In this document: positions 1 through 64,000 of the stretch, one piece after another
Numbering within the stretch: position 1 is the first letter of the stretch
Layout of the letters: each line of letters begins with the position of its first letter
From: an uncultured Methanosarcinales archaeon
GTDB taxonomy: Archaea; Nanobdellota; Nanobdellia; Woesearchaeales; JACJVW01
Direction: 5' to 3'
NCBI GenBank assembly: GCA_964473285.1
Contig: CAYYOI010000001.1
Coordinates: 1,689 to 65,688 of the forward strand
Length of the DNA stretch: 64,000 nucleotides
Position numbers and translations under genes: made by a program
Notes under the pieces: generated by a model
The model's database searches: none
The model's input: only the letters and a program-made list of their open reading frames with translations
Told to the model about the DNA's origin: nothing

Positions 1-21
1 AACCTCCGACAAGGTTCAAGT

Positions 22-1371
22 ATGGATTTTTCATTGCTACTGCTCATTGGCCGATATGCCCTTTTCATATTAATCATTCTTGGAGTTGTATTCTATAAGT
101 ACAGATGGTCACTCATAAGCAAGATCTCTTGTGTGATAGGATATGCGACTTTCCTTGGCATGATAATGACAATTATCAGTTTTAAGCTAGAAACATCAGT
201 AGTTGTTCGTATTATAATATTAGTACTTACTGGAATATTCGTCCTTCTTATGCCAATGATATTCCTTATAAAGCACATGATAATCAAGCCATTCTATGAC
301 ATGAAAAAGGAGATTGAAGTGCTTGCAAAAAAGGACCTTACCAAAAGCAAGGCAATATCACATACAGAAGATGAGTTCGGATCTATCGGAGCAAGCCTGG
401 AAGAACTAAAGAAAAATCTACGGGAAGTAATAAACAGCATAAAAAAGAATTCATCATCAAATGCAAATATCGCTGAAAACCTTTCATCCTCAAGCCAGGA
501 AGTGACAGCATCAACAGAAGAGGTCTCATCCACCCTCCATAATGTATCTGAGGAAACAAATAAACTTAAAGAGATAACTGAAAAGGATACAGAAGCACTT
601 TCTAAACTAACAAAAAAGGTGGAAGACAGCACAAACCAGCTTAATGAATCACGTGCCCGTCTTAATGACACCAAGGCAAAGACAGAAGAAGGTGCAAATT
701 ATGCAAACGAAGCAATCAAGAAGATTGGTGCAATAACAGATTCCTCCAATAAGACTGTTGATGTAATAAAAACACTGGAGGGAAAGTCAAGCACAATACC
801 AAAGATTGTTGATTCAATAAATGAAATATCCGAACAGACAAATCTTTTAGCACTTAATGCTGCAATCGAGGCTGCAAGAGCAGGAGAGGCAGGAAAGGGC
901 TTTGCAGTTGTTTCGGAAGAGATAAGAAAACTTGCTGAAGAAACCCAAAAATCCACAAAGCAGATATCTTCACTTATCGAAGAGATAGTTTCAAGCACTA
1001 AAGATGCAGTTCAGTCTGTCCAGAATACCAGTGAAGAAGTTGAATCAGGTTCAACTGTAATCAAAGGGGCTTTGCATTCGCTTGAAGAGATAAAAAACCT
1101 TGTGGATGAGGTCATGGGAACATTCAATAATCTTGAGGAAGAGATCCAGGAACAAGGACAACAGCAGAAGGAAGTCTTTGATAACCAAAAAAAGGTACAG
1201 GAATTTGTTACTTCTATCACACAGGCAATAAATGATATATCAACAGCTTCAGCTGAGACATCAACAGCAATGACTTCTGTTTCAGGTGAGGCACAAAAAC
1301 TTGCAGGGACAGCTGAGAACCTTTACGAATCAGTCACTCAATTCAAGACAAGCGTTGAAAAAAGGGATTAA
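22..1371 (+). CDS. Methyl-accepting chemotaxis protein: two N-terminal TM helices, a HAMP-like linker and an MCP signalling domain, with no large ligand-binding domain
   Basis: Highly conserved MCP signalling motif '[34 protein letters not shown]'. Heptad-rich coiled-coil. Hydrophobic N-terminus '[21 protein letters not shown]' plus a second TM. Confidence 0.9.
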
Positions 1372-1917
1372 ATGTTTGACCTTTCCAAGCAACAGGCATT
1401 ATCAAAACTTGACAAGAGCAAGAAAGGCTATATAGACGAGGAGATTCTTCCCCTGATAACTGCCTTGAACAAGAAAAAAAATTTCTATACCACTAGCAGT
1501 TGTGCAGGAAGGATAGTTCTTCTTGAGCTTCGTGGCAAAAAAAAGCATGATGCACACTGGATTTTCTGTTCCCATAAAAAGGCAGAGGGAATTGAATCTG
1601 AGATATCAGAATATCCTGTATGGTTCCGATACGATCCTCCAATAATACACCTGTCATGCAGGACACTCGAAGACGCGAAAATTTTCCTTGAAATAGCAAA
1701 AAATGCAGGTTTCAAGCACACAGGAATAATCTCCCTGGGAAGGATAATGGTTGAGCTTATAGGGTATGACAAGATTGCAACACTAGTCTCAAGGGATGGA
1801 AAGCCTCTTGTGGATAAGGAATATCTCAATATACTCACAGAGCTTGCAAACGAATGCATGGAAAGGAACAGGTTAAGGTTACAGGCACTCTACGAGAGTC
1901 TTGATAGACTTACCTAA
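1372..1917 (+). CDS. taw3: tRNA wybutosine/wyosine-derivative biosynthesis methyltransferase, TYW3/Taw3 family
   Basis: About 180 aa with the family-typical 'TTSSCAGRIVLLE' motif. The start abuts the MCP stop (1371/1372). Confidence 0.7.
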   Translation: MFDLSKQQALSKLDKSKKGYIDEEILPLITALNKKKNFYTTSSCAGRIVLLELRGKKKHDAHWIFCSHKKAEGIESEISEYPVWFRYDPPIIHLSCRTLEDAKIFLEIAKNAGFKHTGIISLGRIMVELIGYDKIATLVSRDGKPLVDKEYLNILTELANECMERNRLRLQALYESLDRLT

Positions 1918-1952
1918 AATCTTATAAATAGATACAGGTTGTATTTCTTCCA

Positions 1953-3866
1953 ATGATTCTAGGAAAGATAACCGGAAGAGTGACAACTTCTGAATTCAAT
2001 TTCCTTGTAGCGGAAAATCCTCAGAAATTTGATTATGTCCAGGTATATCATCGCGAATACGGGTATGTGCTATGCCAGATAATCGAGATTGAAAGGAAAG
2101 AGGGAGAGACTAAAGCAAAATGCACCATTCTTGGATATCTTGACCAGGGAAGGGTAAAGCCAATCAGGACCCCTTTTGAACCAGGATGCGAGGTACTTCC
2201 TGCGGAAGATAGCTTCATACAGGATGTTGTCAAGCTGGATAATGAGACAGGGGCATATCTTGGTTTTCTAGAAGGGAAAAAGATACCTATCCATATGGAC
2301 CTTAACAAACTGCTGACAAAACATGTAGCGATCCTTGCAAAGAGCGGTGCAGGAAAGTCTTACACTGTAGGCGTGTTATTGGAGGAGATTATGGAAAAGA
2401 ATGTCCCACTGCTCCTTATTGATCCCCATGGTGAGCATTCTGCAATGAAATACCCAAATGAAAAGGATGACCTGGAATCATTCGGGATAGTCAAGAAGGG
2501 ATTTCTTGACCAGATAGAGGAATATGGTGATACGAGCATAACACCAGACCTGCGACCACTCAAATTACAGGAGAAGATGAGCACACAGGAGTTATTGCAC
2601 CTGCTTCCGGCAAAACTAAGCGCAAACCAGCAGAATGTTTTGTATGCTGCCCTCAAGAATGTGGAGGAGCCAACTTTTGTCAGCATCCTGCAAGCGCTGG
2701 AGATGGAGGAGAATAATGCAAAATACAGTGTCATCAACATAATAGATTACCTTTACAATCTAGGCATCTTCTCACAGAGCAACACACCTTATGAAGAGCT
2801 TGTACGATCAGGTAGGTGCTCAATAATCAATCTCAAAGGAATAGAACCACAGATGCAGGAGATAATAGCCTCAAAATTGCTTTCTGATCTTTTTGAGTTG
2901 AGAAAAAAAGGGAAGATTCCTCCTTTCTTCACTTTCATTGAAGAGGCACATATATTTGCGCCTGAAAGGTCTTTTGGCGAGACAAAGGCATCCAGGATTC
3001 TCAGGACCATTGCTTCAGAAGGAAGGAAGTTCGGACTAGGCCTGGGTGTGGTCTCTCAGAGGCCTGCAAGGGTAGACAAATCCGTACTTTCACAATGCTC
3101 CACCCAACTTATCCTCAAAGTAACCAATCCAAACGATCTGCGGGCAATTTCAGCTTCAGTTGAGGGGCTTACCCCTGAAAGTGAAAAGGAGATAATCAAT
3201 CTTCCAATAGGGACGGCACTGGTCACAGGAGTTGTTGATGTGCCTCTTTTTGTTAGTGTCAGGCCAAGGAAAAGCAGGCATGGTGGAGAGGCTGTTGATA
3301 TGCTGGGAAATAATTTCCTTGATGAGATGGAAGATTTTGAGAATAAGGAACTGCTTCCTATAATCACTCCAAAGATATCAGGAAAGGAACTGGAGATAAT
3401 CCACGAGAATCCCATAGAAAAGACAAGACTGATACCTGCAGCCCATATAGTATGTAAGGGAGAGAGTGAATTCAAGCTTTTAGTTGACCTGCATAACGGA
3501 GGGATTGTACATGAGGATGCAATCTATTACCTGCCTGATGTTGACTCACTCACAAGGGAAGAACTGGGTTTCCTGAAGAGGGTATTCAGGGAAAAGCGCC
3601 TGCAATCAGAACTTGCCCCAAAAAGCCTCCTTGAGAGGGGATATGTAATCAAAGAGAGAGGTGATTACTTACTCAACCCAAGCTATGTATTCTCGAGACT
3701 TGAAGGAAAAAGAGATTTTCAGGCAGTCGAGTTCCAGGCAATCAAATATGATGAGATTGCAGAAGAGTCTTTTGATATAGGGGAGATGAAAGAAAAGATA
3801 GGCAGGTTCGTGTCAGTTCTAGATGAGCAGAGGTGTTATTATGTTGAATATCATCTTCCAAAATAA
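1953..3866 (+). CDS. HerA/FtsK-superfamily (DUF87-like) ATPase with a ~200-aa C-terminal extension
   Basis: Walker A 'AKSGAGKSYTVGV'. Walker B 'FTFIEEAHIFAP'. 'GLGLGVVSQRPARVDKSVLSQCSTQLILKVTNPND' resembles the HerA/FtsK Q-R motif region. The N-terminal beta-rich region is compatible with a HAS-barrel. Confidence 0.75.
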   Translation: MILGKITGRVTTSEFNFLVAENPQKFDYVQVYHREYGYVLCQIIEIERKEGETKAKCTILGYLDQGRVKPIRTPFEPGCEVLPAEDSFIQDVVKLDNETGAYLGFLEGKKIPIHMDLNKLLTKHVAILAKSGAGKSYTVGVLLEEIMEKNVPLLLIDPHGEHSAMKYPNEKDDLESFGIVKKGFLDQIEEYGDTSITPDLRPLKLQEKMSTQELLHLLPAKLSANQQNVLYAALKNVEEPTFVSILQALEMEENNAKYSVINIIDYLYNLGIFSQSNTPYEELVRSGRCSIINLKGIEPQMQEIIASKLLSDLFELRKKGKIPPFFTFIEEAHIFAPERSFGETKASRILRTIASEGRKFGLGLGVVSQRPARVDKSVLSQCSTQLILKVTNPNDLRAISASVEGLTPESEKEIINLPIGTALVTGVVDVPLFVSVRPRKSRHGGEAVDMLGNNFLDEMEDFENKELLPIITPKISGKELEIIHENPIEKTRLIPAAHIVCKGESEFKLLVDLHNGGIVHEDAIYYLPDVDSLTREELGFLKRVFREKRLQSELAPKSLLERGYVIKERGDYLLNPSYVFSRLEGKRDFQAVEFQAIKYDEIAEESFDIGEMKEKIGRFVSVLDEQRCYYVEYHLPK

Positions 3867-3895
3867 TTATATAGCATCACTAATTCTGTAAAAAT

Positions 3896-4849
3896 ATGAA
3901 CCTTCTTATTGTTGATGATGATAAGAAAACTCTGAATACTCTGGAGGAGGCATTATCAGATTATCCTCTGAGATTTGCCAGGACTTCAAAACAGGCATCA
4001 ACAATCCTGCAAAAAGGAATCATAGATGTTGCTCTTCTTAGCGTATCTATGAAGGATTATCTGGACCTTTTCACTAATACTATCATAAATGGATCATATC
4101 CTTTCGTAATGGTAAGAGAGACAGACGCAAAGGCAACTGTAGAGGCTTTCAGAAATGGTGCAAGTGATGTCATAACAAAACCAATAGATTTTGATTACCT
4201 GAAACAAAGGATTGAAGGTATCGCCTCAAATACAGAGAGCCATGTACTAAGGAATTATGAGAGGATGATGATGTATGAGATGCCTTATGTAATGGGTCAT
4301 CAGAATGAGGCAAGAAACCATGTGAGATGGCTTTGGCATGATGTGGGAAAAGAGTTGTATGATGAATTTTTCGATTCTTATGATGAGGATTTCGAGCGTC
4401 TTAGCCTGCTTGAGGCATGCTCGCTTCATGATATCGGGAAACTATCAATACCTCAGCATATAAGGGACAAAAAAGGCAAACTGACACAAACAGAGAAAGA
4501 TAAGGTACGGGCGCATCCTGTAATTGGATCAAAGATGCTACAGGGAATAAGAGGTTATGAAAGAGCAGCACAAATAATCAGGGAACATCATGAATATTAT
4601 GATGGGAGTGGGTATCCTGAAGGAAAGAAAGGAAAAGATATTGACCCTGGAGCAAGAATACTTTGTCCTGTAGAGACTTTGCTCGGATACATGCATTATA
4701 AGCCGTATCGTGGCAAAGGAATGCCTTTTGAAGAGGCCTGCAATATGTTCTTTCTAGAGCACAGGAAGTATGATCCAAGGGTTGTGGAGGTTTATCACCA
4801 CTACATAGAGAATAACTTTTTAAATAGGAGTGTACTTGCAATAGCATAA
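3896..4849 (+). CDS. Degenerate CheY-like receiver (phospho-acceptor Asp replaced by Ser) fused to an HD-GYP phosphohydrolase domain
   Basis: N-terminus 'LLIVDDDKK...IDVALLSVSM' with Ser where the receiver Asp is expected. 'CSLHDIGKL' is the HD motif. 'HHEYYDGSGYPEG' is the GYP motif. Confidence 0.75.
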   Translation: MNLLIVDDDKKTLNTLEEALSDYPLRFARTSKQASTILQKGIIDVALLSVSMKDYLDLFTNTIINGSYPFVMVRETDAKATVEAFRNGASDVITKPIDFDYLKQRIEGIASNTESHVLRNYERMMMYEMPYVMGHQNEARNHVRWLWHDVGKELYDEFFDSYDEDFERLSLLEACSLHDIGKLSIPQHIRDKKGKLTQTEKDKVRAHPVIGSKMLQGIRGYERAAQIIREHHEYYDGSGYPEGKKGKDIDPGARILCPVETLLGYMHYKPYRGKGMPFEEACNMFFLEHRKYDPRVVEVYHHYIENNFLNRSVLAIA

Positions 4850-4850
4850 A

Positions 4851-7523
4851 ATGAAAATTGTTGGTGCAAATGAGAATGCCCGTCAGCCTCTGGATGACGT
4901 GATTGCTCTGCAGGATCATCTTCTTTCACTTAATGACCTTCCTATTGAACTTCTTGAAAGATACTGTGAAGAGGGGCAGTTTGTTGTTGGATATAATGCA
5001 ATCAAGCAATTCAGGAATGAGCTTGAAAAGAAAGTAGGCTCTGAGATAGAAGGGATGCTTGAATCATACCTGAACCATGCTTTTCCAGGAAAAAAGCTTT
5101 GCCTTGAGCCACAATATGTAGAAAAGGATAATATAACTTTCATGAGATATGAGTTGGGGGATAAAACACCTATAAAAGAGGTGAATATCCGTATAAAAAA
5201 GCGCCTGTTCGAATCACTTCTGAGGAATAATCTGAGGAATGAATCAGTGCTTGACCTGATCGGCATGGAATTCAATATTCATGACCCTTCTTTTGAAGGG
5301 AGCCCTTCAAAAAAACAAAGAGATAAGGAAAAAGGCATGACATATGAGATTGCATCTGACTTCCTTAAATCTTTGACAGGCATGGGAGAAATAAGGCCTT
5401 TTAGCTATATCCAGCATTACAAGACAACTAGTTTCTTCAATGAGCAGTTCAACACTAACTTGGAAGCTTGTGGGCTACACCAGAAGATTGTACATAAGAA
5501 CATAAATTACTACCTGAATATCCTGCATTTCCAGGATGAACAGTTCCAGAAAGTGATCAGTGACTTTTTCCAGGAGTTCCCGAAAGAGAAGAGGGATGTT
5601 GAGGGATTTGATTGTGCTTGGACACATCTGGACGGCGCTTCAAGAGAATGTTTCATAGGCATGAAAGATAATCTCCTGGTTGATATAGAGACAAAACCAA
5701 TCTATCAGAGCTGGCCTTACATGGATGCAATTATAGATAATGTTCTTCCTGTAATAGTGGAGAATCATGAAAGAACCTCTGCTGCACTTGATGAGATTAT
5801 TAATGGAATGTTGCCTAATGGATGGAAGCTGGGAAAGATGATTCCTGTTAGTGGAGAATTCAATGAACACCTTCTTTCAGTCCCAAAAGACAATGAGGTG
5901 AATATATATCATTACAGGGAAGAGGGTGAAAAGCACGTCTCATACAGGATAAGACAGGAAAAACCCAGACGTTTCAAGATGAAGCATACTGATCATGCTT
6001 ACAGGCTTGATGACTTTTATCTTATAAAGAAAGATAATCTTGTCCTGGAGATTCCAGCAGATACAGATAAGGATGCAAGGAGGATTGCAAAGAAACTTGA
6101 TCAATATTCACCAAATATCAACTCTGTCAGGCAGCTAAGGATAAAGAAAGGAACTATACCTCTTGATTTCAGGATACACAATGTGCGCCAGAACAACCGT
6201 TTCCTGAGCAGATATATGATATTTGAGCCTTTTGAAGAACTAAACAACGAGTTCACGATAATAGACAGATATGCAAACCCTAAACAAAAAAAGAATCCAA
6301 AGACGAATAAGACAGATACTTACAAGGATTACCAAGCTCTCGTGGTCACTTCAAAGGGAAGGGTGATAGAATGCCAGTTCAAGGACAGGTGGACTCATAA
6401 GGATAATGAGAAAGGCTGCCTGAACCATAAGGCATATGTAAAGAAACAGCAGAAGGATCTTGAGAACTATCCTGAGATAATGATGTTTTGCAAGGCACTT
6501 CAGACAGGCAAACCTGACCCTGAACTGCTGGGGCTATTCAGAGCATCAAGGTTCAGGAAAAGGTTTGATAACTATATGAACATGATTCAGGCTTGCTCAA
6601 TCGGCGAGATGGTAAATGAGACAGAGAGAATGATTGCCCTTTACAAAGAGATCAAACCTATGGAGGGGCAAGAGGAATCCATTAAAGAGCTTGAGACAAT
6701 GCTTATAGAAACACCTCTCAATTTTATCGCCTCACAGATTGAAAGACCAGATTACATCCCAAGAACCCTTGTTCTGAATCAGGTATTAAAGACCCATGGT
6801 ATAGCTGAATGGGAAGAAGATTTTTTGGTGGATTATGCTTTGAGTGAAGAGATAGAGAGCCTGAAAGGAAGGATCGGGAAGGCATCCTTTACAACTATAC
6901 ATGATGAGATAATAGAAAGGCTTCCTTCTTTTGCAATGAACATGAAAACTTATGTAAAAAATGATTATGATGCACATAGTGAATTATCTTACCTGGCAAT
7001 CAGCTATACAATGTCATCGGTGATGAGAATAAGAGAGACACCTATAACAAAGGTTTTACCATTGATCCTTGATCCTGATTCTACCATGAAGCAAGCCATG
7101 GGTATGATACAGGAAGTAAGCCAAAGTTTCGGAATTGATTATGATATGGAAAATAGCTTACATGAGATAGCTTATGCTGCACAACAACAGATTGCCTCAA
7201 GAGCAAAAGAGGCTTTCCAAGCATGCGCTACATGCAGCAGGACTGAAGGCATATACAGGAGCATGGTAGGGTTTACACTTTATTCTGACCTGAAAAAGAT
7301 TGAGGAAATGCTTCCTTTGAAGTTCTCAGAAGAAATACACAATACAAGTTTCTATTTTGACAGGAACCACCTAGTATATCTTCCAAAAGGGATGCTTTAC
7401 AATGATATACCAAGAGGCAAGAAAACGAACATGAATCTGCTCAAGAAAGTTTCAAAGGAATTCACAGGCGACCCTGATTATGCAGATCATGTGAAAGAAG
7501 TCATGAATAGCCTGAAATACTGA
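4851..7523 (+). CDS. Large hypothetical protein, 890 aa, no recognisable family. Possible PD-(D/E)xK-like 'HLDG...LLVDIETK' segment.
   Basis: Long uninterrupted ORF. It starts 2 nt after the HD-GYP stop, so it is probably co-transcribed. No motifs I can assign confidently. Confidence 0.55.
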   Translation: MKIVGANENARQPLDDVIALQDHLLSLNDLPIELLERYCEEGQFVVGYNAIKQFRNELEKKVGSEIEGMLESYLNHAFPGKKLCLEPQYVEKDNITFMRYELGDKTPIKEVNIRIKKRLFESLLRNNLRNESVLDLIGMEFNIHDPSFEGSPSKKQRDKEKGMTYEIASDFLKSLTGMGEIRPFSYIQHYKTTSFFNEQFNTNLEACGLHQKIVHKNINYYLNILHFQDEQFQKVISDFFQEFPKEKRDVEGFDCAWTHLDGASRECFIGMKDNLLVDIETKPIYQSWPYMDAIIDNVLPVIVENHERTSAALDEIINGMLPNGWKLGKMIPVSGEFNEHLLSVPKDNEVNIYHYREEGEKHVSYRIRQEKPRRFKMKHTDHAYRLDDFYLIKKDNLVLEIPADTDKDARRIAKKLDQYSPNINSVRQLRIKKGTIPLDFRIHNVRQNNRFLSRYMIFEPFEELNNEFTIIDRYANPKQKKNPKTNKTDTYKDYQALVVTSKGRVIECQFKDRWTHKDNEKGCLNHKAYVKKQQKDLENYPEIMMFCKALQTGKPDPELLGLFRASRFRKRFDNYMNMIQACSIGEMVNETERMIALYKEIKPMEGQEESIKELETMLIETPLNFIASQIERPDYIPRTLVLNQVLKTHGIAEWEEDFLVDYALSEEIESLKGRIGKASFTTIHDEIIERLPSFAMNMKTYVKNDYDAHSELSYLAISYTMSSVMRIRETPITKVLPLILDPDSTMKQAMGMIQEVSQSFGIDYDMENSLHEIAYAAQQQIASRAKEAFQACATCSRTEGIYRSMVGFTLYSDLKKIEEMLPLKFSEEIHNTSFYFDRNHLVYLPKGMLYNDIPRGKKTNMNLLKKVSKEFTGDPDYADHVKEVMNSLKY

Positions 7524-8519
7524 TTATTCCCAGTCCTTTCTAAGTTCTCTGTTGTGTTCTTTTATGTTGTCTCCAAGGACTGCATGCCCGCTCATATCAG
7601 GGGAATACCTGCTTGCAGGAACAATCCTTCCCAGTCGCTCGGCCATGGTACGGATGAAATGAGGAGATCCACCGCAGCAGAGACCTATATAGTTGATGCC
7701 AATATCCTTTGCTTCCTTGGCAAAGTCCGCGCATTCCCTGCGATTGAGGAGAAAGTGTTCAAGGTTAACAGGCCAGTCACTTGTCTCATCTTTTAATTTC
7801 TGGAAATTCTTATGCTGTTCATCAGTAGAATATGGGACCGGCAATGCGGCAACATGACCTGATACAGTGTTGCGGATATCTTTTAGCAAGGGCATCATTG
7901 TTGCCGGGCCCCTACCACAATTAAGCCCTACCACGTCTGCTCCTTTCTCTTCAAGAATCCTGCAGGCTTCAGCCCAGGTATGATTGTCTGCTGTCTTTTC
8001 ATGGAAAGGTGCAAGAGTAACAACCGCCAAAAGACCATGGGATCTGATCACTTCAAGGGCGATGAGTGCTTCTCCCAGATAGAAGAAGGTCTCAGCTATC
8101 ACGAAATCAACACCTTCCTCTTTTGCCCATCTTACCTGTTCATCAAAGATTGCGCGTACGCTCTCATGGGTAGATTGGTCGTTTGGATCATAGACCCAGG
8201 TATTGCAGATGTTTCCGGCGCATAGCTTGTCACCTGCAGCAGCCCGTGCAATCCGGAGTGCCTGCCTGTTCAAGCTTTCAAGCTCATCCTCACGACCAAT
8301 GCCTTTGAGCTTGTCACGATGACCATAATATGTGAATGCGACAGATACATCTGAACCGCATGCCATGAATTCTTCATGGAGTTGTTGAAGCGCTTTTGGA
8401 TTGTCAAGGACAACTTCTGGGACAAAAGGGCCTGCCTTGAGGTGGCCTCGTCTTTCAAGTTCAAAGAGATATCCTTCAGCACAGATTATCCCTTTTTCTA
8501 TTTGTTGTTTGAAATCCAT
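7524..8519 (-). CDS. Homocysteine S-methyltransferase family protein, PF02574-like
   Basis: 'VVGLNCGRGP' and C-terminal 'GLCCGGSPHF' Cys cluster typical of the Hcy-binding zinc site. About 330 aa. Confidence 0.65.
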   Translation of the reverse strand: MDFKQQIEKGIICAEGYLFELERRGHLKAGPFVPEVVLDNPKALQQLHEEFMACGSDVSVAFTYYGHRDKLKGIGREDELESLNRQALRIARAAAGDKLCAGNICNTWVYDPNDQSTHESVRAIFDEQVRWAKEEGVDFVIAETFFYLGEALIALEVIRSHGLLAVVTLAPFHEKTADNHTWAEACRILEEKGADVVGLNCGRGPATMMPLLKDIRNTVSGHVAALPVPYSTDEQHKNFQKLKDETSDWPVNLEHFLLNRRECADFAKEAKDIGINYIGLCCGGSPHFIRTMAERLGRIVPASRYSPDMSGHAVLGDNIKEHNRELRKDWE

Positions 8520-9592
8520 CAGAAATCATTCAGATTCTTGTTCTTCTTGCGATGCACGTAAGTTGTGTTGCCGGCGGTTCCTCCACCTGTTTTTGTGGTC
8601 TCTATGAATCTTGCTTTCTCCAGTTTCTCGATCTTACGCTGGAAGGTCTTTGAGGTCTTATCACCACCCTGTTCCTTATAGATCCGGTAAAGATCACCTA
8701 TCCTCTTTCCGGTGTTCTCCTTTATTATGTTAAGTATAAGCTGGGAGTCCTCCTCAAGATCAGTTGATTTTTTTATGGAGAATTCCTCAAGTTTCTTTAT
8801 TGCCTGGGTGGCATGCTCTGAAGTAATCCTGCGGGAAGAGACTTCCTCTGCACAACGACCTGACTCACGGAGAAGATATATTCCCTGGCGGACATCACCA
8901 AGCTCAAAAGCTTTTTCCACTATCAGATCAAATGCCTCATCTTCCCATACGTCCTGGTAGAATGCATACTTGACCCTTTCCTTGAGAATGTCGGTTATCT
9001 CACGGGCACTGTATTTCTCGAACTCAAGGGTATCGGGAGTAAGGCGTGACTTGACCCTGCCGTCAAGATGGATTATCCATTCCTTGTAGTTGGTTATCAA
9101 AAGAAGGGATTTCTTGAATATCTCTTCACTGATCATATAGAGGAAATCATCGTCTTCAAGCTTATCCACCTCGTCAAAGGCAAAAACTGCACTCTTCTTG
9201 TTGTTTATTATACCTTTTGCTACCCTAAAGAGCTCATCTGTCTTCTTGTTCTGGGTAAAACGATAACCCAACTGATCGCATATCTCAACTATGACCTTAT
9301 AGCTTGTATTTTTCTGCCAGCAATTGATATAGATGGGAAAAACGTCCTCTGTCTCATCTTCGAGATCACGAAGGACCCACCTTGTTGCAGCAGTCTTTCC
9401 TATTCCAGGGTCTCCGTATATGAAAAGGTTTTTTCCGTTACGTGACTGGATAAGCGGAGCTATGCATGCAGCAATGTATTTTTGCTTCTCTTCCCTATGG
9501 GGGAGAAGTTTAGGAACAAAATCATAATCAAGAGCAAGCTCATTACTAAATAGGGTCTCATCATCCTTTAACATATCCTTAAAAAGACTCAT
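8519..9592 (-). CDS. Orc1/Cdc6 replication initiator paralog
   Basis: AAA+ Walker A 'YGDPGIGKTAATRWV', Walker B 'FAFDEVDKL', and a C-terminal winged-helix region. 357 aa. Confidence 0.85.
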   Translation of the reverse strand: MSLFKDMLKDDETLFSNELALDYDFVPKLLPHREEKQKYIAACIAPLIQSRNGKNLFIYGDPGIGKTAATRWVLRDLEDETEDVFPIYINCWQKNTSYKVIVEICDQLGYRFTQNKKTDELFRVAKGIINNKKSAVFAFDEVDKLEDDDFLYMISEEIFKKSLLLITNYKEWIIHLDGRVKSRLTPDTLEFEKYSAREITDILKERVKYAFYQDVWEDEAFDLIVEKAFELGDVRQGIYLLRESGRCAEEVSSRRITSEHATQAIKKLEEFSIKKSTDLEEDSQLILNIIKENTGKRIGDLYRIYKEQGGDKTSKTFQRKIEKLEKARFIETTKTGGGTAGNTTYVHRKKNKNLNDF

Positions 9593-9624
9593 GATCTACA
9601 GCAAGGAAGCTTTCTTTAAATAGT

Positions 9625-11130
9625 TTATGGTGGGTTTTTTCTCATATTTTCAGGTCTATAGAACTGATCAGGATTCTGCCGGGATTGCTGATATGGGGAA
9701 GATTGACCAGGGTTTTGAAATGGCTGGCTTTGTGTGGACTGTGCCTGCCGGAATTCCTGACCTGTTTTTGGATTTTGTGGACGCTGGTAGAACTGGGCTG
9801 GAGGTGCCTGTCCTTGCTGGAATTGCTGGTTTTGGGCAGGTTGATTCTGCTGAGGCTGCATTTGTGGGGGGGGGTTTTGCTGCTGGGATTGTTTTCTTCT
9901 TGTGAAGATAAACATCCAGGCTACATTTATCGCTATGAGAACAACTATAAGGATTATAAGGACTGTGTTTCCGTCTGTTTCTTCACTGTCTGCAATCACT
10001 TTTGCAGTAGGAGAAAAGTCTGTGACAATCTCGTTTAATGTTACTGTCGCATTGAAAAGCTTCTCAGTGACCTTTTCTTCATAATTTACCTGTAGTTTTA
10101 TGTCATATTCACCGGGAGAGATATCTTTAGTGTCCCAATAGGCATTAACCTTCTCTACTGAGCCTGGCGCGATGGAAACAGATGATGTCTTGAAATCAGC
10201 ATATTCTTTCCCTTGCTTGTCAAGGACAAACAGATGAGCATAAACATCATTTATAGGCCTGTTCCAGCGATTCATGAGGTCTATCTGGAATTTGGCGATA
10301 TCACCGTGCTTGAAGTCGGGAACATCAACATCAACAACCTCCACCCGCATGCTTCCAACATAGAAATTCTTCTTTACAGTAAAGGATTTGTCATCATAGG
10401 TAACTGTTGCGATGGCATGGTAGAGTCCAGGGCTGACATCTGCCTTCCATCTTGATAGAAGCTTTACTTCATCCTGTACTGAAAGGCTTTCGGATTGGGT
10501 AAGAACTGTTGCGAGCACCTCATTCGTTGGGCCCCGGACCTCAATTGAAGCCTGGATATCCTGGATCTTCTCGCTACCGAAGTTATAGACTGGTAACTTG
10601 AAACCTGCATAGCCCCCAACATCAGCATCCTCAATAAAAAGCTTGCCTTCTGCATACTTATCAGGGTAGGGCACAAACACTGAAAGTTTTGATACAACTG
10701 CAGTTGTTGCCTGAACAACTGTTCCTTTCTCTTCAGACTCAAAGACAACCTGCGAGTCATCTATTACCACCGCTGAGCCTGCATCATCAGGGATATGCAT
10801 GGCAACAAGGTCAATCTCATGAACCCCTGGCTGGTCTATCTTTTCAGGCAGGGTAAGATTGAAATTGATTGTCTTCTCTTTCTCTCCCTGGGAGAAGCTT
10901 ACTATCGATTTTTTGAAACGAATTGTCTCTGCCAGATCTCCCTTGGGATATACGATGGCTTTCATGGGCTTTCCTTCAGGATTTAGGACCCTGATCTTCA
11001 AAGAATCTTCAAGTGAGGGCTGGAATTCCACGCTCTGTTTTGCAGGAGCTATACCAATACCGTAGGCAGAGCCAGCAAAAAGCAATACAAGGAAAACTAA
11101 CATTACTTTCTTATTCACCGGGCTCACCAT
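9625..11130 (-). CDS. Type-I membrane surface protein with Ig-like/CARDB-like beta domains, one TM and a Pro/Gln-rich low-complexity cytoplasmic tail
   Basis: Signal peptide 'MVSPVNKKVMLVFLVLLFAGSAYG'. TM 'VLIILIVVLIAINVAWMFIF'. Tail 'QQQNPPPQMQPQQNQPAQNQQFQQGQAPPAQ...'. Overlaps the giant-gene stop by 20 nt. Confidence 0.7.
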   Translation of the reverse strand: MVSPVNKKVMLVFLVLLFAGSAYGIGIAPAKQSVEFQPSLEDSLKIRVLNPEGKPMKAIVYPKGDLAETIRFKKSIVSFSQGEKEKTINFNLTLPEKIDQPGVHEIDLVAMHIPDDAGSAVVIDDSQVVFESEEKGTVVQATTAVVSKLSVFVPYPDKYAEGKLFIEDADVGGYAGFKLPVYNFGSEKIQDIQASIEVRGPTNEVLATVLTQSESLSVQDEVKLLSRWKADVSPGLYHAIATVTYDDKSFTVKKNFYVGSMRVEVVDVDVPDFKHGDIAKFQIDLMNRWNRPINDVYAHLFVLDKQGKEYADFKTSSVSIAPGSVEKVNAYWDTKDISPGEYDIKLQVNYEEKVTEKLFNATVTLNEIVTDFSPTAKVIADSEETDGNTVLIILIVVLIAINVAWMFIFTRRKQSQQQNPPPQMQPQQNQPAQNQQFQQGQAPPAQFYQRPQNPKTGQEFRQAQSTQSQPFQNPGQSSPYQQSRQNPDQFYRPENMRKNPP

Positions 11131-14100
11131 AAAATATCAATGTTGACTGTTTCTTACCTGGAGGTTCTTCCCAGGGTACTTCGATTTTTACTTCAATCTC
11201 GGCTTCATCTGAATCATCATGATGGAGGAGTTGTCTTATCATGTATGCATTGGAGGAGACATTTGTCCACTCGGTTACTGACTGGTTGTAATCGAATGAT
11301 GCATATTCTGTTGAATTGCCTGCCTTTATCTGGAAAAAACGGGAGGGACTCCTTGCCATAGGGCTTTCCCAGAGGTCATCCTGAGCAGAAATATTATGGA
11401 TATCAATTATTATGTTTCCATCGTTTCTCACTATGAATGGTTGGGGGGTGGAGCTGTTGGAATCATCTGTCGTTTCTATGCTGTCACCTACACGCTGGAC
11501 ACCGAATGATACATTTTCATTAGCTAGGGAAACTATGATCCTAGACTCTATCGAGAAGTTCCATGGCTCTGACCAGTTACTGTGAACAATGCCATCATAG
11601 GCCTGGATCCTCCAGGAATATATGGAATCATAATCGAGATCCTGAAAAGGGGTGAAGTTGAGATTTGTTATGTTTGTCTTGTTTATCTCATGGACAGAAC
11701 ACTGCAATGGTCCACTGCATTCCTCTAACTCAATGAGGAGGTTATATGATAAATTATCTGCATTGGAATCATATGCTTCTTCCCATGAGAATATTGGCCG
11801 ACGCTCAAATACTGTGAAATTATCTTCCTGGGGGGTCAGCCTTACCGGGATCTCAGGAGGTATATTTTCCTGAAGCCCGACTGTGAAAGTGTTCGTTTGT
11901 GAAGTGTTTTGAATCTCTTCATGCCAGCAGGTAACACTCCAGTTGTGTATCCCCTGGGAAAGATTATTTACAACTGTGTGAGTAACATCCCCACTACTTG
12001 TTATTACAGTAGTGTTTATTTCACCATCCAAAGATAAGTTACAAGTAACCTGTTCTCCCAAAACATCTGTTTTAGGTGTCCAGTTAAAATCAATGTTTTG
12101 GCTTTCAATCCTTTGCCCATCACGCGGATGGTGGAGTTCTATAGGAAGATAATTCACTATCTCAATGGTATCAGAGGCCTGGGATTTCATCGGGCGATAA
12201 AAATCAGTACTCTGGATGTTGCATTGGTAATCGTATGAGCCAAGGCTTGAACTGGAAAGGTCTATCTCATAAGAGGCATAGCCATCTGAACCAGAATAGG
12301 ATGAGCCTAGGTATCCTTCAGGCCCGTAATACTGTACAAGATAAGATGAGATAGGATCTGCAGTATCAGCATCAGTAACACTACATGTGAGGTTTGTCAC
12401 GCCTCTTGGTGTTATACCTGAAGGACTGACCCAATCAACCCTACTATTTCCTGTAAGGTTAAAATAGAGATATGGCACGGTATTGTTTATGTTCTTATTG
12501 GAATCATTTGCCCAAAGCTTTATTGCATGCTTTCCTATGGTCCAGGAATTGTTGGTGCATAAAGTAAGGTTCGTCCAGTTAACAGAATATGGCTTAGGGA
12601 TATCTTGTTCAATAAAATCAGAACTATTGTAGATTGCTCTTGCAGTATCAGGTTCTTCGTCCCACTTTCCGTAAAGGTATAAACATTCTCCCCTTGAAAG
12701 CTCAGTGTCATTGATCCCATATTCCTCAAGCTTGGGAGGATATATGTTTGATGTATTGACTACGTTCAATGAGATATTTGCGGAATCTATTGTTGCATTG
12801 TAGTAGAGCTGGTTTGTGATGTTACAAGTCATGGTGTGGAGTCCTAACTCACTGTCATTGAACTGGTATGTTGCCCATCCTGAAGCATTTGTAATATTAT
12901 TACCAAGATAGACCCCATTCCTGTAATAGGTCACATTGTATCCAGCAATCCCTGTATCATTGAGGTCCTGGACAAAGCATCCTGTTGTGGTGTAGTTTCC
13001 AATGCGAACGCTTGATCTTCTTTGGAATGAGTCTGTGATTCCAGAGTATCCCCACACTTCCATTTGTTGGATTGGTGTCTCATTGGAGTTAAGAGATGTA
13101 TCCCTGGCATATTGCTTCCATCCGTACAGCCCTGGATCTGTATCGGTTGGAACAGAATAATCAATATGTGCCCATGTATCATTTGAATCAAGGGAAATAT
13201 TTGTTACATTTGAAAATACTCCAGTTAGATTTAATGATAGAGTTGCATCTTCAAGTATTGCATTATCAGTCCATCTAACAGAGTAGGTTTCTCCCTGTCC
13301 TTTGTATGTCTTAACTGGCCCTGATATCTCCTTGTAACGTGGTGGATCAAATTCTCTTACGAATACAGTCTCATGAGATATATTCCGGTGATCAACCTTA
13401 TAGAGGGATGTTTCTGAGATATTACAGGTGAGATCATAGAGGCCATAGGTTGATGGCTCATAGATATAGGCAATCTCTCCTGCTTCATTGGTTGTTGACT
13501 GGTAGATGGGATAATCATCAGAATACAATGATACGGTATAACCTGGAATGGAGGACTGATTTGTCTCGTCAATTATTGAGCAAGTAATCCTGACTGAATC
13601 ATTTAGATCAATCTCTGTCTGGTTAATGCTCAAGTCATCCACCGTAGCAAGTCCATAGACGTTGAATGATAGATAAGGGAGAGTATCATTCCAAAAGCCG
13701 CTCGGATTATTTGCTTCAATACGCGTGACATGCTTACCAAGCAACCAGTTTGCTGAAGGGTTGAATGTATAATTGGTCCAGTTGTGCGGATTGGATTCAG
13801 AAAGTGTTATTTCATCTGATACCATACCTGGAATGGTTGCATTATAAAATACGTTTGCCTCGCCTATCTCCTGGTCCCAACGTGCAAATATGGTTGTATC
13901 CTGTGAATTCCTTATGACGTCATTTGTTGATAGTCCATAGATTGCTTCATGAAGATGAGGGAAATCATATTGCCTGTTGATAACATGGAAAAGAGATTCA
14001 TCAGATTTGGTGAATAGGCTATCATCTACTGTAAATACAACTGGGTAGTCTCCAGTGGAGGTCATGTTTACTGCATATGAAAGTGTCAATTTTGTATCAA

Positions 14101-17100
14101 CAGGTACTGTTCCTCTTGCATTCCACATGACTGTTCCATTGAAGGTTCCATTGTATTCATTCCCACCATATCCTATCTTATACCAGATGTCCTGGCTTTC
14201 GTTCAAATGCCAGGTTTGGTTGAGCCCGGCATGTGAGAAATCACTCTCAGATATGTTCCAATCCTGTGAATCGAAATGATTCTTCATCTCAATCTCTATC
14301 CGATATGATTCATTTCCAAAAAGTGTGAATGTCTTTGCTAGTCCTGAGTCAATAAGAGTTCCGCTTGAATATCGTGTTGTCTCATTCACTTCATAGATAC
14401 GTATATCCTCTATTGTCACGTATGTTTGCGGACCAAGAATTGTGAACTCATCATATCCTTCGTATACTCCTTCACTTGCTTGGATGGGTTCACCATAAGG
14501 AGTCTGCATATAAGCATATACCCTATAGGTGCCACCTTCAGAATTTTTGGTATCCCAAGGATTCCAAATCTTTTCAAGATCAAAGATGGTATCAGCGTTA
14601 ACTGTTTTTTCAATCCCGTTTATATGGGTATCAATTGTCTGCCATGTGTCATCATATCGCTGGATCTCTGCAAATACCTCACCCCGGAATGTTTCTGTAG
14701 TGCTTAGGGTATCATCTGCAAATGTTTCCTCTTCACCCATCTCATAATCAATCTCTCCGGTAAGAACTATCTTTATATCATCATATGTGTAGATTGGTGC
14801 TCCGTCTGAAGATATGCGTATCTGATCAAGATCTGTAGGATTGTCAGTGAAATCAAGGTCTTGGACAGTTGTTGATTGCCTGTGGTAATCGTACTTGTCA
14901 GCCACATCAAGCCTGTAATCATAATCTCCGGAAACATCCTCTTCTATAATATTGCCTGAGGCAGTGCTTGGATAGCGGGTGATATAATAATCTACAACCA
15001 TCCCTCCCCATGAACTCTCCCTATGAGTATAGATTGCTGGACCTAATCCTGCCACATCATCTGCATCTGTCATTTCTGATGCGTCACCAACACCAATGTG
15101 CTGCCACCAACCATCCCCACTATCAGGAGAGACCATATTGAATGATAAATTGAAAGCTTCCTGTAGCACCGAGAGATTGTGCTTGACACCAGCTGTACCT
15201 TGTACTTGCAGATGATTATTCACAATCTGTGTGTCTGTATCTGTGCCCCATTCTGACCAATTATTTCCAATATCATTCGAATCAGCACGATTGAAATCAT
15301 CGTAGAAATAATAGACTTCTGATTTATCAGAAGGGGCAATACCTGCATCAGGATTATGATAGTAAACGTAATATGAACCATTTCCTCGTGTCTTGAAAAG
15401 TATCCTTGTATTTGAAGAATCAAATGATGAGAGGTTAATCCTTGCAAGCTCAACATTCCCTGTCCCATTGAACCATACAATCCTAAGGTCATTGCCTGAG
15501 GGAAGCATTGAACGGGTATCCATACTTATCTCCATAGTATGACCATCTATGGTATCGTTCAGGATTATTTCCTTTCTTCTCTCGTATGAACCATCCCACC
15601 AGGGCACTGTCTCTATCAAGGTAACGTTCTCATGAAGATCATATGTGGATTCATTCACCTTTACCTGTATACCTCCATCCGCCTTCACTACAAAAGATGA
15701 AAGTGAAGAATGATTAATACTTCCAGAGGTATCTTTTGCAAACACCTGGACATGATAGGTTCCATTAAACCATGTGTCAGAGAACTGTCCTGTAAACAAC
15801 TCACCTGAAGAAAGAGATATATTTGTAGTAGAAGTGTTAGGGTATGTTACCTGGGCCCATGCAGAATCAATGGATGTATCATCTGTTATATTTGCTTGTA
15901 TTGTCTGATTGATGCCATATCCTATCACAGGGTCTATCATAACCTCATGGATGGTTGGCTTAAGTCCCAGATACATCTGTTCATAGCCAACAGAGGGGTT
16001 AGTGTAGTCATCAGGTGAACCCTCATAGGTCGCATTCAATGTGTGTAATCCTAATGAAAGTTCAGGCGTGAAGCTTTTGGTTGCCCACCCCTGCTCATTT
16101 GTGATAGCTGATCCTATTGCCTGATCATCTGTCTCGTCAAAGAAATATATCCTTTCCCCTGAAATTGCGGTGCCATTATCATAAACTAACCTTGCCTGCA
16201 GCTCTATCTCTTCTCCTCTTGATGTATCATTGTCAGAGACAATAAAAGATGAGATCGCTGTTTTTGCGTAAATGTCAATATAGGTATTCTTGAAATCTGA
16301 CTTGACTCCTGATCCAGCTGATTCAGCAGTCACATGTTGCGTACCCAGAGAGGTGGATATGGGAACGTCAAATGTCGCATTATTCCAGAGTACTTCACCA
16401 GCATACAGTAAAGATACATATGAGGAATCTGGTGTTACAAGTCCCCATGAAAGAGGATATGTTGTTATATTGAGATAGGCATCCACAACATCAGAATTGT
16501 TGGAACTCTGTGCAAGATAGCTTATGTCTGCCTGATTTCCACGGGTAATGCTTGATGGCGCGCTGTATTGGGTGATCTCAAATGTTCCCTGTTCACGTAT
16601 CTCTAATTTCTGGTTGAGGATCTCATCCCATACCTTTATCTCTTCACCAGGGTTAATGTACTTGATGGTCACATTCATATCATAGTCTCCAACAGAAGCT
16701 GTTCCTGTACTTATATTATATACTGCAGTAAGGGGACCTGCCAATGTGGCCATATTGCAGTCACTTACACAGGCACAGGATATGTTCTCCGGGCAGTTTA
16801 ATGAGATAGATACATCTGTTAGGTTCCTGCTCCATTCATTTTGCATTGAGAAATTAACGAGTTGTGAGGTGTTGAGATATTGCCGGCTTATATTTGAAAC
16901 AGCAAAATCTTCCCTCAGATTATGAATCAGGATATATTCGCTCCTATTGACACGCAATGGACCATTCAGTAAATCCATCACCACATCCCACTTTAACATG
17001 TAGCTTCCTTCGGCATCCTCAGGGATTGTATAGCCTTCATTCCATTGACGGGTCTTTGTGGTGTTGTATGGGATCTCTCCATAGTGCTTTGTTTCCTGAT

Positions 17101-20100
17101 AGGGCCCAAACCCCACGTAATCCAAAGCGTACTTGTCAAGTAAAGTAAGCGTTACTTCTGAGTCAAGCGCAGTATTATTTGCTGCAAAAAGAGTTATATT
17201 GATCCAATCTATTGTGTCGGTAGTCTCATATTCATCTATTGTATTCTCATGTGTCAGGTTTGCAAGATGCAGATAAGATTGAAGAATATAGAATGTATCA
17301 TAACCTACTATCTGTTCATAATCACTACCAACAATTATCTGATCATCCCTATCAGGATTAGTAGTGTTTCTTACAAGAGAGAACTTCACCCTGTACTTCC
17401 CATGAGGGTATATGCCTGTATTCCAGGGATTATTGTTCCAATCATAGTAATAATCAAGGGTAGTGCCATTGGCAATTGTCTTTATGTCATCTGTTGCAAT
17501 GTCATTTATTGGTACGGGATAAAGGTTTTCCCAATAAAGCCCATTGTAATACTGTATGTTTGCCCACCTGTAACCATTAATTGGTCTATCTCCTGTGTTA
17601 AGTGCCCTGCTTGCTGCCTGGACATCACCATACTCTAGCTGTGTATCATGCAGTTCTCTTAGGGTGAAATTAGTGAGGTAATCGTTACCGTTCATGGCCA
17701 CGCTTACAAACCCTATGGCTGAGGGCTCAAGATCTATATCATAGCTTGCCTGCAATGAGTCATCAACGTACATGGAAAGTGTGCTGGACTCATACCTGAG
17801 CCGGATAGTATGTTTAGACTGTGAATCAATATCTTCTGATGTGGCCTGAAGAAGATTAGGAGTATTGCCTTGTGTCTGAGAGAATATTCCGTCTGTACCT
17901 CCATCGGGAAAATCGTTGCTTATGAGGGCTTCGTAGTAGGTTGAACCTGACTGGACAAAAAGACCAAGCGCGTCATCATCATCACCATGGACTGTCACTT
18001 CAGCTTCAAATTCACTAGGTACTATAGAAGGATAAGCGATCATGTCATCATTGCTGTCATCTATAGTAATACGTTCTTGTGCTGTGTCCCATGTGAAAAG
18101 ACCATTGTTTGCACCACGATCATAGATAACTTCCTCAATATATTCACTTTCCTTATCCTCGCTTACATCATCATAGAAATCAAATACTTCGCTCTTATTC
18201 TCTTGAGTTGGAGGACCATCATAATACATGGTAATTTCGCTTTGGTTTTTGAGCCTGACATATATGCTTGTATTCTTTATCCAGTGGGCCAGTCTTTCGT
18301 TTCCATAGAAAGCAATATCAGAACCATTCGTGTATCTCCAGACTTCAGGATTATCTATCTCAAGTATAACAGTCCTGTTTGTTGCGTTAGTAGTTATGGG
18401 AAGTTTCTTATTCCATTCATAAAAGCGGTCTGATAGATATACATCCTCATGGTTTTGGTAACTATCTTTTTCCAGTTGAGGTGAGACTATAGCAGATCCC
18501 TGGACATCTGCATATACTGTACTCTCTGCCTGTATTCCATCTATGTTCGTAGCAGTAATGTTGAAAGTATAAGTTCCCACATCCCATGTATTACGATATT
18601 CTAAAGAGTCATTGAAGGTAAAAATCTCTTGTGTCCCGTCTGGCCTTGTGAATTTGGTTTCCAGAGAATCTATCCCTCTGGTGTCATTTGCTGAGATATT
18701 CAGATTGATAAGTCCCCCTATTCCTGCATCATTGACTGAAATGTTAGTTATATTTGGTCTTGAGGATATGAACAGATTGCTCTCATCCTCTGAAGGGTTA
18801 AAGTATCTTTCATAGTCTTTTTGGAATATAGTTTTTAAGGTGTGGTTTCCTATTGAGCTCTCCGGCACCTCTATGCTTGCTGAAAATGATCCTTCATCTG
18901 CGATAGCAGAACCGACTTTTGAATCATCAATAAAGATTAGAACTGTACCAGACACATCCTTACCCATATCATCTTTAAGAGTGCCTGAGACCCTGATCTC
19001 ATCTCCAGATGCGGTAACTGGATCAGAGCTTGTATCAAGTACAGTATCCGCAAAAACATAAATTATCTTTTCATTGCTAACGCTGTCTCCTGTAAGGCGC
19101 AATACAAATTTACCATGCTTTTTGGGTGTGACCTGCCATTGAGGTGAACAATCCCCACTGCAGGGATAAGGATTTGATGCAGCAAATACAGTATCACTTT
19201 CACTCATGTTGGTGAAAAACATTGCAAGTGATGTCTTGTAATTGATCGAAATACTATTAAAAATAGGAGTAATTGTCTTGTTGGTCGTTACCATTCGTAC
19301 CTGGTACTGGAGGAAGCGGCGACCATCTGAGGTTATCTGTTGCCCATTGGTTTGTCTTTCCCAGTCGGTCCATGAACTTTTGTCATCTGAGGTTCGTGTA
19401 TAAATACTGAGATTCGTACCTGTAGGTTCATCTGACAGGTATTCAATGGTATCATAATATACAATTGATGCATTTGTATCAAGACTGTCTGAAGTATAAT
19501 TTCCATAAAGGGAAAAACTTACATTTTCATGCTTCCATTTTTGTATTGATACAGGTGTGTTCTCACGGGAAAAGATCCATTCTATCCTCATTTCAGAATC
19601 CCCGTCATTTACCAAATATAATGGACCTGTAGGGGTTTGTGTGGCACTATGTCCCCTGCCCTGGGTTGTATCATTAAACAATGTTGATTCGCTATTTACT
19701 GTTACCATGTAATTATGAAGTCCTTCGTTGTTCCTGGCCTGACCTGATTCACTTAAATCCCCACCCCATCGATTTCGGTCGATAACAAAATCATACTCTG
19801 TAGTCCCGAACCATGTACCTGTTTCATAATGCTCAATGAAATTCCATGAACCAATCCCTATACCTGCTCTCCAGTCATCAGAGTTCCCACGCATTGCAAA
19901 CTCTATTATCTTTGGTTCACTTACGGTATATTCCGAGGTATAGATATATTCAAGTTCAGTGCCTGGCTGACCTACAAACTCACCTCCTGTGATTGAGTAT
20001 GATCCTTCATTGTCAATCCATTTAGAGGTCTCAAGAGATGAGTTCTCAAAATCCTCGAAAAAGTCAAAGACCTTATCACCATCACTGGTATCTTGAGCAC

Positions 20101-23100
20101 CGGGATTCCCGTAATAGACAAATATTGTATCTGTACCTTCCTTTATCTGTGTCCAGAGGATGGCATGATTGCTATCTGATTCCTGGACCCAGTGTGGTAA
20201 GATCTCTTCTTTTTGGGTGGAGGTATTGAGAGAGGTTATCCTGATATCTGAGAAGTCTGTAGCTGAAAAATCAAGGTCATCTGTATCCAGTTCAATCTTT
20301 GCCTGGGATCTGCCAGTAACGTTGAATGACAGACGATGAGGCCATTCCTGATCATACCATGTATTAGTAGATATATCAGGTAGAAGTCTTAGATCATCTG
20401 TTACGCTGATGTTGTTATTCTCAGAATAACTCCTGAATCCATCATATGAATCATCAAGTTCACCTGAACCGCCAATCTTCTTGTACTGGGCGGCAATCTC
20501 ATCAGTACCTGAATATGTACCGTTCATGTGAAAATCAGTGAAAAGGTCATGATAAGGATAATCCGGTTCATCAATAAGCAAGTCTCCTTCATACCAGGAG
20601 ATCGCCCATTCGTTAACTCTGGGGCTGAATGAGGTGTTTGTAGTATTGAGTACTGCTTCTATTGACAAATTATCATAACCAAAAGTGCATCCACTGATGT
20701 CGTATTCAGTTATTTCTTCTGCCACTGGTATCTCGCAGAGGGTGTTTTCACTGAACAGCCGATAAGTAATGTTTGTACTCTCTGGGATATAATGATCTGC
20801 AAAAAAGGTTGTAAAGGAAGCGTTGGAGTCTATGAGTCCTGTAGTAAGGTTTCCAGAGGATTCATACTCGGAAAATTCAGAACTAATATTTACTGTGTGT
20901 GTGTCACTTGTCCTGTTAAGGTAAATGATCCAGTCAAGACCTGCCCTGTTTGCACCATCATTGTCAGAATCACACCATGCCTCTATATAACCATCTGAAT
21001 AAGTATCTGAGGATCCGGTTATCTCATACCCATGATAATCATTGTAGAAACTGAAATAAGTTCCTGAGAATACTCCTTTTGAACGAACCCATAGATCCTG
21101 GGGAAGGAAGTTGTCAAACAGGGAGAGATAATCAAAACCAGGCATGTCCACAATTCCCACATTTTCAGCATCCCTGCTGTCCAGCATGAAAAATGTTCCT
21201 TCAGCCACATCGTCAGTATTAGGTTCCCTTACACCTATAGCCCCATCAAAGTCTCCGTCACTGTCAGGAGTTAGCATACGCCAGTATAGTGTACCATTTG
21301 CAAATGTATCTATGCTTGCAAAGCTTGGATTGTTCTGGTTGTTGAACCATCCGCCACCATCAGTCCAGTATTCTACATATCCTTCACCTTCAGGGAAATT
21401 ATAATGACCGTCGGTCACAACCTGCCATTTGTTGGTATCAAGACTGCCATCATTGAAATCATCGAAAAAAGGAAAGACCTGTTCACCATCGTGATAACTG
21501 CTTTGGCTGGCATCCTGATTTGCATAGTATACCCTGAATGATTCTGTATCATCTATCCTTGGAGCTCTTACCCAGATAGTTGTCTGTGACCTGTTGCAGT
21601 AGCCTTCTTCTATCCAAAAATAGACCTGCTGTTCTGAACCATTTTTCCAGGTGATGCGAAGATCTGAACAATCCCCTTTCATCTTATTCTCATTGATTAG
21701 AGTCCTTGTATCAAGTGTGAATGAGAAAGGATAGTTACCTGGAGACTCTCCTGTAAGAGTTATATCTCTTGAGTGTCTCCAGCATCCGCTCTCCATATAA
21801 TCAAGACAACCTTTCTGAAGTTCTACGCCACCTTTGTGTGTTGCATTGAATATAATATTATGGTGGGAAGAGATGCTTTCATTACTTCTTAGATCATCGT
21901 AATAAGACCTGTTCATATCAACAATTATAGGATCAATTGCTATGAACCAAGGACGAGCTTCATGGAAGGTATTATTTTCATACTCTATCTCTGAAGAGAG
22001 GCTATAGAGATCAGGGGTCTTCAATGGAGGCTGAAGCGTGTAGTTGAGTTGTGCTTCTCCTGAAGATTCCAATGTGATGGTATTGTTATCTATTATTCCT
22101 GTAGAGCTTTCAATTGAGAGGTTGGAAGGGATTTTTTCCTTTAGAGTATATGTACCGTTGTAATATGGCTTTATTGTGATGCTTGCCTTAAATGGGCCCT
22201 GCCAGGGGTCAGTTGTCATAGGAGCATCTCTTATTATCTCAAATGGATAATCCTTTTCCACAAGGAAGGATGAGTGCATGGTGTCATTGATCTTATCAGA
22301 GAGGGCATTTACTTCAAGTCCATACTCTCCTTCTTCTGCTGTATTGTATTCAAATGAATAGATTCCTTTGCTTATCTCTTCTATACTATTAAAAGTTGTA
22401 AGATTTGTGGGACTCTCTATTGTACATGATACATTGGCTGATGAAAGATAACCCTCACTATCAAGAATAACGATTGTTATGTTCGCTTTTTCACCGGGAG
22501 GGTATCTACTCTTGTTGGTGTTTACTGATGCAAGACCTGTCTCGAACTTTTGTGCTGAAAGGTGTGGAACCACCCATCTTATCTCATCATAAAGTCCATT
22601 GGAGTTGGTGTCTACGAAGGAAACATTGTATGAATCCTTGTCTGTTATATCAACCTTAGACCCGTTTATATAATGGTAGAGTCTTGGTTTCAGAATGGGC
22701 TCATCTATCTTTGTTGATGCGCTCACATTGATGTAGTGGAAGGAAGAATTTATGATTATCTCTTTCTTATGTCCCCTCTTTTTCTCTTTCTTGACAGGTG
22801 CGGGGGTAGAATAGGTTACCTTAAGGTCTCCAGTATATTCTGATCGATTTATCTCTCTCTTTTCTAGTCTGATTGTTTTTCCCTGATGAATAAGGCTTAT
22901 GTTGTGGGCTTGTGAAGGTATATCAAGGTTTTCATGTACTAGTTTTTCCCATCTGACTGGTTTTCCTGCTTCTGCCTTTTTTTGCTTTGCTTTTATCTTC
23001 TTTATCAAGATCTCTTCTTTTGTTATGTTTTCTCCTTTTCTTGCGTATATTGTGACGATTGATTCTTGCTCACTACCTGCAGTTACTCTCAAGATGCCAT

Positions 23101-24172
23101 TTGAAACTTTTGTCTCGTAATCCGAGCTTGCAAGATAGGTAACATTCTGTCCCATGTATTCTGAAAGATTCAGTTCTAATGTGTCAGTGATAGTGAATAC
23201 TTTAGGGCCTTGCCAAATAAGTTGTCTTGAAGAGGGTCTGCCTTTCTTTGTTGATGTGTTTGTTCCATTTTGCTTGTATGAGCCTGTTAGATTTTCTGAG
23301 GAATTTGCCTCAGAAGTCGATGGTTCTTCTTGTGTAATGTTTTCAGTGAGATTTTTTGTTGTTTGTGTGAGGTTTTTTGTCTTGTTATTTGTAAGGTTAG
23401 TATCTATATCTGTCAGGTTTCTTTGGTCTACAGTAATATTGCGGGTTTGGTTGTCTGTGAGATTTGTGTTTTTGGTAGTATTTGTTATAGTTTCATTGTT
23501 GATTGTCGTATTTTGTTTTGCTGTTGTGTTGTCTGTGAGGTTGTCTGTGAGGTTGTCTGTGAGGTTGTCTGTAAGGTTGTCTGTAAGGTTGTCTGTCAAG
23601 TTGTCTGTAAGGTTTGTGGGTTTTGTATTGTTGATACCCGCGATTGATTCATTCTCCTCTTTGGTAAAGTTGGACATATTACTCGTTGAACTCTTGTTTA
23701 TTTGCTCTGAAGTTGATCCATTAGTAGACCTGGACCTTATCCATTCTGTCTCTATGAATTCAGCTGATACATTTAGTGGAAGTTCATCTACTGGAATGAG
23801 AATTGTGCCGTTGCAGGTTTGATTGCAGGTCACAGTAGTATTAGAGCTTATTATCCAGCCGCTTTCATTGATGACATAAGATATATTAAGGCCTGATGCC
23901 TCTTCTGGTATGCTTGATTCAAAGCCTGCCATACCTGTATAGGTGGGTTCAAATACGAAAAGCGATACTGCAAAAAGGATTGCAATGGCTGCAAACAAAA
24001 TGAAAGGAAAGGATTTTGGTTCATTCCTGAGCATCTCTTCTTTTTGGTGGTAGTAATCTATCCATTCGTGACATGTTTTCCATTCGTTGTAATCTGAGGT
24101 TTCTCTGAGCCTTTTTTCCATTTGACGGCGATAGGACTGGCACAATCTTATGCGTGAATCTGTGCCTTTCAT
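11111..24172 (-). CDS. Giant (4353 aa) N-terminally membrane-anchored surface/adhesin-like protein. It is extremely rich in N-x-S/T sequons, has repeated LamG/concanavalin-like jelly-roll-like modules and Ig-like domains, and carries an (NLTD)7 repeat.
   Basis: Single 13-kb ORF. N-terminal basic cytoplasmic segment then TM 'FPFILFAAIAILFAVSLFVF'. Recurrent 'V(F/Y)xF(F/Y)DDF...LD(T/S)(S/N)KW' motifs: 'FPFFDDFNDGSLDTNKWQVV', 'FDFFEDFENSSLETSKWIDN', 'FDFYDDVSEDK', 'YYFYDDFNRADSN'. No C-terminal anchor. Confidence 0.85.
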   Translation of the reverse strand: MKGTDSRIRLCQSYRRQMEKRLRETSDYNEWKTCHEWIDYYHQKEEMLRNEPKSFPFILFAAIAILFAVSLFVFEPTYTGMAGFESSIPEEASGLNISYVINESGWIISSNTTVTCNQTCNGTILIPVDELPLNVSAEFIETEWIRSRSTNGSTSEQINKSSTSNMSNFTKEENESIAGINNTKPTNLTDNLTDNLTDNLTDNLTDNLTDNLTDNTTAKQNTTINNETITNTTKNTNLTDNQTRNITVDQRNLTDIDTNLTNNKTKNLTQTTKNLTENITQEEPSTSEANSSENLTGSYKQNGTNTSTKKGRPSSRQLIWQGPKVFTITDTLELNLSEYMGQNVTYLASSDYETKVSNGILRVTAGSEQESIVTIYARKGENITKEEILIKKIKAKQKKAEAGKPVRWEKLVHENLDIPSQAHNISLIHQGKTIRLEKREINRSEYTGDLKVTYSTPAPVKKEKKRGHKKEIIINSSFHYINVSASTKIDEPILKPRLYHYINGSKVDITDKDSYNVSFVDTNSNGLYDEIRWVVPHLSAQKFETGLASVNTNKSRYPPGEKANITIVILDSEGYLSSANVSCTIESPTNLTTFNSIEEISKGIYSFEYNTAEEGEYGLEVNALSDKINDTMHSSFLVEKDYPFEIIRDAPMTTDPWQGPFKASITIKPYYNGTYTLKEKIPSNLSIESSTGIIDNNTITLESSGEAQLNYTLQPPLKTPDLYSLSSEIEYENNTFHEARPWFIAIDPIIVDMNRSYYDDLRSNESISSHHNIIFNATHKGGVELQKGCLDYMESGCWRHSRDITLTGESPGNYPFSFTLDTRTLINENKMKGDCSDLRITWKNGSEQQVYFWIEEGYCNRSQTTIWVRAPRIDDTESFRVYYANQDASQSSYHDGEQVFPFFDDFNDGSLDTNKWQVVTDGHYNFPEGEGYVEYWTDGGGWFNNQNNPSFASIDTFANGTLYWRMLTPDSDGDFDGAIGVREPNTDDVAEGTFFMLDSRDAENVGIVDMPGFDYLSLFDNFLPQDLWVRSKGVFSGTYFSFYNDYHGYEITGSSDTYSDGYIEAWCDSDNDGANRAGLDWIIYLNRTSDTHTVNISSEFSEYESSGNLTTGLIDSNASFTTFFADHYIPESTNITYRLFSENTLCEIPVAEEITEYDISGCTFGYDNLSIEAVLNTTNTSFSPRVNEWAISWYEGDLLIDEPDYPYHDLFTDFHMNGTYSGTDEIAAQYKKIGGSGELDDSYDGFRSYSENNNISVTDDLRLLPDISTNTWYDQEWPHRLSFNVTGRSQAKIELDTDDLDFSATDFSDIRITSLNTSTQKEEILPHWVQESDSNHAILWTQIKEGTDTIFVYYGNPGAQDTSDGDKVFDFFEDFENSSLETSKWIDNEGSYSITGGEFVGQPGTELEYIYTSEYTVSEPKIIEFAMRGNSDDWRAGIGIGSWNFIEHYETGTWFGTTEYDFVIDRNRWGGDLSESGQARNNEGLHNYMVTVNSESTLFNDTTQGRGHSATQTPTGPLYLVNDGDSEMRIEWIFSRENTPVSIQKWKHENVSFSLYGNYTSDSLDTNASIVYYDTIEYLSDEPTGTNLSIYTRTSDDKSSWTDWERQTNGQQITSDGRRFLQYQVRMVTTNKTITPIFNSISINYKTSLAMFFTNMSESDTVFAASNPYPCSGDCSPQWQVTPKKHGKFVLRLTGDSVSNEKIIYVFADTVLDTSSDPVTASGDEIRVSGTLKDDMGKDVSGTVLIFIDDSKVGSAIADEGSFSASIEVPESSIGNHTLKTIFQKDYERYFNPSEDESNLFISSRPNITNISVNDAGIGGLINLNISANDTRGIDSLETKFTRPDGTQEIFTFNDSLEYRNTWDVGTYTFNITATNIDGIQAESTVYADVQGSAIVSPQLEKDSYQNHEDVYLSDRFYEWNKKLPITTNATNRTVILEIDNPEVWRYTNGSDIAFYGNERLAHWIKNTSIYVRLKNQSEITMYYDGPPTQENKSEVFDFYDDVSEDKESEYIEEVIYDRGANNGLFTWDTAQERITIDDSNDDMIAYPSIVPSEFEAEVTVHGDDDDALGLFVQSGSTYYEALISNDFPDGGTDGIFSQTQGNTPNLLQATSEDIDSQSKHTIRLRYESSTLSMYVDDSLQASYDIDLEPSAIGFVSVAMNGNDYLTNFTLRELHDTQLEYGDVQAASRALNTGDRPINGYRWANIQYYNGLYWENLYPVPINDIATDDIKTIANGTTLDYYYDWNNNPWNTGIYPHGKYRVKFSLVRNTTNPDRDDQIIVGSDYEQIVGYDTFYILQSYLHLANLTHENTIDEYETTDTIDWINITLFAANNTALDSEVTLTLLDKYALDYVGFGPYQETKHYGEIPYNTTKTRQWNEGYTIPEDAEGSYMLKWDVVMDLLNGPLRVNRSEYILIHNLREDFAVSNISRQYLNTSQLVNFSMQNEWSRNLTDVSISLNCPENISCACVSDCNMATLAGPLTAVYNISTGTASVGDYDMNVTIKYINPGEEIKVWDEILNQKLEIREQGTFEITQYSAPSSITRGNQADISYLAQSSNNSDVVDAYLNITTYPLSWGLVTPDSSYVSLLYAGEVLWNNATFDVPISTSLGTQHVTAESAGSGVKSDFKNTYIDIYAKTAISSFIVSDNDTSRGEEIELQARLVYDNGTAISGERIYFFDETDDQAIGSAITNEQGWATKSFTPELSLGLHTLNATYEGSPDDYTNPSVGYEQMYLGLKPTIHEVMIDPVIGYGINQTIQANITDDTSIDSAWAQVTYPNTSTTNISLSSGELFTGQFSDTWFNGTYHVQVFAKDTSGSINHSSLSSFVVKADGGIQVKVNESTYDLHENVTLIETVPWWDGSYERRKEIILNDTIDGHTMEISMDTRSMLPSGNDLRIVWFNGTGNVELARINLSSFDSSNTRILFKTRGNGSYYVYYHNPDAGIAPSDKSEVYYFYDDFNRADSNDIGNNWSEWGTDTDTQIVNNHLQVQGTAGVKHNLSVLQEAFNLSFNMVSPDSGDGWWQHIGVGDASEMTDADDVAGLGPAIYTHRESSWGGMVVDYYITRYPSTASGNIIEEDVSGDYDYRLDVADKYDYHRQSTTVQDLDFTDNPTDLDQIRISSDGAPIYTYDDIKIVLTGEIDYEMGEEETFADDTLSTTETFRGEVFAEIQRYDDTWQTIDTHINGIEKTVNADTIFDLEKIWNPWDTKNSEGGTYRVYAYMQTPYGEPIQASEGVYEGYDEFTILGPQTYVTIEDIRIYEVNETTRYSSGTLIDSGLAKTFTLFGNESYRIEIEMKNHFDSQDWNISESDFSHAGLNQTWHLNESQDIWYKIGYGGNEYNGTFNGTVMWNARGTVPVDTKLTLSYAVNMTSTGDYPVVFTVDDSLFTKSDESLFHVINRQYDFPHLHEAIYGLSTNDVIRNSQDTTIFARWDQEIGEANVFYNATIPGMVSDEITLSESNPHNWTNYTFNPSANWLLGKHVTRIEANNPSGFWNDTLPYLSFNVYGLATVDDLSINQTEIDLNDSVRITCSIIDETNQSSIPGYTVSLYSDDYPIYQSTTNEAGEIAYIYEPSTYGLYDLTCNISETSLYKVDHRNISHETVFVREFDPPRYKEISGPVKTYKGQGETYSVRWTDNAILEDATLSLNLTGVFSNVTNISLDSNDTWAHIDYSVPTDTDPGLYGWKQYARDTSLNSNETPIQQMEVWGYSGITDSFQRRSSVRIGNYTTTGCFVQDLNDTGIAGYNVTYYRNGVYLGNNITNASGWATYQFNDSELGLHTMTCNITNQLYYNATIDSANISLNVVNTSNIYPPKLEEYGINDTELSRGECLYLYGKWDEEPDTARAIYNSSDFIEQDIPKPYSVNWTNLTLCTNNSWTIGKHAIKLWANDSNKNINNTVPYLYFNLTGNSRVDWVSPSGITPRGVTNLTCSVTDADTADPISSYLVQYYGPEGYLGSSYSGSDGYASYEIDLSSSSLGSYDYQCNIQSTDFYRPMKSQASDTIEIVNYLPIELHHPRDGQRIESQNIDFNWTPKTDVLGEQVTCNLSLDGEINTTVITSSGDVTHTVVNNLSQGIHNWSVTCWHEEIQNTSQTNTFTVGLQENIPPEIPVRLTPQEDNFTVFERRPIFSWEEAYDSNADNLSYNLLIELEECSGPLQCSVHEINKTNITNLNFTPFQDLDYDSIYSWRIQAYDGIVHSNWSEPWNFSIESRIIVSLANENVSFGVQRVGDSIETTDDSNSSTPQPFIVRNDGNIIIDIHNISAQDDLWESPMARSPSRFFQIKAGNSTEYASFDYNQSVTEWTNVSSNAYMIRQLLHHDDSDEAEIEVKIEVPWEEPPGKKQSTLIFYGEPGE
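23529..23612 (-). repeat. In-frame 12-nt tandem repeat (about 7 units) encoding (NLTD)n near the N-terminus of the giant protein
   Basis: Plus strand reads 'gttgtctgtgag' x3, 'gttgtctgtaag' x2, 'gttgtctgtcaa', 'gttgtctgtaag'. The protein has 'TDNLTDNLTDNLTDNLTDNLTDNLTDNT'. Confidence 0.9.
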
Positions 24173-24660
24173 TTTTGCCTCGCCCTCCTATAGACTGTCC
24201 AGATTGTCCTTTCGTTGCGATTCAGCAGGATTGCGATCTCTGAGTATCTTAGGTTACGCTCGTCCCTCAGATAGCAGACAATACCTTCAAGGATTGTAAG
24301 GTTCTCCCGGATACAGGGTTTGAAAGGTATCTTTTGTGAATGTTCTATTGAAAGGGTGACATCCTGCTTTCTGGCATTATTGTATGTGGACCATATGACC
24401 TGGGAACTACGATTGAGAAGGGTTCCTATGTCCTTATTCTTGTAATTAAGATGGTCGCGAAGGTAAAGCACTGTTGCCTGGAGTGGACTTAGTGCCGAGT
24501 GGAATATAGAAAGAGGAATTTGCAGCTCATCATCAGGGGCCATCGATATGAGCATCTCTACAAGGGTCTCTTTTGGAAGTGCCAGAAGATGATCCTTTAT
24601 TTTAGGAAGAAGAGACTTATCTTTCAAAAGATCCTGCACAAACTTGGATTCCGGGCCCAC
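24169..24660 (-). CDS. Small cytoplasmic protein with two sigma-region-4/HTH-like repeats. Putative regulator at the head of the giant-protein operon, with a GTG start.
   Basis: Internal duplication 'LLNRSSQVIWSTYNNARKQ' / 'LLNRNERTIWTVYRRARQK'. 4-nt ATGA overlap with the giant-gene start. Confidence 0.55.
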   Translation of the reverse strand: MGPESKFVQDLLKDKSLLPKIKDHLLALPKETLVEMLISMAPDDELQIPLSIFHSALSPLQATVLYLRDHLNYKNKDIGTLLNRSSQVIWSTYNNARKQDVTLSIEHSQKIPFKPCIRENLTILEGIVCYLRDERNLRYSEIAILLNRNERTIWTVYRRARQK

Positions 24661-24827
24661 AATTGTACTATTATGTAAGTATTTAGTTTATAAAGGTTTT
24701 TATTTTAGAGAGTTTAAACTTTAATTAATAGTATAAAGGTAATACTATATAAGTTTATTTAGATAATTAGTAATATTATGTAGGTTAAAATTAATATATA
24801 ATAGGTAAATAGAAGAAGAAGAAGAAG
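24661..24827. promoter_or_regulatory. Very AT-rich intergenic region with several TATA-like boxes and a (GAA)5 tract. Likely promoter region for the downstream minus-strand operon.
   Basis: 'tttataaaggtttttattttagagagtttaaactttaattaatagtataaaggtaatactatataag...agaagaagaagaagaag'. Confidence 0.4.
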
Positions 24828-25133
24828 TCATATCTTGAGTCCGCAATATGGGCAAAAGTTAAATGTGGCATGGATAGTCCTGCGGCATCTTGGACAAAAC
24901 CTATGGGCCCCGTTCATCTGTACCTGCTGAGCGTATTGACCGTGATAAGGATTGTGTTGTTGAGGCTTGCTCTTCTTTCTCACCAGCATGACCAAGAGCT
25001 TGAGTATTCCAAAAAGAAGGAGGATGCCCCCTACTATGATAAAAAAGATAAGTTTCTCTTTGTCAAGGTAATAGGAGACAATGGAAACTGCTGCTCCTAC
25101 CATGACATAGACTATACCATGGATAGAGGTCAT
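24828..25133 (-). CDS. Small membrane protein with a C-terminal C4 zinc-ribbon
   Basis: Two TM helices, then 'CPRCRRTIHATFNFCPYCGLKI'. Confidence 0.5.
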   Translation of the reverse strand: MTSIHGIVYVMVGAAVSIVSYYLDKEKLIFFIIVGGILLLFGILKLLVMLVRKKSKPQQHNPYHGQYAQQVQMNGAHRFCPRCRRTIHATFNFCPYCGLKI

Positions 25134-26404
25134 TATCCAATCACTGTTTTTCCACCCATATAAGGTACCAGTGCTTCAGGAACTGTTACTGTACCATCCT
25201 TGTTCTGGTAGTTCTCAAGTATTGCCACCATTGCTCTGGAGGTTGCAATGACAGTATTATTCAAAGTATGCACCATGTACTTCTCTTTACCATCGGTTGC
25301 CTTTATATTTAAACGCCGTGCTTGAGCAGCTTCCATGTTTGTAAGCGAGGTTATCTCAAAGTACTTGTTCTGCCTGGGGGACCAGGCTTCAAGGTCACAG
25401 CTTTTTGCCTTGAGGTCTGCAAGATCACCTGAACAGCATTCCAGTATCCTGAATGGAAGACCAAGACCTTTGAATATGTTCACGGAATGCTCGAGCATCT
25501 CATCGTAAAACTTGTATGAGTTCTCTGGCTCGCAAATCACAATCATCTCCTGCTTATGAAACTGGTGTGTCCTGAAAAGGCCTTTCTCGTCTATACCATG
25601 GCTGCCGATCTCTTTTCGAAAGCATGCACTGTATCCGGTTATCTTGACAGGAAGGTCTTTCTTATCAAGGGTCTTGTTAATATACATACCGATAAGCGGA
25701 TGCTCGGCGGTTGCTATAAGATAAAGGTCCTCGTCTTCGATCTTGTATGCCTGTTCCTCGATCTCTTCATGGGAGTAGACTCCGTCCAGTACTTCCCGCC
25801 TTATCATGAGTGGAGGTTCCACATACTCAAAACCCTGTTTTACCATGTAATCTCTTGCGTAATTGATTAGGGCCATATTGAGGAGGGCAAGGTCACCTTT
25901 CAGGATATAGAACCCTCTGCCTGAGATATCTGTTGCTGTATCAAAGTCAGCAACACCAAGTGATTCTGCCAATTCGGCATGGTTTTTTACCTCAAAATCT
26001 AATTGTCTTGGTTCTCCAAAAGTCTTTATCTCAACATTCTCTGAATCGTCTTTTCCAAGGGGAACTGACTCATGGATTATATTTGGGATGCGAAACAGGT
26101 AACCTTTAATCTCTTCATCAAGCTCCTTTTGTTTCTCTTCGATAGTTTTGATCTCAGCAGGAATATCTTTTGCTTTTTTTATAAGGTCAGAAACATTGGT
26201 CCCGGCTTTTTTTGCCTTGTTGATCTCCTCAGTGATCTCGTTCCTTTCATGGCGAAGCCTTTGGGCCTTTTGCATGAGTTTCCTTCTTTTCTCATCAGCC
26301 TTCAGGAGCTGGTCAACCAGGTCAACCTTTTCTTCCTGATGCTTCTTGCGTATATTCTCTTTCACTAGTTCCGGATTCTCTCGTATAAATTTCAAGTCAA
26401 GCAT
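25133..26404 (-). CDS. serS: Seryl-tRNA synthetase
   Basis: N-terminal coiled-coil arm. Class II core motifs 'FRKEIGSHG', 'RTHQFHKQEM' and 'LNNTVIATSRAMVAILENYQ'. 423 aa. Confidence 0.9.
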   Translation of the reverse strand: MLDLKFIRENPELVKENIRKKHQEEKVDLVDQLLKADEKRRKLMQKAQRLRHERNEITEEINKAKKAGTNVSDLIKKAKDIPAEIKTIEEKQKELDEEIKGYLFRIPNIIHESVPLGKDDSENVEIKTFGEPRQLDFEVKNHAELAESLGVADFDTATDISGRGFYILKGDLALLNMALINYARDYMVKQGFEYVEPPLMIRREVLDGVYSHEEIEEQAYKIEDEDLYLIATAEHPLIGMYINKTLDKKDLPVKITGYSACFRKEIGSHGIDEKGLFRTHQFHKQEMIVICEPENSYKFYDEMLEHSVNIFKGLGLPFRILECCSGDLADLKAKSCDLEAWSPRQNKYFEITSLTNMEAAQARRLNIKATDGKEKYMVHTLNNTVIATSRAMVAILENYQNKDGTVTVPEALVPYMGGKTVIG

Positions 26405-26598
26405 GTACTCACCCTCAGGATTAGTAGGTCAATCTCCTATATAAAAGTTGGGAATAGTATAATTTAAATATCAAATAATCCAGGAGAAATGATATGCGAT
26501 TATTTTTTTTAATACTCCTGATACTTATCAGGGCAGTGAATGCGGATCTTGCACCAAAATCAACGGCGTAGTTCGAGGGGGCAGGACAATTCGCAATC

Positions 26599-27207
26599 AT
26601 GGTCTGCTATCCATGCACTGACGATTGCATGGATTATTGCGATGATAAGCTTTGCAGGGAATTAAGCTTTCATGAAGAATGTTTCTGGACAGTTCACCAG
26701 GTATGCAATGGCAGCTGTCATGTTTCAAGAATGCCTAAATCTTTTCGGGTTGCGATATCCAAGGATATGATTTCTGATGTATTCATGACAGATGGGATGC
26801 AGAACCGTTTTCAGGTCGAGGTTATCGATGGTGAAGTGAATGTCAATAATACTACACCTTTTTTCATGAGAACAATGTTCAAGTCTTTCATCATCGCCTA
26901 TGTCCTTACTTTGCTTATAGAATTGGCAGGTGCAAGCATCTACCGGCTCATAGCCAAAAAGAAAAGGCTTAAGGGCGTGTTCATTGCAAACCTGGTAAGC
27001 CTTCCTGTATTGTGGCCAGTCGTGTGGGCTTTTCCAATCTTACTTATTCTAGGGGAGATTGCCGTGGTATTTTTTGAGGGATGGTTTATCTTATGGTTGC
27101 ATGAGGATTCTTTGAGCTCGTCAATGTTTTTAAGCCTGTTACTGAATCTTGCAAGCCTTTTTTTAGGAGGATTTTTGCTTATTCTGATGCTTATATTCAT
27201 TGCATGA
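26599..27207 (+). CDS. Membrane protein with a Cys-rich N-terminal segment and four predicted TM helices
   Basis: 'CYPCTDDCMDYCDDKLCRELSFHEECFWTVHQVCNGSCH', then hydrophobic helices. Confidence 0.45.
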   Translation: MVCYPCTDDCMDYCDDKLCRELSFHEECFWTVHQVCNGSCHVSRMPKSFRVAISKDMISDVFMTDGMQNRFQVEVIDGEVNVNNTTPFFMRTMFKSFIIAYVLTLLIELAGASIYRLIAKKKRLKGVFIANLVSLPVLWPVVWAFPILLILGEIAVVFFEGWFILWLHEDSLSSSMFLSLLLNLASLFLGGFLLILMLIFIA

Positions 27208-27808
27208 GACTTACGAACACATAATGTTCAGGTGTCTGCTCCTCTTCGATCTTTCCTTCATTATTCCGAAGTATTATCATGGGCCCCTGGATGTGAGGAC
27301 AAATAAGAATTCCCTTATTCCGGAGATTTGATTGGGCAAGTTTTCTGATGTATCTCTTTTCAGAGGGATTTATGCCTGCAGTTATGATTATCTTGTCATA
27401 TCTTTCAGCGATGGGTTTTTTGAATATATTCTGTAATCTTAGCTCAAGATTAGGAACAAGGGAATCCACATTCTGGATATTGTCTCTTGCTTTCTCCAGA
27501 AGAGAAGATATTATATCAAGGCTCAAGACTTTCCCAGGGTAAACTATGTATGCTATGAGGGCTGCGTTCCATCCACTTCCAGTTCCTATCTCCAGGACTT
27601 TGTCTCCTTTCTTAAGCTCTGCAAGCATTAGCATGCGGCCTACTGTTGATGGTTGAGAGATGGTCTGATTGTGGCCGATGGGAATTGCTGTGTCAATGTA
27701 GGGATCAGATACAAAATATTTGCGGTCTATTATATCCATCGCTTCTATAATATGTTCGCTTCCCGGAGACAGGTTCTGTCTTACTTTCTCAAGCAGATCT
27801 TTTTTCAT
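27197..27808 (-). CDS. pcm: Protein-L-isoaspartate O-methyltransferase
   Basis: SAM-binding 'VLEIGTGSGWNAALIA' and PIMT-typical 'GHNQTISQPSTV'. About 200 aa. Confidence 0.85.
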   Translation of the reverse strand: MKKDLLEKVRQNLSPGSEHIIEAMDIIDRKYFVSDPYIDTAIPIGHNQTISQPSTVGRMLMLAELKKGDKVLEIGTGSGWNAALIAYIVYPGKVLSLDIISSLLEKARDNIQNVDSLVPNLELRLQNIFKKPIAERYDKIIITAGINPSEKRYIRKLAQSNLRNKGILICPHIQGPMIILRNNEGKIEEEQTPEHYVFVSLMQ

Positions 27809-28334
27809 ATAACCACCTTACTGCAATACCAAAAGCGATACCAACAAGATTTGCAATCATATCCTCCATAGAATCCTGCCAGGGGCCAAATGCCTGGCTA
27901 TTGTCACCTTCACCAAACATAAGCCAACCGCTTCCATAACCAAGAATCCTGAAGCCAAGATATTCACAGATCTCTATCCCTGCTCCTATACCCATCAATG
28001 AAAGCAATATGATACCATGCCTTGGATAGAAATAAGTAACTCCAAGAGTAAGAAAAAAGAATCCCATGAAATGTGCAAAGACATCATAATGCTCTAATCC
28101 ATAAAGGGTTCCATTGAATGGCAAAGTTCCTATGCTATTGAATAAAATGCTTATGCCAAAAAAACAGACTATGATATTGGGAATATACCAGTTTTTCCTG
28201 CGAATTATAAGAAAAGAAATCAATAAGGCAATGCCAATAAACATGTGTGCAGGATCAATGCCAGTAAAAAGATAGAACAAAGAAAGACTTAGATAGAACA
28301 AGACCCATAATCCAAAGACATCCCTCCAGTCCAT
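27789..28334 (-). CDS. Hypothetical polytopic membrane protein
   Basis: Hydrophobic throughout with about 5 TM segments. No family recognised. Confidence 0.45.
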   Translation of the reverse strand: MDWRDVFGLWVLFYLSLSLFYLFTGIDPAHMFIGIALLISFLIIRRKNWYIPNIIVCFFGISILFNSIGTLPFNGTLYGLEHYDVFAHFMGFFFLTLGVTYFYPRHGIILLSLMGIGAGIEICEYLGFRILGYGSGWLMFGEGDNSQAFGPWQDSMEDMIANLVGIAFGIAVRWLYEKRSA

Positions 28335-29509
28335 CAGGCATTCATCCCAGTTTCATCCTGTACCTCATCAAAAAGTTCATGCTTGACTGGCTTTTCCTGC
28401 TTGTCTGGCTTCCTGTACTTTCCGTGCAACTGGTTCTCCAGTTTGTCGAAACTTTTTCTTATAGCAGTTATAACATCCCAATCCATTGATGCGGCTGTAA
28501 GTGTTGCACCTGGATAGGATAATAAGGCATTTATCTCATACCTGCTTCTTTTTCCTTCCTTTTCCTTTTCTTTCAGGTGAATACGTAGCTCATATACATT
28601 ATTAAAATAGTGCTGGAGTTTTTCTGCCTGGTTACTTGCGATCTTATCCATGCGTGCAAGAAGAGAGGGATGCATCCCATTAGTCCCTTCAAATATGATC
28701 TTACCTATCTTAGGTGTGCTTGCTTCCAGGTACTCGCGCAATACCATCTCTGCAGTGATGATCCCTACAGGACCATCATCATAAACAATCAATAAAGGAC
28801 TCTTGTTATGTGCCATGGCAGCAGCAACTTCTTGTATAGTTGCCTTATTTTTTATGTAGTAAGGATAATCAAGGAAATTATGTATCGGAACTTCCAAGAG
28901 TTTACCTCTTTCATGCTCTTTTGAGGGTGCATTAGGCTGGTATCCGCGTGGACGTTCCTGGATTCGTCCGAGATGATAATTTTCCATAATGCGCTTACTC
29001 GTAAGTATCCCTCTTACCTTTTCATCTTTTCCTACAGGCACTTCTCTGTATTTCTGGTTATGCATGAAATGAAGTGCATCACCCAGAGCAGTATCCTCAT
29101 CAAGCATCTGCAATTGCTCACTATATATCCTAAACTTATCAGTAGTCTGGCTAAGGACATCCATAACTCCATAGATATCTACGATCTTGCTCCAGTCTTT
29201 CTGATATACTGGCAGTAAGCGGGTTTCTGTATCAAGGAGATGCTTTGCTACCTCCAGGATGTCTGCCTCAGCATGAACCCTTGTGGCAGGAACAGTAAAA
29301 TTCCTGATCTTGCTTTCAGCCAAATCGGTTCGAGATTTTAGCATGTTAAAATGAGAGAAGAGACCATGCAGACGATTACCATCGTATACCAGGCATTCTT
29401 CTGCCTTATTTTTTATCATCTTACCAATCAGTTGTGAAACTGTCTGATTGACCTGCATACTAACAGTTGTTTTACTTGGGGCAATATCAATTGCTTTCAT
29501 GGTTTTCAC
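28334..29509 (-). CDS. CBS-domain-containing protein
   Basis: Repeated CBS-like beta-alpha-beta segments, for example 'ECLVYDGNRLHGLFSHFNML' and 'PLLIVYDDGPVGIITAEMVL'. Confidence 0.5.
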   Translation of the reverse strand: MKTMKAIDIAPSKTTVSMQVNQTVSQLIGKMIKNKAEECLVYDGNRLHGLFSHFNMLKSRTDLAESKIRNFTVPATRVHAEADILEVAKHLLDTETRLLPVYQKDWSKIVDIYGVMDVLSQTTDKFRIYSEQLQMLDEDTALGDALHFMHNQKYREVPVGKDEKVRGILTSKRIMENYHLGRIQERPRGYQPNAPSKEHERGKLLEVPIHNFLDYPYYIKNKATIQEVAAAMAHNKSPLLIVYDDGPVGIITAEMVLREYLEASTPKIGKIIFEGTNGMHPSLLARMDKIASNQAEKLQHYFNNVYELRIHLKEKEKEGKRSRYEINALLSYPGATLTAASMDWDVITAIRKSFDKLENQLHGKYRKPDKQEKPVKHELFDEVQDETGMNA

Positions 29510-29559
29510 CTCTTAGCTTTATCGGGAACAAAAGTAAGACAACTAGCCTGGATGAATCA

Positions 29560-29997
29560 TTATATTCCACTTCTTCGGGAATATGTCCCCCTGAGCTCTC
29601 CTATAGCAAGGATATGTTTCTTCATTGCAAATTCTAACTCTTGTCTGGTTGCACCTTTCTTTGTATCCAACTTACAGTCAAGGCCGTATATCCAGAAAAA
29701 ATACCTATGAATTCCTGAAGGAGGGCAGGGACCGCCATAGCCTATCCTTCCAAAATCATTGGTTCCTTCAGTTCCCGGAGCGCTGTTCTCTTCTATACTG
29801 CCAGGAGGGATATTCCACATCAGCCAGTGGGTGAACGTTCCAACCGGAGCGTCAGGATCATCCATTATCAGAACCAGACTTTCCACTTCGGAGGGGATAC
29901 CTGTAATAGTCAATGGTGGATTAATATCTTCACCATCACACGTGTATTTTGGTGGTATCTCCTTTTTATGTTCAAAAACAGGGCTTTTTATTTCCAT
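29560..29997 (-). CDS. PEBP/YbhB/YbcL family (Raf-kinase-inhibitor-like) protein
   Basis: 'DDPDAPVGTFTHWLMWNIP' and 'GPCPPSGIHRYFFWIYGLD', which are the PEBP signatures. Confidence 0.75.
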   Translation of the reverse strand: MEIKSPVFEHKKEIPPKYTCDGEDINPPLTITGIPSEVESLVLIMDDPDAPVGTFTHWLMWNIPPGSIEENSAPGTEGTNDFGRIGYGGPCPPSGIHRYFFWIYGLDCKLDTKKGATRQELEFAMKKHILAIGELRGTYSRRSGI

Positions 29998-30177
29998 CTT
30001 AAACTACCTCAAAGGTCAAGCCATGAACACTGGTGAGCACTATACTGCCTAACAAACCAACTGTGCGCAACCAGTAGGGATACTTATGACAGGCTTGCCA
30101 GAATCCATTCCTAACCAAGATTGGCTGTTAGCTATATCTAATAAAATGAATATAAAATATAAATATTTTGTATACAC

Positions 30178-30525
30178 TCAAAAACTCAGGAATTTTTCAG
30201 CATACTCTCCTATGATAGGTATTGGCTTATTCTCTCCCTGGATTGCCTTGATAAGGCCAATCATCCACAGGACAAAAATACCCAGTTGTAGCAAAGAGCC
30301 TGCAAACATGATGATCCATCCTATAAAAGGTGCTGATGCGAGTATGCCAATAGCAATAGATATAACCAAGCTTACCAACAGGAGAAATAGCGCCTGCTTG
30401 GCATGGAATTTTGCAGACTTATCTTTCTTCATCTCTTCATCAACAAAGTACCAGATTATGCCTACCAAAAAATATGATAAGATTGCACATAATTTGCTTT
30501 TTTCCTTCTTTTTCATTTGTTCCAC
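30178..30525 (-). CDS. Small DUF4870-like membrane protein
   Basis: 115 aa with 'ILSYFLVGIIWY', 'HAKQALFL' and two or three TM helices. Confidence 0.5.
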   Translation of the reverse strand: MEQMKKKEKSKLCAILSYFLVGIIWYFVDEEMKKDKSAKFHAKQALFLLLVSLVISIAIGILASAPFIGWIIMFAGSLLQLGIFVLWMIGLIKAIQGENKPIPIIGEYAEKFLSF

Positions 30526-30850
30526 CCCAATAAGTGTAATAAGATATCACAAGTTTAAAAAGTTTGCTGCCTATTTGATTCATATAGATAGATTTATATA
30601 TTCGTCTTAGTCAAAAAAGATTATGAGTAATGAATTGTTCTTGGCAATACTTTACCTTGAGATGGTAGTAAGCTCATTTTTCCTTTTGTACTTCTGCATA
30701 AGGATAATAAAGATAACAAAAGGATCCAACAAGGGATAGCTTTTTTATGGACTTTTTAGTGTCCTGAATGGTATTGTCTCAATTGCAGGGATATTTCCGA
30801 GAGTTGCAACAGATCCTACTGTTGTTAATGTAGCTTATGGAATACAAAGC

Positions 30851-31354
30851 TTGTTGCTTTTCATAGAGACCTTCCTTATAATCATTGGAATAACTATACT
30901 TGCAGAGGTATTCGGGCTGGAATCAAAGGTTTTCTCAAGGAGAAACGTACTTGTTGTGATGGTGCTCAGTTTCTTTACGATCCTTGGTCTAGCAGGAAGC
31001 ATCTCTCCGCTTAAGATGTATTCTATCGTTTCCATGGTCCTTGTCATAGGACTGGCACTTACCATGCTTCCGGTATGGAATATAATGAAAACAACAAAGA
31101 AACTTCCATGGAAACTGCTTGTTGCATCGCATATAATGTCTATGATCTCAGTGTACTTGATTTTTACAGCCCTTGGCTGCTGCGCAGTACCAATAGATGA
31201 CCCGGCATGCCACTCAGGAGATTATCTTGTTATTCCTGCACCTTGTAGCGGGACATTCGTGACTGGTTTTTTTATATTTCTGATGGGACTTTTGATAGGA
31301 ACATGGCTTTTGACCGGATCATTCTATTACCTCTATAAAGGCCTTAAGATATGA
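30851..31354 (+). CDS. Hypothetical membrane protein, about 5 TM helices
   Basis: Hydrophobic ORF. No recognised motifs. Confidence 0.4.
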   Translation: MLLFIETFLIIIGITILAEVFGLESKVFSRRNVLVVMVLSFFTILGLAGSISPLKMYSIVSMVLVIGLALTMLPVWNIMKTTKKLPWKLLVASHIMSMISVYLIFTALGCCAVPIDDPACHSGDYLVIPAPCSGTFVTGFFIFLMGLLIGTWLLTGSFYYLYKGLKI

Positions 31355-31485
31355 GATGAAAAAGAAGGCCAAAAAAATACAGACACAAAGTAAAGAGAAT
31401 CAGGAAGAATAGAAGTAAATCTGACTTGAAAAATCTTCAAAAATCCAACAGTATACCATATTAATTCTGCGAGAACACAAAAGAT

Positions 31486-31557
31486 ATGTTCCATGAGATT
31501 CTCCTCGCATTATTGGTCGGTGTGGCTTCCGGGGTAATTACAGGTTTCTGGTTCTAA
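31486..31557 (+). pseudogene. 23-codon relic N-terminal fragment homologous to the start of the TctA-like gene at 47106. Putative displaced target-gene 5' end at the element junction.
   Basis: Translation 'MFHEILLALLVGVASGVITGFWF*' versus 'MFFEILLAIIIGVNAGIITGLTP' at 47106. About 65% nt identity over 66 nt. Confidence 0.5.
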
Positions 31558-31582
31558 GATTTTCTTGATTAATTCTAAATAG

Positions 31583-32098
31583 TTGAAATGTGGACACATC
31601 AAGGCTACAAGCCATATATGTATGTTTGGATATCAAAGAAATAAGATGGTATCCAAAATAAGAGATAAAGGGCAACTTGTCAGCATTTTTGATAAAGTTC
31701 AAAGGATCGAAAAGGATCTGAACCAGCTTTTGCCAGAAATGGATCGATCCAGGTTGATCAAAGCAATGTCTAAATGCAGACAGCATTACGAAGGTAAATT
31801 GTACTATGGCAGAAGAACATATGATCCTGAAGAGATCAAGAAAAGACCAAAATTAGAATTATCCGAGATTGAAAAGATCATCTATCATTATTTGATTGAG
31901 AACGACTTAAATCCTTCCACAACGTACAGATGGTTCTTAGCTACACGATTACCTTCAGATATCAAAGAACGTCTTTCTAATAGAGAAATACCTGTAAAGT
32001 TAGCCATGAGTATAGCTGCAAATAGAAGAAGGATCAGAGTTTCGAATCAAGGGCTTCTCATGATGGATGAGATGGTCAATATCATTGGAGGACTATAA
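31583..32098 (+). CDS. Hypothetical protein immediately upstream of, and overlapping, the integrase. The start is uncertain.
   Basis: ORF only. Basic, and its position is like an excisionase/regulator slot. Confidence 0.35.
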   Translation: MKCGHIKATSHICMFGYQRNKMVSKIRDKGQLVSIFDKVQRIEKDLNQLLPEMDRSRLIKAMSKCRQHYEGKLYYGRRTYDPEEIKKRPKLELSEIEKIIYHYLIENDLNPSTTYRWFLATRLPSDIKERLSNREIPVKLAMSIAANRRRIRVSNQGLLMMDEMVNIIGGL

Positions 32099-33137
32099 GA
32101 TGGATCATGAAATAATCAAAGAAGTGTTAGACATCACTAAAGAAGAAAGGATGTCTCGGAAAGCAATTTATGAGCAATTGCTATCAAGAGGATCTCTTAA
32201 GCCAGGAGAAGAAGAACTCTTTAACATAGTCATTGACAGAGCATTAGAAAACGAATTAATCCCTTCAAATAGAATTAGGATTTACAAAAAAGCAAGAGGT
32301 AAATTGCCAACGGTTTTCACAACAGAGCAATTAGGCTTTATTTTTGAGAATTGTAATAGACCTAAACTTGCAGTTGTCATGTGGTTTGGTTTCTTCTGTG
32401 GTTTAAGAATAAGAGAGGTCTGTAATCTTAAAATTTCAGATGTAGATTTAGATAGGAGAAAATTATTTGTCAGAGACAGTAAGAACCCACTTAGAGGAAA
32501 ACAAGGATATGGGAAAGATCGAGTGGTCAGCATCCCTCAAGTAGCAATAACTCCATTAAAGAGATGGATGGATGTCATCAAAGGAGGAGAATGGTTTATT
32601 CCAAGCATGCAAGATCCAAACAGACCTATACGAACAAAGACAATTCATGAACAGTTTAGATTTTTACTCAAAAAAGTAGGCTTGTCTGAAAAAGAGTATG
32701 AAAAAGGTTTTGTGCAAAAGAATCATGGAAAGCATAAACCAATGGTTAAATCTGTTTACAAATACAGGTTTCACACTCTTAGACACACTTATGCGACCTA
32801 CCTTCTTGAAAAAGGAGTTCCAATAGAGAATATTCAAAGATCATTAGGGCATAAAGACCTTGATACAACATTAATCTACGCACGTATTTCTGATAAGAAA
32901 ACTACTGAATATATCGATGATGCATTCAACAGACCACTCAAATTAGTCAATAAGGAAAGCATTCTCAATGAGAATAAACCAGTACAACAGACTAATTACA
33001 ACATCAACAACACAGCCAATGTTTTGGCTGTCAATAATAACACTCCTATATCAATATTGCAGAAAAGACTTGCAATGGGAGAAATAGATCTCGTAACATA
33101 CGAGCATCTATGTAAAACACTAAACGGAGGAAAATAA
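32067..33137 (+). CDS. Tyrosine site-specific recombinase (phage-integrase family)
   Basis: Catalytic residues in 'FFCGLRIREV' (Arg), 'HTLRHTYATYL' (HxxR) and 'LGHKDLDTTLIYARI' (His...Tyr). Confidence 0.85.
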   Translation: MRWSISLEDYKMDHEIIKEVLDITKEERMSRKAIYEQLLSRGSLKPGEEELFNIVIDRALENELIPSNRIRIYKKARGKLPTVFTTEQLGFIFENCNRPKLAVVMWFGFFCGLRIREVCNLKISDVDLDRRKLFVRDSKNPLRGKQGYGKDRVVSIPQVAITPLKRWMDVIKGGEWFIPSMQDPNRPIRTKTIHEQFRFLLKKVGLSEKEYEKGFVQKNHGKHKPMVKSVYKYRFHTLRHTYATYLLEKGVPIENIQRSLGHKDLDTTLIYARISDKKTTEYIDDAFNRPLKLVNKESILNENKPVQQTNYNINNTANVLAVNNNTPISILQKRLAMGEIDLVTYEHLCKTLNGGK

Positions 33138-33141
33138 GAAA

Positions 33142-33459
33142 ATGGAAACAAAACAAGAATTAGAACAAAATGTTACAACAAACGACTTAATCAACATGTG
33201 TGAATTAATCATACAGTTGGCAAAGAGGGAAGATGCAAAGACAAATGCTAAGAATATCCTGGCAGAGAAAGTTTATGAAGGCTGTCAAGATCTCTTTAAG
33301 CTTGCTTGTCCTAACTGTGGCAATGTGCAGAAGTCCCCTCTTGATTTTAGAGCATTTACTGAGGACTTAACTCTTGAAGATGAAGATAAACTTTCATGTC
33401 CTAAGTGCAATAAGGATCTTGGTGTTAAGTTAAAATATTCTGTTTATACGAGTTGTTAA
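33142..33459 (+). CDS. Small zinc-ribbon protein
   Basis: 'CPNCGNVQKSP...CPKCNKDL'. Confidence 0.45.
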   Translation: METKQELEQNVTTNDLINMCELIIQLAKREDAKTNAKNILAEKVYEGCQDLFKLACPNCGNVQKSPLDFRAFTEDLTLEDEDKLSCPKCNKDLGVKLKYSVYTSC

Positions 33460-33470
33460 AACTCGTACTT

Positions 33471-36400
33471 TTATTTTTTCTTCTTTCTTTGACTGTCTTT
33501 TCTATTGAGAATAAAGTAAGTTGCTGCTGCAATTATTAGAATAAATACCCCTATTCCTATGATATAAGGTATTATTGGTATTTTCTTTTGTGATGCATCA
33601 AGAGATTGATTTATTTCTTTGTTTTCTTCAGTTGTGTTCTTAATTTGCTCTTCCTGAATCATTAGTTCTTGTTTTGTAATATTCTCTTCAATTGCTTTGT
33701 CTTCTGTTATGTCTTCTTTTTCTTCTTCTCCTGTTATTGCAAAGTAACTGAATCCTGGCGTGTTTGCTGTGTACGTTGTGATTTTTGTGTTTGAACTCTT
33801 TAGTGTTGTTTCTAATTCAGTCCATGTGTTGTTTGTATATCTGAGCAATAAGATTGTGTTTTTGTTGATTTTGTTCTCTTTTATCCATGTGTTGTTGATT
33901 GTGAATTCTATTTCTGCTCCTTCTATTTCGTCATCATTGATATTTTTGGGATTGATCTCTAAGAATTGATACGTTTTCTTGTTGATTTTCTTTGTTGTCG
34001 GAGGCTCTTTGATGTTTTTAACTTCTATTCCTACACTTGATTTGTTTTCTTTTGCTGTAAGTCTTATCTTGCTTATGCTGATATTTTCTCTTGCTATTTC
34101 AAAATCTGATGGGCTTCCTGCTTTGATTTGGCTCACATACTTTGTTTGTGAGTTTTGATCAACTGTTGGAATGTATCCTCCAGTGCTTGATGAACTGCTT
34201 CCCCCTGATGATCCTCCATTGTTATCAGGTGGTGCTGTATAGGTCAATGATTTATTATTGTGATTATTGCTTAATGAGAGGTTCTTGTTTCCTGCTTCAT
34301 CTATGCTTGTGATGGCAAAATAGTATGTTTTTGAGCTGGTTATTGTGAATGTCGTGCTGTTTGTCGTTGTATTCTTTAAGAATGTCAGTGTTTCATTGAC
34401 ATAATCCTTGCTTGTATTGATGCTGTTTGCATACCATACCTGGTAAGTTGTTATTGTGTCAGTCATGTTATCTATGTCTTTTGTGATGTTTTCCCATTGG
34501 ATTGTTGCTGTATTGCCTGATTGAGTGATAACTATGTTTGATGGATTTTGAGGTTTTACTGTATCATTTGCAGTTATGTTATGAACTTCTGAATTGTTTT
34601 GATAATTGTAGTTTCCGAGTTGATCAACTGCAATTATAGAATACCAATAAGTCGTGTCATGCTCTACTTCTGCATCAAAATAATGGTTGTTTGTAGTGTT
34701 TGCAATCCATAAATTGCTCTTGATCTCAGTAAAGTTTGAAGTATTCTTGAATATCATGTATTTGTTTGCATCATTTACTTCTGACCATGTTATGTTTATG
34801 AATCCGTTTGGAGTTGCAGTCAAGTTATTTGCTGTGAATACTGGAGGAATAGGTGCTGTTGTGTCTATTATGAAGAAAAGTGTTGTTGAAGTTGTGCTGT
34901 CCTGGTTAATACTGTTTTCACAAGCAATACTCCAATTATGAGTTCCATCAGTTAAGTTATTGATTGATCTATTGGTTTCTTCTTCGCTATTGATGAGTAT
35001 ATTTGTTTGGTTTGTGGTTGCATCCAGGTTTAATGAGCAGTTTAAAGTGTCGTTGTTTTGATCAGTTGAGCTAAATGTAAATTGTATTGTATTATTTGAT
35101 GAGTTTGTGTTGTTTCCTGGTGCATTTAGAGTGATTATCGGAGAGCAGTATTGTCCCCATGAACCTTCATAATAATAATTACCTATTCCATTCTCGCAAA
35201 AGCTTATTCCTGTCAATGCTCCTCCGCTGGAATCTTTATTTAGATCAATTGATGGATTGTAAAATGAGTTATTGTATAGTTTCACATTACTTCCTATTGA
35301 GTTGTCGTTTATTGTCAAATTATTGTATAACTTGTTGTTGTAGATGCTAACGTTGTTTCTTGGATAGATCGTATAGCTTGGCATCATATCTGCATTGTCT
35401 TTTGAAGAATAAAGAGTGTTATCTTTTATCGTGATGTTTTCATGAATTGCATCTGATCCCATATTTCCCCAATAAATTAAGTCTCCTGAAACATTGAAGA
35501 TGTTATTGATGAGTTCGAAGTTTCTTGACAGCCTGTATATTCCTGTGATTGTTGGTCTTGCAGGGAAATGTGAATAGAATGAGTTGTTTTCTATTTGTAC
35601 CTGGAAGCCTGGCATGAAAGTTCCTGAAGATACTGCTTCTCCATAACTGATCCCTCTTGTGAAGTTTGTGAAGTTGTTATTTAGTATGTTCACTTCTTCT
35701 GTACCTTTGTCAATGTATAACGCTACATCAAAATTATAGGCATTACAGTTCCTAATAGTGACATTTGAAACAGTGTTTGAATATCCTATGTATGCAAAGG
35801 TTTTCCCATTATCTATATGTCCTGGATCTATGATTTTATTGTTACAATCAAGAAACACATTGCTTGTTGAAATGTTAAACAGTATTGTTTCTGCTCCTGT
35901 GAAGTTATACGTGCATAAACTATCTAATGTTAGTGATTTTGTCAGATCATATCCATTTGATAAATCAATGCAATCAATATTTAGAGGTCTTTGTTCTGAA
36001 AATCCTGTGTTACCAAGTGAATCAGTACAGCTGATACTCCAGTTATAGTTTCCTAAAGCGATATTAACTGTGATATTTGTCTCTTCTCCTGTATTTGCAG
36101 TAATTCCTGTTTGATTTACCAGGTTATTTATTGAGAGGTTGCAGGTTGTTGTTTGATCAAGGTCTTGTGTTTGAAAAGAGAATGTGACTGATTGGTTTAG
36201 TTGATAATGATCATGTCCAGGACTTAGTAAAGTGATTACTGGTTTTGCTTCATCTGTAATTGAATACAATGTTTGTCCTACTGTGAAAAGGATTGATCCA
36301 TTGATGATTGAGATGTCTGAAGGATTATATGATCCTCCAAAAGAGTACTCTCTTTCTATTGATCCATTGCTTGCATTGATCATGTACAGCTTCTTATTTC

Positions 36401-37448
36401 CTCCAATTAAGACATATTCTCCTGCTATTGAAGGATTGCTTGATGCAGAATTATCAACTGAAAGATTCCAAATCTTTACTCCTGATGAAGAATTTAGAGC
36501 ATAAAGCATGCCATCCCCACTTACATAAACAATGTTGTCCTTTGCGACTGCTGAAGATGAAAAGCCTCCAAAACCATTCGTTACAGTATAATTCCAAATC
36601 TTTGCTCCAGTATTTAAATTAAGTGCATGAAATGATTCAGTAAGACTTCCAGATCCTCCGATGCCAACAAAGATCTTACTATCATAATACAGTGGAGATG
36701 AGTAAGATATTGCTCCATTAAGTGTGGTATTCCATATTTCTGTCCCATCTGATATGTTTACTGCGTATGTTGTGTTATCTGCACTTGAAAAATAAATGAT
36801 TCCTTCATGAAGAGCTGGAGCAGTTGAAATATAGTTGTTTGCTGAAAAGTTCCAAATCATTGATCCGTCAGTATCATTTAAGGCATAAAGATATGATTCT
36901 TTTTGATCAGGCGTTCCTCTATAAACTCCTGTACCAAAGATCACATAATCATCATAGATTAAAGGAGCAGAATACATCATAGTAAATCCACTCGAATTAT
37001 AGTAAGGTGTGAAGTTCCATCTTTGACTTTGATCTGAAGCTTGTATAGAAATCAGATAAGGAATGTTTCCATCTACTGGAATGTAAAGATTTCCTTGTGA
37101 ATATGCCGGGTTAGAAACTATTTGATTGGGAGTATCATAAGTCCAAAGTATTGATCCATTTGAAGTATTGATTGCATAGACCTTGCTGTTTTCTGTTCCT
37201 AAATAAGCTATTCCTTGATTAATCAAAGGAGAAGTAAACGTTCCAGTAATCCCATCTAATGTGGTAAGGTTCTCTAAGCCATAATCTGAAAGATTAATCT
37301 CTCCTGGATAAACTCTGTTGTTATCAAGTGTTCTTCCCCACATGATCCATTCATCTGAAGAAGTGCTGTTTGAGTCTGCAAGAACAAATGTGCAGTTGAT
37401 CAGCAAGAAAATTGCTAAAGCTATGAATTTATATTTTAAAACCCCCAT
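33471..37448 (-). CDS. Large secreted, C-terminally anchored surface protein. It has PQQ-like beta-propeller repeats, a right-handed beta-helix (pectin-lyase-like) region and Fn3/Ig-like domains, and is rich in N-glycosylation sequons.
   Basis: Signal peptide. PQQ repeats 'YAINTSNGSILWTYDT', 'YALNDTDGSMIWNFS', 'YAVNISDGTEIWNTT', 'YALNSSSGVKIWNLS'. 'IRNCNAYNFDVALYIDKGTEEVNILNNNF' is beta-helix-like. C-terminal TM plus 'RKDSQRKKKK'. Confidence 0.75.
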   Translation of the reverse strand: MGVLKYKFIALAIFLLINCTFVLADSNSTSSDEWIMWGRTLDNNRVYPGEINLSDYGLENLTTLDGITGTFTSPLINQGIAYLGTENSKVYAINTSNGSILWTYDTPNQIVSNPAYSQGNLYIPVDGNIPYLISIQASDQSQRWNFTPYYNSSGFTMMYSAPLIYDDYVIFGTGVYRGTPDQKESYLYALNDTDGSMIWNFSANNYISTAPALHEGIIYFSSADNTTYAVNISDGTEIWNTTLNGAISYSSPLYYDSKIFVGIGGSGSLTESFHALNLNTGAKIWNYTVTNGFGGFSSSAVAKDNIVYVSGDGMLYALNSSSGVKIWNLSVDNSASSNPSIAGEYVLIGGNKKLYMINASNGSIEREYSFGGSYNPSDISIINGSILFTVGQTLYSITDEAKPVITLLSPGHDHYQLNQSVTFSFQTQDLDQTTTCNLSINNLVNQTGITANTGEETNITVNIALGNYNWSISCTDSLGNTGFSEQRPLNIDCIDLSNGYDLTKSLTLDSLCTYNFTGAETILFNISTSNVFLDCNNKIIDPGHIDNGKTFAYIGYSNTVSNVTIRNCNAYNFDVALYIDKGTEEVNILNNNFTNFTRGISYGEAVSSGTFMPGFQVQIENNSFYSHFPARPTITGIYRLSRNFELINNIFNVSGDLIYWGNMGSDAIHENITIKDNTLYSSKDNADMMPSYTIYPRNNVSIYNNKLYNNLTINDNSIGSNVKLYNNSFYNPSIDLNKDSSGGALTGISFCENGIGNYYYEGSWGQYCSPIITLNAPGNNTNSSNNTIQFTFSSTDQNNDTLNCSLNLDATTNQTNILINSEEETNRSINNLTDGTHNWSIACENSINQDSTTSTTLFFIIDTTAPIPPVFTANNLTATPNGFINITWSEVNDANKYMIFKNTSNFTEIKSNLWIANTTNNHYFDAEVEHDTTYWYSIIAVDQLGNYNYQNNSEVHNITANDTVKPQNPSNIVITQSGNTATIQWENITKDIDNMTDTITTYQVWYANSINTSKDYVNETLTFLKNTTTNSTTFTITSSKTYYFAITSIDEAGNKNLSLSNNHNNKSLTYTAPPDNNGGSSGGSSSSSTGGYIPTVDQNSQTKYVSQIKAGSPSDFEIARENISISKIRLTAKENKSSVGIEVKNIKEPPTTKKINKKTYQFLEINPKNINDDEIEGAEIEFTINNTWIKENKINKNTILLLRYTNNTWTELETTLKSSNTKITTYTANTPGFSYFAITGEEEKEDITEDKAIEENITKQELMIQEEQIKNTTEENKEINQSLDASQKKIPIIPYIIGIGVFILIIAAATYFILNRKDSQRKKKK

Positions 37449-37681
37449 AATTTAATTAAATTATTAAGCACACATATAAATTTTACTAGAAATAGCCTGA
37501 AAATACCAAATTCTCCACTGAAATCAATATCCTTTCAAAAATTCTAACAAAAAAGCCAGGCTATTTGATGCAAATATCTGTTACAAAAACATAGGTTCAA
37601 AATCAAGCCTTCTTTTTTAAAGAATTTTGTATGATCTTCTTGTTACAAAAAGACCTGTTTTAGAAACATTTAATAAAATCT

Positions 37682-38950
37682 ATGATTACTCAAAAAAATA
37701 TGTATTCCGAAATTCCAATTTCCAAAGAAGAATTTGATCTTGTTGAAAAAACTTTAAGACAATTTGCAACAATCAGCGAATTTTACTTATCCAAATTTAC
37801 TAAACTCTACTCAAAGGAGCAACTTGCACGAAGCCATCCCTTAGTTGCTACAATATTAATAAGCGATGGACATAAAGAAGATGATCCTAACGAATTTTTA
37901 ATTTACCTGGAGGAACTTTTGAAGTTTCATAAACAAAGAAACACTCCTGGTTTGAAAAAAGTTATTGAAGAATCAAATAATAACAATGGCGGCACTCAGA
38001 ATTTTAATCATTCTCTTTCAGAACTTGAAATTTGCAAATTTATCATAGATAATGGTAATGAATGTAAATTCGATGATGATTTACTCATCAAACTTGATGG
38101 TGAAGAGTTTTGTGTGGAATTAAAAACTTACTCGGATTTTGCACAATTATCTCATGCCATGAATTCAGTCAGAGAGATTGAATCTAATTATTGGATTGAA
38201 ATAGAATTTTTGAATGGTTTGTTTAAAGATAAAATTGAAAAAATTGAATCTACTGTGAAAGAAATACTGCTTAATCCTTCTAAAAATGATTTATCTCAAC
38301 AAATAGAAATTAGACTTAATGATGAATCTCCAGTCTATGCGTGGGTTAGGTTTAATGAAAAAGACAAAACTCATAATTATAAGACAACTGGAGTTATTTC
38401 TTCAACTAAAGAAGCTATTGGTGTTGATCATGAGACTGCAAGAGAACAAATAATGAATTCTCTCGAAAAAGCAAGATATCAACTAACATCAAAATCTAAG
38501 TTCAATGGAAAGAAGAAATTGATTTTTATTGATTTAAAGAATTCTATTAATGATCTTTCTGTTTTTAAGAGAAAAAGAGATTTTATTCAAATTCTATATG
38601 GTAAAAGTTGTGTTATGGGAAAAACAAAATATCATAAGACTTTTGATGAATATAAAGAGTGGGCTTTGAAAGGATTTTTAGACAGTTCTATTGATCCAAC
38701 TGATAAAAAATATTTTGTTTCTGATTTTCCGAATACGTGTAAAAAATATTTCTTAGTATCTAACAAAGATCGAATAAAGACTGAAGCATTGACTTTTCTT
38801 TCAGAAAAAGGGTTATTCTTTAATGATGATTTCAACTTAATTAATGGTGTTGTTCTTTTTGAGAAAAAAGAGATTTCGTTATTTTTGAATCCTTTTGTAG
38901 ATGAGAGTTTACTTATCCCTGAGAGTAAATTCCCAATAAGATTATTCTAA
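37682..38950 (+). CDS. Hypothetical protein, very AT-rich coding sequence
   Basis: ORF only. Lys/Asn/Ile-rich. Confidence 0.4.
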   Translation: MITQKNMYSEIPISKEEFDLVEKTLRQFATISEFYLSKFTKLYSKEQLARSHPLVATILISDGHKEDDPNEFLIYLEELLKFHKQRNTPGLKKVIEESNNNNGGTQNFNHSLSELEICKFIIDNGNECKFDDDLLIKLDGEEFCVELKTYSDFAQLSHAMNSVREIESNYWIEIEFLNGLFKDKIEKIESTVKEILLNPSKNDLSQQIEIRLNDESPVYAWVRFNEKDKTHNYKTTGVISSTKEAIGVDHETAREQIMNSLEKARYQLTSKSKFNGKKKLIFIDLKNSINDLSVFKRKRDFIQILYGKSCVMGKTKYHKTFDEYKEWALKGFLDSSIDPTDKKYFVSDFPNTCKKYFLVSNKDRIKTEALTFLSEKGLFFNDDFNLINGVVLFEKKEISLFLNPFVDESLLIPESKFPIRLF

Positions 38951-39634
38951 ATAGTTTTGATTTTTCTTTACTATTCTTTGAACTGATATGTAGCTTATTT
39001 TGAATCCTTCTTTTTTGAGTATCTTCTCAGCTTCTCGATAACTTCCTCCTTTTTGATATGCTTTAAGCACATCAAACTTGTTGATTTTTGTTGTAATCTT
39101 TGGTCTTCCTCCTGAGTATATTCCTTTGTCTTTCTTGTTTCTGATTCCTGATTTGATGCTTTGTGATAGGTTTTTGCTGTAATTGTGGCTTTGCCAAACC
39201 ATGATTTGTCTTACTACGTTCCATTTGATGTCATCATCGCTGTCTATGTTGTCATTTAGGCTTATGAATCTGCATCCGTATTTATGCACTATTCGATCCA
39301 GTTCTTCGTTTGCTATGTGTGGTTGTTGTCTTGAGAATCTTGACAGATCATAAACGATCATTACTGTGTATTGTTTCTTTCTGATTTTCTCTAGGAGAGT
39401 TTCAAACTTAGGTCTTTTTATTTGTTTGAATCCTGAAAGGTATTCATAGACTATTTCAAAGTTCCAATTAGAGTTCTGGCAGTATGTCTTGCACTCTTTG
39501 ATTTGTTTATCGACATCCTGTCGGTCTTCATCTGTACTGCATCTTGCATAGATGATTGCTTTTGTCTTATTTTTTGTCTTATTCATTGTCTTATGGGGTG
39601 TCGGTAAAGGTGTCGAGATCCTTTTTTTCGGCAT
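38942..39634 (-). CDS. Small serine recombinase (resolvase/invertase family) with a C-terminal HTH
   Basis: 'AIIYARCSTDEDRQDVDKQ' is the YARxST...Q catalytic Ser motif. 'VMIVYDLSRFSRQ'. C-terminal 'GGSYREAEKILKKEGFKISYISVQRIV' HTH. Confidence 0.75.
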   Translation of the reverse strand: MPKKRISTPLPTPHKTMNKTKNKTKAIIYARCSTDEDRQDVDKQIKECKTYCQNSNWNFEIVYEYLSGFKQIKRPKFETLLEKIRKKQYTVMIVYDLSRFSRQQPHIANEELDRIVHKYGCRFISLNDNIDSDDDIKWNVVRQIMVWQSHNYSKNLSQSIKSGIRNKKDKGIYSGGRPKITTKINKFDVLKAYQKGGSYREAEKILKKEGFKISYISVQRIVKKNQNYLE

Positions 39635-39843
39635 GTCGATTTCGACATTTTCGACATAAGTGAGTCACACTTATTTTTCATTGTTGAGCCACCTATAAGT
39701 GATTCTTTAAACGCTTCAACTATTAGAGTTACACTCTTCTCCCTACGGGAGAAGCCCATCCAATAATCTTTCAAAATCAAGCTTATTTTCTTCATTTTTT
39801 GCCTTTTTTCTCATCCCTACACACGCACACATATCGGCACAAA

Positions 39844-40272
39844 TCAAGTCTTCCTTAAGTGTGCAGATTTTTTGTTTTTGATGCCTGGAGTATTTTTTTG
39901 ATCTTCAAGCATTTTCTGAAGTTTCTTCTTGTCTTCAGCAAACATATTTACCAGGTACACGTTGTTTCTTGGTTTGCCTCCTGGCGTTATGTCTGTTTCG
40001 AACTTGTAAGGTTGTGTTTTTAGCATAGCAAAGCACCACAATGCGTAAGTTACTTGATGAGGATCTATCTTTGTCGCTTTTGAAATTCTGTTTGGACTGT
40101 ACCCTTGAGGTTTCTTGTTGTTCAATCTTGCTTCAATGTATTTCTCTTTAAGAAAGTCATAGACTGCAAAAGCATTTTTCTTTGATTTCTCTTGTACCCA
40201 CCAGTGACTTTCATTGAAGTAGAAAGGCACTTTGTTTGGAAGTTTTTCTTTGTTTTTGATGCTGAAACTCAT
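39844..40272 (-). CDS. Hypothetical protein
   Basis: ORF only. Confidence 0.35.
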   Translation of the reverse strand: MSFSIKNKEKLPNKVPFYFNESHWWVQEKSKKNAFAVYDFLKEKYIEARLNNKKPQGYSPNRISKATKIDPHQVTYALWCFAMLKTQPYKFETDITPGGKPRNNVYLVNMFAEDKKKLQKMLEDQKNTPGIKNKKSAHLRKT

Positions 40273-40274
40273 CT

Positions 40275-40739
40275 TTATGCCTCCAATACTTCTCTTACAA
40301 ATTCTTTGTTTAGTGCGATTAGTCTTCTTTTGCCAAATTTGTGAAGCTTGATTATTTCGCTGTCTTGCAATCCTTGAATTGCTCGTTCAAGAATTTGATC
40401 AGTCTTCAATAGTGGAAGTTTCTTTAAGAACTCTTCTTCAAACAGTATTCCTTCGTTTGCTAAGAGTTCTTTAAACAAGATCCATTCGTATTGATCATAA
40501 ATTGTGAGCATGTCATCAGGTTTGAAATGATTCAGAACCACTTCTGAAATGATCTGACGTTGTGCAATCACATCTAATTCTATCAAGAATGATTCGAACT
40601 CATCAGGAACTTCTCGCTCCCATTCAATCTCTTTTCCATCAAGGTACTCTGGCTTTGTCAATCCCATAAAAGTTTTGAATGTTTCAATTAGTTGCATTAT
40701 TATCATCCTCCTTTTCATCCTTAATAGTGTTAGATTCAA
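40275..40739 (-). CDS. Hypothetical protein
   Basis: ORF only. Confidence 0.35.
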   Translation of the reverse strand: MNLTLLRMKRRMIIMQLIETFKTFMGLTKPEYLDGKEIEWEREVPDEFESFLIELDVIAQRQIISEVVLNHFKPDDMLTIYDQYEWILFKELLANEGILFEEEFLKKLPLLKTDQILERAIQGLQDSEIIKLHKFGKRRLIALNKEFVREVLEA

Positions 40740-40921
40740 GTACGATAATGTTTACTTTTGCATCAGTTAATGCAGCTAATCTCGCATTCCTCACACTATA
40801 ATCAACAAAGAACTTAGTAACAACTCCTTCAATTCCTAAAGCTTCAGCTATTTCAGAGATCCTGACTTCATGTCTGACTTCTTGAGTTGCTCTCGTATTC
40901 ATTTTTGTTCTAACACTTTAT

Positions 40922-41146
40922 TTATACTGCCTCTTCTGAGACAGTTTCTTCAGTCACTGTTGATGTTGCTTTCTTCTTGTTCTTCCATAAAACGCCAACA
41001 TCACGTAACTTATCATTGATGTTCACAAATACTTTGAAGTGTGGTTGATTGCCTTCTCTGTTTTCATTTGGTAAAATCAAAATCTCTTTTTCTCCCAAAA
41101 CTCCAAAGTTCATGTTTCCTTTCAGATACTCTTCTCCTTCTTGCAT
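40922..41146 (-). CDS. Small hypothetical protein
   Basis: ORF only. It sits upstream of the primase-MCM gene in the same orientation. Confidence 0.3.
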   Translation of the reverse strand: MQEGEEYLKGNMNFGVLGEKEILILPNENREGNQPHFKVFVNINDKLRDVGVLWKNKKKATSTVTEETVSEEAV

Positions 41147-41182
41147 GTTTATCTCCTCCTTCCTTTTTGATTAAGGAATATA

Positions 41183-44100
41183 TCATTTCAAAACCTTCCA
41201 TTTTCCATGCTTAGGCTCAAAGATTTTTCCAATTTTAGATAATCTTGAGATCTCTCTTTCTACCTCTTCTTCGTTCATCTGACTTTTTTCTACAATTACT
41301 TCAAAAGGAGTGCCATCTCCAGGATCGTTTTTATTAATTATATCTGAAAAATCAAAAACACATTCTTCCTCAATAATTGCAAAACCCCTATCATTTATAC
41401 ATCTTAAAATCAATGCTTTTGCTTCATTCACATCCAATAAACTAGGTTTCTCTGCCAATCTTAACTTAGCACTTGCTTCTGTAAGTCTTATTACAGAAAG
41501 AATAAATCGAGAGAAGCTTTGTATGTGATTATGTTCAATAAAACTTCTTTGATTTTTACAAAACTGTCTTATTGAATTTTCTACATCTTCAGGTGTGGGT
41601 TTAAGCTCGTGCTTATTCAAAACATAATAAATATACTTTCTAAGAAAATCTTTATTTCCAATATTTTCTCCTTTATAATTATCGAGTATTTTGGAAATTA
41701 TTTTATCATCTTGTGGTTTTTCAGCCTTAAGTATTAAATCAAATCTATCAAATATGTGTTTATTTATGCCTAATGACTTATGATCTACTCGATCTCTTTC
41801 TTCTTTTATGTTTCCAGCACACAAAATCTTTGCGGGTGCTTTCATTTGTTGCTGTATGTTTGCTTTGCTTATCGTAACTGTCTTCTTTTCAAGAGGTTCT
41901 CCTAATTTATCTATGTCATCCTCTTTTGCTTTGTCTACTTCATCTATGAAACACAATCCTTGACCTGCTAAGACTACTGCTCCTGCATCTAGTGCCCACC
42001 CACCTAGAAATTCATCTCTTACTACAGATGCAGTTATTCCTACTGCTGAACTTTTTGTGGATTCAACAAATACTGATTTTGGTGCAATATCGCATGCTTC
42101 TAGTGCTAAATGAGATTTGCCAAGTCCCCAACCTCCAAATATGTAAATATTTAATGATTTTCTAGTGTTAATATTTTTATTGATGTTTTCATTAGTTACC
42201 AACTGCAATAATAATGCTTTTTTAATGTGAATATTTCCCTCAACGTGTGGTGCAAATATATTTGATAAATTGGTCAATACATCATTATTTTTTGAAAATG
42301 AAAAAATATCTTCCGTATCCTTTATCGAGAGATTAATTCTTCTATCGTCTATGGGGTATATGTTGTTTATGTCTAGAATAATTTCACTTTTTGTCAGCCT
42401 TTGTCCTGTTCTTGAAAATATTGGATCTTCTTTTATTATACCTATTGATCTAACTCTATTTCCTGCTTGTAATATTATTTGATCATTACATAGATTTCCT
42501 CTAATTAAAGCATGTATTTTTTTTACTTCTATTAGATTAGTATTAGATGAGATGTCTTCAATAATTAATGACTGTACATCAATCATCTCTTTATTTATTA
42601 AATGAAATTTTCCTTTTCTTCCACAAGCACACATAGATGGTTCTTTGAATTTCTTATCTAATTGAAGTACATTTATTATGTTGCCACAACTAGGACATTC
42701 AAATTTGGCAGAGGTTGTTTGTGGTCTTACATCTGATTTTTGCCTGATTGTACCATCTATATAGCACAATTTTCCAATATGTTTAGTTCGGATGTTGCCG
42801 ATAAAGAGTTCAGAGGAATTAGGCAAATCACTAAATCTAAAAGGAATATCCTTTCTCTCTTTATCTATTAATTCTACAGACATTTGAAATATCTTTAACA
42901 TCTCTTCAGGATTATCTAATAAGGCATCTGCTAATTCAGGACTATATCTATAAAAATCCTTAAAATTAATTATAACAGAATCTTCTTTTTTTCCATTATA
43001 AAGAAGATTGTTTTCTTCCAAAAACTCTTTTATAAGATTAATTCTTTCTCCAATCTCATAATGTTTATATTTGGTTTTTTGTTCTTGTTCTTCTTTTTGT
43101 TTTAAATCAGAAATTATTATATTTACCTCTTTCTCCCCTTCATTTGTTAAACCCCAAATATCAACATTATTAACTCCTTGAGATTTAATTTCTATTAATT
43201 CTTCAGAAGAAAGACCTGTGGATCGACCATTTCTTTTCCTTTCTATAGCTCTTGAAATAGTATTAAGTGGAAGATTTAATTTTTTTGAAATATCAGATAT
43301 TGATAATTCTGATTCATATAAACATAATAATATTTTTTCTTTAGTGGGTAAGTTGGGTAAGTTGGGTAAGTTGGGTAAGTTGGGTAAGTTGGGTAAGTTG
43401 GTAAGTGGGTAAGTATGTTTTAATTTATGGGTAACTTGCATATTTCCTGTTCTATCCTCAGAATTAGCCCGATTTGAAACATCAGGATACCCAAGATACC
43501 CATTTTTTGATTTTAATACATACTTTTTTTCTTTGAATATTTTTTCAATTTCTATTTTTTCAATTTTGGTTTTTTCATGGATATTTTGGATATAACTTTG
43601 TGAAGTTAATTCATCAGCATAAACTAGTAAATCAAGAATTTCTTTTATCTTAGAAGTTTTTTCAATTGGATCTGATGGAATTCTCTCGATTAATAAGTCA
43701 ATCAAATGTTTAGAATTAGTTAATAATTGATTCACTAATTCTTTTGCCTCATCAACACTTTTTTTTGCCACATATTCATTAATATCTATTTTGTCTTTAT
43801 TTTCTTCTTTTGGAAGTTCACATAAACGAATATTAGTCACTTTGTTTGTGAATAAGAATTTTGCAGTTTCTAAAGCACCTTCTTCTCCTGCTTTGTTGTC
43901 TTCGTTGTCGTTGATGATATAGACTTTTTTTAGGTTTTTAACTAGTTGTAATAGTTTTGCATGATCTTTTTTTCTAAATTGAACAGTGACTGGACTTATT
44001 GAGCTGAATCCTGATTGTATTAGGCTAATGCAGTCCGTAACTCCTTCTGTAATAATAGTATAATCTTTATTTAAGGTGTCTTCTCCATAGAAGTATTTGT

Positions 44101-44881
44101 TTTCAACAACTTTACTTATGTAAGGTCTTTTTTCATTTGGGCTGAATTGTTTTTTATACTTACTTTCTTCATATTTGTTATTTGGTGTGTTTTCTGTTTT
44201 TCTTGCAATAAACCTAACTACTTTGTTGTGTTTTAGGTAAGGATATATGATTCTACCTTTAAAAATAGGAATTATTGTATCTTGATATGCTGTAAAAAGT
44301 CCTGTTTTTAGTATATCTTCTCTTTGGTACTTGTTCAACAAATATGGGATTATTCTATTTTCCGTATCTGCATAGCCTATTAGAAGTCTATCAACTGTTT
44401 CATCAGTAAACCCTCTGATTCCTTTTTCAAACTCACGAATTGTATTACTTTTTATTTTATATTCATCAATATGTTTATGATAGAACTCTGCTATGTCTTT
44501 TTGAATATTAAAAACAAGCATTTCTTCTTCTTTTTCTTTTTTTAGTTCAGCAATCTTTTCCTTGCTTAGTTTTTTGAGTGGAACACCTGTCTTTTCAGAT
44601 AATATGTTTAAAGCTGTTGGGAAATCACAATTCTCACTAATCATGACAAGGTCAAAAATATCTCCTCCTTTACTTGCAGGACATCCTGCACTAAAACAAA
44701 TAAAGCCTTGATTGTCATAAGAAATGAAGCTATTTTTGTTCTTACTATTGTGAAACTTACACTCTCCTTGATATCGATCACCTAAGTGTTTCAGATGTAT
44801 TCCATAATCTGAAGCAAGATCTGAAATCTTTATCTTACTCTTGATTTCATTCTTTATCACTTCAAAATCAAAAGATTCCAT
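41183..44881 (-). CDS. Replication protein: a DnaG-type primase (zf-CHC2 + TOPRIM) fused through an (LPN)n linker and an HTH to an MCM-family AAA+ helicase
   Basis: zf-CHC2 'CKFHNSKNKNSFISYDNQGFICFSAGCPASKGGDIFDLV'. TOPRIM 'YTIITEGVTDCISL' and 'YIINDNEDNKAGEEG'. MCM zinc finger 'CPSCGN...CACGRKGKF'. Walker A 'IFGGWGLGKSH'. Walker B 'CFIDEVDKA'. MCM arginine-finger 'IFDRFDLIL'. Confidence 0.75.
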   Translation of the reverse strand: MESFDFEVIKNEIKSKIKISDLASDYGIHLKHLGDRYQGECKFHNSKNKNSFISYDNQGFICFSAGCPASKGGDIFDLVMISENCDFPTALNILSEKTGVPLKKLSKEKIAELKKEKEEEMLVFNIQKDIAEFYHKHIDEYKIKSNTIREFEKGIRGFTDETVDRLLIGYADTENRIIPYLLNKYQREDILKTGLFTAYQDTIIPIFKGRIIYPYLKHNKVVRFIARKTENTPNNKYEESKYKKQFSPNEKRPYISKVVENKYFYGEDTLNKDYTIITEGVTDCISLIQSGFSSISPVTVQFRKKDHAKLLQLVKNLKKVYIINDNEDNKAGEEGALETAKFLFTNKVTNIRLCELPKEENKDKIDINEYVAKKSVDEAKELVNQLLTNSKHLIDLLIERIPSDPIEKTSKIKEILDLLVYADELTSQSYIQNIHEKTKIEKIEIEKIFKEKKYVLKSKNGYLGYPDVSNRANSEDRTGNMQVTHKLKHTYPLTNLPNLPNLPNLPNLPNLPTKEKILLCLYESELSISDISKKLNLPLNTISRAIERKRNGRSTGLSSEELIEIKSQGVNNVDIWGLTNEGEKEVNIIISDLKQKEEQEQKTKYKHYEIGERINLIKEFLEENNLLYNGKKEDSVIINFKDFYRYSPELADALLDNPEEMLKIFQMSVELIDKERKDIPFRFSDLPNSSELFIGNIRTKHIGKLCYIDGTIRQKSDVRPQTTSAKFECPSCGNIINVLQLDKKFKEPSMCACGRKGKFHLINKEMIDVQSLIIEDISSNTNLIEVKKIHALIRGNLCNDQIILQAGNRVRSIGIIKEDPIFSRTGQRLTKSEIILDINNIYPIDDRRINLSIKDTEDIFSFSKNNDVLTNLSNIFAPHVEGNIHIKKALLLQLVTNENINKNINTRKSLNIYIFGGWGLGKSHLALEACDIAPKSVFVESTKSSAVGITASVVRDEFLGGWALDAGAVVLAGQGLCFIDEVDKAKEDDIDKLGEPLEKKTVTISKANIQQQMKAPAKILCAGNIKEERDRVDHKSLGINKHIFDRFDLILKAEKPQDDKIISKILDNYKGENIGNKDFLRKYIYYVLNKHELKPTPEDVENSIRQFCKNQRSFIEHNHIQSFSRFILSVIRLTEASAKLRLAEKPSLLDVNEAKALILRCINDRGFAIIEEECVFDFSDIINKNDPGDGTPFEVIVEKSQMNEEEVEREISRLSKIGKIFEPKHGKWKVLK
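43346..43414 (-). repeat. In-frame 9-nt tandem repeat encoding (LPN)n in the linker of the primase-MCM protein
   Basis: Plus strand 'gggtaagtt' x6 followed by degenerate units. Protein 'LTNLPNLPNLPNLPNLPNLPT'. Confidence 0.85.
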
Positions 44882-45081
44882 CAGAACTCACCTCTAATAG
44901 GATTTATAGTTAAGATTCCAGAAATAGATATGAGAATTTCTTGATCGAATTTATCTTTAATTGTTATTGACTCTTCAGAAATACTAATGATCATGCCAGT
45001 GTATCTGATCCTTGCATCTGGTTTTAGAAAGATTTTGACCTTAGTTCTTTCATTCATGTATTGTTTAAGTGTTTCTTTCAT
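44881..45081 (-). CDS. Small hypothetical protein
   Basis: ORF only. Its stop overlaps the primase-MCM start. Confidence 0.3.
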   Translation of the reverse strand: MKETLKQYMNERTKVKIFLKPDARIRYTGMIISISEESITIKDKFDQEILISISGILTINPIRGEF

Positions 45082-45111
45082 TCTTTCAATCGCCCCTTTT
45101 CAAATTGTTGT

Positions 45112-45339
45112 TTAACTTCCTAATGTTCTCAATCTATACTGATTGAGGTTGTGCTTGAAAGTTGCAGTCAGAGTATCTAATTCTCTAAGTAGCATACTTA
45201 AGCGTTCAAAATCATCGAATTTAGTGTGATCGCTTGTATTCTGCATTCTCCAAAGTAGTTTTCTCATCTCCTCATGCTTGTTTTTGCATGCGGTCGAGTA
45301 GTACCTGGATGCATCGTTATGATCTCTGAATTCTTTCAT
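45112..45339 (-). CDS. Small hypothetical protein
   Basis: ORF only. Confidence 0.3.
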   Translation of the reverse strand: MKEFRDHNDASRYYSTACKNKHEEMRKLLWRMQNTSDHTKFDDFERLSMLLRELDTLTATFKHNLNQYRLRTLGS

Positions 45340-45625
45340 TTTGATTTCTCTTTGATTTGATTAAATGGAGATTTGCCTGGAAATGAGGATTGCAACCCCA
45401 GGTAATCTCCAAATAACAACAAAAACAATGAAAATGAGTTTTGCCTACAATGGCTATTTTCTCACGACACCTTTGAGCCAATTCTTTGCAGTTCTGTTTG
45501 ATTCTGGTCGATTTTCTATGTCCCAGTGCCTCTTCCTACAAAGATCGCTACAAAATCTTGCAGAAGCGTAATAATGCTCTGATATTTTTCCTCCACAAAA
45601 CCTGCATTTGTTAATGTTTGTCAAA

Positions 45626-45766
45626 TTATTTGACCTCCAATACTAATTTTGATCCTGATCTTTGGATGATCACACTCCTAGCATCACCCACCCAATCCAA
45701 AGGTAATTTTACGAATTTTGAATAACTACCGATTGTTTGGATTTTCTCGATAATTTCTTCATTCAT
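45626..45766 (-). CDS. 46-aa AbrB/MazE/SpoVT-like small protein. It is below the ORF-track size cutoff and was found by manual translation.
   Basis: Translation 'MNEEIIEKIQTIGSYSKFVKLPLDWVGDARSVIIQRSGSKLVLEVK'. The ATG overlaps the stop of the RHH gene (ATGA-type coupling). Confidence 0.4.
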   Translation of the reverse strand: MNEEIIEKIQTIGSYSKFVKLPLDWVGDARSVIIQRSGSKLVLEVK

Positions 45767-45962
45767 GATTTGCAACCTCTTTTCTTTCGAGCAAATCTTT
45801 AATCTCGTTTAATCTTTGAATTACCAGGAGTTGATTGTCTAGAAGCCTTGATCTGGAAAAATCTGAGACTGAACCATATCCGAGCATACCAGCTATTTGC
45901 TCAATTTTTTCCTTTTCTTCTTTGCTCACTCGAATCCGAATGAGATGATTTTTAGGCTTCAT
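45759..45962 (-). CDS. Ribbon-helix-helix (CopG/Arc/MetJ-like) protein
   Basis: 'IRIRVSKEEKEKIEQIAGMLGYGSVSDFSRSRLLD'. Confidence 0.6.
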   Translation of the reverse strand: MKPKNHLIRIRVSKEEKEKIEQIAGMLGYGSVSDFSRSRLLDNQLLVIQRLNEIKDLLERKEVANHE

Positions 45963-46173
45963 TTTGGCTCAAGTATCGTGTTAGGGCTTGACGACAGATT
46001 GTAGCTTGAGAGGTAAGACTAGCTTTTGCTAAAAGCTCTAATTTTTCTTTACAATTCTCATCAACTACAAACGTAATCACACGATTTTTATTCATAATAA
46101 ATAATTTCGAATAAGAGCATATAAAAAAATCGAGAAGAGAAAAAATAGATAGAACAAAAATACTCCAAACCAT
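45952..46173 (-). CDS. Ribbon-helix-helix-like small DNA-binding protein
   Basis: 'RVITFVVDENCKEKLELLAKASLTSQATICRQALTRYL'. Confidence 0.5.
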   Translation of the reverse strand: MVWSIFVLSIFSLLDFFICSYSKLFIMNKNRVITFVVDENCKEKLELLAKASLTSQATICRQALTRYLSQNEA

Positions 46174-46259
46174 TTCATAGAAAAAATATTATTCAGAAAT
46201 TACTTAAATCTTACAAAATATTACAAACATTTATATATGGGTGTATATCTAAACTAATT

Positions 46260-46877
46260 ATGAAAGATAAATACTTACCTTTACTTAGTATAGATGTTGC
46301 AATTATGTGTGGTGTTCTATCTTCTATAAATTCATCAGTATCTTCAGCCGGATGTAAAAGAGCAACTGTGATAAAATGGCTTCAGGAAGATGAAAATTTT
46401 AAATCTGTTTATCTTGATAGCAAAAAAACGAGACAGTCGCAAAAGAAAATTAAAGATGACTCATTTAGAGTGTATCTTTATGATAAAATAAATGCCTTTA
46501 TCAAAAATAATAAGGAATACTTTGAATTTCTTGACGATCAAATTCTTCCTAATTACCAAAATCTTTATGCAATATGTTTTGAAGATAAAAGAAAAAAAAC
46601 TAAGAAAACAATTGAGGAGTTGGAGAAACCAATTAGAGAACGGATGATAAAACTTTTGGAAAAACAGTTTGGTAACGAAGAACTAAGAAAAAAAGGCGAA
46701 CTAAAATATTATTCAAATAAACAAAATAAAGATTTTAACAACTACATATCATTTATAGACCGACAAAAATGTATTAGAAACTTAAAGAAGCTTAGACTAC
46801 TTCATGTGAAGGATCAAGAAGGGGTGGAGATAATAAAACAGACAATCAAGCTATTATCACCCAAACAGACAAAATAA
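46260..46877 (+). CDS. Hypothetical Lys-rich protein
   Basis: ORF only. Confidence 0.35.
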   Translation: MKDKYLPLLSIDVAIMCGVLSSINSSVSSAGCKRATVIKWLQEDENFKSVYLDSKKTRQSQKKIKDDSFRVYLYDKINAFIKNNKEYFEFLDDQILPNYQNLYAICFEDKRKKTKKTIEELEKPIRERMIKLLEKQFGNEELRKKGELKYYSNKQNKDFNNYISFIDRQKCIRNLKKLRLLHVKDQEGVEIIKQTIKLLSPKQTK

Positions 46878-47105
46878 AGGTAAATTTATTCCGGGTGTTC
46901 AACTAAACAAAGAAAATTATATAAAGAACCTACCACATAACAAAAAATAAGCATCCAAACAGAATACTGGTTTGGTGTCTTGATAACGTTCCGGGAATGC
47001 ATTAAATTTTCGGCATGTGTTTATAAAAAAACCTTTCAGAATTGATCGGAAATCTTTCGAACGAGAAGGCGTGAAACTTATAAATTTCGAGGATATAAGC
47101 GTTTT

Positions 47106-48287
47106 ATGTTCTTTGAAATTTTACTGGCAATCATCATCGGGGTGAATGCCGGGATAATCACAGGTCTTACACCGGGTATTCATGTGAACCTGGTTGCAAT
47201 TGTCTTGGTAGGGATGGTCCCAACACTTGGATTAGTTCCAGTAAATGCAGCAATGATAATCATCAGCTGCGCACTTACTCATACATTTATCGATTCAATC
47301 CCGTCAATCTACCTGGGAGCGCCTGATGCAGACCAGGCACTAGGTGCGTTGCCAGGCCACAGGCTTCTTTTACAAGGGCTGGGACACCATGCAGTGCTTT
47401 GCACAATATATGGAAGCTTATCTACCCTTATATTATCAGTTTTATTCTTTCCTTTCTTTGTCCAGAGTATGAGATTCATCTATCCTATAATTGAAGAACA
47501 TATAGAATACATACTGATGGCAGTTCTTGTTTTCATGGTCATGCGGGAGAAACATAAGATAAAGGTAATCAGCCTGATACTTGCTGCAGGACTTACAGGG
47601 ATGCTGGTCTTTGAGCTGCCGCTTGCAAATCCTTTGTTCCACATGCTAAGTGGGCTTTTCGGGGTAAGCATACTTGCTGTGAGCCTGGCAGAAAAGGCAA
47701 AGATACCTTTGCAGTCAGAGGAGGAATTTTATCTTGAGAAAGGGAAAAAGGCTGTAACTGCTGCAACAGGTGTGGGTTTCTGCGCTGCATTTCTTCCAGG
47801 CCTTGGTTCAAGCCAGGCGGCAATAATGGCACAGAACATAGTAGGGGATATTGGGGACAAAGGTTTTTTGACTTTGGTTGGAGGGATAAACACAGCCAAC
47901 ATGGTCCTATCACTCTCCTCTGCTTATGTACTTGACAAGGCCAGAAACGGAGCGATAATAGGTGTGAGAGAATTGATAGGACAGGTCTCCTTTGAATACC
48001 TGTTATTATTCCTTTCCGTAATTCTTATTGTTGGGGGAATGGCTGCTATACTTGCTTCATACTTATCAAAGGTTTTCTCTTATCTAATACAGAAAATAGA
48101 TTATGCTACTGTTGTTATAGGTGTGATCACTATAATCTTAACATTATCATGGTGGTTTGATGGCCTATTGGGACTGATTGTGCTTTTGCATGGAACTGCA
48201 TTAGGAATTCTTGCAACAAAAGAAGAAATAGGGAAGCATCACCTTATGGGATGCCTCCTTATACCTGTAATATTCTATTTATCATGA
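47106..48287 (+). CDS. Polytopic membrane protein, possibly tripartite tricarboxylate transporter TctA-like (DUF112)
   Basis: About 10 TM helices. Gly/Pro motifs 'GIITGLTPGIH' and 'AFLPGLGSSQAAIMAQN'. Confidence 0.4.
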   Translation: MFFEILLAIIIGVNAGIITGLTPGIHVNLVAIVLVGMVPTLGLVPVNAAMIIISCALTHTFIDSIPSIYLGAPDADQALGALPGHRLLLQGLGHHAVLCTIYGSLSTLILSVLFFPFFVQSMRFIYPIIEEHIEYILMAVLVFMVMREKHKIKVISLILAAGLTGMLVFELPLANPLFHMLSGLFGVSILAVSLAEKAKIPLQSEEEFYLEKGKKAVTAATGVGFCAAFLPGLGSSQAAIMAQNIVGDIGDKGFLTLVGGINTANMVLSLSSAYVLDKARNGAIIGVRELIGQVSFEYLLLFLSVILIVGGMAAILASYLSKVFSYLIQKIDYATVVIGVITIILTLSWWFDGLLGLIVLLHGTALGILATKEEIGKHHLMGCLLIPVIFYLS

Positions 48288-49509
48288 ATAAGATCATCTG
48301 CTTTGATTTGATTGAAATCAGAAAAATCTTGTGGATCCTTTTTCCTGATACTATCAGGGATATTGGAAAGAAGACTTTTCCAGCTGGATTCATCAAGACC
48401 GTCCACTAAACTGCTGAATGAATCTCCCTCTTCATTCCTGTGGCAGTAATGCTTATACATCCTTGATACTGCCTTTAGCATTGCAAGATAGGCATCCTTA
48501 TTTGTCTCATCAGATACAGTCTTAGTTGTCGAAAGAGATTCACTGTCTATCCAGGCTACTGGTACTTTTGCTATGCATTCACTACGAATATGCTGGGCCT
48601 TTAGCATGAGTTCCAAGTCGAAAGCAAATTTTTTTTCTATCGTATCCTGAATAATATCAGTTGCAATATCGGCTTTAAATGCCTTAAATCCGCATTGAGA
48701 ATCAGTTATGTATCCTATCTCAGGAAGCATCCTTTTCCATAGATATATGAAAAGCTTACCTCGGTCATTTCTTTTTCCCTGTTTGAGAACTACAGAATCA
48801 TATTCCCTTCTTGATCCAATTGCCACATGGAAATTGTTATTATAGAACTTATCAACCAACAACCCAGTCTGTCCAAGATCGGTTGACAAGTCTGCATCAG
48901 TATATATTAGATAGTGATTCTCCTTTCTTTTTTGTAAGGCATACCACATGCCATAATGAATAGATCCCCCTTTATTGCTCTCATTGGTTCCAGCGAGGGT
49001 TTCGGTTGTGGGTTTTTTTCTCTTATAGCTTCTTCAAGATATAATACCTTAATGTTATCATAGCCCTTTTGATCAATAATCTTTTGGGCTAAACTCCCAC
49101 TGCCTCTTGGACAGCCATCATCTACCATAAGCAATTCCCATTGAACTTTATTATTTGAGTCAAATAGCCATTTTAACTGGTCATTTTTTACATTGATAAA
49201 ATCTTCCCCATCAGGATGCTCTTGCTTGCTTTTCATCCTGACATCCTCATGATACATGGCATGGATTACTGAGACGTGTATAGGGTTATCAATTCGTTTT
49301 ATTTTCTCCTTGGATTCTGCAAGTTTCATAGCAACATGAAAGAATAATGGGAAACCCTGATTATTAACATACTGTTTTATATCTGCTAAGGAATCAGTTT
49401 CAAGTATGTAATCCGCAAGTTTTCTTATGTTTGTCAATGTTGGTTCACAATGTATCATAGAGTCACTTGAACCTTTGTAGAATTCCTTTGCCCTTATATC
49501 CTCGACCAA
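48275..49509 (-). pseudogene. Family-2 glycosyltransferase (DPM1/GtrB-like) split into two frames by a 1-nt frameshift at an A7 homopolymer (plus-strand T7 at 49013-49019)
   Basis: Upstream frame '...MVDDGCPRGSG...LYLEEAIREKNPQP'. Downstream frame 'ESNKGGSIHYGMWYALQKRKENHYLIYTDADL...DSQCGFKAF'. Adding one A restores '...IREKKPTTETLAGTNESNKGG...'. Confidence 0.7.
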
Positions 49510-49729
49510 TTAAGTCGTTGAGCTATAAAATATATTGGCTTCAAACATAATTCTAGATTGTGAAAGAGTAGTTTATAAAACTATCTCATTAAATAACAAA
49601 TTCGATTATTAATTGACCCACCAGTTCTAGAATAGGTATTAGAGATGTATTGTTCGGATTTGTCAAAGGTTATTTTCAAAAAAAAATAGAAAAGCATCAT
49701 ATGATGCCTTCTTATACATTTTGTTGTAA

Positions 49730-50071
49730 TTATCTTTTCTTCCTTCGGAAGATAGATGTAAGTGTTGCACCGAATGCTGCGCCAACACCTGCTGCAACAA
49801 GTGCTGCCCTTTCAGGATTCTTCTTGACATTAGCTCTTGCTTTCTTCAGCTCTTCGTTTGTCTTCTCTTTTAGTTTTTGCATCTCTTTTTTAGCCTTTTC
49901 CTGAGCTTTAGCTATCTCTTTTCTTGCTTTTTCCTGAGCAGCCTGTACCCTTTTCTTTTCTGCTTCAGTCTTGCTAGCTTTCTTTGTTGCGGTTTTCTTA
50001 GTTGCCGCTTTCTTTGTTGCAGTTTTTTTGGTTTTAGCCTTTGGGCTAACTTTTGTTTTTTTTGCTACCAT
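49730..50071 (-). CDS. Lys/Ala-rich tail-anchored protein, DUF883/ElaB-YqjD-like
   Basis: N-terminal 'KKTATKKAATKKTATKKASK' and coiled-coil. A single C-terminal TM 'AALVAAGVGAAFGATLTSIF' then 'RRKKR'. Confidence 0.45.
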   Translation of the reverse strand: MVAKKTKVSPKAKTKKTATKKAATKKTATKKASKTEAEKKRVQAAQEKARKEIAKAQEKAKKEMQKLKEKTNEELKKARANVKKNPERAALVAAGVGAAFGATLTSIFRRKKR

Positions 50072-50075
50072 AAAA

Positions 50076-50414
50076 TCACCTCGATTTTTGTTTGAACAAC
50101 AGCACTGCTACCAGTGCCAGTAATCCAATAAACATGAATGACCAACCAAGGGTCAGGATTGTATAATCTGAAAGCAACAATACGAATGCAATAAGGATGA
50201 ATATTGTTGCAACAGTGAAGATCGTACCTGCATATAAGGTATTCAGAATCCTGTCTTCAGTGTCAAATATTGCCTGGCGAACCTGAGCAACAAAATCCTG
50301 CATCGAGTCCTTGAAAAGATTCAGGACAATCCCTGACCAGAAATCATGCTTTTCTTCTTTGGCTTTCTTTGCCATTTGTATAATCTTATTTCCCATATTT
50401 ATAAACATTTTCAT
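50076..50414 (-). CDS. Two-TM small membrane protein, YqjE/holin-X (DUF1469)-like
   Basis: 112 aa with an amphipathic N-terminus and two long hydrophobic helices. It is adjacent to the DUF883-like gene, as in the bacterial yqjD-yqjE arrangement. Confidence 0.4.
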   Translation of the reverse strand: MKMFINMGNKIIQMAKKAKEEKHDFWSGIVLNLFKDSMQDFVAQVRQAIFDTEDRILNTLYAGTIFTVATIFILIAFVLLLSDYTILTLGWSFMFIGLLALVAVLLFKQKSR

Positions 50415-50448
50415 TAAGCTTAAATAAAATCCATGAATCTAAGGTATT

Positions 50449-51549
50449 ATGTTCGTAAAGATAACAGAAAAAAAAGATTCATCATATATCCTGTTCGATG
50501 GATACAGAACAAGAAAAGCATCATGTGATGCTGATCTTTCCAAGGGAGAGATTGTATTCTTGGAAGGAAAGAAAGCAATAGACCTTGATTCAGCTATAAA
50601 GGCACGGATAATGGATATACCGGGGATGCATGAGGTATGCAAGACTCTCATAAAAGCTATGCTTGAAGGTAAACAGATCTTTCTTAGGCATCATGCAGAT
50701 GCTGATGGGATCTGCGGGGCATTATCTTTAGAAAGGGTTCTTCCGGTCAAGATGAGACTACAGTCAAGAAGACCTGCTTATGACGATTCAGTATTAAGAG
50801 AGATGGGCATGATGCAGAATGGGCTTGTTGTCCTTATTGATCATGGATCAACTCCTGACAGCCTATTTGCCCTTCAGGTGCTTGAAGAGGCAGGCATAGA
50901 TTACTGTATCATAGACCATCATAGGCCTGTTGCAAGGGAACTTTCACAACAGGTGAATTCCGAGGAGTACACTGCAGGCATGCTGGCTTTTGAGATTGCA
51001 CAGGTAATAAACCCAACAGAGGATTATACGCTGCCTGCGATATCAGGTATAGGAGATAAGTCTCCTGTGAGAATCTATGCTGATAAATGCGGCAAAAATG
51101 ATGAAGAGCTCAAGCAATATGCACTTGCCCTTGATTTCATGGCGTTCATGGGGGGAAAAAGCTACCTGCAGATAATACGAAACAAAGGGCTTGCAAGAAC
51201 AATGGCCCTTGAAGCTGAAGACAGGATAAATGTATTCCTTGCCTCCGCAGAGATAAAAGAGGAAAAGATAGGAGATGTCACAGCCGTAAAGGTAGATCTT
51301 CAAGGTCTTGAGAGGAGGTTCCCTAATGCAGGCAAGATAGTTGGTCATCTTCTTACACGTTATGAGGAAGCTTTTGTCATGGGGGTGCTTGAGGACCATA
51401 TAATAATAAGGTCAAATGCAGGACCAGATATACAGGCGATAGTCGAAAAACTTGAGTTAAATGGGGGAGGCCACGCAAGGGCAGGAACAATACATTTTGA
51501 ATCAGGCAGGAGTGAATTGATTATAAAAAGAATAAAGGGATTATTCTAG
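50449..51549 (+). CDS. DHH/DHHA1 phosphoesterase (NrnA/RecJ-like)
   Basis: 'HHADADGICGA', 'IDHHRP' (DHH) and 'NGGGHARAG' (the DHHA1 GGGH motif). Confidence 0.8.
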   Translation: MFVKITEKKDSSYILFDGYRTRKASCDADLSKGEIVFLEGKKAIDLDSAIKARIMDIPGMHEVCKTLIKAMLEGKQIFLRHHADADGICGALSLERVLPVKMRLQSRRPAYDDSVLREMGMMQNGLVVLIDHGSTPDSLFALQVLEEAGIDYCIIDHHRPVARELSQQVNSEEYTAGMLAFEIAQVINPTEDYTLPAISGIGDKSPVRIYADKCGKNDEELKQYALALDFMAFMGGKSYLQIIRNKGLARTMALEAEDRINVFLASAEIKEEKIGDVTAVKVDLQGLERRFPNAGKIVGHLLTRYEEAFVMGVLEDHIIIRSNAGPDIQAIVEKLELNGGGHARAGTIHFESGRSELIIKRIKGLF

Positions 51550-54141
51550 GTAAGGCCTGAGCTTTTGGCGGTATAACAAGGGATAATTTTTCAAGACTCT
51601 TGATACTGCTTCTTTTAGCAGATGTTTTGGATAATGGCGCATAGATAGTATTTTCATTACAACCTCTGGTTTGCGAAGGTCAAACTGCGATATTATTGCC
51701 ACCAACTGGCTTATGTAAAATTCGTCAACTTTTCTTTGGGCTTCTTCAAAGGATTTCTCAACAATCTTTTCTTTCCAACCGCTTTGCAGCATCTGGGACT
51801 TTATCCGGGAGGGGTCATATCCTTGCATCAGGTTCTGCTGGATATACCCTACCAACCGGAGATTTGCCTGAGGAGGGCTTACTAAGCCTATCTTCTCCAG
51901 ATATGGTTCTATGTAAGGCTCATCGCGCATATAATATAGCGCACCTCCACCAACAAGCAATACCACGATTATTATTCCAATAATCAAGAATGAGCCTAAG
52001 TTGCCTGGCTCTTCTATTTCTGGTTCTGTTTCACAAGGGTCACAGGGACCCCCGCAATCAACATCTTCTTCGCCCTGGTTCTGGACATCATCATAACAGG
52101 AGGGTTCTTCTTCGCAAGGGTCACAGGGACCCCCGCAATCAACACCTTCTTCGCCCTGGTTCTGGACATCATCATGACAGGAGGGTTCTTCTTCGCAAGG
52201 GTCACAAGGGCCACCGCAATCAACATCTTCCTCGTCTGAATCCTGGATACCATTATCACAGGAATCACATGACCTTTCCTCATCCGGTCTGGCATTGTTA
52301 CACCCATTAAGATCTGTGCATTCCCTATACTGTGTGCTTGCTTCACATTCTGACCATTCAGTGCAATTCCAGTCCGGTTCGCAGGTGCATTGACCGCAGT
52401 CATCAGGGCAAGTGCTGCAATTCTCGATGGAATCACAGGTCCCATCCCCACAGAAGAAATTATATTCAACTTCTATCTCCCCTGAATAATTATAAGGCTC
52501 GAGATCCAGTGTAGTGTTACAGGTGATGTTATAGGAAAAATTTCCGGTCTCATTGAATGTGTGTGAGTGATAGAATGTATCATCAGTCTCCATCCTGAAT
52601 GTCTTATTGCCAAGAGTGAAATGGCATGAGCCGTTGTAATCGGAAAATAGCTTATCATAATAGCGATAATCTGCAAAAAATAAGATCGGTTCTTGTGCAT
52701 ATGCACTATCGTTTACTGTTATGTTAAAAGAAGTCTTTTCAACAAGCTCATATTCTGTCAGGTACTTTGCCCTGAACCTGAAATCCTCACCTTCTTCCTC
52801 TATAAGAACCTGGTTCATACATTCACCTATACATGGCTCATCTTCTCTTAGAAGACCAGGATCATCAAAATCATTGCTATAGAATGTTATCTCAGGCCAT
52901 GGTTCAAGATCATGAAGCCTTTCGATTGTTACATCAAGATAATGCTTTTCAAGTGTTATTCCTTCATCAAGATTCAAACCTGTGAAATTGATGCATATAT
53001 TGGTAAGGTTTATCATGCCTATACCTGTTATCTCAAGAAGGGCATCGCATTCATTGGAAGCATCCCAATAAGTCAGGTTTGTTGTAGAACCATTGAATTT
53101 ATTGTAGATAGGATCATTATCTTTTTCTTTACTTGATGTCTGAATATCAAAATAAACCTCAGGTGAATTCATTACGACATCAAAGCAATATACAGGGATA
53201 TTATAATCGCTTTGAGGTGATAATCCTGTTATTGTTACCAGGTGGGTCTTTCCCATTTTAAGGATGTCAGTGAAATTTGATCCAGAAACAAATTTATAAT
53301 GCTCATAAGCATCCTGAAAATCCATATCCGGTACATCTTCCTGACTATAGCCTGGCCTTATCTCATATATATTCTGCTTAAGACGTCCATAGCAAGGCTC
53401 ATCTGTCCTGAAACGGAGTGTCACATTGGTTGGGTTAGTCTCATAGGTTTCAAGGTTTGTTATCTCTGGTTCTTTCTTATCGATTATGCTAATATTTACA
53501 TCCTTCTTTATCTCTTCGTATTGATTTGAAGCAGTTATTGTTGTAACGAAATGACTTATAGTCTTTGTATAATCATCGGGAGGTGTCCATGTCCCAGGTC
53601 TCTGAAAAGGACTGTCAAAAGAAAGGGTGGCATTACCTGAAAAATTATATGAAAGCACCAATTCCTCTCCTTCATATCCATACACATGTTTCCTTACTGA
53701 AAGATTTATGGGATAAGGAGACTCAACAGTAACATCCATGTAGGTTTGGTTGGAAAGGCCCTGCGGGTCTGTAACAGTAAAGACTATTGTCTCTGTTCCA
53801 ACCCATTCGGGTGCTGTGATTGTTGCATTGTTCCCATTCATCTCCAGTTCAAGGTTCTGAGTTTCTGCATCCCACATGAGGTCTGAATCAGGGGATTGGG
53901 AATCATAGACATAATCATCCAGATCAATTGTTACTGACTCTCCAAAAGAGAGGGTTGCTCCGGTTATGTTGATGACCTTAGGTGCCGTATTATTAGTGGA
54001 GTTTTGGACTGCAAAACCAGTAGGATGGGTTACAGATTGTAATGAAAGAACGAATATGAAGAGTCCTGCAAGTATTATAACTACTGAGAACAGGGTGAAT
54101 GGGTCCCTTTTCTGTTCCACAAGTTCTTCTAGGCTAGCCAT
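51541..54141 (-). CDS. Bitopic/ditopic membrane protein with a large extracytoplasmic region ending in tandem Cys-rich 27-aa repeats, a second TM and a ~150-aa cytoplasmic C-terminal domain
   Basis: N-terminal TM 'LFSVVIILAGLFIFVLSL'. Repeats 'CGGPCDPCEEEPSC(H/Y)DDVQNQGEE(G/D)VD'. TM 'FLIIGIIIVVLLVGGGALYY'. Confidence 0.65.
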   Translation of the reverse strand: MASLEELVEQKRDPFTLFSVVIILAGLFIFVLSLQSVTHPTGFAVQNSTNNTAPKVINITGATLSFGESVTIDLDDYVYDSQSPDSDLMWDAETQNLELEMNGNNATITAPEWVGTETIVFTVTDPQGLSNQTYMDVTVESPYPINLSVRKHVYGYEGEELVLSYNFSGNATLSFDSPFQRPGTWTPPDDYTKTISHFVTTITASNQYEEIKKDVNISIIDKKEPEITNLETYETNPTNVTLRFRTDEPCYGRLKQNIYEIRPGYSQEDVPDMDFQDAYEHYKFVSGSNFTDILKMGKTHLVTITGLSPQSDYNIPVYCFDVVMNSPEVYFDIQTSSKEKDNDPIYNKFNGSTTNLTYWDASNECDALLEITGIGMINLTNICINFTGLNLDEGITLEKHYLDVTIERLHDLEPWPEITFYSNDFDDPGLLREDEPCIGECMNQVLIEEEGEDFRFRAKYLTEYELVEKTSFNITVNDSAYAQEPILFFADYRYYDKLFSDYNGSCHFTLGNKTFRMETDDTFYHSHTFNETGNFSYNITCNTTLDLEPYNYSGEIEVEYNFFCGDGTCDSIENCSTCPDDCGQCTCEPDWNCTEWSECEASTQYRECTDLNGCNNARPDEERSCDSCDNGIQDSDEEDVDCGGPCDPCEEEPSCHDDVQNQGEEGVDCGGPCDPCEEEPSCYDDVQNQGEEDVDCGGPCDPCETEPEIEEPGNLGSFLIIGIIIVVLLVGGGALYYMRDEPYIEPYLEKIGLVSPPQANLRLVGYIQQNLMQGYDPSRIKSQMLQSGWKEKIVEKSFEEAQRKVDEFYISQLVAIISQFDLRKPEVVMKILSMRHYPKHLLKEAVSRVLKNYPLLYRQKLRPYLE
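52034..52250 (-). repeat. Near-identical 81-nt tandem repeat (about 2.5 units) encoding the Cys-rich 27-aa module
   Basis: Units start at about 52034, 52115 and 52196, with only a few mismatches between the first two. Confidence 0.85.
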
Positions 54142-54517
54142 TTAGTATCATATCAACCTTCAGATCGTCTGCTTTTGCTCTAAGATTATTTGCAAGGTCA
54201 TTGAGTTCTTTCTTGCCTTTACATTGCACAAAAAGGATAAGATTGTAGTCACCTGTGGTCTCGAGTTTCCGGATAATGGATGGATGAGATATCGATTGAG
54301 AGGCCTTAAGATATATTATAGCTTCAAGAAGACCAAGTTTTTCAGTATCGATGAGTGTTGTATATCCTTTGATGATGTTTTCCTTTTCAAGACGCTTGAT
54401 GCGATTCAGTATGGTGACGCTTGAGACTCCAAGGTGGGATGCGATCTCCTTGTAGGTTAGACGGCCGTTAGCCTGCAATAATTCCAGAATTTGTTCATCC
54501 ACAGTATCAGGAGCCAT
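54134..54517 (-). CDS. Lrp/AsnC-family transcriptional regulator
   Basis: HTH 'LTYKEIASHLGVSSVTILNRIKRLEKENII' plus a C-terminal RAM domain. Confidence 0.85.
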   Translation of the reverse strand: MAPDTVDEQILELLQANGRLTYKEIASHLGVSSVTILNRIKRLEKENIIKGYTTLIDTEKLGLLEAIIYLKASQSISHPSIIRKLETTGDYNLILFVQCKGKKELNDLANNLRAKADDLKVDMILNG

Positions 54518-54721
54518 GATTTAGGATTGATTTGCATTTAGAACTTTATAAATCTTACTGTCTCTGATTAATTTAATTAATTATTTCCTTTTTATTATTA
54601 TCTAAGTTAATTTTTTAATTTAATTTTTAATTTTATTAATTTTTAGAAGAATTTAGTTAATAATAACAAGTATTAATGAATAAAATAGAAAGATAATTAA
54701 GTCCAGAGAGAGAGATTCGAT
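54518..54721. promoter_or_regulatory. Extremely AT-rich spacer of about 200 bp between the ABC permease and the Lrp gene. Likely Lrp promoter/operator region.
   Basis: 'ttaattaattatttcctttttattattatctaagttaattttttaatttaatttttaattttattaatttttag...'. Confidence 0.35.
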
Positions 54722-55513
54722 TTAAAGGCGTTCAACTATCAGGTTTCCAGACTCGTACCTTCGTAAACCATAGTTGAATAAGGATATTGATACGACTAAG
54801 AAGACCAGCACTACAGTAATTAGCATCATGAACCAGAAAAGGTCAAAAGAGGCAATTAATTCAACAGGGATGCCTGTGACAAAGCCTGCAGGGATGATTG
54901 TCAAGAGAATCAATTTGGCAAAGCCTCCGAAAATGGAAAGAGGGTAGGTTGTAAATGTGATTAATCCCATCACCATGTTTCTTTCAAGAGAACGGGAAGA
55001 CCCGAGAAAGAAACCCATGGAACCGACCAGTATACAGAAACTTAATGTGAGGATCGCACCCAGTACTGTTACCAGCAGGAAAAGAGGGACATCATTCAGG
55101 TCGATTGCAAAAAAGGCAAGGATTATTCCAAAAATAAGGTCACCTAATGCTCCTAGTGGAAACCGACTGACCAGAGCATGCAATAAGGGATTAACTGGAA
55201 TGGCAAGGTAAAAATCCAGAGCTCCCTGTTCTATCATTGTTGCAAGATGACCGCGGTTTCCAAAAAAGATACCGCTCAGCCCCCATGAGATAGTGGCGAC
55301 AGCATACAATTGCAGGATGTTGTGAAAGTTCCATCCCTGGATACTGTCAAATTTTGTTAGGATGATGTACCAAAAGAAGATCCATACTACATTATTGACC
55401 ATCATCCCAACTACAGCTATGAAAAAGTTGGTCCGGTATTCAAGGGCACTGGAAAGGTTATTCTTGAAATACCACCAGACTACCTGTGCATTCTTTATTA
55501 TGTCAGCCGCCAT
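54722..55513 (-). CDS. ABC-2-type transporter permease
   Basis: Six TM helices. Start and stop are coupled with the neighbouring permease. Confidence 0.65.
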   Translation of the reverse strand: MAADIIKNAQVVWWYFKNNLSSALEYRTNFFIAVVGMMVNNVVWIFFWYIILTKFDSIQGWNFHNILQLYAVATISWGLSGIFFGNRGHLATMIEQGALDFYLAIPVNPLLHALVSRFPLGALGDLIFGIILAFFAIDLNDVPLFLLVTVLGAILTLSFCILVGSMGFFLGSSRSLERNMVMGLITFTTYPLSIFGGFAKLILLTIIPAGFVTGIPVELIASFDLFWFMMLITVVLVFLVVSISLFNYGLRRYESGNLIVERL

Positions 55514-56300
55514 GTATCTGTACCTTTTTTGAGGCCTTTACATAGATCAAGGTTATGATAAGTATGAGTATGCACCCCCAGAAAAACTGGAGGATCAAGG
55601 CTTTTGTGAATAGATCTGCAGTGAAGTTGACGAAAAGACGAGCTGGGAAATACGGGACTGTTGCAAAGGGAAGGCTAAGAGATAGTTTTTCAAGCCAGCC
55701 GGGATAGAATTCAAGAGGGATCAGCATGCCTCCAAGAGTAAATATTATTTTTGAATATATCAACTGGAAGCTTTTAGTATCCTCAAACCAAAAGGCAAGC
55801 AGCCCGATTATAACAAAGAAAAGAAAATTCAGGGATATGGCTGCAAGAATAATTATAGGCACCAGGATCGTTGCTGGTGAAAGGTTTATTGGTCCGACAA
55901 AGAGAAGAGTGATGATTGCTCCAGTTAGGAATGCCACAAAAAAACGCATGAAAGCCCTTCCAATATACTGGGAATACTTGAACAGGACATAATTATAGGG
56001 TTTATTCAGACTATAGGCAAGATGCCCGCTCTTGACTTCCTGAGATATCTCGTCAGCCACCCTTGAATCTGAGAATATTATAGATTCTGACATGACAAGA
56101 TACCATATCATCATGGGAAGGGTGAAGCCGTCTATGACTGAGCCACCTCCATAGATAGTGGTCCATAGACTGATGAATACAAACATGAGAATTGCCATGA
56201 AAAAAGAAGAGCCTACAAAATCCATAACATAGGCAAGGCTGTTCATCCAGGTGGTCCTGACCACATAGCAATACTTAGTTAGTTCCATAAATATCCTCAA
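55503..56300 (-). CDS. ABC-2-type transporter permease
   Basis: Six TM helices. Confidence 0.65.
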   Translation of the reverse strand: MRIFMELTKYCYVVRTTWMNSLAYVMDFVGSSFFMAILMFVFISLWTTIYGGGSVIDGFTLPMMIWYLVMSESIIFSDSRVADEISQEVKSGHLAYSLNKPYNYVLFKYSQYIGRAFMRFFVAFLTGAIITLLFVGPINLSPATILVPIIILAAISLNFLFFVIIGLLAFWFEDTKSFQLIYSKIIFTLGGMLIPLEFYPGWLEKLSLSLPFATVPYFPARLFVNFTADLFTKALILQFFWGCILILIITLIYVKASKKVQIHGG

Positions 56301-57252
56301 TGATATCCTCTATTGGAGGATTTGCAATGTTGAGATCTATTATTGAGAATTTCTCTGTCAGGTCCTGCAGCAGGGACTTTATTGTGCGCTTGCTTGTGTC
56401 AAGCTCTAGTTTGAAGGAAAACTTTGCTTTCTTGAGTATCCTTGTGTGCTTAAGCTTCACAGAACTAACCGCGTGATCACAAAGAACTGATATTATCTTC
56501 CTGTTGAGGTAGTTCTGGCGCATATCCTTGATTGAACCTTCATAAACAATCTTACCGTGATTTATGATGAATATGCGTTTGCAGATCTTGTCAATATCCT
56601 GCATGTCATGACTGGTTAATATTATACTCAATTTCTCTTTCTTGTTGATATCTTTTATGAAAGAACGGATCCTTTTCTTTGTGGTTATGTCAAGACCAAT
56701 ACTGGGTTCGTCCAGAAACAGTATTCGAGGCTTATGGAGAAGAGATGCAACTATCTCTGCGCGCATTCTTTGACCCAAAGAAAGCTTTCTGACAGAAGTA
56801 TGCAAGAATTCCTCCAGTTGGAAGTATGACACCAGTTCTTTTAGCCTTTTATGATATTCTTTCTGATCCAGCTCATAGATGCGGGAAAACAGGTCAAATG
56901 TGTCGATAGCAGGAAGATGATACCATAACTGAGGCTTTTGTCCGAAAACAGTCCCTACCTGGAATGCCAGTTTCTTTCGTTCCTTTGCAGGATTAAGGCC
57001 GTTAACCCTCAATGTACCCTTATCACTATGGAGAATTCCGGTGAGCATCTTAAGCGTGGTGGACTTCCCGGCGCCATTTGGGCCTATGAGGGCTACCAGT
57101 TCTCCTTCCTTTATCGAGAAGGAGATGTTGTCAACAGCTTTGACGTGATTGTATTGTGGCTTTACAAAGGATTTAACGCTGCCCAGTAGACCCGGTGCCT
57201 TCTGCTTGGCACGGAAATGCTTAGTCAATCCATCTACATGAATGCCTTTCAT
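56275..57252 (-). CDS. ABC transporter ATP-binding protein
   Basis: Walker A 'LIGPNGAGKSTT', signature 'LSLGQRMRAEIV', Walker B 'ILFLDEPSIGLD'. Confidence 0.9.
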   Translation of the reverse strand: MKGIHVDGLTKHFRAKQKAPGLLGSVKSFVKPQYNHVKAVDNISFSIKEGELVALIGPNGAGKSTTLKMLTGILHSDKGTLRVNGLNPAKERKKLAFQVGTVFGQKPQLWYHLPAIDTFDLFSRIYELDQKEYHKRLKELVSYFQLEEFLHTSVRKLSLGQRMRAEIVASLLHKPRILFLDEPSIGLDITTKKRIRSFIKDINKKEKLSIILTSHDMQDIDKICKRIFIINHGKIVYEGSIKDMRQNYLNRKIISVLCDHAVSSVKLKHTRILKKAKFSFKLELDTSKRTIKSLLQDLTEKFSIIDLNIANPPIEDIIEDIYGTN

Positions 57253-57321
57253 GGAAATCGAATAGGAGTTGGAGATTTAAAAAGCTTTTTAAGAGAATCT
57301 GAAAGATCTCCGCACTTATGA

Positions 57322-59157
57322 GTGTCGATTCATAAGATTTATAAAAAATATGGGTTTCCGGATAGTGGAGGGGTATTAATGAGTAAAAAGAAATCAAATG
57401 TTAAACTTAAAAGGAAAAAAAACGACAACAATATCTGGATTTTTACAAGCGCAATATTAGGAGTGCTGCTTCTAGCATCAATATTTACTTCCGGTTTTGG
57501 AACTTGCCCAACCGCAGGAGTTATCGCTGAAGTGGACCATATGGTGGGACAGGCAAATGATACCACACTTACTCAATCATGGCAGACGGTTAAAGAGGGT
57601 GTAATGACTATGGAAAAGGAACCAGTTGAGAGTTCCGGAGAACAAGTATCCTTACAGATGTATGTGATGAGCCAGTGTCCTTATGGAACACAGGTTGTTG
57701 ATGCAATCGCACCTGTAAAAGAAAAACTTGGAGATTCACTTGATCTTTCTATCGATTACATAACATATCCTACTGAGATGTATCCTGAAAAGGAAGACGA
57801 GTTCTGTGTCAGCGGAATGTGCTCAATGCACGGAACAAGTGAGGTCAAAGGAAATATTGTACAACTATGTGCAATGGAACATAATCCTGAGAAATACCTT
57901 GATATGCTTACATGCATGAACGAGAACATGAATGCTATACCTGACAACTGGGAAGCCTGTGCTGAAGGGCTTAATGTTGAAGAGATCAGGTCATGCTATG
58001 AAGGGGATGAAGGAAAAATGCTCCTGAATAACAGTGCTGCAAAAGCGCTTAACGCTGAGGCGAGCGGAAGCCCTACAATATTTCTGGAAGGCGAAAAATA
58101 CAGTGGCGAACGATCAGAGATGGATTTCATGAGATCAGTCTGCAACTCTTTTGAAGAAAGGCCTGCTGCATGCGCTGATGTTCCGGAACCTACAAAGGTG
58201 CCTATGACAATTGTAAATGCAGAGGACTGTGAGAACTGTGATTCTTCACAACTTATTGGTGTGATAAAGGGATTGTTCCCTGGTGTTGAGGTCAATGAGG
58301 TTGAAGCAACCTCTGATGAAGGGAAGGCACTCATCGAACAATACAATATTGAGGTTGCGCCATCATTCCTTTTTGAAACATCCCTGGATGAGACTGAAGC
58401 ATGGGGACAGAGGCAAGACCTGGCTCGCGCTTTTGAAAAGATTGATGACAAGTACAAGCTAAGGGATGACCAGACAGGAGCCACCTATTTCATTGATGAA
58501 GAAAAGCGAAAAGAACAAGAAGAGATGATGGAGAACTATCCACAACAGAATCTTGAAGTGCTTGGATATGATTCAGAGAAACCAAGGCTTGACTATTTTG
58601 TGATGGCTTTTTGTCCATATGGGAATCCTGCGGACGAGGCAGCAGCAGAACTACATGATGCTTTTGGTGACAAGGTAGAGATTGTACCACACTATATCCT
58701 TGGTGTTTCAGGAGATTCAATAGAGTCACTGCATGGAGAGCAGGAAGGAGACCAAGGAATACGTGAACTATGCGTACTTGAGGAATTTGGAGAAGAAGAG
58801 TATTATGAATTTACTCTTGCAGCAAATGAGCAGTGTACATCGCAGAATGCTAACTCATGCTGGGAGGATGTAGCTGCATCTGTCGGGCTTGATACAGAGC
58901 CAATCAAGAACTGCATGGAGGATAAGCTGACCTTGGCACAAGAACAAGCAGATCTCAATAGCCAGATAGTTACCCTACAGCAGGGTCAACTGGTACCTCC
59001 TTCAGCATCCCCTACATTCCTTGTCAATGGTGCTGCATACAGCGGCGGCAGGGATGCTGAGAGTCTCAAGGCAGCATTGTGTGCTGAATTTGAGAATGCT
59101 CCTGCAGTTTGTGATGAAACATTATCACAGGATACTGAAGCAGCAGGCACCTGTTAA
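57322..59157 (+). CDS. Membrane-anchored extracytoplasmic Cys-rich protein with two tandem GILT-like (gamma-interferon-inducible thiol reductase-like) domains. The start is possibly at 57379.
   Basis: Repeat 1 has 'YVMSQCPYG...YITYPTE...EFCVSGMCSMHGTSEVKGNIVQLCA'. Repeat 2 has 'YFVMAFCPYG...EIVPHYI...SLHGEQEGDQGIRELC'. These resemble the GILT 'YYEALCxxC...LVPYGNA...CQHGxxEC' layout. Confidence 0.5.
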   Translation: MSIHKIYKKYGFPDSGGVLMSKKKSNVKLKRKKNDNNIWIFTSAILGVLLLASIFTSGFGTCPTAGVIAEVDHMVGQANDTTLTQSWQTVKEGVMTMEKEPVESSGEQVSLQMYVMSQCPYGTQVVDAIAPVKEKLGDSLDLSIDYITYPTEMYPEKEDEFCVSGMCSMHGTSEVKGNIVQLCAMEHNPEKYLDMLTCMNENMNAIPDNWEACAEGLNVEEIRSCYEGDEGKMLLNNSAAKALNAEASGSPTIFLEGEKYSGERSEMDFMRSVCNSFEERPAACADVPEPTKVPMTIVNAEDCENCDSSQLIGVIKGLFPGVEVNEVEATSDEGKALIEQYNIEVAPSFLFETSLDETEAWGQRQDLARAFEKIDDKYKLRDDQTGATYFIDEEKRKEQEEMMENYPQQNLEVLGYDSEKPRLDYFVMAFCPYGNPADEAAAELHDAFGDKVEIVPHYILGVSGDSIESLHGEQEGDQGIRELCVLEEFGEEEYYEFTLAANEQCTSQNANSCWEDVAASVGLDTEPIKNCMEDKLTLAQEQADLNSQIVTLQQGQLVPPSASPTFLVNGAAYSGGRDAESLKAALCAEFENAPAVCDETLSQDTEAAGTC

Positions 59158-59172
59158 TTTTTTATTTTTTAT

Positions 59173-59823
59173 TTGGAGGTTCTAATGATCAAAAGATTCA
59201 TGGGAAAACTTGTGGGAAAAACTTTATTCTATCCAGGCTGTATTACAAGTACTGAAATTAAAGAGAACTATCTGAAGATACTTGAATACCTGGGTTATGA
59301 TGTGGTTGAGATAACTGAACTTAACTGCTGTGGAGGGCCTGTTATTTCTGCAGGATATGACTCTGATTTCTATGATCTTGCACAGAAAAATAAAGAAAAG
59401 TTGCAGGGTATCAAGAGGATAATAACTAACTGTCCGGAATGTGCTTTCATGTTCAATACATATTACAAGATACCTACAGAACATATCTCTGATATACTCT
59501 ATAAACACAAGGACAGGTTTGATAAGACTCATGAAGAGCCCATCTCTTATCATAGGCCTTGTCACCTGAGAAAAGCGGGGATTGATGCGCCAGAGAAACT
59601 GCTTTCCCATATAGGCTATGAGGTTGTCCCATTACCTGACCAATGTTGCGGGGCAGGAGGAGGGCTGAAAAGAAACAAGCCGGAGATTGCAAACAAGGCA
59701 GCCAAGGCCAGGCTATCCCAATGCAGGACAAACAAGATCATAACCTCATGCCCATTATGCTATCAACACCTTAAGGAGAATGCAAGCATCAAGGTCATGG
59801 AACTCTCGGAGGTCCTGAAATGA
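59173..59823 (+). CDS. Two-CCG-domain (Cys-rich) protein, HdrB/GlcF-C-terminal/GlpC-like
   Basis: 'PGCITS...ELNCCGGP...NCPECAF' and 'RPCHL...DQCCGAGGG...SCPLCYQHL'. Confidence 0.7.
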   Translation: MEVLMIKRFMGKLVGKTLFYPGCITSTEIKENYLKILEYLGYDVVEITELNCCGGPVISAGYDSDFYDLAQKNKEKLQGIKRIITNCPECAFMFNTYYKIPTEHISDILYKHKDRFDKTHEEPISYHRPCHLRKAGIDAPEKLLSHIGYEVVPLPDQCCGAGGGLKRNKPEIANKAAKARLSQCRTNKIITSCPLCYQHLKENASIKVMELSEVLK

Positions 59824-60965
59824 GGAAACTGATTGAACTATTCAAGGAGGATATCTCTTTTGATACTGACGAATTCATGGCTTATTCTACTGATGCATCA
59901 CAGATAAAAGGAGAGCCTATAGCAATAGTGTGGCCAAGAAATGTAGAACAGATCCAAAAGCTTGTACAGATTGCATTAAGGAACAAGCATACACTGGTTC
60001 CAAGAGGTGCAGGGACAGGCCTTGCAGGAGGATGTGTTCCACAGAAAGCTATCGTTGTTGATATGTCAAAGATGAACAAGATCGAGTCAATCAATGTGAG
60101 GGATAACAAAGTTACTGTGCAACCAGGAGTGGTCATATCTGATCTCAACGAGAAGCTTGACAGTTATGACTTGTTCTTTCCTGTGATACCTGCAAGCCAT
60201 ACTGCATGCCAGATAGGAGGTATAATCTCAACCAACGCTGTAGGGACAAGGGCGTTAAGGTTTGGCAGGACCTGTGACTGGGTTCATGAAGTAAGGATTG
60301 TTGACGGGGGAGGTAAGCTTCTGAAGGTCAGGCCTTCTGACATATGCGGAACAGAGGGGATCCTGGGGATAATAGTTGAGGCAACACTTAAGGTAACCGA
60401 GCCTTTACCACAAACAACCCTTACAATAAGAAAATACGACCATGTGGATGAGATTGATTTCGGTGAGTTCTCTGATGCGATTGCACTTGAGTTCATAGAT
60501 AAGCTCTCTGCTGAAATGCTTGACCTTGAGCCTGCATATTACCTCTTTTCAGAATATGAAGAGAAGGGTGAAATAACAGATCCGGAAAGAATAAAGGAAT
60601 TATGGGGACTAAGGAAGAGACTTGGACCCCTGCTCACAACAAAGCGTTACAAGATCAAGGAAGATCCTAAGATTCCTTTAGAAAACATGGGAAAATTCAT
60701 CAGGTGGGTAACAAACAATAAGATTCCGGCTTTCGGACATATAGGGGTGGGAATACTACACCTTAGATTCAGGAAAGAGCAGGAAAAACTGATCAGACAG
60801 ATGTTTGAAAAGGTTATAGAACTTGGTGGTTCAGCAAGTGGAGAGCATGGAATCGGACTTGCAAAAAAACAGTATGTTGATCAGAAACGTATACGGGAGC
60901 TTACTGCATTGAAGGAGAGATTTGATCCTGAAAAGGTATTCAATAGAGGTAAGATATATGACTGA
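59820..60965 (+). CDS. FAD-linked oxidase (GlcD/D-lactate dehydrogenase-like), PCMH-type FAD-binding domain
   Basis: 'PRGAGTGLAGG' and 'GHIGVGILH' in the C-terminal domain. The stop and start overlap the flanking genes. Confidence 0.8.
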   Translation: MRKLIELFKEDISFDTDEFMAYSTDASQIKGEPIAIVWPRNVEQIQKLVQIALRNKHTLVPRGAGTGLAGGCVPQKAIVVDMSKMNKIESINVRDNKVTVQPGVVISDLNEKLDSYDLFFPVIPASHTACQIGGIISTNAVGTRALRFGRTCDWVHEVRIVDGGGKLLKVRPSDICGTEGILGIIVEATLKVTEPLPQTTLTIRKYDHVDEIDFGEFSDAIALEFIDKLSAEMLDLEPAYYLFSEYEEKGEITDPERIKELWGLRKRLGPLLTTKRYKIKEDPKIPLENMGKFIRWVTNNKIPAFGHIGVGILHLRFRKEQEKLIRQMFEKVIELGGSASGEHGIGLAKKQYVDQKRIRELTALKERFDPEKVFNRGKIYD

Positions 60966-61263
60966 TGCCCATAAATGTGTAATGTGCGGGATGTGCAAGG
61001 CTAGATGCCCTGTTTTCCGGGCGACGCATAATGAATTATATTCTCCAAGGGGAAAGGCTATGCTTCTTAAGGAAGAGAAGGAATCTGCAACGTTCTACAT
61101 GTGTACCTTATGTGGAGCATGCACAGAGATCTGCGCGTCTGATGTTGATTTTGAGGTGCAAAAAGTGCGCAGGGAACTTGTCAGAAAAGGGATAGAGACT
61201 GAAGCAAACAAGAAGATGATCGAGAACGTGAGAAAGTATGGGAACCCTTTTGGAAAAGAATAA
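60922..61263 (+). CDS. 2x[4Fe-4S] ferredoxin-like protein, GlcF N-terminal-like
   Basis: 'CVMCGMCKARCPV' and 'CTLCGACTEICAS'. Confidence 0.75.
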   Translation: MILKRYSIEVRYMTDAHKCVMCGMCKARCPVFRATHNELYSPRGKAMLLKEEKESATFYMCTLCGACTEICASDVDFEVQKVRRELVRKGIETEANKKMIENVRKYGNPFGKE

Positions 61264-61792
61264 AGATGTGTTAGCATTAGTTATTGCCGGAGTCCTGGTC
61301 ATTGGGATAATCACACTTTCAATCGTTATTTCTGTCGACTCGCCAGTAATCGAAGAGGCGCTTGCAAGGGTGCAGACAAACCACTCTGATGTGGTGGTCA
61401 CTGCTTTTATAGATTATGATTGTCCTGCCTGCGCAGAGACTTTTGATCTTTTACGCCAACTTGCATATGATTATCCGGAAATAGTGGTAGAGATCAAACA
61501 ATTCCCGATATCATCAGGGGGCTTTGAAAAGGCAGTCGTTGCTGAATGCGCAAGGGATGAGGGAAGATTCACAAAGGTGTCAGAAAAGCTTTTTGATGGA
61601 GAAGAGATTGATATAAATACTAGTGATTGCGGGGAAGAAAGAGTCAAAAGACACATGATTGAGGGGGATGAAAGGCTTGTGAGCGGGACACCTACCCTTT
61701 TTATAAATGGTGTTGAGATGCAGGGTTTAAAGGATTATTCGATAATCAAGCAGGAGGTTAAACATGCTATCAGAGATTCAGGCAACAATTGA
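61238..61792 (+). CDS. Membrane-anchored thioredoxin-fold DsbA-like thiol-disulfide oxidoreductase
   Basis: N-terminal TM, then 'FIDYDCPACAETF' with a CxxC motif. Confidence 0.55.
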   Translation: MGTLLEKNKDVLALVIAGVLVIGIITLSIVISVDSPVIEEALARVQTNHSDVVVTAFIDYDCPACAETFDLLRQLAYDYPEIVVEIKQFPISSGGFEKAVVAECARDEGRFTKVSEKLFDGEEIDINTSDCGEERVKRHMIEGDERLVSGTPTLFINGVEMQGLKDYSIIKQEVKHAIRDSGNN

Positions 61793-62540
61793 TACATTAA
61801 AAAAACAAGGCATCAGATTAAGCGCACCGGTACTTGTTGACCTGGTAGGCCTTATCATATTCATATTCGTGAATTCAATCTATATAAAAAAGATAGTTGC
61901 TGCTCTGACCTCATTCAATGTGCATGTCTCAAGGAACATGGAAGCGATCATGGGAGATTTGCTCACAACAAAGGATATATTCAGCATCATGTCAAAATAT
62001 CCTTTGATTGCCAATGATCTTTCAACTGTATTTTTCCTCACATTTCTCATGTTTGTGAGTTGCTTTATCATCTACTGTGTTTTCCAAAGCGTGAGCTGGT
62101 TTTTTGCTTATCGGTTTACAGGGCATAAAGTGTCTTTGTCCCGGTTCATGCTAAGGTTTAGTGTTGTAAACATTCCATGGGTCTTATTGCTTTTATTGGG
62201 AAGCTTTATTTCTCTTATATTTGATATACGGGCAGCACTTTCAACAAGCCCGGTATCATTCAATAATATCTTTACTAGCATTCTAATGTTCTTTTTAGTC
62301 TACATAGCTCTTGTCTCATACACCCGGCTCGATAAAAAGAATCCGTTTAAGGCACTGAAAAGCATTGCAAGAAAGAGATTATTCCTGGGTTACGTTGGCG
62401 GTTTTGCATTATTCTTTGGAACAGTATTCTTGTTCAGCCTGGTACCGATCCATGCTATCCAGCTTATACTGGAAGTATTATTCTTACTTCCCCTTCTTAC
62501 CGGACTTCGTGTCTTTTTCCTTAAACTTTCCAAGAACTGA
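61764..62540 (+). CDS. Hypothetical polytopic membrane protein
   Basis: Six TM helices. No family recognised. Confidence 0.4.
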   Translation: MLSEIQATIDTLKKQGIRLSAPVLVDLVGLIIFIFVNSIYIKKIVAALTSFNVHVSRNMEAIMGDLLTTKDIFSIMSKYPLIANDLSTVFFLTFLMFVSCFIIYCVFQSVSWFFAYRFTGHKVSLSRFMLRFSVVNIPWVLLLLLGSFISLIFDIRAALSTSPVSFNNIFTSILMFFLVYIALVSYTRLDKKNPFKALKSIARKRLFLGYVGGFALFFGTVFLFSLVPIHAIQLILEVLFLLPLLTGLRVFFLKLSKN

Positions 62541-63137
62541 TTCCCCTGCCCGGACACGTTGGCCTTTCTCTACTGTGAGAGGGATCTTGCCAGGCAGTAT
62601 GACAATAAGCTGGCTTCCTAGATTTATCAGGCCATATCGTTCTCCGGTATTGTAAGTGTCACCTTTCTTGGCATGGCATACAATCCTTCTGGCAATGATT
62701 CCTGCAACCTGGATAACCTTTATCTTACCAAAGGAAGCCTGAAGGGTGAGCTCAACTTTCTCGTTCTGCAGGCCTGCTTCAACCGAATTTACTGGCTTGA
62801 ATGAACCTTTTTTGTGGATTACAGAAAGGACCTTACCTCTGACAGGCATCCTGTTGATGTGAACATCAAGGGGGGACATGAATATTGATATAACCTTACA
62901 TGAAGAAGAGATATCGGAACATAATGTTTTGATCTTTCCCATGTATCTTTTTGGTATAATAAGCTCTTTGTCCTTGGTGTCTATAATATCCAGTATGATT
63001 CCATCTGCAGGGGATACAATCACGTTGCCTTCAGGGATGTTCCTATGAGGATCTCTTAGGAAGTAGAATCTCCAGAAAACAAGAAATCCAATGATTACCG
63101 CACCAAGAAAACCACTTATCCATAATAGCACTGTCAT
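62484..63137 (-). CDS. Phosphatidylserine (archaetidylserine) decarboxylase proenzyme, small Asd-type
   Basis: 'GERYGLINLGSQL' matches the GERFGxIxFGSR autocleavage (G-S) motif. N-terminal TM. About 217 aa. Confidence 0.65.
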   Translation of the reverse strand: MTVLLWISGFLGAVIIGFLVFWRFYFLRDPHRNIPEGNVIVSPADGIILDIIDTKDKELIIPKRYMGKIKTLCSDISSSCKVISIFMSPLDVHINRMPVRGKVLSVIHKKGSFKPVNSVEAGLQNEKVELTLQASFGKIKVIQVAGIIARRIVCHAKKGDTYNTGERYGLINLGSQLIVILPGKIPLTVEKGQRVRAGESVLGKFKEKDTKSGKKGK

Positions 63138-63296
63138 ATATTATGAATGATGGCATGGCTTAAAAATATTTCGAGCATCAAGCCATCAGTGGATGGTCAA
63201 GGGCGATATGAAACTATCTAACGTTTTTTTTGAAGAAAATCAAAAAGAGGGTTATCTAGAGGATGATTTAAATATGAGGGGAAGGTCTTTTTACGC

Positions 63297-64000
63297 ATGA
63301 AAGAAGAAGAAAGAAGGATTCTTGAAAGTAAGCATGGTACACTTCTTCCTACAGACCATAATGAGCACCCTGTATATGAAGCAAGGGAAGATAGTGATAT
63401 GCTCAAGAGGCATATAAAAAATTATGCGAAGGGCAAGATACTTGACATGGGGACAGGGTCAGGAGTGCTTGCAAAAGAGGCTTTAAAATATGGCAAAGTT
63501 ACTGCTGTGGACAAGAACCCAAAAGCTGTACAATATGTAAGGGAGACCTTGGATATTGAGTCCTTTGAGAGTGACCTTTTCAGTGAGATTGATGATAGAT
63601 TTGACCTGATAATATTCAATCCGCCATATCTTCCGCAGGACCCGGGCGTTGAGGACATGGCACTTTTCGGCGGGAAGAAAGGTTATGAGGTCAGTGTTGA
63701 TTTTCTTGACCAGGCCGCAGACTACTTAAAAAAAGAAGGAAAGATACTGTTCCTTTTCTCAAGCCTTACAAAAAAAGATAAGATAGAAGAAGCACTGGTC
63801 CATAATATGTTCACCTGGAAAGAGGTTGAAAAGAAGCATATTTTCTTTGAGGATATCTATGTTTATATTATAGAGAAGACAAGCACACGAAAGGAGATAG
63901 AACCTTACGTGAGTGATATAAAGTACCTGGCAAAGGGAAAGAGGGGAATCGCTTATACAGGAAGATACAAGGGAGAGAAAGTCACCATAAAGACCAAGAG
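63297..64000 (+). CDS. SAM-dependent methyltransferase, HemK/Mtq2-like (N5-glutamine MTase family). 3'-partial, running off the window.
   Basis: 'ILDMGTGSGVLAKEA' (motif I) and 'LIIFNPPYLP' (NPPY). Confidence 0.65.
   Translation, partial: MKEEERRILESKHGTLLPTDHNEHPVYEAREDSDMLKRHIKNYAKGKILDMGTGSGVLAKEALKYGKVTAVDKNPKAVQYVRETLDIESFESDLFSEIDDRFDLIIFNPPYLPQDPGVEDMALFGGKKGYEVSVDFLDQAADYLKKEGKILFLFSSLTKKDKIEEALVHNMFTWKEVEKKHIFFEDIYVYIIEKTSTRKEIEPYVSDIKYLAKGKRGIAYTGRYKGEKVTIKTK

Follow-up and report, generated by a model that had tools for sequence, protein, structure and literature searches.

The window analysed here, a 64-kb stretch of DNA in which tRNA and Rfam features were searched for and none found, carries on its + strand an open reading frame at positions 57322-59157; all features of this gene described below are on the + strand. 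Counted from the GTG at 57322, which is the start of the longest frame, the ORF list gives a protein of 611 amino acids. An initial annotation of this DNA had described a tandem GILT-like ORF with two CPYG motifs, an observation that we confirmed. The likeliest coding sequence is shorter (57379..59157, 592 amino acids plus stop): homologues and the NCBI gene model (P0001, 592 amino acids) begin at M20, encoded by the ATG at 57379, and a GGAGGGG Shine-Dalgarno-like motif is located about 8 nt 5' of this codon. Residues are named here in the 611-residue numbering, except for helix positions in the AF2 model, which are given in the 592-residue numbering. The family is without its own model in NCBIfam, where the top matches reach 21-22 bits against cut-offs of 185-190.

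The N-terminal end of the protein is basic and cytoplasmic (MSKKKSNVKLKRKKNDNN) and leads into the one transmembrane anchor (IWIFTSAILGVLLLASIFTSGF, aa 38-59), the two together being encoded by 57379..57498. The stretch preceding the hydrophobic segment is very basic, and the AF2 model shows a helix at residues 18-36, which corresponds to the anchor region. This arrangement is shared by the relatives, 115 of 117 of which possess an N-terminal hydrophobic 19-mer with on average 12.6 K/R residues before it and 1.3 after it. On the basis of the positive-inside rule, the topology is N-in/C-out and the tandem GILT-like part is extracytoplasmic, so that the earlier description of an archaeal membrane-anchored protein holds and its modules face outward. 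A helical stalk or linker of low confidence (aa 60-104, 57499..57633; pLDDT 58-79), poorly conserved, follows the anchor.

Beyond the stalk, the AF2 model (pLDDT 91.3) displays the layout of PDI/DsbC-type proteins, with three confidently modelled thioredoxin-fold modules and nucleophilic cysteines at positions 119 and 431. Both cysteines are found between beta1 and alpha1, and in all three modules a conserved proline directly precedes beta3. GILT-like domain 1 (D1, aa 105-290, 57634..58191) has the three-dimensional fold of GILT, and its thioredoxin fold with an inserted helical domain is also that of the DsbA type. The second GILT-like domain, called here D3 (aa 419-599, 58576..59118), is assigned from hhalign and Pfam as a diverged paralogue of D1 and is separated from the central domain by a charged helical linker (aa 390-418, 58489..58575; helix 374-394 in the model).

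The initial annotation had proposed that the two halves form a tandem repeat, and they are indeed real paralogues: D1 and D3 of the query align by BLASTP with E=1e-17 and 30% identity, and the corresponding family profiles align by hhalign over 167 columns with a probability of 100% and E=7e-59, far beyond chance. The relation of each half to GILT was assessed with the PF03227 profile. D1 matches it at aa 111-215, over positions 2-105 of the 107 in the profile, with 53.1 bits (E=4.5e-14) where the gathering score is 22.4. By contrast, the D3 of the query gives no GILT match and is detected instead by the PF25011 VSR_TRX profile (38.2 bits for a gathering score of 27), over profile positions 83-208 only, which form its C-terminal part. 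The match expected for both halves is thus obtained for D1 and missed for the D3 of the query, though three of ten D3 sequences from relatives pass the PF03227 gathering score and three more reach 19-22 bits; in a high-GC clade of the family, both halves match GILT. It had been stated that the GILT assignment would fall if no GILT profile matched or if the repeats belonged to another thioredoxin-fold family. Neither was found, given the 53.1 bits of D1 and the GILT-like nature of VSR_TRX itself (PMC11052993). An origin of D3 from another thioredoxin-fold family is ruled out because the D1 and D3 profiles align, D3 of relatives matches GILT and VSR_TRX is GILT-like (PMC11052993).

Each GILT-like domain bears a CPYG active site. 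In D1 it covers aa 119-122 (57676..57687), C119 being at the nucleophilic position and G122 standing where the resolving Cys would be. In an alignment of 121 sequences, these columns contain C in 120, P in 120, Y in 109 or F in 9, and G in 119. The D3 site (aa 431-434, 58612..58623; C431, G434) is as constant, with C and P in all 121 sequences, Y in 112 or F in 8, and G in 120. The single-Cys nature of the two sites, previously read from this one sequence, is therefore a conserved trait of the family. In a wider set of about 260 sequences, the most distant at roughly 30% identity, CP[YF][GA] is retained in both modules, CP[YF]G is near-invariant, the fourth residue is G or A in most members and true CxxC is rare. 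A Ser-Pro-Thr loop with a presumed cis-Pro accompanies each site: the D1 loop (58069..58077), immediately before beta3 and presumably facing the active site, is conserved at S250 (119/121), P251 (120/121) and T252 (119/121), and the D3 loop (59008..59016), before a strand in the model, at S563 and P564 (119/121 each).

The GILT signature is degenerate in both domains. That of D1 (CSMHGTSEVKGNIVQLC, aa 167-183, 57820..57870) keeps H170, G171 and E174 (119/121 each) and C183 (120/121), and that of D3 (ESLHGEQEGDQGIRELC, aa 468-484, 58723..58773) keeps H471, G472, E475 and C484 (120/121 each). What remains in the family is H-G-x2-E-x3-N/G-x4-C and not the full CQHGX2ECX2NX4C, which is carried by a Blastocystis GILT found among the matches of the same query. 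In the profile alignment of D1 with mouse GILT ('CQHGELECRLNMVEAC'), the first signature Cys corresponds to Ser168 and the second, that of the 'EC' element, to Val175; the latter position is Gly476 in D3. The replacement of the signature Cys by Ser, initially attributed to the second copy only, is correct for Ser469 but also applies to the first copy. Indeed, C167 of the query is an adjacent cysteine rather than the signature one, and is found in only 24 of 121 sequences. The retention of CP[YF][GA] together with H-G-x2-E indicates strong purifying selection on both CPYG modules.

Each GILT-like domain contains seven conserved cysteines, and not the 10-11 of GILT; the shortfall of three corresponds to the resolving Cys and both signature Cys. 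The six non-catalytic cysteines align with cysteines of mouse GILT. Moreover, the 179/194 pair is jointly lost in five sequences and the 486/494 pair in nine, which suggests that each of these pairs may form a structural disulfide. Since the six match mouse GILT cysteines and one pair is lost in concert, the CPYG cysteine would be the sole unpaired cysteine of each module. The number of conserved cysteines in the three-domain form is odd (17), and the candidate redox cysteines therefore cannot all pair within the molecule; single-domain relatives have an even number (8). These data bear on the idea that the protein might act on low-molecular-weight thiols, either as a monothiol glutaredoxin or by a GST-kappa/HCCA-isomerase mechanism, with small molecules or S-thiolated proteins as substrates. 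We consider this very unlikely: low-molecular-weight thiol pools are not expected at an extracytoplasmic location, the apparent three structural disulfides per module are typical of exported proteins, and GST kappa scores far below GILT and DsbA.

The central thioredoxin/glutaredoxin-like domain (aa 291-389, 58192..58488) is modelled as beta-alpha-beta-alpha-beta-beta with a pLDDT of 93-98. Its family profile matches the N-unit of the Pyrococcus protein disulfide oxidoreductase PDO (1j08/1a8l) with E=1e-7, and weaker matches were obtained with thioredoxin h and TIGR02187. A CENC Cys pair (aa 303-306, 58228..58239) is found at the canonical CxxC position of thioredoxins, aligned with WCGPC of thioredoxin h and CQYC of PDO, and both cysteines are present in all 121 sequences. 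The domain also has an Ala-Pro-Ser loop (58357..58365) whose presumed cis-Pro, P347, is invariant (121/121) and which aligns with the cis-Pro loop (MPT/APA) that thioredoxin h and PDO possess. It should be noted that the residues between the two cysteines are highly variable and that their spacing is CxxC in 102 sequences, CxxxC in 10 and CxxxxC in 9; judged from this variability, a structural disulfide would be no less fitting than a tuned redox centre.

The protein ends with a flexible tail (TLSQDTEAAGTC, 59119..59154; pLDDT 42-74) whose last residue is Cys611 (codon 59152-59154), conserved in 119 of 121 sequences. In the family, the tails extend 15-22 residues past the last structural Cys, are rich in Ala, Pro, Ser and Thr, and end in GxC or GCG. 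A Cys lies within the last six residues in 207 of 221 (94%) CxxG/A relatives versus 4 of 7 CxxC proteins (three, according to another tally), an association (odds ratio about 11, p=0.01) that relies on seven CxxC sequences only and is uncorrected for phylogeny. This gives a hint that the tail Cys may substitute for the resolving Cys. Neither the central thioredoxin-like domain nor the conserved Cys611 had been mentioned in the initial annotation.

GILT was described in 2008 as a protein with no known prokaryotic homologues (PMC2398784), and the statement that the GILT family is mainly eukaryotic, which had been repeated for this locus, is now out of date: at least 587 DPANN genomes, counted at the species level, contain members, and the family comprises 2005 clusters at 50% identity. 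The same succession of anchor, GILT-like, Trx-like and GILT-like modules and tail is also present in the high-GC clade, which is probably bacterial, judging from its lipoprotein signals, its GC content of 63-71% and its GerE, DUF4215 and FabH-like neighbours. In single-domain variants, a lone CPYG domain stands between the anchor and the tail Cys. Tandem monothiol GILT-like proteins thus constitute a large and coherent prokaryotic family. Literature searches on prokaryotic GILT, PF03227 and Woesearchaeota disulfide or DsbA proteins returned nothing on it, and a search for 'CPYG' returned SmGrx3 alone.

Downstream of the gene, in the same orientation and with junctions that are short or overlap, lie genes for a CCG/FAD/Fe-S oxidoreductase and a gene (61238-61792) for an anchored DsbA-like protein whose active site is a canonical CPAC. 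This organization, the preservation of gene order in relatives at 83% and 72% identity and the known occurrence of CCG domains in heterodisulfide reductases are in line with the earlier proposal of a thiol-redox system encoded in a single operon. To examine this proposal, 80 genome loci were searched by phmmer with the neighbours of the window, all ORFs around the gene in these loci were clustered in an unbiased way, and six loci were inspected individually. Within 6 kb of a family member, each of the CCG, FAD and Fe-S genes is found in 1 of 80 loci and the DsbA-like gene in about 5 of 80, synteny is limited to relatives of at least 72% identity, and no neighbour family is present in more than 13 of the 80 loci. 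The CCG/FAD/DsbA-like cluster was absent from the five distant loci inspected singly. Furthermore, the products of the CCG/FAD/Fe-S trio have no export signals and best match GlcD/GlcF-type subunits of lactate or glycolate dehydrogenase, and the trio looks like a cytoplasmic GlcD/GlcF-type dehydrogenase. The operon proposal was accordingly rejected on the 80 loci and the six single loci, co-occurrence largely refuting it, and we regard it as scarcely tenable. The 80 loci revealed no conserved partner gene nearby, and no electron donor or acceptor was identified.

The same neighbourhood data, together with profile scores, bear on whether the protein could be the primary extracytoplasmic disulfide oxidase, that is, a functional DsbA operating without a quinone-dependent DsbB/VKOR, its disulfide being held by the central CxxC or formed between the CPYG Cys and the tail Cys. 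The Gram-positive DsbA family (S. aureus DsbA 3BCI, B. subtilis BdbD, MdbA) consists of single-domain proteins with a dithiol CxxC, unlike the query, in which the active sites read CPYG although the cis-Pro-type Ser-Pro-Thr loops are conserved; the DsbA-family profiles Thioredoxin_4 (PF13462; 22.0 vs 23.2) and DSBA (PF01323; 15.9 vs 25.6) both score below their cut-offs. In addition, the window encodes the separate CPAC-bearing DsbA-like protein, no reoxidising partner recurs beside the gene in the 80 loci, and a disulfide involving a tethered tail would be an unprecedented oxidant. An oxidase is therefore improbable in our opinion.

Comparison with characterized systems indicates what sets the family apart. 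Mammalian GILT (IFI30; mouse structure 6NWX) has a dithiol CxxC, the CQHGX2ECX2NX4C signature and 10-11 conserved cysteines (PMC7017176), whereas the present family has Gly or Ala in place of the resolving Cys, no signature Cys and seven cysteines per domain. At the start of alpha1, where GILT proteins carry CXXC or CXXS (PMC7017176, PMC6060088), the first Cys of the query is canonical and the fourth residue is Gly in both domains. GILT is moreover a soluble, single-domain lysosomal enzyme of eukaryotes, unlike the anchored three-module prokaryotic protein with its Cys-tipped tail; as the latter is prokaryotic and N-terminally anchored, endolysosomal location is not applicable as a GILT hallmark. 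The TRX domain of plant vacuolar sorting receptor 1 (PF25011; 8R4Y/9B1R), whose profile cut-off is exceeded by D3, is the second or third best structural match. This domain is reported to be closest to GILT, then to S. aureus DsbA, and to have helical-bundle helices braced by disulfides (PMC11052993). It differs in that its active site reads CxxxC, that it contains an insertion of 40 residues and that it belongs to a eukaryotic cargo receptor with PA and EGF domains, and neither PA nor EGF domains of that PA-TRX-EGF architecture (PMC11052993) are present in the query.

PDI/DsbC-type isomerases resemble the query in possessing several thioredoxin-fold modules and two separated active sites, and Foldseek with the whole chain gave weak matches to PDI, ERdj5 and QSOX; however, the catalytic modules of the query are monothiol and of the GILT/DsbA type, and its CxxC-bearing module is the central one. 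Pyrococcus PDO (1A8L/1J08; TIGR02187) offers another point of comparison, as its N-unit aligns with the central domain (E=1e-7), the Cys pair falling on CQYC-D, and the CPYC of its C-unit weakly aligns with the D3 CPYG in the same chain order. Nevertheless, PDO is cytoplasmic and made of two plain Trx units, both dithiol; only the central domain is PDO N-unit-like, and the TIGR02187 equivalog scores 21.2 bits for a cut-off of 185. An identical CPYG on a thioredoxin fold is found in SmGrx3 of Sinorhizobium meliloti, a MauE fusion whose glutaredoxin domain exchanges thiols weakly (PMC6315971), but this is a plain glutaredoxin fold of another family and architecture, and the motif looks convergent. 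Lastly, mosGILT and insect CxxS GILT-like proteins are likewise natural monothiol variants of the GILT fold (PMC6060088). They are eukaryotic, secreted, single-domain proteins that carry Ser at the fourth position rather than Gly or Ala, and mosGILT has a hydrophobic C-terminal extension where the present family has a Cys-tipped tail.

In PDI, isomerisation strictly needs only the first Cys of the CxxC, the second one providing an escape route. From the architecture described above we propose, with moderate confidence, that the protein is a membrane-tethered, outward-facing, PDI-like catalyst of thiol-disulfide exchange in which the tail Cys and/or the central CxxC would resolve the monothiol sites in trans. 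It would present its modules in the PDI-like order GILT-like, Trx-like and GILT-like, each GILT-like module offering a nucleophilic Cys at the N-terminus of alpha1 and a facing Ser-cisPro-Thr loop, with the resolving Cys lost. C119 and C431 may attack disulfides of secreted or surface proteins to yield mixed disulfides, a monothiol site being probably sufficient for disulfide shuffling, and the activity would run in the isomerase/reductase rather than the oxidase direction. The last Cys of the tail and/or the central Cys pair, which could serve as a relay, would then act in trans to resolve stalled mixed disulfides and recycle the sites.

Data on other monothiol proteins point both ways. The CxxS mutant of mouse GILT is still active, though less so (PMC6060088), and a low deglutathionylation activity is reported for the CPYG glutaredoxin SmGrx3 (PMC6315971). 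Reductase activity is undetectable in the CxxS protein mosGILT (PMC6060088), hence a GILT-like domain with one active-site thiol can lack catalysis. The modules could then constitute a redox-inactive binding or chaperone device that holds unfolded or Cys-containing surface proteins with no turnover, the single Cys perhaps ensuring covalent retention as in ERp44. We judge this reading unlikely. Despite its lack of reductase activity, mosGILT does have a biological role through binding (PMC6060088), the related TRX domain of the plant receptor belongs to a cargo receptor (PMC11052993), and the resolving Cys and both signature Cys are lost family-wide. On the other hand, the nucleophilic Cys, the Pro next to it, the cis-Pro loops and H-G-x2-E are 98-100% conserved across very distant lineages, which would be unusual for a pure scaffold, and the conserved tail Cys and central Cys pair are further features of the redox type.

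A broader version of the proposed exchange catalyst, which we consider rather doubtful, would view the proteins as a 'split CxxC' family common to DPANN archaea and the bacterial-looking high-GC clade. The resolving Cys would have been relocated to the tip of a C-terminal arm and the Trx module would act as an internal relay, giving a self-contained extracytoplasmic disulfide isomerase to organisms devoid of quinones and DsbB/VKOR. In this view, eukaryotic GILT and the plant VSR TRX domain would both derive from the prokaryotic family. In any case the design is fixed and unusual, with two monothiol GILT-type sites, a central thioredoxin module with a Cys pair and a Cys-tipped tail. If active, it would represent a new way to resolve mixed disulfides and would help to trace how GILT and the TRX domain of plant vacuolar sorting receptors arose. 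It would then also be a candidate for the apparatus with which DPANN archaea, presumed episymbionts, fold their numerous Cys-rich surface proteins. Such Cys-rich surface proteins, typical of these organisms, would be the likely clients of the proposed catalyst. Two Cys-rich ORFs located near the gene, encoding an anchored protein of 866 amino acids with 32 Cys and a 4353-residue protein with 30 Cys, are possible examples.

The tandem GILT-like open reading frame (57322-59157, + strand) encodes 611 residues when counted from a GTG codon. Its homologues align from M20, the record of a Candidatus Woesearchaeota MAG contains a 592-aa protein that starts at M20 and is identical to the query, and a GGAGGGG sequence lies about 8 nt upstream of the ATG at 57379. 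For these reasons 57379 was taken as the start, although the 611-aa residue numbering of the initial annotation was kept. All sequence strings quoted in that annotation were found in the query and its two halves are indeed paralogues: BLASTP aligned them with 30% identity (E=1e-17), and the family-level profiles of domain 1 (aa 105-290) and of the second GILT-like domain (aa 419-599) matched over 167 columns with 100% probability and E=7e-59. The expected match to the Pfam GILT profile (PF03227) was recovered on aa 111-215 (53.1 bits compared to a gathering score of 22.4) whereas the second half of the protein gave no GILT match; it matched PF25011 (VSR_TRX) with 38.2 bits for a cut-off of 27.

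The AlphaFold2 model, built with an alignment of 117 sequences, had a mean pLDDT of 91.3 and a pTM of 0.76, with three folded modules each above 93 and low confidence in the stalk and the last 15 or so residues. Comparison with the PDB using Foldseek ranked mouse GILT (6nwx; E 7e-7, TM 0.76 on the target) first, followed by plant VSR1 and then by numerous DsbA-family proteins. In the model, C119 and C431 are located between strand β1 and helix α1, and model and alignment both place conserved prolines immediately before β3, a predicted arrangement that matches the canonical active-site geometry of thioredoxin folds. Homology and fold place the GILT-like domains in the GILT/VSR_TRX branch of the DsbA-like superfamily.

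The single-Cys active sites reported initially (CPYG at 119-122 and 431-434) are a family trait. The 120 best homologues (35-100% identity, nearly all full-length) have CP[YF]G at both GILT-like active sites, and each of the two sites departs from it once, with CxxC. When domain 1 alone was used for an exhaustive HMMER search, 2005 clusters (50% identity) reached E<=1e-3 and 170 of them E<=1e-30; the majority of the clusters contain two matched stretches and are 500-700 aa long. Motif counts in 140 new representatives (CPYG 109, CPFG 24, CPYA 20, CPFA 17, CPYC 8, CPYS 3 and CPGC 3) indicate that replacement of the resolving Cys by a small residue is the rule. The H-G-x2-E part of the GILT signature is conserved in 119-120 of 121 sequences in both domains; both signature cysteines are replaced in both copies, by Ser and Val/Gly at the aligned positions. 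C167, previously assigned as a signature Cys, turned out to lie beside the signature position, and only 24 of the 121 sequences have a Cys there. Seven Cys are conserved in each GILT-like domain and, in domain 1, six of the seven match the non-catalytic Cys of mouse GILT one-to-one. Residues 179/194 are lost together in 5 sequences and 486/494 in 9 (592-aa numbering), as would be expected of disulfide pairs. GILT is described with 10-11 conserved Cys (PMC7017176), and the query domains lack three of the GILT Cys, namely the resolving one and both of those in the signature. From this alignment-based bookkeeping, the CPYG Cys would be the sole Cys lacking an in-domain partner in each GILT-like domain.

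Two further elements had been overlooked. The first is another module of thioredoxin fold (aa ~291-389), located between the GILT-like domains. Its CENC pair (C303/C306) aligned to the WCGPC of thioredoxin h and, with the family profile, to CQYC-D in the N-terminal unit of the Pyrococcus protein disulfide oxidoreductase (E=1e-7). Both Cys and the cis-Pro-type proline are invariant in 121 sequences. The spacing of the pair varies (CxxC in 102 sequences, CxxxC in 10 and CxxxxC in 9) and its inner residues are highly variable, a pattern no less compatible with a structural disulfide than with a redox centre. The second is a C-terminal tail of 15-22 residues, rich in Ala, Pro, Ser and Thr and ending in GxC or GCG, whose Cys (C611) column is conserved in 119/121 sequences. 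This tail accompanies the last GILT-like domain, including in single-domain proteins, where the Cys count is then even. The tail Cys is found in 207 of 221 CxxG/A proteins compared to 4 of 7 CxxC proteins, one of these four being really a structural Cys (Fisher p=0.01, with kinship among sequences ignored).

In agreement with the membrane anchor initially described, an N-terminal hydrophobic segment is present in 115 of 117 relatives, preceded on average by 12.6 Lys/Arg and followed by 1.3, which points to an N-in/C-out anchor. The exported, tethered protein has three thioredoxin-fold modules, each with a conserved cis-Pro-type loop; its two canonical nucleophilic Cys lack resolving partners, its central Cys pair is invariant, and its disordered tail bears a conserved Cys. 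We infer that C119 and C431 would attack disulfides of client proteins and that an escape or recycling step would come from the tail Cys, the central Cys pair or both. The occurrence of the tail after the last GILT-like domain and its association with CxxG/A rather than CxxC sites lend indirect support to such a role of the tail Cys; the odd total of conserved Cys in the three-domain form (17) is a weak point of the mechanism. A monothiol site suffices for disulfide shuffling, as established for PDI CxxS variants, and MsrA and Erv2, as analogies only, carry resolving or shuttle Cys on flexible C-terminal segments. Regarding activity, monothiol precedents cut both ways: a mouse GILT CxxS mutant retains reduced activity, mosGILT (CxxS) has none (PMC6060088) and SmGrx3, a CPYG glutaredoxin, is weakly active (PMC6315971). 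Plausible clients are Cys-rich surface proteins; two ORFs of the window would be examples, one for an anchored protein of 866 aa (32 Cys) and one of 4353 aa (30 Cys). The former (51541-54141, - strand; 3.7% Cys) has N- and C-terminal hydrophobic segments and three tandem '...QNQGEE.VDCGGPCDPCE.EP' repeats, with no Pfam match; the latter (11111-24172, - strand), with an N-terminal hydrophobic segment, has features typical of DPANN giant surface proteins.

In a scan of one genome per species, at least 587 genomes encode the family. By record title, nearly all of them are DPANN (Woesearchaeota, Nanoarchaeota, Nanobdellota, Altiarchaeota, Nanohalarchaeota), some TPA records being titled 'uncultured Methanosarcinales', a label used as in the record. 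A second clade, on contigs of 63-71% GC with GerE-type, DUF4215 and FabH-like neighbouring genes, has bacterial lipoprotein signals and the layout of the query (CPYG, CxxC-D, CPYG, tail GxC); it is probably bacterial. Loci L087 and L088 encode its three-domain proteins P0220 and P0288, and in L088 a 1-Cys peroxiredoxin and a separate DsbA-like protein are encoded no more than about 1 kb from the three-domain gene. Single-domain forms (8 Cys in total) consist of an anchor or lipobox, one CPYG domain and the tail with GxC; one such gene is complete and lies on a Woesearchaeota contig of 383 kb. Domain 1 also retrieved, with E=4e-42, a protein from Blastocystis in which the canonical GILT repeat (CPGC and CQHGEKECYGNMVEDC) occurs four times, which ties the prokaryotic family to classical GILT. 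This eukaryotic protein (P0200, Blastocystis sp., KAK8799652.1) has a signal peptide, and its four tandem domains carry CPGC/CPSC and the full CQHGEKECYGNM signature; tandem GILT repetition therefore occurs in a protist too.

Published GILT motifs comprise CXXC, the full signature and 10-11 Cys, whereas the query domains display none of the three. The protein was therefore not filed as 'a GILT' but assigned to a distinct prokaryotic subfamily of GILT-like proteins, which has an architecture of its own. According to a 2008 survey, GILT had no known homologue among prokaryotes (PMC2398784), and we found no later published description of one in the literature. Databases label the family in generic terms that do not agree with each other (hypothetical, DsbA family, thioredoxin domain, GILT family, glutaredoxin, HCCA isomerase), and no NCBIfam model covers it. 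Thioredoxin-fold oxidoreductases and their monothiol variants are already familiar and the mechanism is one that we infer; this large conserved family of unusual redox design bears on the handling of extracellular disulfides in DPANN and on the origin of GILT.

Downstream of the gene (59173-62540, + strand) lie genes for a CCG protein, a GlcD-like FAD protein, a 2x[4Fe-4S] protein, an anchored DsbA-like protein (CPAC) and a polytopic membrane ORF. The first three appear to form a split GlcD/GlcF-type dehydrogenase. The DsbA-like ORF overlaps the Fe-S ORF by 26 nt and is itself overlapped by the membrane ORF (258 aa), which has two Cys in a hydrophobic segment ('SCFIIYC') and no Pfam match. This order is retained in close relatives only (L004 and L007, 83% and 72% identity) and is not kept in five more distant loci. 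Among 80 genome loci, each of the three genes (CCG, FAD, Fe-S) lies within 6 kb of the homologue in a single one, the DsbA-like gene is near it in about 5 (by phmmer with a single sequence as query, which overlooked at least one divergent case), and no recurrent neighbour family is found in more than 13. The thiol-redox system initially suggested with these DsbA-like and CCG/FAD neighbours is not borne out, and the tandem GILT-like gene is effectively stand-alone.

The window has a GC content of about 40% and contains no tRNA or Rfam matches. Between 30000 and 46000, GC falls to 28-37% compared to ~40-44% elsewhere. This region, probably a mobile element or provirus integrated in this Woesearchaeota genome, encodes a tyrosine integrase (32067-33137, + strand), a serine resolvase (38942-39634, - strand) and a 1232-aa primase-MCM fusion (41183-44881, - strand) that joins a DnaG-type primase (CHC2 zinc ribbon, DNAG_N, Toprim) to an MCM helicase. 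It also includes a secreted or anchored 1325-aa protein with PQQ/BamB-type β-propeller repeats (33471-37448, - strand).
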